64,000 nucleotides of DNA, taken from the NCBI RefSeq assembly GCF_003918875.1, contig NW_025766625.1, positions 1,240,001-1,304,000 on the forward strand, given 5' to 3'. Of this stretch, positions 1-64,000 are shown in pieces; within the stretch, counting starts at the first letter, position 1, and each line of letters opens with the position of its first letter. The translations under genes were made by a program, and so were the position numbers. Source of the stretch: Haliotis rubra. Lineage: Eukaryota. The notes under the pieces were generated by a model. That model was given only the letters and a program-made list of their open reading frames with translations, was not told the origin of the DNA and ran no database searches.

Positions 1-77
1 TACCTCGTACCAGTTTATCCGTATATAAAATAACACTTACCCTTATCTCATAACTGTTGTTGCTTTAACATGTACAT

Positions 78-187
78 ATATAGCTGTCTGTTCCTAATTG
101 TTTCATCCACCTGATGAAGGAGTAAGAATATGCTTCGTCGTGACCCATCACAAAAAAGAAGTTGACATCCTTAAAATTCTTGCCTTT
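78..187 (+). mobile_element. Second Penelope-like pLTR remnant with inactivated hammerhead
   Basis: atatagctgtctgtt..cac-ctgatgaag-gagtaagaatatgcttc-gtcgtg..aaagaagttgacatcc aligns to 20490-20603 but lacks GAAAC. Confidence 0.6.
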
Positions 188-192
188 AACAC

Positions 193-1278
193 TTACCCTG
201 CACCTGTGTTCTGTTTTATCGAGTTTTCACTCACTCTGTACCCCTGTCCACTCTTTGCGCCTGTATTCACTCTCTCTGAACCTTTCTTCACCCCGTCTCT
301 ACCTGTGTTCACCCTGTCTCTACCTGTGTTCACCCCGTCTCTACCTGTGTTCACCCTGTCTGTACCTGTGTTCACCCCGTCTCTACCTGTGTTCACCCTG
401 TCTGTACCTGTGTTCACCCCGTCTCTACCTGTGTTCACCTGTCTGTACCTGTGTTCACCCTGTCTGTACCTGTGTTCACCCTGTCTGTACCTGTGTTCAC
501 CCTGTCTGTACCTGTGTTCACCCTGTCTGTACCTGTGTTCACCCCGTCTCTACCTGTGTTCACCCTGTCTGTACCTGTGTTCACCCCGTCTCTACCTGTG
601 TTCACCCTGTCTGCACATGTGTTCAACCTGCCTGTACATGTGTTCACCCTGTCTGTACATGTGTTCACCCTGTCTGTACATGTGTTCACCCCGTCTCTAC
701 CTGTGTTCACCCTGTCTGTACCTGTGTTCACCCCGTCTCTACCTGTGTTCACCCTGTCTGCACATGTGCTCACCCTGCCTGTACATGTGTTCACCCTGTC
801 TGTACATGTGTTCACCCTGTCTGTACATGTGTTCACCCCGTCTCTACCTGTGTTCACCCTGTCTGTACCTGTGTTCACCCTGTCTGTACCTGTGTTCACC
901 CTGTCTGTACCTGTGTTCACCCTGTCTGTACCTGTGTTCACCCCGTCTCTACCTGTGTTGACCCTGTCTGTACCTGTGTTCACCCCGTCTCTACCTGTGT
1001 TCACCCTGTCTGCACATGTGTTCACCCTGCCTGTACATGTGTTCACCCTGTCTGTACATGTGTTCACACCCTGTCTGTACCTGTTTTCACCCCGTCTTTA
1101 CCTGTGTTCACCCTGTCTGTACCTGTGTTCACCCCGTCTCTACCTGTGTTCACCCTGTTTGTACCTGTGTTCACCCTGTCTGTACCTGTGTTCACCCTGT
1201 CTGTACATGTGTTCACCCTGCCTGTACATGTGTTCACTCTCTCTGTACCTGTATTCACCCTCTCTGTACCTGTATTCA
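193..1278. repeat. 21-bp minisatellite (cctgtgttcaccctgtctgta)n
   Basis: About 50 near-identical units; the source of the PVFTLSV / VNTGTDR / CSPCLYL repeat ORFs. Confidence 0.97.
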
Positions 1279-1648
1279 AGTTAAATTTGGGACTGTACAT
1301 TGGGCGCTGATACAAAGGTTTTTCAGTTTGTTTGGTACAGAATTTCAGTGTATTAGGAAACAGCCACACAGAACTTTCATCTGAGAAAATCACATTGTCC
1401 CAGTTAAAATGTCTATGCTGTAAGCACCAGTTCAACCTTCGCTCCTTTTGTTCAGGTTTCATGATCGGTGATAGAATTCCTCGACTTTTCGGCCAACCCA
1501 TTGCATGCAGCTCATCAGTTCTAATTGACTCCTTACAGACAGCCACAGTTCCTCTATCAATCATATCCAGCTTTAAGTTTTCTAAACTCTTTCGTTTGTT
1601 TTTAGAAACAAGAATACCAAGCCGCCTCCTGTCAACGACAGTGAATTT
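1279..1648 (-). mobile_element. Internal Tc1 transposase fragment embedded in the minisatellite
   Basis: Encodes ERRLNWCLQHRHFNWDNVIFSDES (first catalytic D); near-identical to 6380-6730 of the full-length Tc1 copy. Confidence 0.9.
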
Positions 1649-4600
1649 ACCTGTATTCACTCCCCATGTACCTGTGTTCGCTCCCTCTGCACCAGTGTTC
1701 ACTCCCTCTGTACCTGTGTTCCTCCCTCTGCACCAGTGTTCCTCCCTCTGTACCTGTGTTCCTCCCTCCGCACCTGTATTCACTTCCTCCCTACCTGTAT
1801 TCACTCCCTCTGCGCCAGTGTTCACTCCCTCTGTACCTGTATCCACTTCCTCCCTACCTGTATTCACTCTCTCTGAACCCCTGTCCACTCTGTCCATTCC
1901 ATTCCTCTCTCTTGTACCCTGTGTTCACTCTCTATGCATGCAAGTTATCCTCTCTGAACCTGTGTTTTAGGAAACCATTCCAAGCCGCCTTCCATTATCA
2001 ACGACAGTCCTATTTACCTGTATTCACTCCCTATGTACAGTGTTCACTCCCTCTGCACAGTGTTCACTCCTCTGTACTCTGTGTGCACTCCCTTCCTGTA
2101 CCTGTGTTCACTCCTCCGTACCCAGACATTCACTCTCTCTGAACCCCTGTCCACTCTGTGCTTCTATTCCCCCTCTCTTCCCGTGTTCCTCCTCCATGCC
2201 ATGTGTCATCCTCTCTTTCCACCTGTATTCATTTCCTCCGTACCAGTGTTCACTCCCTCTTTGTATCCTCCCACTGTACCTTGCATTCCTCCATCTGTTC
2301 ACCTTTGCACCTGTGTTCCTCCATTACAAGTATTCACTCCCTCCAGTGTTCCACCTATGTTCCTCTGTTCCATTCCATTCCTTGTCCACTCATTCCTTTC
2401 CCTTCCACCTGTGTTCCCCTCCTGTGTTCCTCTCCTCTTCCATTCCACCATTCGTCATTCCACTCCCTCAGTTCCTCCTGTACCCTATTCACTCCCTCTT
2501 GTCTCCAGGTCCACCTTTCCTCCCAGTGTTCCACTCTGTACCTCCATCTGTAACAGTTCCTTCCTTCCACTCTGTTTACTCTGTACCAGTGTTCTCCTTC
2601 TTCCTGTTTCCTCCCTCAGCATGCTTTATCCTCTGTGTCATTCCTCCATTTCCTCCATTCCACTATTCCTCCACTGTCCAGTGTCCATCCATCTGTTCCA
2701 TTCCAGTTTCCTCCATTCCACTATTTTCTCCCTTCCTCCCTTTCACCCTCCAGGTCCACTCCCTCTTCAGTCGTTCCTTCTGTGCCACTCTTAATTAGTT
2801 CCACTCCCATTCCTCATTCCCTCAGCACCAGTGTTCATTCCTCTTCTACCAGTTTCATTCCTCCTTACCTCTGTACCTGTGTCCAGTTCCTCCTCTAGTT
2901 CCAGTGTTTCCACTCCCCCACACCAGTGTTTACCTCTGTACCAGTGTTCCTCCTCCAGTTCCTCCTCCTTGTTCATCTCCCTCCAGTGTTTACTCAGTCC
3001 AGTTCTCACCAGTGCTCTTGTCCACCAGTGTTTACTCCCTCCTCCAGTGTTTTCCTCCAGTACCTCTGTGAAATTCTGTCCTGCATTCCACCTCAGTCAG
3101 TGTTTACTCGTTCCTTTACCCTCAGTGTAAGCCATTCACTTTCTCCCCTGTTCCCAGTGTTTTCACTCCTGTTTATCTCAGTGCCAGTTCTCCCCACTAC
3201 TGCATGCATTCCTCTGTTCCAGTGTTTGTGTGTTTATTCCTCCTGTGTCACCCCTCACTACCAGTCCCCCTCTTGTCGTTTTACTCCCAGTACCATGTTC
3301 CTCTGTCCACTCCTCCCAGTGGTCTTTTCCTCCTGTTTACTCCCTCTGTGTGCCTCCCCCCTCAGTTGTTTACTCCCCTCAGTCAGTCTTTACTCCCTCT
3401 TACAGTGTTTACGGTCGTTTCATCCCACTCCAGTTTTACTCCCAGTACTGTGGTTTACCCCCTCTGTGTGTTTTCGCCCCTGTGTAACATTCCTCCAACG
3501 CAGTGCTCCTCGGTACCCAGTCTCCCTCATTACCAGTGGTACCACAGTCTCCTTTCCGGTATTCACTATTCTGTGTGTTAACTCCCTCTGTTCCTCCCCT
3601 TGTACCACTGTTCACTCTCTGTTCCTCCACTCCGGTCGTTTTCCTGTAATGTCACCCCTCGGTCTCTCAGTTTCCCCTGCGTTCCTCCCCTCAGTCCAGT
3701 TTCACCCCTCCGTGCTTACTTCTGTACCGTGTTCCTCCACAGTTCCCGGTTTACTCCCCCCAGTACCAGTTCCTCCCTCTGTCGTTTTACTCCGGTGCCC
3801 AGTAGGTTCCCACTGTGCCAGTGTTTACTCCGTTCTCGGTCGTTTTACTCCCTCCCAGGTCAGTTTGCTCCTGCTGTGCCGGTGTTTCATCCTCCAGTGT
3901 TTATCCCCTGGTGCTGGTAAGTTCCGGGTGTTTTACTCCCTCTGTTGTTTACTCCCTCCATGTGTGTGTTTACTGGTCGTTCCTCTGTGTCCCACTCCAG
4001 TTTTACTCCCTCTGTGTGTTTCCCCTGTTGTTTCTCCGGTGTAACAGTTTTTTCCTCCAACGTGTTTACTGTCCAGGTCTTTCCCTTCCAGGTTTATTTC
4101 CCCATCCTGTGCTCCCCTTCCCAGTGTTTCCTTCTGTTCCTGGTCGTTCCTCTGTGGTCGTTTCCTCCAGTTTCGGGTCTCGGTCCAGTGTTTCTCCCTC
4201 TGTCCGGTGTTCATTCCTTCGGTGCCGGTCCGGTCCTTTCTCGGTACCAGTGCTTTCCTATTCCTGTCCGGTGTTTCCTCCCCTCAGTACGTGTTTCCCC
4301 TCGTCGTGTTTCCCCTGGTCAGTTCCTCCTCGGTGCTGCAGTTCCCATCCCACTGTACGGTCGTTTATTCCGGTGTGCTCCCTCTGTCGTTTACCTCCAA
4401 GTGTTTCATCCGTACCAGTGTGGTCCGTACCGTTCCCTCGTGTGTTCGTCCCTCTGTTCAGTGCCGGGTGTGTGGTCCATCCCTCCGTGTTCCTCGTTTT
4501 ACTGGTCGTTTCCTCTTTGGTGTTTACTCCCCATCCAGTGTGTTCCAGTGTTTACTGGTCGTGTTTCCCTCGGTCGTTTTACCCCCTCTGTGACAGGTCG

Positions 4601-5832
4601 TTTCTCCCACTGTGCCAGTGTTTACTCCCTCTGTCGTTTTACTCCGTTTAACAGTGTCGTTTCCTCCTCCGTAGCGGTTTTACTCCTTGGTCGTTTCCTC
4701 GGGACCATGTGCCGGTCTACTCCCTCTGTTGTTTACCCCTCAGTTCCAGTGTCGTTTCCTCCTCTCCGTGTTTACCTCCATCTCCACTCATTCTGTTTCG
4801 TGTTTCCTCCTGTTTACCTGTTTACCACTCCCTCGTTTTCTGTAACAGTGTTTCCACTCCCTCGGTACCGGTGTTTGTCTGTGTGTTTACTCCCTCAATA
4901 CCAGTGTTTAATTACTCTGTACCTGCATTCACTGTACCAGTGTTTACTCCACTCAGTGTGTTTACTCCCTCACTACCAGTCCCTCTGTAATATAGTTTTT
5001 CATCTCTCACCAGTGTTTACTTCTGTAACAGTCCCTCAGTACCAGTGTTCTTAACAGTCACCCCTAGTACTAGTAAGTGTTTACACCCCTCGGTGTTTTT
5101 ACTCCCTCTCAGTACCACAGTGTTTACTCCCCTCAATACTCAGTGTTTAATTACTCTGCTCCGGGTTTACCAGTGTGTTTAATCCCCAGTACCAGTTCCC
5201 CTCTGTACCAGTGTTTACTCCCCAGTACAGTGTTTACTCCCTCTGTAACAGTGTTTACTCCCTCAGTACCAGTGTTTACTCCCTCTGTACCAGTGTTTAC
5301 TCCCTCTGTACCAGTGTTTACTCCCTCTGTACCAGTGTTTACTCCCTCTGTACCAGTGTTTACTCCCTCGGTACCAGTGTTTACTCCCTCTGTAACAGTG
5401 TTTACTCCCTCCTCAGTACCAGTGTTTACTCCCTCTGTAACAGTGTTTACTCCCCTCTGTACCAGTGTTTACTCCTCTCCAGTACTCCAGTGTGTTACTC
5501 CCTCTGTAACAGTGTTTACTCCCTCGGTACCAGTGTTTACTCCCTCTGTACCAGTGTTTACTCCCTCTGTAACAGTGTTTACTCCCTCTGTACCAGTGTT
5601 TACTCCCTCTGTGCCAGTATTTCATCCCACTGTACCAGTGTTTTGTAACAGTGTTGACTCTGTACCAGTGTTTACTCCCTCTGTGCCAGTATTTCATCCC
5701 ACTGTACCAGTGTTTACTCCCTCAGTACAAGTGTTTACTCCCTCTGTAACAGTGTTTTCTCACTCAGTACCAGTGTTTACTCCCTCGGTACCAGTGTTCA
5801 ATCCCTCAGTACCAGTGCTTACTCCCTCTGTT
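1649..5832. repeat. Degenerate/noisy 21-bp minisatellite (ccagtgtttactccctctgta)n
   Basis: Clean units at 1650-1900 and 5200-5830, with progressively scrambled C/T-rich versions between. Confidence 0.85.
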
Positions 5833-5861
5833 ATTTCATAACGTTACAGCAACGTTACATA

Positions 5862-7100
5862 CACAGTACAACCAGAATTTATTGAGAATTTAAGATTGTA
5901 ATTTAAAAAAATAATTCACTCATTACTCACGTATTAAATGTGAATATTGTCAAGTCACCATGGGCAGCAATGCAGGCTTCAATGCGGTGGGGCATACTAC
6001 TGATCAAAGAAGTTAGAAAGTCGTGGTCCATGCTGTCCCAATATCGGACCACCTCTTCTTTCATTTCAGCAATATTTGTCAGATTTTTCTTATTGACACT
6101 TTCCTTCATAAGTCCCCAAACATTTTCCATTGGATTTAGGTCAGGGCTATAGCTTGGCCAATCTAATAATGTCATATTTTGGGTCCGAAACAAGGCCTGT
6201 GAATGATTAGAACGATGTTTTGGGTCGTTGTCCTGCTGGAAAATTCAAAAATTTCCATAGAACATGTGAGCAAATGGGAGTAAATGTCCCTCAAGAATAT
6301 CTGTGTACCGCTCACTATTCATATTCCCTTCAAATACAAAGAGGGGCGTTGCCCCTAACACAGATATGCCACCCCACACGTTAAATTTCGGACTGTACTT
6401 TGGGCGCTGATACAAAGGTTTTTCAGTTTGTTCGGTCCAGAATTGCAGTGTATTAGGAAACAGCCTCACAGAACTTTCATCTGTCCCAGTTAAAATTTCT
6501 ATGCTGTAAGCACCAGTTCAACCTTCGCTCCTTTTGTTCAAGTTTCATGATCGGTGATGGAATTCCTCGACTTTTCGGCCAACCCATTGCATGCAGCTCA
6601 GTTCTAATTGTCTCCTTACAGACACCCACAGTTCCTCTATCAATCATATCCAGCCTTAAGTTTTCTAAACTCCTTCGTTTGTTTTAGAAACAAGAATACC
6701 AAGCCGCCTCCTGTCAACGACAGTCAATTTTCAGGGCCTACCTGCGCCTCCCTGGTGCTCAATGCCATATCCATTTGCAATATTTTTCAAAACACGATAA
6801 ACAGTGGACAAAGGGATTCCTGTTCTACTTGAAATCACTTTAGCTGATCTGATGTCCTTGTTATAATATTCTAAAATCAACTTCCTCTTCTCTAAATCAT
6901 CCATACTGAGGAGCACTGAAAATGTCGTGTGTTAGCAAGTAAACAAAGGGGGATAACTCTTCACAAACTAATGAAAAAGGATTAACGGAGTTGTCTCTCT
7001 TGAATGAAACCAAGCACTTGATAGCTGGTCAAGGTTGTTTATACTAGAAATCTAATTAAACATATTCCTAAAATTCTCAATGATTTCTGGTCATACTATG
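5862..7100 (-). mobile_element. Full-length defective Tc1 (DD34E) DNA transposon
   Basis: ~30-bp imperfect TIRs (cacagtacaaccagaatttattgagaattt / aaattctcaatgatttctggtcatactatg), TA on both flanks. Transposase pieces MDDLEKRK..GAGRP and FQQDNDPKH-...-WPSYSPDLNPME with 34 residues between D and E; stop at 6245 plus indels. Confidence 0.93.
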
Positions 7101-7744
7101 TATATATACGTTATCAAATCGTTGTGCATTGACTATTACACAAGAACCTGTGTTACTGTGTAGGAATTGCCGTGACAAAAGGTTTGTGAGTCCCCTTTGA
7201 GACAGCAAAATAGAACACAGATAAGTCTAAAATATTCATCAATGTATAGAATAAACAATGAGCAAGGTTACAACGAATGACAGTACATATTTGTAATACA
7301 ATATTATGGAGTCACAAATCTAAAATATTAGGTCACAAATTTAGAATATTAACTAAATGTCTATAGTTACGCCATACAGTCTTGATTCTTGTCGATGTAC
7401 TGATTAAGATTTGTTGACGACAGTTGAGATGATTTGAGCTGGCGATGTTAGCAGACATGTGAACAATGTCTGCTGTTACATCTGTTATACAGTACACATG
7501 ACACCCTGCGCTTTACCTGTTGTCACCCATAATAATCAATGTGACATCTTAACAAAAACACACTTTCATAACACTTGGTGTCACGATAGTTTTCTGTAAA
7601 ACTTTTCACTTTGAGATTCTTTCTTCGCTATTCAGCTACAGCTTCCGAAAACACACGACCAAAACAACATGCAAATTGACGAAAAGACATTGAAGTGAAT
7701 TTCTACTTTGTTTTTTATGTACTGTTCACAACTTGGAATCTTAC

Positions 7745-8467
7745 ACAAGATGCTTACGCTACTGGATTAAACTGATTCATTTGCCAGCCCATCGCTTTAT
7801 GGCAGAAAACGTATAACATGTTTTACCACCTAAACGAAATCGGCAAAAAAACGTGGGCTTCATTAATAAAGAACTTACTATTCACCTATGGATTCGGCCT
7901 CGTATGGACTTCACAAACAGTGGGCAACTGCCATTCCTTTCTGAAATTATTTCGTACTCGCGCCACTGACATGTTCAAACAGGATTGGCATTCATGTCTT
8001 GAGGAGAGCTCAAGATACGACACATATTGCATTATAAAATCGAATTTTGAAACTGAAACCTACCTCCACAACATTAAACCTAAATCTCTTCGAAATACCC
8101 TTATAGGATTCAGACTTGGTCTCAGTGAATGAAAGTGAACAAAGGAAGACGGCATCGAGAAATCAGCCCGACTTTGCAAAATATGTAATAATGGCGTTGA
8201 AAACGAGTACCAGTTCATGTACGTCTGCCCCATCTATGCTCAACTTAGATCTAAGTATTAACCTCCATATAACTTCATGTCTATATATAGTTTTAAGAAG
8301 TTGTTATCCTGCAATAACCCTACAATTCAATTCCAAATTGCTCTGTTTATACACCATGCTTTAATATTACGCAAACCATCATATTGTTAACAACATTGTA
8401 TTTTTGTTCTGCTTCAGAAATATATCTAACTCAAATGTATATGGCCTTCGTACAATAAAAGCATTGA
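7745..8467 (+). mobile_element. 5'-truncated LINE 3' end (RT C-terminal region, RTE-X-like)
   Basis: YWIKL..TWASLIKNLLFTYGFGLVW..Q..FKQDW..SSRYDTY..K..FETETYL..FR, then LCKIC..ENEYQF..VCP.Y..LR in another frame; AATAAA tail at ~8454. Clade assignment is from recalled motif pattern only. Confidence 0.75.
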
Positions 8468-8719
8468 CCTACTGGGAAAACTATTCAACTATTAACGTTA
8501 AATAGAACGATAAGAGAGAACGTATATAGCATGATTAGAAATACAGTTTAACATGTGTAGTTTCATGCTACAATCCATGACATATGCCATGTCCGAATCA
8601 AAAGTTCTTTGCAAATGTTGCTATCGATCACCATTGAATTCAGGCCACACAACTGATTTAGGGAAACATATATAGGATTCCACATACCTGTTTTCATCAG
8701 TATCAATGATTTAACTTAA

Positions 8720-8788
8720 CCTGTACCCGTGATGTGCTTTATTGTGTATTCACACGCTGTAGCTGTCTTCACTCCCACTGTACCTGCG

Positions 8789-8854
<66 letters not shown>

Positions 8855-9090
8855 CGGTGTTCACTCTCTCTGTACCTGTGTTCCCTCACTCTGTACCAGT
8901 GTTCACTCTCTCTCTGTACCTGTGTTCACTCTGTACCTACGTGAACTTTCTCTGTACCTGTGTTCACTCTGTACCTTCGTGCACTCTCTCTGTACCTGTG
9001 TTCACTCTCTCTGTACCTGTGTTCACTCTCTCTGTACCTGTTTTCCCTCTCTCTGTACTTACATTCACTCTCAGTACCTGTATTCACTCA
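8720..9090. repeat. Same 21-bp minisatellite family plus (CT)n microsatellite (8793-8850)
   Basis: ctgtacctgtgttcactctct units and a ~29-unit CT run. Confidence 0.9.
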
Positions 9091-9218
9091 AATCAATCGT
9101 TCTTTGCAAATGTTGCTATCTATCACCATTCACATGTTAATCACATAAGCCTCACAAAATCGGCATTGTGTACTCACAGATGGTCCGTTAAAACCATTCG
9201 TCAGAGAATTTTTAAGAC

Positions 9219-9551
9219 TTACCAGTTATCCATGGAGTTGTGTCCTAAGTATAGTAATATCCAGGCAGATAGTACTGAAAGTTCGGTCAGTTCATGTTTC
9301 CTGCGTGTTAGTAAGTAAATCGTGAGCAGTCGAGCTCTCAGAGGCATTGTCATATCTGTTGTATCTGGTTCATTCAAACTGTTTTTCAATTGTTTTGACG
9401 AAACGTCCTGATTATCATTATTTATCAGGGAACCTTGTGAATCAATCGACAAACGTTTCGCCTCCTCACTTTCCTCTTCATTGTAACCTTTCTTCTCCAA
9501 GGGGCTCATTAAGGGGTCAACGCCGTTAACGTGATCTGCCATGAAAACCAT
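9219..9551 (-). CDS. Possible coding exon (either in-frame exon 3 of IAP-1 from acceptor 9535, or first exon of a neighbouring gene)
   Basis: 110-aa ORF of non-repetitive composition ending in a hydrophobic stretch (LSVLSAWILLYLG), with a TG|GTAAGT donor at 9223. The ggcag|AT acceptor at 9535 is phase 1, compatible with the IAP-1 donor at 11647. No family recognised. Confidence 0.35.
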   Translation of the reverse strand: MVFMADHVNGVDPLMSPLEKKGYNEEESEEAKRLSIDSQGSLINNDNQDVSSKQLKNSLNEPDTTDMTMPLRARLLTIYLLTRRKHELTELSVLSAWILLYLGHNSMDNW

Positions 9552-9961
9552 GTTTATGGTTACTCGCGTATCAAGTGCATAAGGTTAGATGAAAGTGGCC
9601 GTTTGCCCAAAGAGGGGTTACCATATCATTATTTATCCAGTTTTAAATGAATACAATTTCAAATTATAAATCTACGTTTAAGTAAAGTTGTGGGTTTTGT
9701 GATCCTTATCAAAGTGTGAGTAGTATATACAGTTATTGCATGTGCAAATGAATACTGGCTAGAAAATAATTAACAGAATTTATTCAATTCCGACGGTTTG
9801 GATGACTCACATTAGATAATGTTAATGTTAGCTCTCGTGCAAATAAAAATGAGTAATGATGAATGTGCTGTTATTTGAGGTGGTCACGGAAATAGTCGAA
9901 ATAATTCGCGGTTGCCTGTTTCTGTAGACCAGACAGACTATCCGCTACGACTAACAACCAG

Positions 9962-10077
9962 GGCCTCCTTTCACAAAGCACTAAGGTGATCGTAAGTCGC
10001 TAAGGTAACCTTAGTGCAATGTTAAAGAATGGGAGTTAAAGTTAATCTTAGTAAAGGTTGCTTCGTGAAAGGAGCCC
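9962..10077. mobile_element. MITE (PIF/Harbinger-like, 3-bp CAG TSD)
   Basis: 19-bp TIRs ggcctcctttcacaaagca / tgcttcgtgaaaggagccc (17/19), flanked by cag on both sides. Confidence 0.75.
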
Positions 10078-10249
10078 CAGATCTTCAGTTTACTTGGTTG
10101 GTACTTCTATACTGGGATACTGGGTACATATACCAAATCTCCACTGGTTCACTCCCCAAGAACTGTCAAATACAGGTATCTAAAATTAACCAAAGAACAA
10201 TATCTTCACTGTAGATCATAAACCGCAAATATGACTTTTCCTCTATTAG

Positions 10250-10540
10250 TATTTGTTTCCAGCTATATGAGGGCGATCTGTGAATAATGAACTCTAGAAC
10301 ATCCAGTGAATGCCATCATGAGCATCGATATAGGTAATGGGGATACAGCAACTCAGTCATCGAGGATGATCACCATCACGTTAGTGGCTTCTTACGACAA
10401 GCCCCACATGAGTACAATGTGTGAAGCCCATTTCTGGTGTGCCCCGCCGTGATGTTGCTGGAATTTGCTAAAAGCGGCGTAAACCCAAACTCAGTCAGTC
10501 AGTCAGTCTTACGACAAGCAAGGGTTCGTCACGGGTCCTC
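10250..10540. mobile_element. Degenerate SINE-B (minus) interrupted by a 5'-truncated SINE-A (10403-10506, plus)
   Basis: 13-bp TSD tcttacgacaagc at 10390-10402 and 10507-10519 surrounds the SINE-A 3' half; the flanks match SINE-B. Confidence 0.8.
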
Positions 10541-10939
10541 TGTTACTTAAATGATTTAAGTAAAATAGTATGTTGTGAACTTAGGATTGGAAAATAAAGT
10601 AATATTTGTTTGTATGAAACATCTGTTCATATTTGTCACAACCAAGTTTATTTAAACCCTTAGTCCAGGCGAGCGAACAGGCGTGTGTATGAGCATAAGC
10701 TTGCGCGTGGGAAAAAGCATGCAGCACGTACGTGTGTTCTACATAGGTTGTTCAGGCTGTTGCGATTTTGGAGAGCGTCCACGTCGGACCTATTCTATGT
10801 TATTCCCAGTCATATTTGGTCGCTTGGACGTAAATACGTTTATTACTGTGATATGCATATTGGGATTATGGTTATAGAAATTATGTATTTCATGTATGAT
10901 CTGTTGTCACAGTGAGTAACACGTACATGTAATTAGTAG

Positions 10940-11243
10940 TGTGTGATAACAGTAGTAGGGTATCTTGGTAAACAGTATAACAGTGTGATAACAGTAGTAG
11001 GGCATATTGGTAAACAGTAAAACAGTGTGATAACAGTAGTAGGGCATATTGGTAAACAGTAAAACAGTGTGATAACAGTAGCAGGGTATATTGGTAAACA
11101 GTAAAACAGTGTGATAACAGTAGTAGGGTATACTGGTAAACAGTAAGACAGTGTGATAACAGTAGTAGGGTATATTGGTAAACAGTAAAAGAGTGTGATA
11201 ACAGTAGCAGGGTATATTGGTAAACAGTAAAACAGTGTGATAA
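10940..11243. repeat. 42-bp tandem repeat, ~7 copies
   Basis: gtgtgataacagtagtagggtatattggtaaacagtaaaaca recurring every 42 bp. Confidence 0.95.
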
Positions 11244-11572
11244 AATGTAGGTATAGTTAGTTTATTATAATGTTAAGTAACTACTGTGTGTGTATGCGTG
11301 CGTGGGTGGGTGCGTGCGTGCGCGCAGTAGAAGTGTGGGTATGTAAAGCAATTGCTTGTCTATGTGAGATGAGGTGTTATGAAATGATTGTTTGGAAGGT
11401 GTTTCGAGAGTCGTGTGAATATGAGTGAATGAATACTGTTTGGGATTATGCAAGGTGTGTACAGTGCGTGTGAAGATGGAGGCTTTCAGTGTGTGTGTGT
11501 GTGTGGTGTGTGGTTTGTGTGTATGATGTGTGTGGTGTAATATCTTTTTTAATAAACTTACGTTGTTAATCT

Positions 11573-12835
11573 TCATATTGTGTTATGTTGATGATGACGC
11601 TCTAGGGCTACTCCGTGGCAATGTTTGGGTAATGTATAATTCTTACCAGCGATGTCGAGTTGTTTGTGATGACCGTCTTCAGTGATCAGCTCATTGATAT
11701 CCATGTTTTGTGAAGAAAAAAAATGTTCATATTTTGATAAATGTTTTTGAGGTGATGGTGTTATACACAAAGTACTTTGTTCGAGGATATCACTTCTGTG
11801 AGGGGACTCTTCATCTGCTGAATGTTCTGGTATGGTACACTGGATTGAAACATTATTGTCGTCAGTGCCAGTGACATGGTTGCATGTGGGAGAAATAGAT
11901 GCATGAATTTGAAACGGGTTGTCGCTGCTCGTCCAATTCCTGTGTGTTATTCCGCAGCTGAAGCACCTGGTCTCATCTCCATCTCCTGTAGCATAGAACC
12001 CTGCTGCCACAAGGCACAGAGACGAAGCCACAATATCTACTCCCTGAAAAGACCTCAATCTCAAAGCCTCGTACGTCATATCCCCTTCCTCACTTTGTGT
12101 CCCTGGGTTTCGTAGTTCCTGGTAGCTGTAACGGTGATAAAGCCAACGGGAAAGTTCTTCTTCATGTACAACACGGAATCGTCGTAAATCAAAGGCTTCC
12201 AAGATCTTTGATCTATGCCCTTCGCGAGTTTCAGTGTCAGTGTGGAGAAGGCTCAGGTGCTTCAGCAGTAGACTGAAATCTGGCTCTTGAAGTCTGCCGC
12301 CGGGTATTTCTAAAATCAAGCCTAGTTTGTGGGCATAATATTTGACACTGTCTGCAGTCACAATTTCTATAATTTGCCTTGCGATAATTTTTTGTAATAT
12401 GCTCTCGATGGCAGGTGATTTGCCAAATGCAGCAGCTGTGCTGAAATTTATATGTAAATGAAAAGTGTGCATCATTGGCTCAATCAGCACGATGTTAGTT
12501 TCTTTCTCACTAGGATAATTTTTGCCGGTCTCGTCTTCTCCAGTCTTTGACTGGCCTTCTTTACCCTTTGGTTGATCTTTGTCACTCTGAGCGGCGTCTA
12601 GCTTATTGTCCCCACCGTTTTCCACACTCTCCATAGGATTGTTTTTAGTTCTGGGGACATGATTACATGCAGTCGAATACTGCTTATCATAACGCTTATC
12701 AAACTGCTCACCAGATAACTTATAAAATAACTTATAAATGTCCTTTTGTTTGTGCAAATCTTTGTCCTTGCCAGGATCCCCCGTCTTCATTTTTCAGATT
12801 GGGGTATCCTCTTGGTGTCCTCTTGGGTTTAGCTG
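11573..12835 (-). CDS. IAP-1: single-BIR inhibitor-of-apoptosis-like protein (main coding exon; ATG 12790; probable phase-1 donor at 11647)
   Basis: ORF 11573-12790 contains a full BIR: EALRLRSF...LVAAGFYATGDGDETRCFSCGITHRNWTSSDNPFQIHASISPTC (Cx2C..H x6 C). Acceptor ttcttcag|cag at 12835. GCT G|GTAAGA donor at 11647 is in the same phase as the FYAG| donor of the paralogs. No recognisable BIR2/UBA/RING exons downstream. Confidence 0.8.
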
Positions 12836-14084
12836 CTGAAGAAAAAACAACACGGCATATATACAGTTATACGGGTTCAGGTGAAAAACTACATCAAACA
12901 CTTCAGGAATTGCCACGGCAATTAGGTAAGGATTACCCCAACTTCACTATAGTAACACCTCACACTTAGACAAGGACAAATAATGAGAATTGTAAAGTCA
13001 ATTTGTCGTGCCTAATGATTTACTGGTACATAACATAAATATAACATATGACGCAAACATGTTGAAAGTCGGTTTGACACAACACGGAAACTCTTTAATC
13101 CTAGCCACTCCTCTATTGAATATAAATACTGAATGTAACGGACCATCAGCAGGATACCACCCTTATGGAGACTTGCCTGGCTGCATGGATAAATGGGTTA
13201 TATATCCCGAATAGAATTCACATTTACATAAAACTTTAGAGTCATGAAGGAATACAAATAATAATTCCCATATTGTTACTTTATTTTCACTCAAAAACAT
13301 TTTATCTGTTCGTATCTTACAAGTTACTTTAACTGCAATCATATACCATTAAACAAAAGTAGGGGCTATTGGATTTACAAGATTGATAAAATGCAAATGA
13401 TGAAGCCAAGGAAGAAACAGATGATGAAGAGAAATTAAGGGAAAATGTGACAATCTATTCCATTCCTTTGGAAATGTGTCATCTGTATGGATATATCTTA
13501 CTTTTTCTCATATGCATTGGCATTGACAAGTGGTGTGCTCGCATAATGGAATATCCCCTACTTTTTTTAATGGTATATAAGAGATGACACCTTAGCCAAC
13601 AACGCATTTTGTCGGAAAGAACACGTTAAGTCTCCAAATCATCAGCAGTAGCAGCCAACACAAGTATCCATCCGCGTGTGACAAGTCATGTCATGCACAC
13701 ATACTTTTTCCACAATGAGAAAATAGTCCCCGAGAAAAGTGTAATCGCAAATTGAAAATACAGAACAGAGTACGTTAACGTTTGGCCACAGCAGACAATT
13801 GAGGTTAATGTTTACCAATATCATTCATGATCTTATTCTCTAAAAGTAACATGGATCGTCGACCGCGTTTGATAGAGCCTTTAATTTCGATCCGGATTTT
13901 GGACAGGACGCCATCGGTGTGCATTATAAATAACAATAATCTGGCGATCAGTGTCTTAATATTATTATCATGTCAATCCTCTCAAAATGTATACCATAAA
14001 CGATACATTCATTGTTATCGCATGTTAGCATGTTAAGTGATAGTTACAGAAGTGTATAACTGAATAAACTTCAATACTACTCAC

Positions 14085-14117
14085 GATCTTTGGTACGTGG
14101 ATGATGTAGGCCGCCAT
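14085..14117 (-). other. Putative first exon of IAP-1 carrying an upstream ATG (MAAYIIHVPKI)
   Basis: aaaATGGCG in good Kozak context, followed by 11 codons and an ATC|GTGAGT consensus donor; two kB-like sites immediately upstream. Confidence 0.45.
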
Positions 14118-14126
14118 TTTTCACTT

Positions 14127-14168
14127 GGGGATTTCCCTTCCGTAAATAGACAAAGCTGGAAAAACCCC
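14127..14168. promoter_or_regulatory. Two NF-kB/Rel-like sites at the putative IAP-1 5' end
   Basis: GGGGATTTCCC at 14127-14137 (fits GGGRNWYYCC) and GGAAAAACCCC at 14158-14168. IAP genes are established NF-kB targets. Confidence 0.5.
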
Positions 14169-14273
14169 ATTTACTCGATAAATATACAATGACAAACCAC
14201 GGCCCATATAGGGTATCAGACTATAGTATATAGATAGGCACATTGCACGGGCTTTTGCTTCTCGATACAATTA

Positions 14274-14427
14274 CAGGGGCGGATACATCTTTTTGAGAAA
14301 GGGGGGGGTGCACCCTATTGAGAAAAGGAGGGTGCACACTTCAATTTCACCGAGTTTCAATGGTCATTTAACAAACTTTCAGCACAAACGGGGGTGGGGG
14401 TGCGCACCCCACCCCTACCCGCCTATG
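14274..14427. mobile_element. Small non-autonomous DNA element (CAGGGGCGG...CCGCCTATG ends)
   Basis: Short imperfect TIR and internal ggggtgcac / gcgcacccc motifs; no clean TSD. Confidence 0.45.
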
Positions 14428-15327
14428 ATTTACTCTCCAAACATTGCTATCGAAATTATATCATCACAAGCACGGTTATATCATCACAAGCACGATTGAC
14501 ATGATAATATTTATTCGTGATGGTGACAATGTTAAATATTGGATTTGAGATGTATGTTAGATCGGGGCCTTGTAATTTTATTGATGAAATTCACGTCATT
14601 ACCGTGAATGATTTAATTAACTGCACTGGTACTTACATTAGATTGCTGGCAACCCTGGAAAAGTAACATGAAGCAGTTAAAATGTGGTTTTATGCACCCA
14701 GTGATAACCAAATATTCCTATCACTACCTAACAGTTTCACAAAATAATCTTATTTCATACATGTAATTTCTGAAATACTAAAGATAAAGTGACATTTCTG
14801 ATATTGATAAATACATGTTTCTAACTTTCCCCATTAAAAGTAGATAACAAGGATGTCATTCCTGGAATAGACTGTCCGGAAATAAAAAAAACAACATCCT
14901 CAATAGTACACTGAAATAATAATATAACGATGCTAATCAAAACGACGAGGGTTGTGATAATAATGGTGATAAAGAAAACCATGTGCATATACTATTCACA
15001 CTTTGCTAGGATCAAATCATGGATTCAATAGAAAACTATTATGTGGTGTCAAATTTGGTTTAAATACCTAAGCTTATTGTGAGCATGGATCTTAGGTTTC
15101 AGTATGTCACAGCATCTTGTGGATCGCATATCTGCTATTGACAGGTGTTGTTTATTTTTCAATGACTCTTTCCATGATTTGCAAAATGGTTGATTGATGC
15201 CATGAAAACCATGTTCATGGTTACTCATGTATGAAGTGCATAAGGTTCAAATTGTATATCAAATTATATACCTACGTTTAAGTAAAGTTGTGATTTTTTT
15301 AATTCTTAGCAAAGTGTGAGTAGTATA

Positions 15328-15585
15328 TTTATATCCAACGCCCAAAAGTGTGCTCAAAGTGCTACCGCATTACCCCGGTCAATCATTCACTTTTATTCTC
15401 GGCTCCCATTGTGACTACAGCCCAAATTGTATGCATTATTATTGACATGCTATTATGACTGCACGAGTTGTCTATAGTCCGTTTCAGGTACTGCGTCCAT
15501 TGACAGTCGTTACACACTTGATGAATACCAGCCACATTACGATCTCATCCTACCAGGTACCCAGGTACTGCTGGGAAAACAGACA
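15328..15585 (-). mobile_element. Degenerate SINE remnant (Deu/Nin-like core, L2-like tail)
   Basis: Minus strand has cccagcagtac..gggtacctggtagg and a tail agcactttgagcac..gcgttggatataa; assignment from recalled motifs. Confidence 0.4.
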
Positions 15586-16639
15586 TCTTTCCAATAAGGA
15601 CACTTGTCATTGCTTTTAATAATTTATACATATTGTTGTCTTCGCGGGTTCGCATTTAACACAGAATAGTATGTCGTCGCAGATTATATCAGTAGAGCAC
15701 AAATATATTAGTAACAAGTAAGACTGTCACCATTATGGTAGATAGTACGGTATCAGTTCGGGTAACCGTTCAGAACTCCAATAAGTTTGAACAATATTCA
15801 GTTTGAAAGAAAGCATTGTGTAGATTTCCGTTTATATGATAAACAATGACTTTATAGCATAGCAGCAGCTGTCTAACTTTCGATAATAGATTTGATACAA
15901 CTACGATTGACCTTTAAAAGCTAGAGTTGATCTTCAGGTCACTACTTGCCACACATTTTGCTCTGTAGTTGCAAAGAACTTTTAAGTGTATTGTGTGACA
16001 CACTGGTACTGTCTGTTAACATCCGTAATTCTACAATCCACGTTGTATAGTAGAAACAGAAAACGTTTAGCGTATAAAACAAGGAAACATGGGGTAGTTT
16101 TACCGAGACGGATTCCTGCATTGGAATACAAAATCACAAAATATTCATTGAATATCTCAGACCACATAGACCTGTGCGTTACGTCATTACGGAAGATGAT
16201 ATTGCTGACTGTCTGATATTTTGTCCCTGTGCACGTGTTTGTGTATTACAGAGACAACAACCGAAGGCTATTATTGCGCTACATGGTGACATATGTAAAT
16301 GGAATTGAGAGCTCAGAACTACAATGGTAGAGCATCAAAACTTTTATTGGGTATGAATAGAATGGCTAATGAGCGAGACCCATCTGAACTTATATACTCA
16401 CCATCAAAAGTTTAGACTCACTAGTGTACATGTAGCCACTTACTTCAGTCAACTTTTCTAGACTAGATTTTGCAAAATAATTCATACTGTCTAAAGGTAC
16501 TGTTTATACTTGAACTGGTGTATTGTAAAACAAATTCGTAACGTTGAAACGATTATTGTCATGCGTTCAATAAATTATGAAACTCGGTAAAAAATGGCGA
16601 ATTCTCATCAAAACTGTATACCAAAACGCAGTTGTTCAC

Positions 16640-17112
16640 CATCCTCGATAATCTCCAGGGTATACGTTACGATCACTCTCCACTATACCCTGGATGCATC
16701 CACGGCTTGGCCCGATAATTATATTACCTCCCTTTGCTGGCTCCGCATTTTCACAGTAGCCAATCAGCTGAGCCGCCGTTACAGCCGAGCTTGCCAGTGT
16801 CAACAAAGATAGCGGTCGCAGTCGCGAAGGTTTGTTAGCAGTGCCACTCAGATATTTGGGGAAATCATACTGACAAATTGACAGATCTGAAACTTTAAAA
16901 AACATATATGAAAGAACTCCTTCTACCTCTTTCAGAGTACCTCTGCATCAATTGTGTTGCTAAGTTTAAACGGTTAGATAATTTAAGAAGCGAAAGTGAG
17001 GTGTGATTGGTTCGCTCAACTTCCCAGCGTAGACACCAAGGGAGGTAATAAAATGCATCCAAGGTATAGTGGAGAGTGATCGTAACGTATACCCTGGAGA
17101 TTATCGAGGATG
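16640..17112. mobile_element. 473-bp non-autonomous DNA transposon with ~60-bp TIRs and 8-bp TSD (P- or hAT-type)
   Basis: catcctcgataatctccagggtatacgttacgatcactctccactatacc..ggatgcat is mirrored at 17053-17112; ttgttcac duplicated at 16632-16639 and 17113-17120. Confidence 0.9.
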
Positions 17113-17573
17113 TTGTTCACATGCTCGATAATTGCACATGCTTTTCAGCAATTTGATGCATGATCCTCGTGCAATTCAGCAATTCATAAGGTTTGCAGTG
17201 GAGAAATGCATCTTCATATTATGCCATAAATGGGGGGTCAATGAATTGTACATGACATGCAGGGGGTGGGGTGGGGGTGGGGTCACTTACTTTGAACATA
17301 TTTTTAGGATTGCGTAAAAATCATCATCACTCCCCACCCTCCCAGCCATAAATTATGTACGGTCTCTAACGGCATTCTATTAGTCACATTCCGTGATTAA
17401 AACTCGCAATAAACACATAGAAAACGTACTCGTATTTCAGCCTATTATGGAAGCCCCGACAGTTAATGTGGAGAGGCGGGTATCACGTGACATGACGTCA
17501 TAAGTACCTATTGCCGGTGACTTCCTCTTTGTTGCTTCCTCTGAATTATCGCACTGAAAAAAATAGGATCCAG

Positions 17574-18039
17574 GGCCCCGTTCCGAAAAGCGATCGTAGC
17601 GCTAAGATGATCGTAACTCCCATACTTTAACATAGACTTACGACAGTCGTAGCGCTAAGATGATCGTAGCTCCCATACTTTAACATAGACTTACGACTGT
17701 CGTAGCGCTAAGATGATCGTAACTCCCATACTTTAACATAGACTTACGACTGTCGTAGCGCTAAGATGATCGTAACTCCCATACTTTGACATAGACTTAC
17801 GACAGTCGTAGCGCTAAGATGATCGTAGCTCCCATACTTTAACATAGACTTACGACTGTCGTAGCGCTAAGATGATCGTAACTCCCATACTTTAACATAG
17901 ACTTACGACTGTCGTAGCGCTAAGATGATCGTAACTCCCATACTTTGACATAGACTTACGACTGTCGTAGCGCTAACATGATCGTAACTCCCATACTTTG
18001 ACATAGACTTACGACTGTCGTAGTGCTGCAATCGCTTTT
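17574..18039. repeat. 53-bp tandem array (~8 copies) inside a MITE related to 9962-10077
   Basis: Unit cgtagcgctaagatgatcgtaactcccatactttaacatagacttacgactgt; left end cag|ggccccgttccgaaaagcgat, right end atcgctttt (truncated TIR). Confidence 0.92.
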
Positions 18040-19469
18040 ATCAAGTCTCCATACAAGATCGCAGCCTGGTCGAGCAGAAATAATTTAGTTAAGCGGCGCA
18101 GATAATTTATGCCCGGAAAAATAGTGAATTATAAAATACTACTCAGGACAATGTTTATTTCCCTAGTTTTAACGTATGTAAATAGTTATAGTGCTCGGTC
18201 ATAACCTTAGAATGACTTCATGTCAGTCAATGAGAATACAAAATAACTTTCACGGCACACACTACTCACAAATATAGCGCGAGTCTGAGTTTAGAGGAAT
18301 CTTGAAATGGGACATGGTATTTGTGCATCGTCTGAAGCAAATGCTGTCTGAAATTTACATAGAAAAGTAGAAGTGCAGCACAGGACTTTCTCATTGAAGA
18401 TATCTCTGTACACACTGTACTTTCTGGATACCGATTGTGCTCCACTTCTGCCTGATCGGTTACTTTTATGCAAATCAGAATTTCTGATTTACGATGTCAA
18501 ACCAAGGTTATTTGGCCAAGAAGTTTAACGTAAACTTCGGCTAGAGCTATCGATGGTCTCATAACCACCAAACAGTCAATTCTCGTCCTCTGATTAACCC
18601 TTCTGAATTAGAAATGAATGAGATCAGTGAGGCACTCTCATTTACTTTAAATTCAGATCTGTGCATAAAGATTCAGCGACCAAAGACATCTGTACAATAC
18701 TCTTTGATGAAAGTACTGTACTGATGACCGTTCGTGTCAATCGTATCCCACCTTATCCTGAAGATATCTTTTCACAACATCTGATTCTGTTTCCTTAAAT
18801 TCCCATGCCAATAACCTAATCTGGAGGAATTTGCTAATTAAATGGTGATGTTAACATTCCAAATCCGTGACCAGTAAGAATTCCCATGTTACGTGACTGT
18901 TCCTGATATTACGGCTTTCATCTCAAGGATCTTGTTTATCTCCTTGATCCTTGTCACTGGACTAATTTCAAAGCTGTTCATTCCCTGAAATCTCACACTT
19001 TTGACTCGGCTAATCTCTACAAAAGCAATTAAATATCTTTTCCACTTTTTTTCAGTGTAATTGTTATTTTTAGTAAGAAATTGCCTTGTCCCAGAAATTA
19101 CCATTGAACCAAATTTTGTTCCATTTTCCTTGCATTGGCTTTTCTCCGTACCCACTTTGTTTGACCTTCTCCCTGCCTACATGACTTCAAAGTTATTGCG
19201 TCACATATGACTTCTTTCCTGGAGTCTCTCTTGGAGGTCGACATCACGAAAGACCTCAATGACACCTACCTTCAATTATCAAATGAGATATATTTGAAGT
19301 TTTGCTGTAATGGCATTTTATATGCATAACAACTTCCTATATTTCGTGACTGCGACGTTTTGATACAGAATCTTGCCAACGGTATATGCATACTTTCAGT
19401 GCTATTGTTAACTGTTTGACTTTTTTGTAGCTGTTGCTGACTTAATCGCAGACGTTGAACACTGACATG

Positions 19470-19900
19470 CTATAAATGTACTATGGGGATTAGGTCTGGA
19501 GACCTTGAGGGCGATGACAGTATTTGGATGTTGAGGTTTTCTGAAAAAGGCTGTTGCCTGTCGTGCTGTGAGAGGTCATGTTTTGTCGTGTTTAAATATG
19601 ACGTTTGCTCGTTGAATGATGGGAAGGACGACGACGTCTGTAAAACACGACTTCTTTCGTCTGTACGTCTCCGTTGTCCTTGACACCACTGACGTCGCGA
19701 CCGACGATGATGATCTGTCGTCTGGTTGCATATCTACTGTCGGCCATTGGCGTTGTTGCCTTGAGCTTCTGCCAGCGGTGGCATGTTTTCACTTTTCCCT
19801 GTCTGTACAGTTGGGATGACAGACAGTCAAATGAAAAAGCATCGTTTTCATAGCCCAACAGTTCATGTTGCACGATCATTCCATGTTGGTGTGTTTCCCC
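19470..19900 (-). mobile_element. Decayed Tc1 transposase remnant
   Basis: Minus strand gives FKHDKT*PLTAR (cf. FQHDNARPHTAR) and SPSRSPDLIPIVHL* (cf. WPSRSPDLNPIEHLW). Confidence 0.65.
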
Positions 19901-20199
19901 CACTTTATTTTTGGCCGTACTTTACGTGCAGACATGAACATATCATATATGGTATTCATTGCATGTGAATATCATCAAAACACTGTCAGATAGTTCCAAT
20001 GTGTCCATCTGTGCGTTTCTTTTTCTAGGAACACATACTGCCCGTGCCACACAGTATACCTCGTTGTTTACTGACAAGATGCACTACTCAGATTATGTGA
20101 AGCAGTTAATTTGTAAGGTGTATAATTTCTTTCAATGTCAGGCAGTAAGAGGGTAACCATTTATCACATTGATAAATACTTGAAACGATCCTCTAAAGC

Positions 20200-20605
20200 T
20201 CTTGGTATGTTTAATAACAATCTGAAAAAATACAATGTCTGTCTTCTGGACTGTAACAATCAGGCCAACCAGGTTGGGAACATATCAAAACCAAGTCATA
20301 TCAAATCTATGTCGGGTGTATAGACAATTCAAGACGAATTCAGTCAAACATGCAATTATTAAACAACCTTCAGAAAAGATGTCAGTTAGACTCTTGACGA
20401 TATAACTAAAACTGAACATGCACATCATGCCTGGATTAATAATCCCTGGCTTCCATTTCTCCATCCACCTTACCAGTTTCACAGGTACTTATATAGCTGT
20501 CTGTTTCCTAGTTCTCCATTTACCTGATGAAGGAATAACAATTTATTCCGAAACGTCGTGTTCCTCAATATAAAGAAGTTGACATCCATAAACTCTCGCC
20601 TTTGT
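20200..20605 (+). mobile_element. Penelope-like retroelement 3' end / pseudo-LTR remnant
   Basis: Hammerhead-bearing segment 20490-20603 is homologous to 78-187; frameshifted QPVGEH..PSH-like and PGL motifs upstream resemble a GIY-YIG C-terminus. Confidence 0.5.
20521..20560 (+). ncRNA. Minimal type I hammerhead ribozyme motif (Penelope-like element type)
   Basis: UAC-CUGAUGA-A-GGAAUAA(caau)UUAUUCC-GAAA-CG-UC/GUG: complete core, 7-bp stem II, palindromic CG stem III, 3-bp stem I. Confidence 0.75.
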
Positions 20606-21271
20606 GTATATCACTTCTAAATGCCGTTCAAAGTCTCTATATGATTTTATTGTCACACAGTATAAGCTGTGACAACTTTTGCATACATTTGGATACAGAT
20701 ATAGAAAGATAGTTGCTGGTATTGGGCTGTACATCTGACATCGTTCGTCTCCGAAATCATTGTCAGGTATGCGGACGGTGCAACAGATGAATACGACCTT
20801 TCCTTCAAGGGCAACAAAACTATAACTTTATGAAACCATCAATCTAACAAACCTGAGCCTGTGTACATTTTTGATAAGTATATCAATGGGCAAGTTCACG
20901 TCGTCTCACGACTTTCCCCTTACCACTGCAACCTGAACCCAGTAACGTTGGTGACGTTGGACGATTGTACACCACGATGGGGGACGATGAAACACTAATA
21001 AATGTATCCCTTGGTCAGGTATCAGTGTACACATGGCAGCGTTGCGTTACAAAAGTTGGTGAGATGGGCTAGGATGGACTGTTGTTGAGACTTTTAGCAG
21101 TGATACAGGTAATTCCGACGACGAGGGTTGTGACGTGAGCGGGTAAAAGTATCATGAGATGACCCCCTCTTATGATGTCAGCCCGTGTACAGGTGTAGCA
21201 CGTGCGTGTTTGCGTTGCTCCTCCTATAGTCCTAAGTCCCCTTGTTCACATACATGTACACAGTAATAACT

Positions 21272-21485
21272 GACCCGTGAAGGTACGTGTTGGAATTGAT
21301 CTCTAGTAACCCATGCTTGTCGTAAGAGGCGACTCACGGGATCGGGTGGTCAGGCTCGCTGACTTGGCTGATGCATGTCATTGTATCCCAATTGTGTTGA
21401 TCGATGATCACTGGATTGTATGGTCCAGACGCGATTATTTACAGACCGCCGCCATATTCCTTCAATATTGCTGAGTGCAGCGTAA
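21272..21485 (+). mobile_element. SINE-B (Meta/MESC-like core)
   Basis: gacccgtgaagg..cccatgcttgtcgtaagaggcgact..gggatcgggtggtcaggctcgctgacttgg..aatattgctgagtgc; same family as 51139-51607 and 56343-56590. Confidence 0.85.
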
Positions 21486-21547
21486 TTGGCATGGGAATTC
21501 ACATAATCAGAGGATTTGTTAGATGATGCCTTAACAGTGGTTATAGA

Positions 21548-21713
21548 CTGACTGACTAAGTTTGGTTTTACGCCGCTTTTAGCAATATTCCAGCAACATC
21601 ACGGCGGGGGACACCAGAAATGGGCTTCACACACTGTGCTCATGTGGGGATTCGAACCCGGGTCTTCGGCGTGACGAGCCAACGCTTTAAACATTAGACT
21701 ACCCCACCGCCCC
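21548..21713 (-). mobile_element. SINE-A (tRNA-derived)
   Basis: B box ggttcgaatcc, (cagt)n tail, 13-bp TSD cagtggttataga at 21535-21547 and 21714-21726. Confidence 0.92.
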
Positions 21714-22520
21714 CAGTGGTTATAGAATCATGGACGATTATACTCTCAAAACCATCTGCAAACACAACAACCACAGGAGAAAGTATCCTTAGTGCATCCC
21801 TTTTAGAATGTTTTCACGCTTCGAAATCTGTGTTTAAGTGAAGCACAAACCACTGCTCATGTTCTAACCAACCTGTTTAGATGTTTAGTTATCAAAACAA
21901 GCTTAAACGCTTGTACAATTACCATACAGCACCTTCATATACGAACACATACATTCTCTCGTGATGGCTGTCATAAATCCAAAAGCTAACGAACAGTTTG
22001 AATTGGAGTCTGATTTTCAGGTTTCTGCTGAGGTCAGCCATACGAATTCCTTTTTCACCCAAACCAAACAATTTCCTAACATACCGCAAATGTAATCAAA
22101 GTAAACGGGTTCATACACATGGTGTCATAAGCTGCAATCATTCGAACTCGTGAATACGCAAAAAGGGAATAAACACACCGTAATCCAACCGATTGTTAAA
22201 TGATTTATTGAAGTTAGGATATAACAAACAAACCAAAATTCTTACAAGATAATTTAGCAATACTGACTTAAGACGATAAACGTGAGCAAAGTCGGAAACC
22301 ACTACACAGAAACTGCAACAAGTATTAAGGGTAAAAGGAAGCAACTTCGTAGCAATACGAGTCGTCTACAGAAACGTTCACACAAGCTGGAAGTAATTAT
22401 AGCAATTTATCAGTTTTACTACTCGGTTAAATAAATCAGTGCACTCATGAATGTCCAGTATTAGCCTCAGTTAGACATCGTGAGTGAGGCACATGCTGTG
22501 TTCATGTTAACATCGTTAAC

Positions 22521-22757
22521 CGGACAAAATCTCCCCGGACAAAATCTCCGTTTACAAGGAGGGAGGGGGATAATGTCCGNNNNNNNNNNNNNNNNNNNNN
22601 NNNNNNNNNNNNNNNNNNNNNNNNNNNNNNNNNNNNNNNNNNNNNNNNNNNNNNNNNNNNNNNNNNNNNNNNNNNNNNNNNNNNNNNNNNNNNNNNNNNN
22701 NNNNNNNNNNNNNNNNNNNNNNNGGTGGTGTTGTCCGAGAGCATTTTGTCCTGGGAT
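22521..22757. mobile_element. Repeat element spanning a 144-N assembly gap (22580-22723)
   Basis: ggacaaaat.. / ..attttgtcc inverted motifs; tcgttaac directly repeated at 22513-22520 and 22758-22765. Confidence 0.55.
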
Positions 22758-23272
22758 TCGTTAACATCACCGCATCACTTCATGAAAGTCGACATGAGTG
22801 TGTTGTTGTGCACTACTACTGCAACAGTAATGTCTTCATTGTGACTGCAATCTACAGATCAACCGGAAATCGTGTTTTTACAAAGTATTCCTATTACCTC
22901 TAGGTTAGGAAATTATACATTGATATGGATATATATTATGTACACTATATAGTTTGTTTTATGAGCAAATCATATCATTATCATTCATGGTAACGACGAC
23001 ACTGTTTCATGACAAATACCGGGTATGCGCATCATGAAATCAGGCCGATAATGGGTCACGCAGTATTAGTGACGATGTGTATTTTGTCTACTGAATTTTC
23101 ATGACTAACCTCTGTCATGTGAATGCAGACAGTTACCCGGATGTGCAGATTTGGCAGCATTCTGGAACTGTTGAGCACAAGACACAGATCACCAAGGGGA
23201 CACAGATGATGAAGACGATGCTTACCCGGAGCAGATTTATGTTGCTTTTGGTTACAGTTCACAAACAGATAT

Positions 23273-26200
23273 TCAGAAGTTGGCAATATATTTCTCCCGA
23301 GAAGCCATATGAACACGAACAGTTCCCCGGATGTGTTGTCTGCAGATTGGGCAACGTTCTAGAGCTGGTGAGCACTCGGCACAGGCTACCAGGTGTCCGC
23401 AAGGGAGGAACACGATGTTGGCGGGGTCCTCCAGGCATATCTTACATGCACTTGACTCTTTTAATTGCTGTGTCTCTTCTACTGTAGCCTTCAAGTCTTC
23501 CTTGCTCTTGCCTGAGAACAACATATATCAAAACACAATAGATGACATACTGGAACACCATGTGGTCATTTCTCGGAATATCCAGGAGGCAACTGAACGT
23601 GTTGTGGAAAGCCATCCCTGGTGATTACATAAAATGTATGGTCAAATATACAGATTCTGGTTAATGAGGAGGACTTTCTATTTTACATTTTAAACTTCTA
23701 TGTTTCTTTACTTTGACAATGTCTTTTCGTGTCAAGGTTATATTCTGCATCTATATTGTACGTGTATCGGTTCTATATCTAGATTAAACAGATATATAAT
23801 CAATATCAGTCACTGATACATATTACTTCAGTCTGTACAATTTGAATCAGACTAAGTCTAATTATATCATACCATTACCTTTGTCTTGAGACTTGTTCTT
23901 TATCTTATCAATTTTCTCAGGCCTTTGTCTTTCAGTAGGCATACTAAGAACAGCTGCACCCATAAGTCTGTCTCCAACGTTTCTCCCATCGTTATTGTCA
24001 CCCAAAGAGGATGTTGTATTTCCAGAAGAGGGGACACCTGGCTGTGGTGAGTCATTGTCGTTGTAGAAAACGTTTGTCAAAGAGCTTGTTCTTCGTCCAG
24101 TTACAATAAATTCTTTTTTCGGTGGGTTTGATGTCAAGGAATCTTTATCTTCTTCTTCCTTTTTCGTGACCAGTGAGGAACCTGTTAAGCCTGCTCCTGC
24201 ACTTGTATTATCTGAAGAAGTGTTTTCGTCCTCTGGAATTCTCTGTAGTGCCTGTCTTCTTTGGGGATCTAGGGATTTCCGTCTTTCTTCTTCATTGTCC
24301 AACATTGTCTCTGTGATTCTTGATACCTCTTGCGTTGTGTCAAATAAACAACTGTCAATGTTAGAATGAGCTCTTTCTGGAACTTCTCTCTCCATGGGTA
24401 GGTCAGCTTCTGTTTGTTCTGACACTTCTCCATCTGTCACAAGGATCGTCTCAAGGAGCATATCTAGAGTCAGTGATGATTTTCCTGGAAAGCATTGTGT
24501 TATATTCAATAACTGGAACACAATATCTCCTTTAAAATGTGTTAGTATTCAAGAACAAGGAGACTCACCTGCAGGGTTCACAGTTGCCCTAGCAGCAGCT
24601 TCAACTTTGTCCCAGCTGAAGCCCATCTCCACTGCCTGTTCACACACTGCCTTCCTTATAGTGCCTGTTCATAAAAGACTTCAATAAGTACATATCTTAA
24701 CTCAGTCTTAGTCGAGAACCAAGTTTTGCAATGATCAATCGGGGCAGCATTAAGCCAAGTTTGCCATATTTATTCTAGGCCTATCATGTCATTAAGACCA
24801 GAGTAAATCATGAAGGTAGCAGATAGACCAGTGCAGACAGATCCTTCACAGGAAGAACAGCTACCCTAGTGTTTTACAGTTTTATTACGAAGCGTTCAGA
24901 CATATTAAGTACATCTTCCTTTTATCTTTGGCATTCTTTTGACATCTAAAATCATAGACGAGATCCTTCTTGAATTCATACATACATACCTATGCACATG
25001 GATATTTTAACATAAGTATTTTGGGCAAGGAACCGTGAGTTAAAATGCCCTTGAGAAGCCACCATGTCAAACTCTTTGGAGGTCTTTCATAAGGAACCAC
25101 TATATTTAGCATGTCGATGTGGTAAGCGTTGAAGTTATTTGTTGAGATCTTCATTGAACACCAAGGTACTTTGTAAATATTTGCATCAGTTCAACGAACA
25201 TGATCATGTGATTACGGCCATACCTTCTCCTTCTTCGTTCCGGTTTATGTTGTTACTTGAAGGTACCTGTTGGTTTCGGTCAGTCTAGAAAATATCAGCA
25301 AACTCAAACATATAAAACAAATGCTACTAACATTTTGACCAACAATTAGCGACGTGAATCATGTTCAGGCTATTACATACTAACAATGTTGCTTGGATTA
25401 CTACAACAGGTATAAAGTTTGCATATAGCTAATAACTAGAAGTTACTTACTTTTGATGTCGCTTGAAGGAACGTCCAAGTGCTGCTAATGTCTGCACTAT
25501 GAAGCGTTTTCCCCTCACAGCTTCTACATAAGCACAAGACGATCTCCAGCGGATATGTTCAGTCCAAGGGTCATCTCCTTCCTCCCATGTCCTGAGACCA
25601 ACACCACAGACAAAACAACGCACACAGTCAGCGTAACCTGCAAGACACAACAACGTCTATATAGTCAATCAAATATTATTATACATCCACCAGAAACCGT
25701 TGCCATTTGCAAATTAAATGCAAAGGTATCTTTGAACTGCATAGATTTTTCATAGGCTTCTGGTGCTGAAAGGTATCTAGCATTATCAACAAACTTGGTA
25801 TCAAGTAAACAGTGATATTATTTTCTGGGCAATTTTAGTCATCAGTTGATGCTATCATTTGTTTTTATTGATGTGTATACAGGCTGTTGTAATTGAACTG
25901 GAAACATATACTGCACAATGGCATGAAATAACTGTCAACATACCAGCGCCAGAAAGTGTAGATCGATGACATAGTTTATACTCATTAAATGCAAAATGGG
26001 CCCAATAAGAATGTGTATACATCTACTCTTCATCCTTACTGTTCCCTTTAAATTTGTCCATTGAGACTTCATATAATTTAACCATTTTGTGGAACCTTAC
26101 ACGTAGCTCAAAGAAATGTGAAAACTTAGGGTTGTTAATTTCAGTACCAGTGTGAAAAATCACGTTCATATGACATCGACGAAAATAGAGTAATATTACC

Positions 26201-27607
26201 GGCATAGAAAAATCCTGCTCTGACGAGTTCTTCGGGTCTTTGGCTATGCCCTTCAGGCCACAGCTTGAAGGATTCAAGACGGCTAGCAGTCGAGCTGTAA
26301 TGAGGATGGACTGACCCGTCGAAGCTTAACACAGGTGCCGCTTCATCATTGTCTCTTGCTGAAAGTGCAGAGTGTTGAGTAGGAAATGGCCGTGGTACCT
26401 GATATGCATCTGTACAATTTCTGGTAGTGCCTGTTGCACCTTGAACGTCATCCTGACCCGCATTTCCTAACGGTTCTGATTCTTGTGTGCTTTGATGTGT
26501 TCTGTCAGTTGAAGGTTGAGATGACTTTAGAAGTTGAATAGGAACATTCTTGACATCTGTGCTATTTAAATGTTTACATGTTGGTGAACGATGAGTGTGA
26601 ACTACAAAAGGGTTATCACCTCGTTCCCAGTTTCTGTGTGTTAAACCACAACTGAAACATTTGGTTTCATCACCAGTTTTCGTGGCATAAAAGCCTGCCG
26701 CTGCCAGACGTAGATATGAAACATTCATGTTCACTCCGTGAAAAGACCTCAATCGCAACCCTTCATGCCTCATCTCTTCTTCTTCTGTCACTCTGTCTCC
26801 TGAAGCTCTTTCTGCAAAATAATCTCTGTGTGTAATGAATGGTAGAGCAAACTCAAGGACTTTCCACACTTTGTCGAGTATACTCTCATAAGCCAAAACC
26901 ATTTCAGACGGCATTGGTTGACTAGACTGACAAACATCCAAATCAAAAAACTTTTGCAAAATATGGCGAAGTTCATGTCTCCTTCCATCAATGTTTCCGT
27001 ATTGACGGAGAAGGTATTTTTTCGCAGTGTGTTTTCCTAGCGGCTTATGGCCAGTTTGCTTCTTTTCGAAATGTACTGAATTTATTTCAGTTAAACTTAT
27101 GTGATAATCCGCCTGTATCAAATAAGATGACAAGCACATAGGTATGAAAGCTAGTTGGTAATTCGATTTCAAAGCGCTTCGTAAGTACTCTTCGAAACGC
27201 CTCCGCGTGGAATCACTAAGTCCATTCCGTTCTTCAGCCAAGGCATTATATGTCCCTTTGTTGTCATGTTTCTGTGAGTATGTACTACTCTCTTGTCCCC
27301 CACTTGTTGATGCTGCATCGTGTTCAATGTCTTCACTCGTGTCATCCACAAAACTTGCTTTCCTTTCGTTTATCATGTTTGTCTTGAAAATAAAGGGGCA
27401 CTTTTTTTGACAGAGTAAATGAATAGAAAGGGGAGCATCAACCTGTGATATAATATACCAACAAGGCGTTTGTATTTTATCTTCACTTTGCTCAGATAGT
27501 GAGTTCACCCTTGATTTTCTTTCATTCCGTATTTCCGAGGCGATGATATCTTTTCCCATGACGCGGGATGATTTACATTCATCTGGTCGCACTGTTTTCA
27601 CCAACTG
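23273..27607 (-). CDS. IAP-2: BIR-BIR-UBA-RING inhibitor of apoptosis (BIRC2/3/7-like), 6 coding exons
   Basis: Exons with GT-AG borders: 27607-26200 (N-extension, BIR1 [13 protein letters not shown], first half of BIR2 to FYAG); 25637-25451 ([28 protein letters not shown]); 25284-25224; 24664-24569 (UBA, AVEMGFS); 24484-23879 (linker); 23511-23273 ([40 protein letters not shown]). The exon ending at 25451 is 1 nt short of the phase needed (A4 run). Confidence 0.93.
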
Positions 27608-28032
27608 CTGTAAAAAGGAAGAACGTGTTATATCAAACAACATTCAACTCAGTTTCCTTCAGACCCATGAAATGAAATAGCACATAACTAAGCGAAAATG
27701 AAAACCGAACAACGTCACGGCAAGGTCACGGGGCTATGAATCAAGAAAAAGTAATATACGTAACACGATACGTATCACTTTAAATGCATTGGTTGTCATG
27801 TGAAAGTGTGAGAGTCAAATACAATGGCAGCCCCAATAACTAAAATACCTTCATATGCTGTTCCATACTCCAACATGCTCAATGCGCATGAACAGAGATG
27901 TAACAGAGACATAAATGCAATATACATGTAATTGCCATCATGCCGTGTATGTACTCACTCAAATACATAGACAGGATCGACAAGATATATAGTCCACGAT
28001 CATTCGGGCAAGAATTATTCTTGTTTTTCTCA

Positions 28033-28197
28033 GTGGCCTAGCCTATTACTAGTGGTTAAAGCGCTCGCTCGTCAAGCCAAAAAACCCGGGTTCGATTCCC
28101 AACATGGGTACAATGTGTGAAGCCCATTCCTTGTGTCCCCCGCAGCGATATTGCTGGAATATTGCTAAAAGCGGCGTAAAGCCAAACTCACTCACTC
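28033..28197 (+). mobile_element. SINE-A
   Basis: tagtggttaaagcg..ccgggttcgattccc..aatattgctaaaagcggcgtaaa..(actc)n. Confidence 0.88.
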
Positions 28198-28887
28198 TAA
28201 GCTGGGTTTGTTTAATTTATAGCTGATTATCCCAGATGTGTAAATTGATGCTCATGATGTTAATCACTGGATTGTCAAGTCAACTATTGTTTTACGCCAC
28301 ATCAGCACTTCTCTAGCTATTCGCAGCGAGTAGCAGTTACTAAGACGCCCATCAGAGAACACTCGTAAAGGAATGAGCATATAAAATATATACTCGTGGA
28401 AATGTAAAAGGACAACATGTAAGTACAAGTGTTCCTTTGTTTATTTCCAGAATTTCACCCACACTACAATACAAAGCATGCGAAGAAGCCTGGAAAAGAG
28501 TGCAGAAACACTTGCACTTTCTTGTGTTCCCCTTATTCGTTTCCATGAGTATATGTCATACATCACAAAGTGGAAGAATATTTTGTCTAAAGTGTTTTTG
28601 TCATAAAGTTGAATTTTGTTAAAAAATGATAAAATCGTATGGCAATGAGTTTGAATATAAGGATATGAGTCCAAGTGAAACTGTACCATCATTTGTAACC
28701 ACAATAGCTGATACTTTCTCCCCTGCTTTAGAGACATCGATGAGACCAACAATTCAAAATGAGGGAATGCAGGTCAGAGAAAGGGGTTAAAATGACGGTT
28801 CAGTAACGCGGGAGAGAGGCATTACGTTCATCGTATGATCGTAGCTATGTCAACAAAGAATAGAGACATGAACACTGGTATAATCGA

Positions 28888-30142
28888 TGAAAGGTTTCAC
28901 CGCCACTGGTCTATCCGTTTATAGGAAGACGGTGACAACGTGAAAGGTTTCACCGCCACTGGTCTATCCGTTTAAAGGAAGACGGTGACAACGTGAAAGG
29001 TTTCACCGCCACTGGTCTATCCGTTTATAGGAAGACGATGACAACGTGAAAGGTTTCACCGCCACTGGTCTATCCGTTATAGGAAGACGGTGACAACGTG
29101 AAAGGTTTCACCGCCACTGGTCTATCCGTTTATAGGAAGACGATGACAACGTGAAAGGTTTCACCGTCACTGGTCTATCCGTTTGAAGGAAGACGGTGAC
29201 AACGTGAAAGGTTTCACCGCCACTGGTCTATCCGTTTAAGGAAGACGGTGACAACGTGAAAGGTTTCACCGCCACTGGTCTATCCGTTTAAAGGAAGACG
29301 ATGACAACGTGAAAGGTTTCACCGCCACTGGTCTATCCGTTTAAAGGAAGACGATAACAACGTGAAAGGTTTCACCGCCACTGCTTTATCCGTTTAAAGG
29401 AAGACGATGACAACGTGAAAGGTTTCACCGCCACTGGTCTATCCGTTTAAAGGAAGACGATGACAACGTGAAAGGTTTCACCGCCACTGGTCTATCCGTT
29501 TAAAGGAAGACGATGACAACGTGAAAGGCTTCACCGCCACTGCTCTATCCGTTTAAAGGAAGACGATGACAACGCGAAAGGTTTCACCGCCACTTGTCTA
29601 TCCGCTTTAAAGGAAGACGATGACAACGTGAAAGGCTTCACGCCACTGGTCTATCCGCTTAAAGGAAGACGATGACAACGTGAAAGGTTTCACCGCCACT
29701 GGTCTATCCGCTTAAAGGAAGACGATGACAACGAAAGGTTTCACCGTCACTGGTCTATCCGCTTAAAGGAAGACGATGACAACGTGAAAGGTTTCACCGT
29801 AACTGGTCTATCCGTTTAAAGGAAGACGATGACAACGTGAAAGGCTTCACCGCCACTGCTCTATCCGTTTAAAGGTAGACGATGACAACGTGAAAGGTTT
29901 CACCGCCACTGGTCTATCCGTTTATAGGAAGACGGTGACAACGTGAAAGGTTTCACCGCCACTGGTCTATCCGTTTATAGGAAGACGGTGACAACGTGAA
30001 AGGTTTCACCGCCACTGGTCTATCCGTTTAAAGGAAGACGATGACAACGTGAAAGGCTTCACCGCCACTGCTCTATCCGTTTATAGGAAGACGATGACAA
30101 CGTGAAAGGCTTCACCGCCACTGCTCTATCCGTTTGAAGGAA
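28888..30142. repeat. 53-bp minisatellite, ~23-24 copies
   Basis: Unit gaaaggtttcaccgccactggtctatccgtttaaaggaagacgatgacaacgt, head-to-tail, no unique spacers. Confidence 0.97.
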
Positions 30143-32179
30143 GAAGAAGACGGGTTGCTTACAGTGGATGGACGATAGCAAAGATGTTTATTATGATTAT
30201 AACACATTAAATTCTCTTCACGCTCTTCAGCTATATATTTCATCTCATGTACATGTACATGTTTCCCTATCTTTAACGTAAGCCTTCAACAAACGCCGTC
30301 AAATTTCACTTTCTAAATAAATAATTGTAACACTTTAATGCACCGAGTTCATTAAGTAATATAAGCACAACGCCATATTTTATTTTACTACATACAACAG
30401 AGCAAGGTGATAAGTGAACGAACGATAAAACATTGTGCTAATGTAACGTGTGAAAGCTGGGAGATAACGACAGAAATAGCTGGCTTACTTAACATGTGTG
30501 GTGACATGACAAGAGTTCCAAGAGCCTCACGCTGTTTGATATACCATAGCATGATTATAATTTATTGCTTAGTAGTGTCACAACCCAATTCCTAAGGTGG
30601 GTAGGTGTCTTAACTTGAAGTAGACATTTGTTATTACAGTGAAAATCTATTGATGTTTGGGGGCTGACTGTGCATGTTGTTTTAAGGGATTAACTGTCTG
30701 GGTTATACTAAATTCTGAACTACCTAACGAAATAGGTGACATGAACTCACCCCGTTTTCACGGTAAAAAACTGGCAAGTTTACATAGAGTGGGTAATAAG
30801 CGCAGAGTTGCAGCACTGGCTTCAAGGGACTTAAATTGCAACTCGTCTGGTATGTATGTACACAGAAGTATCACTCTCCTACCCAGAGTTCCATGCGGCA
30901 AGCCAGCATAGTATATCTGCCACAGGCCAGAAAAATGTGACGATTCGTCACATCTTGCAATGTCCATTCAATATATTGTACAGATTACTTTAACTGTTTT
31001 ATTTTTGACGAGTCTGAACATCTAACTATTCATCTTTAATAGAATGGTTTAGTTCCACAGAGAAAATATCCTAAAACATGTAACACTATTTCGATTTGCG
31101 TAGCGATCCTTTGTTTACATAGGTTGTACGGCTCCACGTGCTGTCATCGAAGCTGATGGAGAGCAAGCGATGCAGCCAGTTTGATATCTAAATATGTACT
31201 GTCATAGACCTTACACTCGCAGTTGTGGAAGAATATATATGTAACAATGTAAAACATTATGAAGAGAGCGCCGAAAAGCTTTCGTGAGTCCAGTCTCTTC
31301 TTATTATGAATATGCGCGTTTGATTACAAACAAGAGAAAAGTCCGGTCAAGTGATGTGCAATTTAGCCTGTGGCAGTGATGTTATGTTAAGTCATCGCTG
31401 TGCCCGAGTGTACAGACGCATGTGAACAGTGCAGGCGAAGGGAGGTAACTCGTTTATAATAATGTTAATTCGTGTAAATCTAACATTCAATTCTTGAATA
31501 AATGGAACAGCAGTCAGACACATACGGATGCCGTAGTGATGATATCAAAAAGATCGTTTGAATCATAAGAAGTCATTATGATTTTACACGGAGAATAGGA
31601 ATAAATGTCCAATATGTCAAGCACAGGCCTGTATCCAGATGATGAAAGTATGGTACAGTATTGAAGAATGATCAAACGTGACTTCTGGACTGCTTTACAT
31701 TGTGTGTCGTGCCACGATTACCTAGGACTTGGCGATTCATGATTCTTATCGTTAATGTATCTTTAAACAACAGGTTTAAATCTTACCACAAACGGTATGC
31801 CTCGTTCAAGTTCAAAATGGCGTTTGTTTCAAAGCGAAAATAGGATCGACGTGTGTTGTGCCCTTAAACCTGAGTGGGCGGAGCTTATGTCACTACGTCA
31901 CAAACACGGAACAGTATCTTCCGCGAGACTAGTGGAGGGAGTTGACCAACGCTTCTTCCTCTGTGTTTATTTTTTTGACTTGCTTGGCAGAGGTACCACT
32001 GTATATGACCAACCCACGCAACAAGAAATTAACGACGGGTTTATTAGTCAACCATTGAGGGAATTACATAGTGTACCATAGAATATTTAAGGACAATCTG
32101 GTGATCGGAAAATCCTGTTGAATACATTACCCGAGAATATGTTTAAGATGCACCACGGTATTGTCAACGATATTACCAT

Positions 32180-32347
32180 AGTGAGTGAGTGAGTAAGTTT
32201 TGTTTTACGCCGCTTTTAGCAATATTCCAGCAATATCACGGCGGGGAACACCAGAAATGGGCTTCACACATTGCAGCCATGTGGGGAATTGAACCCGGGT
32301 CTTCAGCGTGTCGAGCGAACGCTTTAACCACTAGGCTATCACCCCCG
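32180..32347 (-). mobile_element. SINE-A
   Basis: Reverse complement of the SINE-A consensus with (gagt)n tail. Confidence 0.9.
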
Positions 32348-33733
32348 TAATATCATAGTGCTTGAGATACATTGCTACAATGCTTCATAATATGTACAGG
32401 ATATATACATAAAGAATAATTTATATTAAATGTAGTCACATAACAGTGCAAGACATAGCAATGTTTATTTTAATATGAAGAAATAAAATAACAATTTGTT
32501 TTAATTGTCAATGTAACCGATTATGTCAACTGATAGCTGTGCACTGCACTATTTATATATTCATTCACATTGTTTTATATTAAGTTGCTAGTATGGCATG
32601 TGTATGAATCTTGGTGAGGAGATACACATGTCGGTGCATGTTCCGTTGTTTAAGTTTACCCCTCTGTCACTATGTGAGGGGATTGCATTTTTCTATAGAA
32701 TATTCTGATGCAAATAGTTTGATACGGACTTTCAAGTTTATATGGCGTCATTCCATCCGAAACATAAACGTTTGTGCAAATGAACTTTATATTAAGAATA
32801 TAATCTGTATTAATGGTTCCCCAAGAAGTGTCACAGCCTCTCTAATACTGTTCATTGTATTTCAGTGTATATAGATTTGATATAGAAAATATTTTTAAAA
32901 GCTATTTATTTTTCATGACACGGATAAAACGCACGCACAATAATATGAGAGCCCCAAACCACAGGAATCATCAGATTTCATTTAGTCATTTTAGATATGA
33001 ATTTGTTTTGCTTTAATTCTCTGTCGTATTCTAAACTGAAACAATCGTAATTTGTGATTTTTGTAACTTTTAAAGCAGGTAAATGTCATTCCGTCCTGAG
33101 GTAGTAAAATGGGTCCCTATACACCATTTAGAGTTCTTCACATGTTGGCTTGCTGGGGACCTGTTTTCTCAAAACCTATCGAAGTTACATAAATGGAAGG
33201 CTGCATGCCTATTCAAAGTGGCGCCTTAAATGAATAAATTTCAGGGTCATCTCCCATGCTACATGTTTTTTCTTGTTATCGTGAGCGTACAGTGTTACAG
33301 CTAGAGAGTCTGAATGATGTTCTGGAAAGGTTTTCTCAGAAACTTCGAAAGTTTCAGGAAGTTTCTGAGTTTGAAAAGTGATGTCATAAATTACTGTTTT
33401 CCATTATGATACAAAGTGCCTCTTATGTGTATTTATTTTACATTTAATCGTTTTGCTGATGATGTCCAGCTTTCGTTATGCATGTCTTCTCTTATCTGGT
33501 ATCATTTACTTCTTTGCTACTCTTTGCTATATGAAGAAACACAATTCTAATCGGGCTGTGGCAAGGGTTTCAGATAACGTTGTTGTCTCGCTACAATATA
33601 ATATGCACATGTCTTCTGCCAAGATATCTATTTACACATTGTTCACATATTTTCTGGAGAATGCTAAAGGATGAAATCGATGTTTTGAATCAAGTTCAGC
33701 AAAACCTGTTCTTCTTTACAGTATTCCATGTAT

Positions 33734-36700
33734 TTATAAGTGGTCTATATGTTTCTCTCGAGAAATCATATGAACACGGATAGTTCCCCGGATGTGTTTC
33801 CTGCAGATTGGGCAAAGTTCTAGAGCTGGTGAGCACACGGCACAGGCCACCAGGTGTCCACAGGGGAGGAAGACGATGTTGGCGGGCTCCTCAAAACATA
33901 TCTTACACGCACTTGACTCTTTTAGTTGCCGTGTCTCTTCTGCGGTAGCCTTCCGGTCTCCCTTGCCCTTGCCTGTAAGCAATACAATGCAGGCATTAAA
34001 CCTTAATAGAAAATATGTATTGACCAAATATTACCAATGTTATGATCAATGCGTTTTATGTCAGATAATCATTGTCATCGCATTGGTGTATCACCATAAG
34101 GTACCGTCATTACCACATCATTACCTTTCTTATTGTCAGTTTTCTGTATTTTATCAATTTCCTTGATTTCATGTCGGTTGGTAGGAAAACTTGAGAATCT
34201 ATTCACAGGTGCGTTTGATTCCTTCGGTCTTCCTCTCTCTTCAGGGCCCTCTGCTCCTGGTGATGGTTGAGCTGCAATTTCCAGATTGTAATTGATGTTT
34301 GTGCTGGGATGTCCAGTATGAATATTTCCCGATGTTTGCTGTGCTGGAGGCAGTCTAACATGGTTCTCTACAGGCAAAGATTTGTATCCACTATCTGTGC
34401 TAACTGGTGGAGATCTGAGCAGGTGTGCCTGCCTTGTTGTATTGTTCTTTTCACCTGACGATCTGCTATCCGTATTTCCCATTCTACTTGACATCACCTT
34501 CCCCGCCTGTCCATTTTGTTCCTGGGAGTTCCCACCGGAGTATCCACCTTGAGCACCTTCTGCTTCATCTGGGCTTCCAACAACTAGTATCCTCTCAATA
34601 AGACCGGGTAGTGTTAATGCCTGTCTCCCTGGAACATATAGCATAAACTTTGGTTATAATAACTAGTACAAACATTTCAACCTAAGATGTAAATATTCCG
34701 ACAAAGCCAGGTGATAAATATTATACTGTTCAAAAATGTTCTTTTACATAGGTAAGTAAAGCAACAGTGTTTAAGGCTACAAAGATACCTCGGTAGACTG
34801 GATGGAGGAGCATAAAGCAAAGGGTAATTGAGAAGATCTGTGTGAAAGTGAACCAGTACCATTTAAACGTCAATGTTCGAACGACGTTTCAAGCATATCA
34901 CCAAAATGCATGTCTTAAGAACTGCACGTGCAGTTGTGCTTTCTTCACTTATCCATGCTGGGTGGCTATAAAATACCATGAATCGAATCCATGTGACAGA
35001 TCGAATTGTGACAGTGTATGGTGTTAAACATGGTGAGGATGTCGGAAGCACAAGGTCAAAATGCTACTGGCCGCCTGGAAGCAGGAGCGACACAACAAGA
35101 TGTTGCCAACAACTTTGGTGTTTCCAGACAAACCATCTCCAACCTGTAACGCTATTCGACGTCTTACTGCTTCTAAGTGCTTCTATGGGTAAAGCATTGA
35201 TTCTGGCTCGCAATGGCCACGCACGGTGCTAACCCCCTCCTCCTTCTGAGACTTGTGAACCGTGGACATTTTGAAAGACCGTCAATCTTTTCATTCAGTT
35301 GTAAGCGTGAATATCTAACTTTTCATTGTACTGACATACATCAATCTGTGCATGAGTATTGTTATTATTATGTTCATTTTAACCCCGATGTAAAATTACA
35401 TAACAGTATATATAAGATAATGGCATCTAAGATAGAGATTCGCACGGTGTTTCACGTCTTGTCAACTTACCTGCACTGGCAATGGTAGACTGAGCTGCCA
35501 ACATCACTTGTCCTCTGCTGAAACCCATCTCTAGGGCTCTCTCACACGCACTAGTTCTCAAGATGTCTGCAAAAGAATGTTCAACTAGTTGATGACGACA
35601 GAACCAATTGGCGTCGGTGCCCAATAATTAAAACATTGTATACATTGTTATAGAGACCGTTACCTCAACAGTGAGTGAGTGAGGTATACGCCTCTTTTAG
35701 CAATACACCAGCAATATCACGGCGGGGGACACCAGAAATGGACTTCACACATTGTACCCATATGTGGAATCGAGCCAGGGCCTTCGGCATAACGATTGAA
35801 CTCTCTAACCACTAGGTTACCCCACCGCCCTCGCCAGTTAATAGATATAGGTTGCATGGTGACATTTACTCTTCAAAAAAGAAACTTGACATTTAAGAAA
35901 TTTGAATTTTAAGAAAATATTTGACACAAACCAATCCATACTGAATCCCAACATGGTTAGCCGACGACAAAACGTTTGAAAAAAGAAACGTTGAACAAAA
36001 ACGTAACGTTACACTCACGTCTGTAGTGAATCGCTAAAACGCACCCTACATGAAATGCACGTGCATCATGGAATTGTGTGTCACCCTGCGCTGAAGCCTA
36101 TGACTGTAGGCTTTAAAGACCCACATCAATGGTTCTCCACATGCATTGCTTTAAGCCACTTTAGACGACAAGAGAATGAAAAGACTGACAGAAGCTCAAC
36201 GACACAACGCCATCGGCCGTTTGCAAGGACGGGCATCGCAGCATGAGGTGGCAAGGCACTTCAGCGTCTCCACACAGACCATCTCAAACCTATGGACCCG
36301 ATACAACAATACTGAGTGTGTTAATGACAGACCCAGGTCAGGTCGACCTGGAGTTACCACCGCCGCCCAGGATTGCTACATCTGGTTGAGACATCGTCGT
36401 TCAAACACCACGGCCGCATCATCCACAACAATCCAAATCCCCAGACTGCGCTGAATCTCCGACACTACTACTACTACTGAACCATATCGTTATACAGGCA
36501 TGATTGTACTATCAAAACATTTACAAGCAACTATAAAGGAAATATGCTTATTCTTACGAAATAATCTATACATGGAGAAAATTACTTTACTATCTTTGAG
36601 GGAGATAGTTTGACATGCTTTTGGCCACTTCAATGATGATGAGAACAGAACACCAAGGTAGCTATAATAGGTTACAGTTTTAACATCTTGACCTCTTGAT

Positions 36701-39700
36701 GTCAACATCGGAAGACTCGGGAACACAGACTGGTAAGTTCGTCCAATAAACAACTGTCGAATAATCGGTTTTATCGGTTCAGTTATATTGTTAATGTGCC
36801 AAATCATTTTAGATGTTTTCAATATATTTAAATATAATTCTTAGATGTGACTCTGGTGAGTGCATCCCGATGCCAACTGGTCTTGAAAGTAAGTGTTGTA
36901 CTAGTGTAGCGCTCGGTCTTTGGCAATATGGCGGACTTTAGACACATTTGACGTCACGAGCGGAAAGGACACGTGAGTTCCAGCGGAATATGCATAATGG
37001 CCGAAGCTCAGATAACAGAAACTGTTTTCGCGATTAAAACATATATATACATATTTTTAATTGAAAATTTTGGTATATGTTTCTGATGACTTTATCTTTC
37101 ACCCAGCAAATTATTGCCATTCTCTCGTATTCTCCTTTAAGCATCTATGGGATACTCTTGATCGACGCTTGCGTCAGCGTAATCCGCCACCTCAGACACT
37201 ACAAGAACTGCACACAGCACTTCAGAAAAAGTATCAAAACATTCCTCAAGACAGCATTCGGCATCTCCTTTCTTCTGTGGGTCACCGCTGCCAAGCTGTT
37301 ATCGATGATCATGGTGGTCACACCAGATACTGACATTTCACTCTGACCAAGAGGCTTTAATAGCCCTCTGTGGTTTTACCAAATACTTTCTCGATAATCA
37401 TGTTTTGGAAATTTGTAAAAGGATGGTTTTACTGTAATTGAGCAATGATGTCAGGTTTGAATGAGTTATATGCATTTAGTAAGTAAACTCCAAAACAGCA
37501 TGTCAAGTTTCTTTTTTTGAAGAGTATATTTGTAAGAATGCAACATATACCTGCTTTAGTTCTTTTATTGTGAATGTGGAAGTTATGTGAGAAACAGCGT
37601 GATATGTTTCAGCTTAAATCAAAGCATCACTGAAATCACTACAAACCAGTGACCCCTGTCACAGGTAATGTTAGTTCAGCTTCCACTGTTCAAAGTAGTA
37701 TAAAGATGGTAGACAAGTGTTACAGTTTCATACTACAAAATACGAGTGTGTTCGTTTAACAGACGTTTTAAGATACCAAAACAATCATGATGCTGTTTTG
37801 ACGGTAGAATATAGAAAAACCTAAGCTAAGGTTAATTAAGGCAATGGCAATCTGAAAAGTACGCCACACTTAGCGGTTTCTGCTTTCAAAACTCATATTT
37901 TAGAATTTTGAACAGCAACCAAACGTTAAAAGCAAGAATAATGTATGCGAAGGCCTTGAAAATGTGTCACATTTTAAGCTCAAAGCAACCAATAACGCTC
38001 CTACGCTCAGGCCCTAACACGACCGATTGTGGTATAACGAAACCACTCCCTAATGATGGTGGTTTGTGTACATACCTTCCTTTGAAGTATCATGGTTGTG
38101 TCTGTCATTGGATGAACGTTGCTGAATTCCACCAGTCTTGAGAAGAAAGTGCAAAGAAGTAATACTTAGAATGATGAAATCATACTAAAGCTGTATATAA
38201 GACAAGAGAGTGCACATTTCAATATCCCTATATATGTCACAGTAGAATCCGTACATTCAGTGCTCATGCTGTTGATCACTGGATTGTCTGGTCCAGACTC
38301 GATTATGAACAGACCGCCGTCATTTTTCTGGAATATTTCTGAGTGCGGCGTAACTCTAAACCCACTCACTCAATCATTCCTTACATTCTGCTCTGGTGTA
38401 TGTGTGGCCCGCCCAATGGCTGCCAGCGTCTGGATGATGAAGTTCTTGCCTCTTGCGGCTTCCACGTAGGCACAAGATGACCTCCAGCGGATGTGCTCCA
38501 TCCAGGGGTCATCACCCTCCTCCCATGTTCTCAGACCAAGACCGCACACAAAACAGCGCACACAGTCGGAATAACCTGTCATAATATTTATGCATATTTA
38601 TAAGGGCATTTACAACCAAACATATTTCTTTGTTGCCCACAATTGGCAGGTGGATGGTGAAAGTAAATATATATCAACAGGTACATCTATCATTCAATCA
38701 ATGGCCATTACATTAACATATTAATCGTCAGTCTTCATAGGACATACCAGCAGATGGGTATTCAGATTGTAAAACCGATCAATCGTGAGGCCAAAGGCTG
38801 GGGTTCGATCCCCATATACTGGCAAACAAGGACAAGATGGACCAACGCAGAGAACGCGTTTTAGAGAAGTTGTTGGTGCACGGCAATGAGCAAACCCATT
38901 TGGTTTCTGAAAGGTAGAGCAGATGTAGGCTAGTGCACGTGAAGTGCATGACGATGAAATTGATTCCGCGCGTAGGAGTTTGCTGAGACAGGCCACGCGC
39001 TTCACCCATCGCACTACACTTGATCGCGGACAACATGGGGTCCCTTCGCTCACAATGGCACAGCGCCAGTGGGCGGCACTCATACATGCTAATATGGGTC
39101 AATTGTCAGGTCGGTGCTCGGGAATAATGGTCAAAGACGTCATGCAACTCCTCACATACCTGCATAGAAAAATCCTGCACGGACAAGCTCTTCAGGACTG
39201 TGGGTGTGTCCCTCGGGCCACAAGTGGAAAGACTCCAGACGGTGTCCAGAGTTACTGTAGTGAGGGTGTACTGCATCTTCAAACCTCAACCTTGATGTTG
39301 GTGATGATGGCAACGCACTATCACTGTAGCGAGCTGACTGCCTAGGAGGCATTTCATCGACAATCTGATTATAACTTTCTCCTGCGTTACTCATTGCAAC
39401 ACCGACTGCTCCTTGGATTTGGGTAGCGCTTTCTGACTCACTCGCCACAGGAGTGCTACCATGGCCTTCTCTTGGTGGAGTAACTGTTGCACCTTCTGAT
39501 GGAAGCTGAATGGGGACATTCCTTTCATCTGTTCCAATTGCATGGATGCAATTAGGGGAAATGCGACTATGAATAACAAATGGGTTGTCCCTCATTTCCC
39601 AGTTCCTGTATGTCACACCACAGCTGAAGCATCTAGTCTCATCTTCATCTCCTGTAGCGTAGAACCTGCTGCCGCCAGACGGAGAGATGAAGTTTCCACG

Positions 39701-40795
39701 TTTATTCTTCAAAGGATGCAAATCTCAAACCTTCATACCTCATTTCGTCCTCAATACTTAATGCTTCCCCCCTCGCTAGTTTTTCAAAATAATTGCGGAG
39801 TGTGATGAAGGGAGATGTTGACACCTCCTGGCTTCTGAATCGCAAATCTTTGTAACAAAAACCTTTCAAAAAGTTTCCAGATATTTTGCATATTGCTCTC
39901 ATCTGGACGACCAGTGCTGCCATCTGACGGTGGCCTGTACTGTAATGCGTTTTCCAGGTCATTCAGTGTTTTCATAATTTGTTCAAATTGTTCATGTCGA
40001 GCGATATCACTGAGGTCAATGTCCGGCAACTTGGTATGAGACAATGGGGACCCACAAAACGCTGTTAATTTTTCTTGAAAATGTTTCAAATCCACAAAAA
40101 AGGGATCTGTATTTTGATCAAATATTTGTGTTGGACATGAATACTGAATATTATGTACAGTAAATATACTATATATTTGCGCTGGTAACTCAAAGTACGT
40201 TACATAATGACTGAACAATGTCCTATCACTCCTTTGCTCTATCAGTTCCTGTAGCCTCTCCAAGGTGTCTTTTGTATGTTCCTTTGAATGTTCTCCACGG
40301 ACTTCAAGTGTATGGTCATCTTTTTCAAAACTGACCAGACCACTGTCCACAAAGTATTTTCCTTTAATTGAAATCATTTCAAATGCCGAGTCAATTTTGC
40401 TCAAAATTCCCGTCAATATGCTGTCTGTATAAATTTTATTTGATATTGATAATGCTTCAAGTTCAGTGTTGTCTTCTTCAAAGAGATCGGCCATCTGTGA
40501 ATCATCAAGAGCAGGAAATAAACTTGCGTATAACTTTACAGCTATACTCTTCATCAGATGATAAAGATATGAAGTTATTTTCACAAGGGTCTCCTCTTGC
40601 AAACCTTGAAGACATTCTAAACCCTCCCGGTTCTTCTCTAAAACAGATTTGAAGGTCCTCCTTAGAGTTTCCGTGTTGGTGTATTGGCCCAATACATATT
40701 CCCGCCGTACCATACTTAACAGTGCACCTGTGATGGAGAGTCTTGAACAGGTGTGAACGAACTTGGATGGCTTTGACGACAGTCACTGCATAAGC
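33734..40795 (-). CDS. IAP-3: BIR-BIR-UBA-RING inhibitor of apoptosis, frameshifted in this assembly (error or pseudogene)
   Basis: Exons 40795(ATG 40713)-39160, 38575-38385, 38136-38076, 35566-35471 (UBA, ALEMGFS), 34628-34125, 33972-33734 ([31 protein letters not shown]). Same 61-nt and 96-nt small exons as IAP-2. Three frame changes in the first exon (~39820-39900, ~39707, ~39665). Confidence 0.92.
34860..35150 (+). mobile_element. Tc1 5' fragment in an IAP-3 intron
   Basis: From ~35039 MSEAQGQNATGRLEAGATQQDVANNFGVSRQTISNL*, homologous to the HTH at 36176. Confidence 0.65.
35670..35830 (-). mobile_element. SINE-A (intronic)
   Basis: Matches the SINE-A consensus. Confidence 0.85.
35867..37526 (+). 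mobile_element. Defective Tc1 transposon in an IAP-3 intron, catalytic core replaced by foreign DNA
   Basis: 26-bp TIRs tactcttcaaaaaagaaacttgacat / atgtcaagtttctttttttgaagagta; N-terminal HTH+GRP (36176-36454) and C-terminus HLWDTLDRRLR..GGHTRY* (37140-37333). Confidence 0.9.
36490..36700 (-). mobile_element. LINE reverse-transcriptase thumb fragment nested in the Tc1
   Basis: VKTVTYYSYLGVLFSSSLKW..FDSTIMPV (YLG motif and following region). Confidence 0.65.
38255..38372 (+). mobile_element. SINE-B 3' fragment (intronic)
   Basis: gatcactggattgtctggtccagactcgattat..gctgagtgcggcgtaa..cactcactc. Confidence 0.8.
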
Positions 40796-40989
40796 CTACA
40801 ATGAATATACTAAAAATATGAATTATGCCAGCGTTTAAGAAGAAATGTTCACATAAACATGGCGACTTTACAGTCCTTGGTTAACCTTAAATAATAAGAG
40901 AGTGTAGTTTCTTTGTTTGTTTAAAGGCGACCTCTACAGATTAAGACTAGATAAACCAGTGGTTGATGGTGTGGGCAACTTTTACCATG

Positions 40990-42715
40990 ACGTCATTGAG
41001 TCTGACCTCCCGGTTCATTAAGTTACCTCTAAAAACAAAGTCATTGAGTCTGACCACCCGGTTCATTAAGTTACCTCTAACAACCAAATCATTGAGTCTG
41101 ACCACACAGATCATTAAGTCACCTCTAACAACCAAGTCATTGAACCTGACCACCCGGTTCATTAAGTGACCTCTAACAACCAAGTCATTGAGTCTGACCT
41201 CCCGGTTCATTAAGCCACCTCCAATAACCAAGTCATTGAACCTGACCATCCGGTTCATTAAGTGACCTCTAACAACCAAGTCATTGAGTCTGACCTCCCG
41301 GTTCATTAAGCCACCTCCAATAACCAAGTCATTGAACCTGACCATCCGGTTCATTAAGTGACCTCTAACAACCAAATCCTTGAGTCTGACCTCCCGGTTC
41401 ATTAAGCCACCTCTAACAACCAAATCATTGAGTCTAACCACCCGGTTCATTAAGTCACCTCTAATAACCAAATCATCGAGTCTGACCACGTGGTTCATTA
41501 AGTCATCTCTAACAACCAAATCCTTGAGTCTGACCACCCGGTTCATTAAGTCACCTCTAATAACCAAATCATTGAGTCTGACCACACAGATCATTAAGTC
41601 ACCTCTAACAACCAAGTCATTGAACCTGACCATCCGGTTCATTAAGTGACCTCTAACAACCAAATCCTTGAGTCTGACCTCCCGGTTCATTAAGCCACCT
41701 CTAATAACCAAGTCATTGAACCTGACCACCCGGTTCATTCAGTCACCTTTCATAACCAAGTCATTGAACCTGACCACCCGGTTCATTAGGTCACCTCTAA
41801 CAACCAAATCCTTGAGTCTGACCTCCCGGTTCATTAAGCCACCTCTAACAACCAAATCATTGAGTCTAACCACCCGGTTCATTAAGTCACCTCTAATAAC
41901 CAAATCATCGAATTTGACCACGTGGTTCATGAAGTCACCTCTAACAACCAAATCATTTAGTTTGACCTACCGGTTCATTAAGTCACCTCCAACAACCAAA
42001 TCATTGAGTCGGACCTCCCGGTTCATTAAGTCACCTCTAACAACCAAATCATCGAGTCTGACCGCGTGGTTCATTAAGTCACCTCTAATAACCAAATCAT
42101 TGAGTCTGACCACCCGGTTCATTAAGTCACCTCTAATAACCAAGTCATTGAACCTGACCACCCGGTTCATTCAGTCACCTTTCATAACCAAGTCATTGAA
42201 CCTGACCACCCGGTTCATTAGGTCACCTCTAACAACCAAATCCTTGAGTCTGACCTCCCGGTTCATTAAGCCACCTCTAACAACCAAATCATTGAGTCTA
42301 ACCACCCGGTTCATTAAGTCACCTCTAATAACCAAATCATCGAATTTGACCACGTGGTTCATGAAGTCACCTCTAACAACCAAATCATTTAGTTTGACCT
42401 ACCGGTTCATTAAGTCACCTCCAACAACCAAATCATTGAGTCGGACCTCCCGGTTCATTAAGTCACCTCTAACAACCAAATCATCGAGTCTGACCGCGTG
42501 GTTCATTAAGTCACCTCTAATAACCAAATCATTGAGTCTGACCACCCGGTTCATTAAGTCACCTCTAATAACCAAGTCATCGAGTCTGACCACGTGGTTC
42601 ATGAAGTCACCTCAAAGAACCAAATCATTTAGTTTGACCTACCGGTTCATTAAGCCTCCTCTAACAACCAAATCTTGAGTCTGACCACCCAGATCATTAA
42701 GTCACCTCTAACAAC
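40990..42715. repeat. 48-bp SINE-B-derived minisatellite (~36 units) with a 432-bp higher-order duplication
   Basis: Unit aagtcacctctaacaaccaaatcattgagtctgaccacccggttcatt; ORFs 41739-41951 and 42171-42383 are identical at a 432-bp (9x48) offset. Confidence 0.96.
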
Positions 42716-43487
42716 TATGTGTCTAGATTGCATATGTGACACTAGATTGCATTTCTGACATAAGACAGCATACGTAACGGTAAACTGCATATGTGTCGGG
42801 GAAGGGGGCCGGGGGAGGAATGAGACCGACATAAGGACCAGCAGGGAGATTATTTTGGAAACTTAAAATTAATTCTACGATAAATTAGACAGTTTGCTGA
42901 GTATCCATAACTGAAACCTTCATATAATCAGGGTGATACTGACTGTAGGGCTTTCCATATCATCGTCTCATTCCACTATGTACCCAGCAGACAGGACCGA
43001 GATATACTGGGAGGGTCATGCAGTTTGTACTGTGATAAATAGGGTAAGCCAGAAATAATACTTGATTTTGATTTTCTTTTCAACAAACTCACCGATCTGA
43101 TCACCCAACCTATTACTATAAGAAACTGGAGAGTAAATCCAGAATCCCCACATGGTTAAATGGTTTGGAAATAACTTGATACATTAGAAATACTAGCGGC
43201 AAACACTTTTCCTGTCCATAGAAATTTTAAACGATCAATATATTTTAAAAGCTATAGATCTCTAAATCACACAGGGCGTTTTATATTATGTTTACATGAA
43301 ATACTAAATAATATAATCACAGTATGCTTGTTTGCAAGTGTGTGTCACAGTTTCATGTATGAGGCATTGGAAGGCTCTTGGTTTGGTGTAGGTTTGTTGG
43401 CACTGTTTCACCAAAGTGATGTAACCTTCGTTACCTGAATATTCCATGACACATACAAACATGTTTTAGATTCCCCTATTGTGTGGT

Positions 43488-43844
43488 GACCGCCTCCGTG
43501 GTGTAGTGGTTAGAGCGTCCGCCCGGGAGAGCGGAAGGTCGCGCGTTCGATCCCCGACCGCGTCATACCAAAAGACGTTAAAATATGGTACTTGTTGGTC
43601 CCTGCCTGGCGCTCGGCATTAATGGGTACAACAAGGACTGGTCGGCTCGGAGTCAGTATCATGTCTGAGTGGGGTATTCATGCTTCACTGCGGCATGGTA
43701 TCTCAGTGGGCTAGCACTATAAAACCAGCTTAAGTCTGGGCTAGTACAAGCAGCCGCACATACACATACACACGCATGCACGTCGTCATATGAGCGAAAT
43801 ATTCTCAAGCACGACGTAAAACCCAATTTCACTTCACCACCTCA
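43488..43844 (+). mobile_element. tRNA-derived V-SINE-like element
   Basis: A box gtggtgtagtgg, B box gttcgatcc, V-domain-like gtcataccaaaagacgttaaaatatggtac..cctgcctggcgctcggca; TSD cctattgtgtNgt (43475-43487 / 43845-43857); absent from duplicate copy 2. Confidence 0.85.
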
Positions 43845-44929
43845 CCTATTGTGTTGTAATTAATCTCACGTATACACTCTGTAAATACGCTACATCCTAT
43901 GTGGCCGAGCAAATCACAATGGCGTCGCACAATATCGAAAATAGACGAGGGACCTATTCTGTGCCACAGCAGCTTAATTAAATGTGCATTTAATGTGCAT
44001 GTTTTATAATCCTGATTTCAAGTTTAACCGACGCAGAGGCTGTAGAAATATGACATTAACTTAAATGTAATTCCTTGTTATATGGCATGTGTCATGTAGG
44101 TCAATACCTTTCGTGATTTAATAGCTTCTAAAACAATGCATAATACATATTATAGTTACTACTGTGCACATGCCCATAAGATACCGTTCTACCTTTGTAC
44201 CTGTGACGTGAGAATCCAGTCACTGATGAAAGTACAGGGCATGCATAGTCTTGTAATACGAGTTGCTAACTCCGACATTACATTATCCCTATAAGTGCAT
44301 GAGTTGTAGACATGTAGATACACACATGACACACACTTGACACACACATGACGTGTCGTTATGCTGCCATATTCACCCTGTATATTCCTGTCTCATGGAG
44401 GGGAAGTATAACGCCCATCGACCTATTGAGATAGTCTCTGCTATTTAAAGAGCATACGTGGTAATCAAAATATATCGCAATTTCTAGAAGGTTTCACTTC
44501 TCCCTGAAATCTGAACCAGACCAGTTCCCTTACCAAACATTATTCTTAATTACGACATCAATGTTAACTTCATAAGCCTCTGTTCAGTCTATCTGATTGT
44601 TTATATATCATGATAATATTAATGATAACAAATGCATGTAACTCTCATGATAATATTATTGATAACAAATGCATGTAACTCACGTCGTGAGTCTTTTTCT
44701 CCTGTCGTCTCGTACTTTAAGGAATATGTCGCAGCGCACAGGAGACCAGTAGCTAGTTGTTTGGTACGGTAGCAGAGTAGCTACACCTTCCGGTCAACCA
44801 TCTCATGACCACTAGAAAATATAGTCTACACGTAACTGGGTTAAATCTGGATAGGTTATTTTTAGCCGCTACGTCATGAGTATTAATTCAAACGTTGGGA
44901 TGCCATTGTTATGGTGCATGTTTGCGTGT

Positions 44930-45141
44930 AGGGAAGGAGGTGGTTGGGTAGGTAGGTAGGTGGTTGGGTAGGTAGGTGGTTGGGCTGGTAGGTAGGGTGG
45001 TTGGGTAGGTCGGTAGGTGGGTGGGTGGGTGGGTTGGTTTAGGTAGGCAGGTAAGATGGGTAGGTCGGTAGTGAGTAGGTAGGTAGGTGGGTGGGTAGGT
45101 GGGCTGATCGGTTGGTAGGTAGGAAGGTAGGTAGGTAGGGG
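44930..45141. repeat. (GGTA/GGTG)n G-rich microsatellite
   Basis: Direct inspection; paralogous tract at 50010-50241. Confidence 0.92.
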
Positions 45142-45353
45142 TACAACAGTCAACCAGTAACAGTATTCTGACTAGAGTCATGTGGGCTTTGTTTCACAAA
45201 ACGAAATATAAACGACATTATACAAGGAGGATATTTCTATGGCTATAACAACTTCATTTTCCAATGAGTGAGACGTGAGTGAGTAGGAAGATATACAAAT
45301 ATTTGTCCAAAATACGACTAAGTACAAAATCATACTATCTGTCATTGATAGAC

Positions 45354-45524
45354 GGGAGCGGTGGGGAAGCCTAGTGGTTAAAGCGTTGGCTCGTCACGCC
45401 GAAGACCCGGGTTCGATTCCCCACATGGGCACAATGTGTTAAGCCCATTTCTGGTGTCCCCCGCCGTGATATTGCTGGAATATTGCTAAAAGCGGCGTAA
45501 AACTAAACTCAGTCAGTCAGTCAG
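45354..45524 (+). mobile_element. SINE-A
   Basis: Full-length consensus match; short TSD tgatag. Confidence 0.92.
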
Positions 45525-45529
45525 TGATA

Positions 45530-46755
45530 GTCAAGTCATTGCGTCTGACCACCCGGATCATTAAGTCACCTCCAACAACCAAGTCATTGAGTCTGACGAC
45601 CCGGATCATTAAGGCACCTCTAATAACCAAGTCATTGAGTCTGACCACGCGGATCATTGAGTCACATCTAACAACCAAGTCATTGAGTCTGACCACGCGG
45701 ATCATTGAGTCACCTCCAACAACCAAGTCATTGAGTCTGACCACGCGGATCATTAAGTCACCTCCAACAACCAAGTCATTGAGTCTGACCACGCGGATCA
45801 TTAAGTCACCTCCAACAACCAAGTCATTGAGTCTGACCACGCGGATCATTGAGTCACCTCCAACAACCAAGTCGTTGAGTCTGACCACTCGGATCATTAA
45901 GTCACCTCCAACAACCAAGTCATTGAGTCTGACCACGCGGATCATTGAGTCACCTCCAACAACCAAGTCATTGAGTCTGACCACTCGGATCATTAAGTCA
46001 CCTCCAACAACCACGCGGTCATTGAGTCTGACCACCACGCGGATCATTGAGTCACCTCCAACAACCAAGTCATTGAGTCTGACCACTCGGATCATTAAGT
46101 CACCTCCAACAACCAAGTCATTGAGTCTGACCACGCGGATCATTGAGTCACCTCCAACAACCAAGTCATTGAGTCTGACCACCCGAATCATTAAGGCACC
46201 TCTAATAACCAAGTCATTGAGTCTGACCACCCGGATCATTGAGTCACATCTAACAACCAAGTCATTGAGTCTGACCACCCGGATCATTAAGGCACCTCTA
46301 ATAACCATATTATTGAGTCTGACCACCCGGATCATTAAGGCACCTCTAATAACCAAGTCATTGAGTCTGACCACGCGGATCATTGAGTCACATCTAACAA
46401 CCAAGTCATTGAGTCTGACCACCCGGATCACTAAGTCACCTCTAATAACCATATTATTGAGTCTGACCACCCGGATCATTAAGTCACATCTAACAACCAA
46501 GCCATTGAGTCTGACCACGCGGATCATTGAGTCACATCTAACAACCAAGTCATTGAGTCTGACCACCCGGATCATTAAGTCACATCTAACAACCAAACCA
46601 TTGAGTCTGACCACCCGGATCATTGAGTCACCTCTAATAACCAAGTCATTGAGAGCGACCACCCGGATCATTAAGTCAACTCTAAGAACCAAGTCAATGA
46701 GTCTGACCACCCGGATCATTAAGTCACCTCTAACAACCAAGTCATTGAGTCTGGC
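45530..46755. repeat. Second 48-bp SINE-B-derived minisatellite (~25 units)
   Basis: Unit aagtcacctccaacaaccaagtcattgagtctgaccacgcggatcatt. Confidence 0.96.
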
Positions 46756-47444
46756 TGAGTGGGTGAGTAAGTGAGTAAATGATAGAATGAGTGCGTGAGT
46801 GACTACGGTCAGCAGTACAAAGAAAACACTGTCTAGTCTATTTTCTTCTTCTTATCATCGTAATCATCATCATATTTATCATCACCATGAAATCTGTGAT
46901 TCAAGTGTATATATTCTACATTTCTTTGCAGAGCGACCAATTCAGATTATCTCTGTTCTACGTAGGGGTAGTCCTATAACAGTGTGTTACTCATATAATT
47001 ATCAAATAATTCTGTTGTACATAGGTCCCTAGCATGGCGATCTAACTTCAGTTGTTGGCAATATATAGCCTGTTTTTATATTGTATTGTCATCTATAGTT
47101 AAAATATTTTAGTGTTAATTACTAGTTTTACATTGAAATCTGTGATAACCTAGTTGTTTTACTTAAAACCGATGTGACTTAAAATCTTAACTCACTCACT
47201 CACTCACTTTTGTACATAGACAACAATAAAGAAACAAATGGTACAATACCAGATTCACCACCTTTCTTAAAAAGAGATGTCACCGAAGGTTTGGAATTAA
47301 TACATTGTTATCTAGGCATATAGATGTTCCGGAGAGAAGCATGTTGTCGGTAGGATGTGACTATGATTTGTAAAGTGCTGCAAGAAAATATCGCGCAGTA
47401 AATACCAGAACACCTCTTCCCCAAGTCCCTACAGAGAGGTTGGG

Positions 47445-47720
47445 GATGGGGAGAGAGACAGAAAGGTAGAAACACAGACAAGGAGGAAAAACGATAAAGA
47501 CAAAGAGATAGAGTGACAGAGCCAGACAGAGAGAGTGACAGCGACAGATGGAGAGAGTGACAGAGAGACATACACAGGGACACAGACAGAGAGACACAAG
47601 GGGAGAAAGACAGACAGGGAGAAGGATCCGACACAAAGAAAAAACAGAGAGGCGGACCATCCAATAGAGACAGAGAGATACACACAGAGAAACATAGAGA
47701 CAGTGAAAAGGAGGGAGAGC
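47445..47720. repeat. GA-rich low-complexity tract
   Basis: (GA/GACA)n-like purine-rich run. Confidence 0.85.
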
Positions 47721-47982
47721 CACTCGTTTACAGCGACGACAACCAAATGCACTCACATACTAACATTATCATTATGATAGTGCATGTCCAGAACATTGCA
47801 TACTTAAAGGCCTGCATGAAAACAAGGCCAGTCAGCGCCGCTGCAGTGATAAACCGTCACAAGCGACACTTTCTAAAGTTAAGTTGTCCCTCGCATTCAT
47901 GTGTAGCTATTCTGTCATTTACAGCCTGCACGACCTATGATAACCGTTAAGATGCCGAGTCAAAGCAGGGCGTTATGACAGT

Positions 47983-50460
47983 CCAGCGGGGAGATTATTG
48001 TAGAAACTGAAATTTAATTCTACGATAAATTTAGGAAACTTTATCGAACTACTCAGTTTGATCCAACTACTTCAAAGGAAAACTGTGTTCTTAAAAATAT
48101 ACCGATAACTGGGAGTGTCATATAATCAGGGTGATACTGACTGTATGGCTTTCATCTTCTCATTTCACTATGTACCCAACAGACAGGACCAATATATACG
48201 GGGAGGGTCATGCAGTTTTTAATGTGATAAATAGGGTAAGCCACAAATAAAATTTCATTTTGTTCGTCTTTTCAACGAACTCACCGATCTGGCAATTCCC
48301 AACAAATTCCGTCGCATCTAACTAAAAGAAATTGGAGGGCAAATCCAAAATCCCCTCATGGTTAATTGGTAATGGAAATAACTAGATACATTAGAAAAAT
48401 TAGCGGCAAACCCATTACCTGTCCATACAAAACTGAAACAATGAATATATTTTAAACGATATACATGTCTAAAGCACACAGGGCGTTTGGTATTATGTTC
48501 TAATAAAACATTGTGACAAAAACTAAATGCTATAATTATATTATTTTTGTTTGCAAGTGTGTGTCACAGTTTCATGTATGGGGCATTGGAAGGCTCTTCG
48601 TTTGGTCCAGGTTTGTTGGTACCGTTTCACCAAAGTGATAAAAGTCTGTAACCTTGGTAACCTGAATATTCGGTGACACATACAAACGTGTTTTAGATTC
48701 CCCAATAAACTCACCTGAACACTCTGCAAAGACGCTACATTCTGTGTTTCTACGTATACGTGCAGGTCCACACAAACCTAGATACTACCTATAGCTTTAA
48801 GGAAATCAAGTCAGTCAGTGTTTATATGTTATATCCACAACATTGCTTTTTCGGTTATCTCTTTGTTCATTGTTTTAGTTCTTTCCGTGTAACCTTCGTA
48901 AATCCTTCCTGCAAGAGTGTCAACTAAACTTCATCTATGTGTACATGTCACCGGTAACATTGATTGTTTCTGCCAAATAAAGAAAAATGCTTTAAAATAA
49001 TCAGCCATAAACACGCCCAACCGTGGCCGCGCAAATCACAATGATGTCGCACAATATCGAAAATAGACGAGTGACGCATTCTGTGCTTATTTAAATGTGC
49101 ATTTAATGGGCATGTTTTATAAATCCCAATTTCACGTTTAACAGATGTAGAAGCTGTAGAAATAGGACACTATTTTAAATGTATGTCCTTGTGCATGTTT
49201 TTATGTTTCAGTAGCTTCTAAAACAATGCATAATAAACTGTATAGTTAACACTGTGCACATGCACATAAGATGCCGTTAATTTGCGCATGTGAGAATCCA
49301 GTCAGTGATGAAAGTATAGGGCATGCATCATCTTGTAACACGAGTTGCTAACTCCAACATTACGTTATCCGTATAAGTGCATGAGTTGTAGACATGTAGA
49401 CACACATATGACACACACACATGACACACACATGACACAAACATGGTTATGAATAACACTTCCCTGACCACTGTCGTCATGCTACCATATTCACCCTGTA
49501 TATTCCTGTCTCATGGAGGAGAAGTATAACGCCCATCGACCTATTGAGATAGTCTCCGCTATTTATAGTGCATACGTGGCGATCAAAATAAATCGAAATT
49601 TCTAGAATGTTTCACTCCTCCCTGAAATCTGAACCAGACTAGTTCCTTTACGAAGCATTATTCTTACTTATGACATCAATGTTAACTTCATAAGACTCTG
49701 TTCAGGCTATCTGATTGTTTACATATCATGATAATATTAATGATAACAAATGCATGTAACTCACGTCGTGAGTGTTTTTCTCCTGTCGTCTCGTACTTTA
49801 AGGAATATGTGGCAGCGCAAAGGAGACCAGCAGCTAGTTGTTTGGTACGGTAGCAGAGTAGCTACGCCTTCCTGTAAACCATCTCCTGATCACTAGAAAA
49901 TATAGTCTACACGTAACTGAGTTAAATCTGGATAAGTTATTTTTAGCCGCTACGTCATGAGTATTAATTCAAACGTTGGGATGCCATTGTTTTAGTGCAT
50001 GTTTGCGTGTAGGGAGGGAGGTGGTTGGGTAGGTGGTTGGGTAGGTAGGTAGGTGGTTGGGTAGGTGGTTAGGTAGGTGGTGGGTGGGTGGGTAGGTAGG
50101 TAGGTGGTTGGGTAGGTATGTAGGGTGGGTGGGTAGGTCGGTAGGTGGGTGGGTGGGTTTAGGTAGGCAGATAAGATGGGTAGGTCGGTAGTGGATAGGT
50201 AGGTAGGTGGGTGGGTAGGTGGGCTGATCGGTTGGTAGGTAGGAAGGTAGGTAGGTAGGGGTACAACAGTCAGCCATAAACAGCATTCTCACTAGAGTCA
50301 TGTGGGCCTTGTTTCACAAAACGAAATATAAACGACATTATACAAGGAGGATGTTTCTATGGCTATAACAACATTTTCCAATGAGTGAGACGTGAGTGAG
50401 TAGGAAGATATACAAATATTTGTCCAAAATACGACTAAGGACAAAATCATTCTATCTGTC
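47983..50460. repeat. Segmental duplication, copy 2
   Basis: See copy 1; has a private ~300-bp insert (~48745-49000) and lacks the V-SINE. Confidence 0.92.
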
Positions 50461-51138
50461 TATCCATCTCTCCATCTATCATCACGATTCGATTCACCCA
50501 GTGTTCCATCACATAAGTTGAGCATTTACCCCCTTATCAGTGGTTATGGAATGGAAGATGTAGCCATGTAAAATGTTGTCTACTCCGAAAACAGATGACG
50601 TCGGGCACCAACGTTGATCATGGACGGCAGTACCCGCAAAAGCATCTGCAACCACAACAACCACAGGAGCAAGATACAACTTAGTGCACATCTTTTATAA
50701 TGCTTTTGATATCTGTGTTTAAATGAAACTCAGACCACTGTTACATGTTCATATGACAAGAAGGGTATCAATATTTTCAAAACAAAATTCACTGGTATTT
50801 CATCTGCGACTGGTGGCAAACAGTAGATAGAGTTTCGGCAGAACATTTAAAGGGGGCTACTCCTGTTTAGTGTGTGTCAAAATAGTTCCCAAATGAGGAT
50901 GCAATTCGGGATGTCTGGATACAGTGCATGGGAACTGTTTTATGGTGTTTAAACTTTTCGTAAAACATTGAAAAGGACACAATTGTTAATTAAAATAATA
51001 TGACGGTTAGTGGTTTTCCTTAAAAAATCACCTACTCCACAAGGAACCAAAGAAGATATTTTCGAGCAACTGTCAGACATTCGGCGGACTAGTGGTTAAA
51101 GCAGTATTCAAGCAGTCTCGGATCTTTTATAACCAAAA

Positions 51139-51607
51139 GACACGTGAAGATCCGGGTTAGAATTGATCTTCAGTAACCCATGCTTGCAATTGTCGTAAGA
51201 GACGGACCCGTGAAGGTCCGGGTTAGAATACTAGTATTGGCCTTCTGTAACCCATGCTTGTCGTAGGAGGCGACTAACGGGATCGGGTGGTCAGGCTCGC
51301 TGATTGGTTGACACATGTCATCGGTTCCTAATTTCGTAGATCGATGTTCATACTGTTGATCACTGGATTGTCCAGTCAGACCACCGCCATATAGCTGGTA
51401 TATTGCTGAGTGCGGCGTGAAACTAAACTCACTTACTCGTAATAGGCGACTAACGGGATCGGGTGGTCAGGCTCACTGACATGGTTGACACATGTCATCG
51501 TGTCCTAATTTCGTAGATCGATGTTCATACTGTTGATCACTGGATTGTCCAGTCAGACCACCGCCATATAGCTGGTATATTGCTGAGTGCGGCGTAAAAC
51601 TAAACTC
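51139..51607 (+). mobile_element. Tandem/nested SINE-B copies (partial 51139, full 51205, 3' duplicate ~51440)
   Basis: Repeated gacccgtgaag..ccgggttagaat head and two near-identical bodies. Confidence 0.88.
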
Positions 51608-51640
51608 GAACTCATTATAGCCACTAAGCTGTACTAGCTA

Positions 51641-51783
51641 TTCACATCACCCATAAAGTGGTATGTTTCGTCATTCACATCATCCATAAAGTGGTATATT
51701 TCGTCATTCACATCATCCATAAAGTGGTATGTTTCGTCATTCACATCATCCATAAAGTGGTATGTTTCGTCATTCACATCATC
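51641..51783. repeat. 33-bp tandem repeat, ~4 copies
   Basis: tcacatcatccataaagtggtatgtttcgtcat. Confidence 0.92.
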
Positions 51784-53420
51784 ACAGCAATTTCAGTAAG
51801 GTTTTGTAATACTATAGAAACAGAAACACGAAATCGTAAAAGGATCGCTTATTTTATAACAGAGGTAGATGAATAAATTTTACAGCATCGGAGCATTTTA
51901 TGTGGAAGTAAAAGTTCGCATTCCAACAACTTTTATGTGGTGATTTTTTTTCTCGAGCTAATAATGAACGCTATTCCCAATATACAGTTCAATTTTAATG
52001 ATTGTTTTCAGGAAAATACTTCATTTCTTTATTCTTCTGTCCATGTTTCCATGTAACTGTGTCTGAATTATTGTAAGAATGTTTACATTAGGGATCAGAC
52101 ATTGTGTTATTATGTCATTTCCACCTCGTGTTTTTCAAATATTTTTAAAATAGATATCTGTTTTATATGTTTCGGAGATCACGTGCACATTGACCAACAG
52201 AGTTCTCCACTGCATGCACTACAACGCCGAACATGGATACTGGACCAACAAATGTATTAGTGAAAAAGAGGAATCAATTGCTCCATAGAAATGTCTCGGA
52301 GGAGCAACTCCTCATGTAAGGTGAGCATCTGCTAACGGTGGACGTATCCTATCCCACTCGCCATAAACATATGCAAAGTCCATGGGAATATATGGTACAA
52401 GTCAAAATAAGGAAATGCATCGGACATTAACTTTCCTCCACATGTCTTCTATTTAACGTTTTGAAACCTTTAACACGACCAGCGTCAAGGATAACAAGGG
52501 GATAATTGGAAAACGTAATGAATGATGTCAGAAATCGTGTTGCTGATTCCAACGTATTCATAATCAGTTTGATTAGTTGACCATAACTGGTTCAGAAAAA
52601 CGTAAAACTTACTATTCCGAAAGAATATACATGTGTGGGACATGTAAACTGAATGTAAGTTTGATAGCTGTGCACATGACCCAATAATATTCCTCGCCTC
52701 AACACAGAGTGAATGACACCAAGCTCTCGCACACGGTAATCTAGATGTGAAGCGTAACACTGTACGCCCTTCCCCTGCCACCTAGGTCACCTTCCCAGCA
52801 TTCTACCGGTATAGCTGTAGTTCCGGTATAGATCCACGTGTGTGTATCAAGGCTCTCTCACCACCATCTGTATCAGAGACAGGCCACATAGGAAGCAGGT
52901 TCGACTCCTCCAACCTAACCAAGAACCCATTACCATTTACCAGCGATTTTGCAAGTACTAAGTGAGTCAACTGTGAAAGTTTAGCACATTATAATGAGTA
53001 GTATAGTCTCTCAATACAGGGTGAAAGTGAACAATAAGCAATGGTTCTTTGTTCCAGACGTACACACATGGGGCACTGACGGGTAGAGGTGATTATCCAT
53101 GCTATATGGTCAGTTCTGTTTATTGTAAGAAAGACCAAAGGCAGTGCAACAAATTTATACTGCAACATAACAATGCATTAGTGTTAACGTTATTTTATGA
53201 TAGTCTTATTGATAGTCATATTTTAGTCATGATATAATTACATTATGGGCAAACAGTGCACGTGATATTGAACCATTATTATTTTTATCTATAGGGATGG
53301 GCTACGATGGGAACTCCGATTGAAAGAAAACTTTCTTAGTCATAATTAGTTGCTATAGCATACAATAGCATAGCATAATAGCGACTTAGCATAACACACA
53401 ATTCATTTTCCACACCTGCT

Positions 53421-53576
53421 GGGGCGGTGGGGTAGCCTAGTGGTTAAAGCGTTGGCTCGTCACGCGGAAGACCCGGGTTCGATTCCCCACATGGGCACAA
53501 TGTGTTAAGCCCATTTCTGGTGTCCCCCGCCGTGAATATTGCTAAAAGCGGCGTAAAACTAAACTCAGTCAGTCAG
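53421..53576 (+). mobile_element. SINE-A
   Basis: Consensus match, 12-bp TSD tccacacctgct. Confidence 0.93.
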
Positions 53577-53836
53577 TCCACACCTGCTACATCAAATGGG
53601 TATTTTAGTGCTCTTTCTAAAATCTATGATAATGGTAAATGGGATCTTAAAACTGTTTTTCAGAATAAATTTGTGAGGAAAACTCTGGTGCCAGCAATGA
53701 CACACCTTGACAATACTTATATCACCTTTAGAACCTTCCGTACGAGTAGACCTCCAGACCTCTTGCCTTAACATATCAATAGCACAACAGGAAAGTGTTC
53801 ACAAAGTCATAAACATTAGCAACTCATACAAACACA

Positions 53837-54000
53837 CGGGTAGTGGGGTAGCCTGGTGGTTAAAGCGTTCGCTTGTCACGCTGGAGATCCGGGTTCGATT
53901 CCCCAAATGGTTACAATGCGCCAAACCCATTTCTGGTGTCACCCGCCGTGATATTGCTGGAATATTGCTAAAAGCAGCCTAAAACAATATTCACTCACTC
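53837..54000 (+). mobile_element. SINE-A
   Basis: Consensus match with A/B boxes and (actc)n tail. Confidence 0.88.
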
Positions 54001-55947
54001 TCCTTCCCAACATACATAAACCGATGACCTTGTCAGTACCACGTATAAAATATACACATAGTTGGAAGAAACTAAAAACAGTTTCTGTGAATAAATTCCT
54101 ATCGTAATGCGATTAAATAAAATGCGATCCGGAAATAATAATAAACAGCATTTTATCTTTGTTGATATTCCTAGATGCATGAATATAATGTTTCGTATGT
54201 GTGTGCATCTCTGGGTACCCTCATGGTCATGATTCATCTCAAGCTCCCATTGTGGGCAGAGAAAGGACACTTCAAGATTATATTGATGTTGTTTGTACAG
54301 TATTTTGTTGAAGATCAGAAGGGACATAACTCTGTATGTCAAGCTTGATATGTTTTACTTTTCTTCGATATTTTACGGAGCAGTTGTCTCTCTGCATCGT
54401 TTACAAGCGACACATTCTCCATTGTACAATTACAGTCGTATACAAATATTTTCTTTACTTGATAATATGAAGTTCATTCGAAGAACTATGAATAATTAAC
54501 ATCCGGAATGCTACGTAAATCTAGTCCATACGGGTGCCATTATCGGAACCTGTTGCTTGTTTAAAGGACAATTTTAACTTTATATATATTTAGCCATAAT
54601 AATCACACGGTTCCTTAGAGGAATACTCCCCTAAGTTCTACAGAGGTAACAGCCCCGTCTCGGACATGATTGGAATATTGCAATTTCCTGGAAACTGAAC
54701 ATTAATACATGAAAACAAAAACCCTATATCCGGCGGAAGTGCTTGAGTTTTATTTGAACGTGTCTTCCTTAGGACATGCTGATAAACATAAATACTTTGG
54801 GGTTATGTTTCACAAGAGCAATTGATTTAATATTGACATTAAAACCTCATATTTTACTCACCTTACGTTATTCGTTTGATTGTTTGTATGTTTATTGTTT
54901 CTTTTCAATCCATCTGACGGAGACCTGTAGATAATCGGGTTTCGACAAGCGAAATCAATGATCGATACTCTGAGCAACGTCCCACCGCACCGGAGCGTAA
55001 TAAAGAGATGATTCTCACTCCATCAGGTCGACGAGTCTCTCCATCCCTTGCGATCTGCATAATTGACACCTAATCTACCTACCTCGAAGTGTATATGAAC
55101 AGAACGCTGATCTGTACATTAACTTCTGCATTTTACATATGGTTGATTGTTTGGCAGGAGCCAGTGCAAGCAATCGTAAACATACAGAGTTGCTAATACT
55201 AAATACCCGACCTCATTTATAACAAACATTAATGATGGTTAGGCATGTGTTGTATCCTTAGGTTGGCCGGCGTAATCAATGTAATGAAATTGAGACAGAA
55301 ATCCCGCCAACGCTGACATAGAGAATCTAATGATATTTTGATTTCTGTTGGGAAAGTATCCCGTAATGGAATATTGTTTTCATCACAATTATAAATAATT
55401 AATTTGAATAAATGCTTCGTCAAACAGAGAAGTCTAATTTCTCCTCACAGCTGAAGTTGTCAATGTTCACAAACGTGGTCTATTAGCCGGCACTGTTTAA
55501 GAGTTTTGAATGTTTGTTGGAAAACGGAATATACAAGTTTTTTCAGATTTCTCTCACGAAACAAATAGTAGATAATGGTTACAGATACATTTTACGCCAG
55601 TGTGTATTTCTAGTAACCATTATATATTGACTGCGTATATGTGTGTATATATTTGTAAACAGGAAAAGCAACGCGACTGACTTATATCAGAGTATTTACA
55701 GCCGCTTGTCAAAATAGACCGGACCTTCGAACATACAGTGAGTACGTATAGCACCCATATTATGTCCTTATCATGATCTGTTATAATCTGGGTAAATTAT
55801 GAACTAAACTTTGTTTTGAGCGTGGGTGTATGAAGTGTTTAAAACATATTACAGTATCAAAGTCTACACATAAGACTCTCAATACAATGTCGATAGAGTC
55901 GGACCTGGGCGCCCAATGCCCTCTCTCCTCGTCCACATGTTGTAATC

Positions 55948-55957
55948 GGGGATTCCC
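55948..55957. promoter_or_regulatory. NF-kB-like site upstream of the IAP-4 main exon
   Basis: GGGGATTCCC matches the kB consensus; ~200 bp downstream of a candidate exon-1 donor (ca|GTGAGT ~55738). Confidence 0.35.
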
Positions 55958-56342
55958 ATTTCTATTTTTAGACAAGGGCTGTGTCGGTAGATTGTGCAAC
56001 GTTATATCACTAATACCTAACAATAATCCTAAAAATTAATGATATATAACCAATAATATATATAATGTTTATAGCTCTCCAATAAACACTTGTATAGAAT
56101 CGTATTATGCATGTCTATTGGTAATAAATAGATAAACGCAATAAACGACACGTATTGCTATATTTAGATTATGATACGAAACGAACATTCGAGATGTACG
56201 TGTCAGTCATTGCAAAATCATTCGCCATCTCCTTGGGCCTCGTGAATGGTATGTATATTTCATAGTCCGACAGTTAGAATCGTAAATCACCCATTCTGTA
56301 TTAATTATGTGATATATATATTTTGAAATACTTCATAACCTC

Positions 56343-56590
56343 GACCCGTGAAGGTCCGAGTTAGAATATTGGCCTTCTGTAACCCATGCTTGTCGTAAGA
56401 GGCGACCTACGGGATCGGGTGGTCAGGCTCGCTGACTTGGTTGACACATGTCATCGGTTCCCAATTGCGCAGATCGATGGACGCTTCTTCATCACTGGAT
56501 TGTCTGGTCCAGACTCGATTATTTACAGACCGCCGCCATATAGCTGGAATATTGCTGAGTGCGGCGTAAAGCTTAACTCACTCACTCACT
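56343..56590 (+). mobile_element. SINE-B, full length
   Basis: gacccg head to (actc)n tail; TSD tcataacc. Confidence 0.9.
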
Positions 56591-57044
56591 CATAACCACG
56601 ATGTGCAGCTGAAGGATTGGACGTGTATGTTTTATCAACAGTCAGTCAATTTGTACGAACACTTTAACGACTTAAATCTTATTTTCCACAAACACACAGC
56701 ACTACCGCACAACCTGTTTTCGAACAGTTAAAACATTGCTGAAGATGAAGGAATGAGTGAATGAAAACTTATAAATTCGTGTTTCGACTCTATTACACTT
56801 GTGTGGAGTGAGTGAGTGAATCTGAAATATCATTTTTTTAGACTTTTTTTACCACCTACCGACAGGAATATTGATGTGGAAAATCCGTAACCAAGTAAAA
56901 CAAATGTGTGGCCTCGCGTTGAAAATATCGATAAAAAATGTGTTTTTAGCCCCCAGGCATGTAAATCAACGCATACACATGTAGACAATGTTTCCATTTT
57001 CATTGATATACAACTAATCACCTGTGATAATACCACTTTTTCAG

Positions 57045-60000
57045 CATAGTGACGACGCCCACGGTTTGAAAACTATCAGAAACGATCAAAGACATCAACA
57101 CCTACTACAATGGCTGGGCTACATGTAGTTATTGTATCATGTGTTTACCTCGCTGTCGCCTCTCTGCCAACCAATAACCCGAAACATGGGGCACAAGAGG
57201 GTTTACAGAGGTGCAGTTCCTTCTTCCAGGAATCCGGACATTCTCATCGTGGCAACATGGTGCTGAGTGAACTGGGACACGGGTGTGCTAACGTAAAGGT
57301 CACTACATCAGGAAGGACTAAGAATATATGTGTACCTTGGATACTTCTGTTGATCGTGGTGCTTGGTATACTTCAATTATATTTCTCTATCAGACTTGAA
57401 GATATAATGTTGAAACGTGTTGATGATAATGTGGATGATGGACACTGTGTTCATATTACTTCACTGTTTAAATCCGTGAAATTTGCCCATAAAAGCAAGA
57501 TGGGATTGATACGTGAAAGAAACGAACTGAAAACATCTCTTTCTAATATTGACGGAAACAGGCCATCTAAGGAACAGTTCATTACGAGAACAGTTGTGAA
57601 GTACTTTGACAGTCATTCAGAGAAAATAGACAAAGTCCTTTCTGGTATGTTTGAAATCCAGCCCGAGTATCTTTCAGTTCCCGAAGTGGTGGCCCAGCCC
57701 TTTACAACATCACTGACGGCCTATCTGGGGAAGGTGCAGGAGGCCGGACAGGTGCCCGTGGAGGAAGAGATGTGCTTACGAGGTACGGAGACTGCAGTCT
57801 TTTTCTAGGATCCCCGTCCAAGCCTCACCCATGAGGCTTGCCCAGTCAGGATTCTATGCTACAGGTCGCGAGGACGAGGCTCGTTGCTACAGCTGTAGGA
57901 AGTCACACACAGGCTGGCAAATAATGGACAGACCGGATGTTCTACACAGAGTTATTTCCCCAGACTGCCCACATCTGAACAGAGGCGACCCGCGAAATAT
58001 ACCGCTGACTTCAAATTCGAATGCAACAACGGTGTACGGTATCCTTGGGGAGTACTCTGGAAGCAGCAATGTAACAACAACAGATACATTACCACCTACA
58101 GCTACAGAGACACCAACTCTAGGAGCAGCAGCAGCAGCAGCAGCAGAAGTAGCAACTGTCGTGTCTGAACCATCCCTTGACATGAACAGTGCTGTGCATC
58201 CTCATTACAGAGACATGCAGACCAGGTTAGACAGCTTCAGAGGCTGGGACACGTCACACGTGCAGGACCCGCGGGTACTGGCGACAGCAGGTTTCTTCTA
58301 TGCAGGTAGGGTTTACAGTTACATCGGAATTATGTCAGCCATACAGATGCATGAATGGTACCCGAAACAGTCGATTATAATCAACGTCGAACCACTGCAA
58401 ATGCAATGTACTCATTACTTTTACAATGTCTTTAAACTTAGCAAAACTAAAGTCGTATCGAAGACCAGTTCTGGTCAATCTGAGATAGCACTACCCTCAG
58501 GCACCAACCATTATTTATTCTTGTGTTGCGTTTAGGTACGGGATGGAATTTGGATGTTTTATTAGAGACTGTATATATTATTTATAATTAATGTTAAATT
58601 TGTATTCTTCAACACATTTTATTCACGACATACATCATGTCCAACGCAAAAAAAGATATTTTGATAGAAAGAAGGTATTTGTTTCTCGAGTTTTTGTCGG
58701 GAGCTCATATTAATACCACATGAACCTCAGAATAACAAATGGTCGAATCATGGCACAAATAAAACTACAATTACAATTTAGCTTGTAAATACCTCATCGG
58801 ATCTCATCTCCATCTCCCTGTGCAAATTTCAGTAAGGAGCAATCTACTTGATCCTGGTTTGTTTTTTGTATGATTTTGACAGAAGGTAAACCAGCCATAC
58901 TGGTGTTCGAGGGAGTGTACTAAAGTCACAAGCTATGCAATCATTTATTACAGGTTACTCCGACTGTGTCCGGTGTTTCTACTGTGGTGTTGGTCTGAAG
59001 ACGTGGGAAGAGAGAGATGACCCTTTTGTGGAGCACGTGCGCTGGAGGTCGTCCTGCAGCTACATCCGTAGATTGAAAGGAGAGAACTTTGTCATACAGG
59101 CGTTGGCACACAAGGTTAGGATATTTCCGTCTGAAGACGACCTTGGTTTGTCCAGGCCTAAATCATGAGTATAAGTTTAAACACTTTACCTGTGAGCTTC
59201 ATCTACGAACTGCGCCACTTTGGGTTCAGAAGAAAAGTGAAATAATGTTCAAAGGATTGTACAATTGAGTAAGTCACTGCTTCCCTCATCTCCGAACACC
59301 TCAAACATTGCCAGTACATTCAGGTCGTCCTCTCTACTGCTTACAGAAATAACCTATTGCGTATTTTTCATGTTTTTACTCCCGGTGTAATCTGCTTCGG
59401 CAGACTAGCAATGGCGTTGACATATATTTGCATAATAGCTGTTTCTGTTTCAGACTTCTCCAAGCTCCACTGTAACCAACAGTATGTGAAGTGTATTCTT
59501 AGTTTTAGAAATATCGCGATTGGTGACATGTGGGTATAGTATAGTACAAACATGCGGCATCTTCACTTTTTGTCTAATTCTACATGCACGATAGAAGAAT
59601 CAAATACTCGTGCTTATACAGATCAATTTTCGATAGGGACGTTGATGAATGGGAATCTCCCTGCCACATTAACGAGAACGTCATAAATAGTCGTATAGGT
59701 GTATCATTGAATACTATTAATGTATCCATCAAAGGTTTCATGGATCTCAAAACAAATGTCTCTTTACACGTTTATCAAAATAAAAACGCAATCCACACTT
59801 ACGAAATTACTGATACATAATAGGGAGTATGAGTAATAATGAGTGAGTGAGTGAGTGAGTATGGTTTTACGCCGCTCTTAGCAATATTCCAGCAATATCA
59901 CGGCGGGGGACACCAGAAATGGGCTTCACACATTGCACCCATGTGTGGAATCGAACCCGGTTCTTCAGCGTGTCGAGCGGACGCTTTAACCATTAGGCTA

Positions 60001-60276
60001 CCCCACCGCTCCGAGTAATAATGACATATCCAAGTACATTATGTTTAGATATGACGTATCATGAAAACGGTCATGTTCTCACAACGTACAACATGAATGA
60101 CAAATTCACTTCCTGAAAAATGGAAGACAGAATTCATTCGTATCACATTGTACCCTGTTCAGACATGGCTGTCGTGGCGAGGGCGGTGGAGATGGGGTTC
60201 TCCCGGCAGATGGTGGAGAAGGCGGTGATGGAGATGTCCCGGTCGTACAACAACTCCCGTGCTGCAGGGCAGACAG
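57045..60276 (+). CDS. IAP-4: BIR-BIR-UBA IAP with hydrophobic (signal-like + TM) N-terminus; 3' exons not found in window
   Basis: Exons 57045(ATG 57110)-58305 (BIR1 CYSCRKSHTGW..H..C, BIR2 first half to FYAG|GT), 58954-59114 (CFYCGVGLKTWEERDDPFVEHVRWRSSC), probable 59454-59481, and 60163-60276 (UBA, AVEMGFS). One extra T at 57776-57777 separates ORFs 57110-57808 and 57831-58535; removing it gives EEEMCYEVRRLQSF..MRLAQSGFYA. Confidence 0.88.
59843..60012 (-). mobile_element. SINE-A (intron of IAP-4)
   Basis: Consensus match, TSD gagtaataatga. Confidence 0.92.
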
Positions 60277-60684
60277 GTATGAAAGCAGCATCAGCGGTAA
60301 CAGTGCATCTGTGGTAGACGCCTAATCTAAGTATACTATGGACAAGTAGATAGATCTGCCTGTTGGCAGGTAAACAGTCCATCCACTGACTGAAGAAGTA
60401 CGGAGACGATTGCGATAGATGCAGTAGCATTGTGCTGTTGGATAAATATGTTGTTGAGTGCTTGGTGCTTGTTCCCTTTGCGACGGGATTTGTATCTGCT
60501 ACATCAGACTCAAAATCACTGAACACGTCACAATTTAATTCTGGACTCACAAAAGTCCAGAAACTCTCCGCACTGTGGGCACTTTCTGACAAGGGATTTG
60601 ACCAAATTAAACATGCAGTTGTTATGAACATATGCCAAGGATGAAAAAATGAAAAAATATTTTTTCGAAAACTTAAAATTTAAA

Positions 60685-62985
60685 CTCGCTCGCCCATGGG
60701 CCTGCCCATGGGCGAACAATAACCCATGGGCGATGGGAGAATGTTTAATTTCGATCAGAATTCATGTTTTGGAGGTTGTAAATGAATGAGTGTATGTTTA
60801 TAAGCATCATGTCACAAATTTCAACTCATATTGACTTAAATCGATTAAATTAGAGCGATATTAAAAAATCTCGCCCATGGGCGAAAAATATGTTGGCCCA
60901 TGGGCGAGAATGTTTAATTTCGATCAGAATTCATGTTTTGGAGGTTATAAATGAATGAGTGTATGTTTATAAGCATCATGACACAAATTTCAACTCATTT
61001 TGACTTAATTCGACTAACTTAGAGCGATATTAAAAAATCTCGCCCATGGGCGAAACATATGTTGGCCCATGGGCGAGAATATTTACTTTTACTCAAAATA
61101 CATGTTTTCCCATGTTTTGGATGTTGTAAATGAATGAGTGTATGTTTATAAGCATCATGACACAAATTTCAACTCATTTTGACTTAATTCGACTAACTTA
61201 GAGCGATATTAAAAAATCTCGCCCATGGGCGAAAAATATGTTGGCCCATGGGCGAGAATATTTCCTTTTACTCAAAATACATGTTTTTCCATGTTTTGAA
61301 GGTTGTAAATGAATGAGTGTATGTTTATAAGCATCATGTCACAAATTTCAACTCATTTTGACTTAAATCGACTAACTTTGAACGATATTAAAAAATCTCG
61401 CCCATGGGCGAAAAACATTTTAGCCCATGGGCGAGAATGTTTAATTTCGCTCAAAATTCATGTTTTGGAGGTTGTAAATGAATGAGTGTATGTTTATAAG
61501 CATCATGACACAAATTTCAACTCATTTTGACTTAATTCGACTAACTTAGAGCGATATTAACAAATCTCGCCCATGGGCGAAACATATGTTGGCCCATGGG
61601 CGAGAATATTTACTTTACTCAAAATACATGTTTTCCCATGTTTTGGATGTTGTAAATGAATGAGTGTATGTTTATAAGCATCATGACACAAATTTCAACT
61701 CATTTTGACTTAATTCGACTAACTTAGAGCGATATTAAAAATCTCGCCCATGGGCGAAAAACATATTTGGCCCATGGGCGAGAATATTTCCTTTTACTCA
61801 AAATACATGTTTTTCCATGTTTTGAAGGTTGTAAATGAATGAGTGTATGTTTATAAGCATCATGTCACAAATTTCAACTCATTTTGACTTAATTCGACTA
61901 ACTTAGAACGATATTAAAAAATCTCGCCCATGGGCGAAAAACATATGTTGGCCCATGGGCGAGAATATTTACTTTCGCTCAAAATACATGTTTTCCATGT
62001 TTTGGATGTTGTAAATGAATGAGTGTATGTTTATAAGCATCATGTCACAAATTTCAACTCATTTTGACTTAATTCGACTAACTTAGAACGATATTTAAAA
62101 TCTCGCCCATGGGCGAAAATATGTTGGCCCATGGGCGAGAATATTTACTTTACTCAAAATACATGTTTTTCCATGTTTTGGATTTTGTAAATGAATGAGT
62201 GTATGTTTATAAGCATCATGACACAAATTTCAACTCATTTTGACTTAATTCGACTAACTTAGGGCGATATTACAAAATCTCGCCCATGGGCGAAAAACAT
62301 TTTGGCCCATGGGCGAGAATATTTCCTTTTACTCAAAATACATGTTTTCCCATGTTTTGGATGTTGTAAATGAATGAGTGTATGTTTATAAGCATCATGT
62401 CACAAATTTCAACTCATTTTGACTTAATTCGACTAACTTAGAACAATATTTAGAAATCTCGCCCATGGGCAAAAGATATGTTGGCCCATGGGCGAGAATA
62501 TTGACTTTTACTCAAAATACATGTTTTTCCATGTTTTGGATTTTGTAAATGAATGCGTGTATACTTATGGGTATCATGAAACAAATTTCAACTCATTTTG
62601 ACTTAATTCGACTAACTTAGGGCGATATTAAAAAATCTCGCCCATGGGCGAAAAATATGTTGGCCCATGGGCGAGAATGTAGCATTTCGATCAGAATTCA
62701 TGTTTTGGAGGTTGTAAATGAATGGGTGTATGTTTATAAGCATCATGACACAAATTTCAACTCATTTTGACTTAATTCGACTAACTTAGAGCGATATTAA
62801 AAAATCTCGCCCATGGGCGAAAAACATTTTGGCCCATGGGCGAGAATATATCCTTTTACTCAAAATACATGTTTTTCCATGTTTTGAAGGTTGTAAATGA
62901 ATGAGCGTATGTTTATAAACATCATGACACAAATTTCAATTCATTTTGACTTAAATCGGCTTATTTAGAGCGATATTTAAAATCT
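60685..62985. repeat. ~170-180-bp satellite (~12-13 units) carrying paired GCCCATGGGC palindromes
   Basis: tctcgcccatgggcgaaa..tggcccatgggcgagaat..gttgtaaatgaatgagtgtatgtttataagcatcatg recurring every 169-181 bp. Confidence 0.97.
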
Positions 62986-64000
62986 GCATTATTTACGGTA
63001 ACATGGATTAGCTAATAGCGCATTGCCGGGAAACCCACATTCACACGATCACTCAACCATACCCATTGCCGGTTGAGCCAAACCATTTTCAACTCTTGTT
63101 TTCTTAAAAGTGGCTTTCCCAGGCTATTACTATCAGCACATCCCAATCCGACCATCCGTCATTTATTACCTGTCATGAGCTATCAGTTGTATTGAAAGCT
63201 CTCGCCTATTGTTTCATTACTTCATTGTTTCACGGATGGGTATGTAGTCACTCCAAATTCACCATATGTGCGTGACTGTCCTCTCCGACGTCCGCGCCCA
63301 CCTCTCAACCTAGCAATCTCGATCCACTTTCTGCTCACTATCAAGCCATCTATAACTTCACCTCTCTCTAACCACCTGTCTTCTCAGAGGTCCGCGCGCC
63401 TCTCTTTTCCTTCATTATTTCACACCAACTCTACCTCCCAACAACTACTGTCTCCTCCGAGGTCCGCGCGCCTCCAGCCACCACCGACTCCCCGCCGCCT
63501 CTCAGCACCAACCATAACAAACTTCACTGTCATTTCCCATCTCTTCTCATCTAATTACATCAAACTACATTATTTTTTATTTTCCCTTCCTAATCACGGC
63601 TTTTTATTTATTATCATGTTTGTAGCCGTTTTCATTCAAAATTCACTTAGGTTAACACCCCATCATTTACATTTATGGGGTATGGTGGTTTATCCCTTAT
63701 TATGAACATATTAATTATTACTTTAGCTCCCACCTACCCTGTCGGTGTTATTGGCTACAGCCAGAAGCCGACGTTAAACTCATAATCATCATCATATGTA
63801 GTCACTAGGCACTTAAAACATTAGAAGTAATGCCATGGAACAAGTTATCTAACTACAGTATGACGTGATATTGTATAGGCAAAGGTACTACCTTGTGTTG
63901 GAAACTGTATCTGACATACTGCTTCAATGATACATTGATTCAGAAATCACGGCAAGATAAGACCCAGTACAGTATCTTATTTATTAATTTGTTAACGTAC

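What the first reader, a model, noticed from the sequence alone, without database searches (positions are those of the whole stretch)
57110..58305. Candidate membrane-anchored IAP: signal-like peptide + transmembrane helix fused to BIR-BIR-UBA
Seen: the exon carrying BIR1 begins MAGLHVVIVSCVYLAVASLP (hydrophobic, VAS|LP cleavage-like) and has a 22-aa uncharged helix ICVPWILLLIVVLGILQLYFSI (aa 73-94, nt 57326-57391). It runs open up to the EEEM lead-in of BIR1 and joins it after removal of a single T. Established: cIAP/XIAP/DIAP-type proteins are soluble and are recruited to receptor complexes via adaptors. Inference: this paralog could be a type-I or hairpin membrane protein with cytosolic BIRs, an IAP hard-wired to a membrane. 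The other three paralogs lack these N-terminal segments. Topology is ambiguous because basic residues flank both sides of the helix.
Basis: partly seen in the sequence, partly recalled or inferred. Interest (0 to 1): 0.78.

Follow-up and report, generated by a model that had tools for sequence, protein, structure and literature searches.

The report
Abalone IAP with hydrophobic membrane-anchor-like head
A blacklip-abalone cell-death regulator gene (an IAP) is transcribed with an extra, abalone-only front end holding two greasy segments that look like a signal peptide and a membrane-spanning helix. Whether it really sits in a membrane, and which way round, is still only a prediction.

Summary
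Window 57110-57808 (+) is an ORF with two strongly hydrophobic segments (aa 4-19 and 73-94). It runs into BIR1 one base out of frame.

- **Frameshift:** it is not in the reads. Three RNA-like runs from two studies and one 67x DNA run all lack base 57775. A 97.5% identical copy on contig C1699 is intact and is already in NCBI as XP_046571398.1 (Haliotis rubra "BIRC7-like", 656 aa, BIR-BIR-RING).
- **Transcription:** transcript contigs cover 57044-58302 in one piece, so the hydrophobic region is in the mRNA.
- **Conservation:** the same ORF, with both hydrophobic segments in place, is open in H. asinina, H. cracherodii (two tandem genes) and H. rufescens. An exhaustive HMMER search found it nowhere outside Haliotis.

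Four points weaken the reading.
- Residues 1-185 evolve almost neutrally (dN/dS 0.6-0.9, against 0.16-0.3 for the BIR part).
- The region is a removable intron inside the exon (an exitron) in the sister gene, and has decayed in the H. rubra sister paralog.
- The flanking charges of the helix favour the orientation opposite to "BIRs in the cytosol".
- No signal-peptide or topology predictor was on hand.

Verdict: a real, expressed gene. Membrane anchoring is plausible (about 0.6) but untested, and the topology is open. I rate it a new variant of a known kind, of moderate interest.

The parts
57045..58305 (+). First coding exon: 5'UTR 57045-57109, then the N-terminal extension, BIR1 and the first half of BIR2. 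Acceptor AG at 57043-57044; donor GT at 58306.
   Evidence: One transcript contig per run covers 57044-58302 in X1, X2 and X5. Each carries 16-29 further letters at its ends that do not fit the flanking intron. Sequence read.
57065..57067 (+). In-frame TGA upstream of the start codon. It closes the frame, so 57110 is the first in-frame ATG of this exon.
   Evidence: Read. H. cracherodii gene A has a TAA at the equivalent place.
57110..57112 (+). Start codon, with A at -3 and G at +4. No other ATG lies between 57045 and 57110.
   Evidence: NCBI models of H. rubra and H. cracherodii gene A use the same start.
57119..57166 (+). Hydrophobic segment h1 (aa 4-19). It sits where a signal peptide would, with small residues (A-V-A-S) at its end.
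   Evidence: Best 13-residue Kyte-Doolittle mean is 2.5-2.6. The position is kept in H. asinina, H. cracherodii A and B, and H. rufescens B.
57170..57325 (+). Loop of 52 aa between the two hydrophobic segments. One cysteine (the RC motif) is invariant and a second is nearly so. The end next to h2 is basic.
   Evidence: Alignment; dN/dS 0.39-0.54.
57326..57391 (+). Hydrophobic segment h2 (aa 73-94), the candidate transmembrane helix.
   Evidence: Kyte-Doolittle 19-residue mean 2.54. The summed Hessa scale (values from memory) is -0.45 kcal/mol. Orthologs score 2.26, 2.02, 1.93 and 1.49.
57392..57774 (+). Linker and pre-BIR region (aa 95-222). The first part evolves fast; the last 40 aa are strongly conserved and include an AQPF tetrapeptide.
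   Evidence: dN/dS is 0.7 for aa 96-185 and 0.16-0.3 for aa 186-225.
57660..57661 (+). AG of an internal acceptor (CAG|CCC). In the sister genes it is the 3' end of the exitron that removes the whole hydrophobic region.
   Evidence: P0005 and P0006 join their first 23-24 aa directly to the P(E/Q)YLSVPE stretch.
57775..57775 (+). The one extra base (C) that puts BIR1 out of frame in the window sequence.
   Evidence: Absent from the C1699 copy. Listed as 'left out 1' at full depth in all four runs laid, including the 67x DNA run.
57789..57977 (+). BIR1, in the frame one base ahead of the ORF at 57110.
   Evidence: Pfam PF00653, E 1e-16, profile positions 1-69 of 70.
58185..58305 (+). First half of BIR2, up to the donor. 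The exon ends in phase 1.
   Evidence: P0001 matches PF00653 in two stretches.
58954..59114 (+). Exon with the second half of BIR2.
   Evidence: Pfam BIR, E 2e-13. Transcript contigs lie at 58951-59114. Boundaries read.
59454..59481 (+). 28-nt micro-exon (TSPSSTVTN).
   Evidence: It accounts for the letters between the two aligned parts of X2 contig 10.
60163..60276 (+). Exon of the UBA-like segment. The later exons, including the RING, lie beyond the window's end.
   Evidence: Transcript contigs at 60161-60276. Weak UBA hits. The RING exon is at G000:C1735:1314420-1314650, 100% identical to P0001.

Best explanation
This is the first part of a real, transcribed Haliotis rubra IAP gene (BIR-BIR, weak UBA, RING). 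Its first coding exon begins with a genus-restricted, fast-evolving extension of about 225 aa. That extension holds a signal-peptide-like segment at the very N-terminus and a transmembrane-grade hydrophobic helix 70 residues later.

The frameshift in the window is an assembly error or a rare allele, because the expressed form is in frame.

The most likely consequence (inferred, not shown) is that the protein is inserted co-translationally into a membrane through these two segments. The form I expect has the short cysteine-bearing loop on the lumenal or outer side and the BIR-RING part in the cytosol, so that its ubiquitin-ligase and caspase/IBM-binding parts act at a membrane surface.

In the ancestral gene the hydrophobic region was an exitron, kept or removed by splicing. 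H. rubra gene A lost the donor site and always keeps the region. The tandem sister gene B let it decay and always removes it.
For: **Shown**
- An intact ORF in the 97.5% identical copy, which equals XP_046571398.1.
- All four runs lack base 57775. The X7 DNA contig (56565-57733) joins the window's own upstream flank to this exon; a separate, overlapping X7 contig (57704-57883) is the one that shows the missing base.
- X1, X2 and X5 behave as RNA. Cover is confined to the exons, intron bins are empty, and one contig bridges three exons. One contig spans 57044-58302 with the hydrophobic region in it. Nine small RNA-like runs from two studies hold it: X1-X6 and X12-X14.
- There is an in-frame stop upstream and a good start context.
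- Hydropathy is of transmembrane grade and non-random.
- The N-terminal ORF is open in 5 loci of 4 species, with only in-frame indels. A neutral simulation keeps 185 codons stop-free in about 1% of trials per pair.
- The two H. rufescens isoforms differ by exactly 172 aa. The donor is G|GTAAGT at the start of h1 in gene B and is replaced by CTA in H. rubra gene A.
- H. rubra gene B has stops and SINE insertions in this region.

**Inferred**
- Membrane insertion and the orientation.
Against: - dN/dS for aa 1-185 is 0.6-0.9, and about 1 within the hydrophobic segments.
- Retention of hydrophobicity in h2 is no better than a neutral simulation (P 0.10-0.24).
- Keeping the ORF open is required merely to reach the BIRs from the upstream ATG, so it does not prove that the extension has a function.
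- In H. rufescens gene B an Arg interrupts h2, lowering the Kyte-Doolittle mean to 1.49.
- The NCBI model for H. asinina starts at the Met just after h2, although the upstream ORF is open.
- The N-flank of h2 carries more K/R than the BIR-side flank in all six sequences. This goes against the cytosolic-BIR orientation.
- The n-region of h1 has no basic residue.
- A Kyte-Doolittle mean near 2 is also reached by the soluble RING segment, so hydropathy alone is not decisive for the weaker orthologs.
- AlphaFold2 gave pLDDT 35.
- The 5' exon could not be read, so an upstream ATG there is not excluded.
Confidence: 0.6

Rival explanations
1. The extension is translated but has no function of its own. 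It would be a young, nearly neutrally drifting leader that must only stay open so that the BIRs are reached. Its hydrophobic stretches are then incidental, and the protein is either tolerated at a membrane or quickly degraded.
For: - dN/dS is 0.6-0.9 over aa 1-185 and about 1 in h1 and h2.
- Hydrophobicity of h2 is kept no better than under neutral simulation.
- The region is restricted to Haliotis.
- It has no Pfam, Atlas or structural match.
- It was lost without loss of the gene in H. rubra gene B.
Against: - A transmembrane-grade segment is not neutral for a cytosolic E3.
- Both segments and the RC cysteine keep their places in four species. In gene A, h1 stays exactly at the N-terminus, with stop codons upstream in both H. 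rubra and H. cracherodii.
- h1 in gene B is more hydrophobic than 99% of neutral simulations.
- The loop shows some constraint (dN/dS 0.4-0.5).
Confidence: 0.2
2. The main protein product is soluble. Either translation starts at a Met downstream of h2, or part of the transcripts remove 57125-57661 as an exitron, so the hydrophobic region is mostly not in the protein.
For: - The NCBI model for H. asinina starts at the Met after h2.
- Sister genes splice the region out, and the acceptor CAG|CCC is conserved in the window.
- Contigs drop rare variants, so a minor spliced form cannot be excluded.
Against: - The donor used in gene B is destroyed in H. rubra gene A.
- Every transcript contig seen keeps the region at the depth of the rest of the exon.
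- The first ATG has a strong context and no ATG precedes it in this exon.
Confidence: 0.13
3. The window copy itself is a pseudogene: the extra base at 57775 is a true allele, and only the C1699 copy is functional.
For: - The assembly carries the base.
- The window and C1699 share only 3.5 kb of collinear sequence. The window gene has about 13 kb more between the UBA exon and the RING exon.
- Another paralog in the window (39152-40713) is also broken.
Against: - No contig in four runs carries the base.
- DNA run X7 links the window's own upstream flank to this exon, and its overlapping contig at 57704-57883 shows the in-frame form at full depth.
Confidence: 0.07
4. The protein is membrane-inserted in the orientation the charges predict: N-terminus out, loop in the cytosol, and BIR-RING in the lumen or outside the cell.
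For: - K/R counts are 3-6 on the N-flank of h2 and 0-3, with 2-4 acids, on the C-flank. This holds in all six sequences.
- The flank after h1 is also the more basic one.
- The linker between the BIRs is rich in S/T/P and has NxT sites.
Against: From established knowledge: BIR and RING are zinc-binding cytosolic modules whose partners (caspases, E2 enzymes, ubiquitin) are cytosolic. A preceding signal sequence overrides flank charges for a stop-transfer helix.
Confidence: 0.07

Closest known systems
BIRC7/livin- and DIAP1-type IAPs (BIR-BIR-RING), as expanded in molluscs
   Same: Two BIR domains with the C-x2-C-x16-H-x6-C zinc site, a weak UBA-like stretch and a C-terminal PF13920 RING. The gene sits in a tandem cluster of paralogs, as described for mollusc IAP expansions (PMC7831173, PMC8917759, PMC13159474).
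   Different: It has an N-terminal extension with two transmembrane-grade segments. None of those three comparative papers mentions a transmembrane segment or a signal peptide in any IAP.
MUL1/MAPL (mitochondrial outer-membrane E3 with two transmembrane helices and a cytosolic IAP-type RING)
   Same: From my own knowledge: a two-helix hairpin places a PF13920-type RING in the cytosol at an organelle surface that matters for cell death.
   Different: MUL1 has no BIR domains, and its loop between the helices is large and folded. No sequence similarity to the extension was found. Targeting of the abalone protein is unknown.
PA-TM-RING E3 ligases (RNF13, RNF167, Goliath)
   Different: Those have a PA domain outside and a RING-H2 inside. 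Here the ectodomain would be only about 50 aa, and the cytosolic part is an IAP.
Exitrons (Marquez et al. 2015, PMC4484396)
   Same: In the sister gene a 516-nt GT-AG intron lies inside a coding exon. Its length is a multiple of three, and both isoforms are coding.
   Different: For the window gene the donor is lost and only the retained form was seen. The two H. rufescens isoforms are NCBI models; I could not check reads for them.

Membership tests
IAP (BIR-containing) family | At least one BIR domain (Pfam PF00653) with the zinc ligands C-x2-C-x16-H-x6-C | tested here: met
   BIR1 scores E 1e-16 and the second half of BIR2 scores E 2e-13 in the window. P0001 has two stretches with E 1.5e-32. 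In P0001 the ligands are C259, C262, H279 and C286.
IAP (BIR-containing) family | C-terminal RING of the IAP type (PF13920) | tested here: met
   P0001 residues 606-649, E 5.9e-14, above the cut-off. The window gene's own RING exon lies outside the window at C1735:1314420-1314650 and is 100% identical.
   UBA_7 scores E 0.023 and UBA_BIRC2-3 scores E 0.055, both below the curated cut-offs.
Type I single-pass membrane protein | Cleavable N-terminal signal peptide | not testable with these tools
   h1 lies at the extreme N-terminus, has a 16-residue hydrophobic core and small residues at -3/-1 (A-V-A, V-A-S). It has no basic n-region, and in gene B it lies 22 aa into the protein. No SignalP-type tool was available.
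Type I single-pass membrane protein | One hydrophobic helix of about 19 or more residues able to span a bilayer | tested here: met
   The Kyte-Doolittle 19-residue mean is 2.54. The Hessa-scale sum is -0.45 (scale values from memory). Shuffle P is 0.008.
Type I single-pass membrane protein | More basic residues on the cytosolic (C-terminal) flank of the helix (positive-inside rule) | tested here: not met
   The N-flank has 3-6 K/R. The C-flank has 0-3 K/R plus 2-4 D/E. This holds in all six sequences.
Exitron | GT-AG intron inside a coding exon, length a multiple of 3, both forms coding | tested here: met
   Met for sister gene B. H. rufescens X1 (812 aa) and X2 (640 aa) differ by 172 aa. The donors are G|GTAAGT and G|GTAGGT and the acceptor is CAG|CCC. 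For the window gene the donor is absent and only retention was seen.

The most novel reading that the evidence does not exclude
Haliotis evolved a membrane-hard-wired IAP E3 ligase. The anchor began as a young exitron that toggled between an anchored and a soluble isoform. In H. rubra the toggle was resolved by subfunctionalisation of two tandem paralogs: gene A is always anchored and gene B always soluble. This would be the first integral-membrane BIR protein, acting directly at a receptor, ER or mitochondrial membrane without adaptors.
Probability: 0.3. Interest if true: 0.65.

Novelty: new variant of a known kind. Interest (0 to 1): 0.48.

Why it matters
IAPs are treated as soluble proteins that reach membranes through adaptors. 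A natural IAP with its own anchor would give a simple system for asking what forced membrane proximity does to caspase control and ubiquitin signalling. It would also be a clear case of a lineage-specific, probably young, sequence changing the location of an old protein.

The pair of tandem paralogs in H. rubra, one with the anchor fixed and one with it removed, offers a built-in comparison.

The interest is limited by three things. The feature is confined to one genus, it evolves nearly neutrally, and it rests on hydropathy alone. The protein itself is already in NCBI as an unremarked prediction.

Tried and rejected
- **Family and structure searches on the extension.** Pfam gave no family. 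ESM Atlas gave no usable feature hit, and its structure matches were all below TM 0.33. AlphaFold2 with a 5-row alignment gave mean pLDDT 35; it draws helices at 2-17 and 75-106 but is not usable, so no fold search was run.
- **Similarity to the other paralogs.** BLASTP against the three other window paralogs gave nothing significant. The best match was a short NIDG..FFD stretch, E 0.63.
- **Relatives elsewhere.** The word-index search and the exhaustive HMMER search found relatives only in Haliotis.
- **Survey of other IAPs.** My E-value cut-off returned only 14 IAPs, so the survey of transmembrane segments across IAPs is too small to mean much. None of the eight more distant ones has a segment better than its own RING.
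- **Selection for hydrophobicity.** The simulation was not significant for h2.
- **Failed look-up.** The look-up of encoding contigs had no record for P0002. Its gene was reached through the neighbour instead.
- **Literature.** Six searches found no report of a transmembrane IAP. The Botryllus and other hits refer to Bax or AIF helices.
- **Not resolved.** The 5' non-coding exon and any minor spliced isoform of this gene remain open, because the single reads call returns only the best-supported joints.

Full report
**What is in the sequence**

The genome is Haliotis rubra: the names come, and one search gives 1.378 Gb in 2855 contigs. The window holds four IAP paralogs. In each, a long N-terminal stretch runs into BIR1 within one exon.

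It has a hydrophobic N-terminus (aa 4-19) and a 22-aa uncharged stretch at aa 73-94 (nt 57326-57391). Kyte-Doolittle 19-residue means reach 2.2-2.5 and 2.54. Only 0.8% of shuffles of the same residues reach 2.54. No other long stop-free stretch in the window outside the repeat arrays comes near it.

BIR1 (PF00653, E 1e-16) follows one base out of frame. The other three paralogs have no such hydrophobic peaks.

**The frameshift**

A second copy lies on the 31.7-kb contig C1699. It is collinear with window 57015-60521 at 97.5% identity. It lacks the C at 57775 and reads through from the same ATG to the donor inside BIR2. Its product is NCBI XP_046571398.1, "BIRC7-like", 656 aa, with BIR x2 and a PF13920 RING.

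I laid four public runs on 55500-61499, and the base at 57775 was "left out" at full depth in all of them. One is the DNA run X7. Its contig over 56565-57733 joins the window's own upstream flank to this exon, and its overlapping contig (57704-57883, 67x) shows the missing base. So the in-frame form exists at this locus. The extra base is an assembly error or a rare allele. Contigs cannot prove absence.

**Expression and gene structure**

Runs X1 and X2 (one study) and X5 (another) are not on record as RNA, but they behave as RNA:
- They hold 41-63 Mb of contigs.
- Their cover is confined to 57044-58302, 58951-59114 and 60161-60276.
- The main intron bins 58300-58899 are empty, although X2 and X5 show low cover in 59100-59500, while X7 covers everything.
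- One X2 contig bridges 58954-59114, a 28-nt micro-exon (59454-59481) and 60163-60276.

In each of these runs a single contig spans the whole first coding exon, with the hydrophobic region inside it at the same depth as the rest. Nine small RNA-like runs from two studies hold the stretch: X1-X6 the 1401-base stretch, and X1, X5, X6 and X12-X14 the 551-base hydrophobic part at 0.75 of its words.

The exon starts at an acceptor at 57044|57045, so a non-coding exon lies upstream that I could not read. Within the exon an in-frame TGA (57065) precedes the ATG. The ATG has A at -3 and G at +4, and no other ATG lies before it. The RING exon lies 10.4 kb beyond the window's end.

**Relatives**

The extension has no Pfam family. 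In an exhaustive HMMER scan of 1.84 billion representatives it matches only Haliotis proteins.

The ORF with both hydrophobic segments is open in five loci of four species:
- H. rubra gene A (two copies)
- H. asinina gene A
- H. cracherodii genes A and B, which are tandem neighbours
- H. rufescens gene B, isoform X1

All indels in the first 185 codons are in frame. A neutral simulation keeps those codons stop-free in about 1% of trials per pair. An RC motif cysteine in the loop is invariant, and a second cysteine is nearly so.

**The region is optional in the sister gene**

H. rufescens gene B has isoform X1 (812 aa) with the region and X2 (640 aa) without it. They differ by exactly 172 aa. 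The donor, G|GTAAGT, lies at the first codons of h1. The acceptor, CAG|CCC, corresponds to window 57661|57662. This is an exitron in the sense of PMC4484396.

In H. rubra gene B (XP_046571622.1, about 29 kb downstream of this gene) the region has stop codons and two SINE insertions and is always spliced out.

In H. rubra gene A the donor GTA has become CTA, which fits the retained form seen in all transcript contigs. In gene A of both H. rubra and H. cracherodii the start codon sits directly before h1, with a stop just upstream. The signal-peptide-like position of h1 is therefore conserved in this orthologue.

**What weakens the membrane reading**

- dN/dS is 0.6-0.9 for aa 1-185 and about 1 inside h1 and h2. 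It is 0.16-0.3 for aa 186-397.
- Starting from the H. rubra sequence, neutral substitution at the observed divergence keeps h2 as hydrophobic as observed in 10-24% of trials. Only h1 of gene B stands out (P 0.003-0.01).
- Keeping the frame open is needed simply to translate the BIRs from the upstream ATG.
- In H. rufescens an Arg interrupts h2.
- The NCBI model for H. asinina starts at the Met after h2, although the upstream frame is open.
- A Kyte-Doolittle mean near 2 is also reached by the soluble RING segment of these proteins, so the weaker orthologues are not decisive on hydropathy alone.
- In all six sequences the N-flank of h2 has 3-6 K/R. The BIR-side flank has 0-3 K/R and 2-4 acids. 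By the positive-inside rule this favours BIRs on the non-cytosolic side, which is hard to reconcile with zinc-binding BIR and RING modules and their cytosolic partners. A true cleaved signal peptide would override this, but I had no tool to score one.
- AlphaFold2 gave pLDDT 35 and cannot help.

**Reading**

The gene, its frame and its expression are settled. Membrane insertion is the most likely consequence of a segment this hydrophobic (about 0.6). The orientation is open. I favour a cytosolic BIR-RING, either type I or a hairpin, on functional grounds only.

The rivals are:
- a tolerated, functionless leader (0.2)
- a mainly soluble product, through downstream initiation or minor exitron splicing (0.13)
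- a truly broken window allele (0.07)
- the inverted topology (0.07)

**Known or new**

The protein is already in NCBI as an automatic prediction. Three large comparative studies of IAPs never mention a transmembrane segment or a signal peptide: PMC7831173, PMC8917759, and PMC13159474, which covers 2,843 IAPs from 312 species. Six literature searches found no transmembrane IAP. Membrane-anchored RING ligases of other families (MUL1, the PA-TM-RING family; from my own knowledge) show that the layout is workable.

I rate it a new variant of a known kind, of moderate interest.

Noticed in passing
window 39152-40713 (-): Another IAP paralog is split into two ORFs (39784-40713 and 39152-39721), with the first half of BIR1 missing between them. 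It is either a pseudogene or a further assembly error.
   Followed up: no
window 56300-56700 and 59700-60100; L003:~800-1500: A very abundant SINE-like repeat (depth 10^4-10^7 in every run) flanks the gene's first exons. It has an ORF motif like RRDIAGILLKAA. Two copies of the same kind of element are inserted in the decayed exitron of H. rubra gene B.
   Followed up: partly
window 60300-60521 and beyond: DNA run X7 has no cover at 60300-60499, and homology with contig C1699 ends at 60521. The RING exon is about 0.7 kb further on in C1699 but about 14 kb further on in this contig. This points to a large structural difference between the two copies.
   Followed up: partly
L005:1251-2426 versus L005:10001-11212 (H. 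cracherodii): The tandem genes A and B are nearly identical from aa 186 through BIR1 and the linker to aa 352 (dS 0.00-0.04; BIR2a 0.15). They are far apart in aa 1-185 (dS about 0.55). This suggests gene conversion that stops at the internal acceptor.
   Followed up: partly
window 57692-57703 (aa 195-198): An invariant AQPF tetrapeptide lies in the conserved pre-BIR stretch, just after the internal acceptor. It resembles IAP-binding motifs (A-x-P-x), which act only when exposed at a new N-terminus. No cleavage site is evident.
   Followed up: no
L007:3704-4000 (H. asinina): The annotated start of XP_067676443.1 lies 99 codons downstream of an open, homologous ATG that would add both hydrophobic segments.
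   Followed up: partly
window 1-6000, 40947-42678, 45517-46774: Long minisatellite arrays are open in several frames and dominate the ORF list. They are unrelated to the IAP genes.
   Followed up: no
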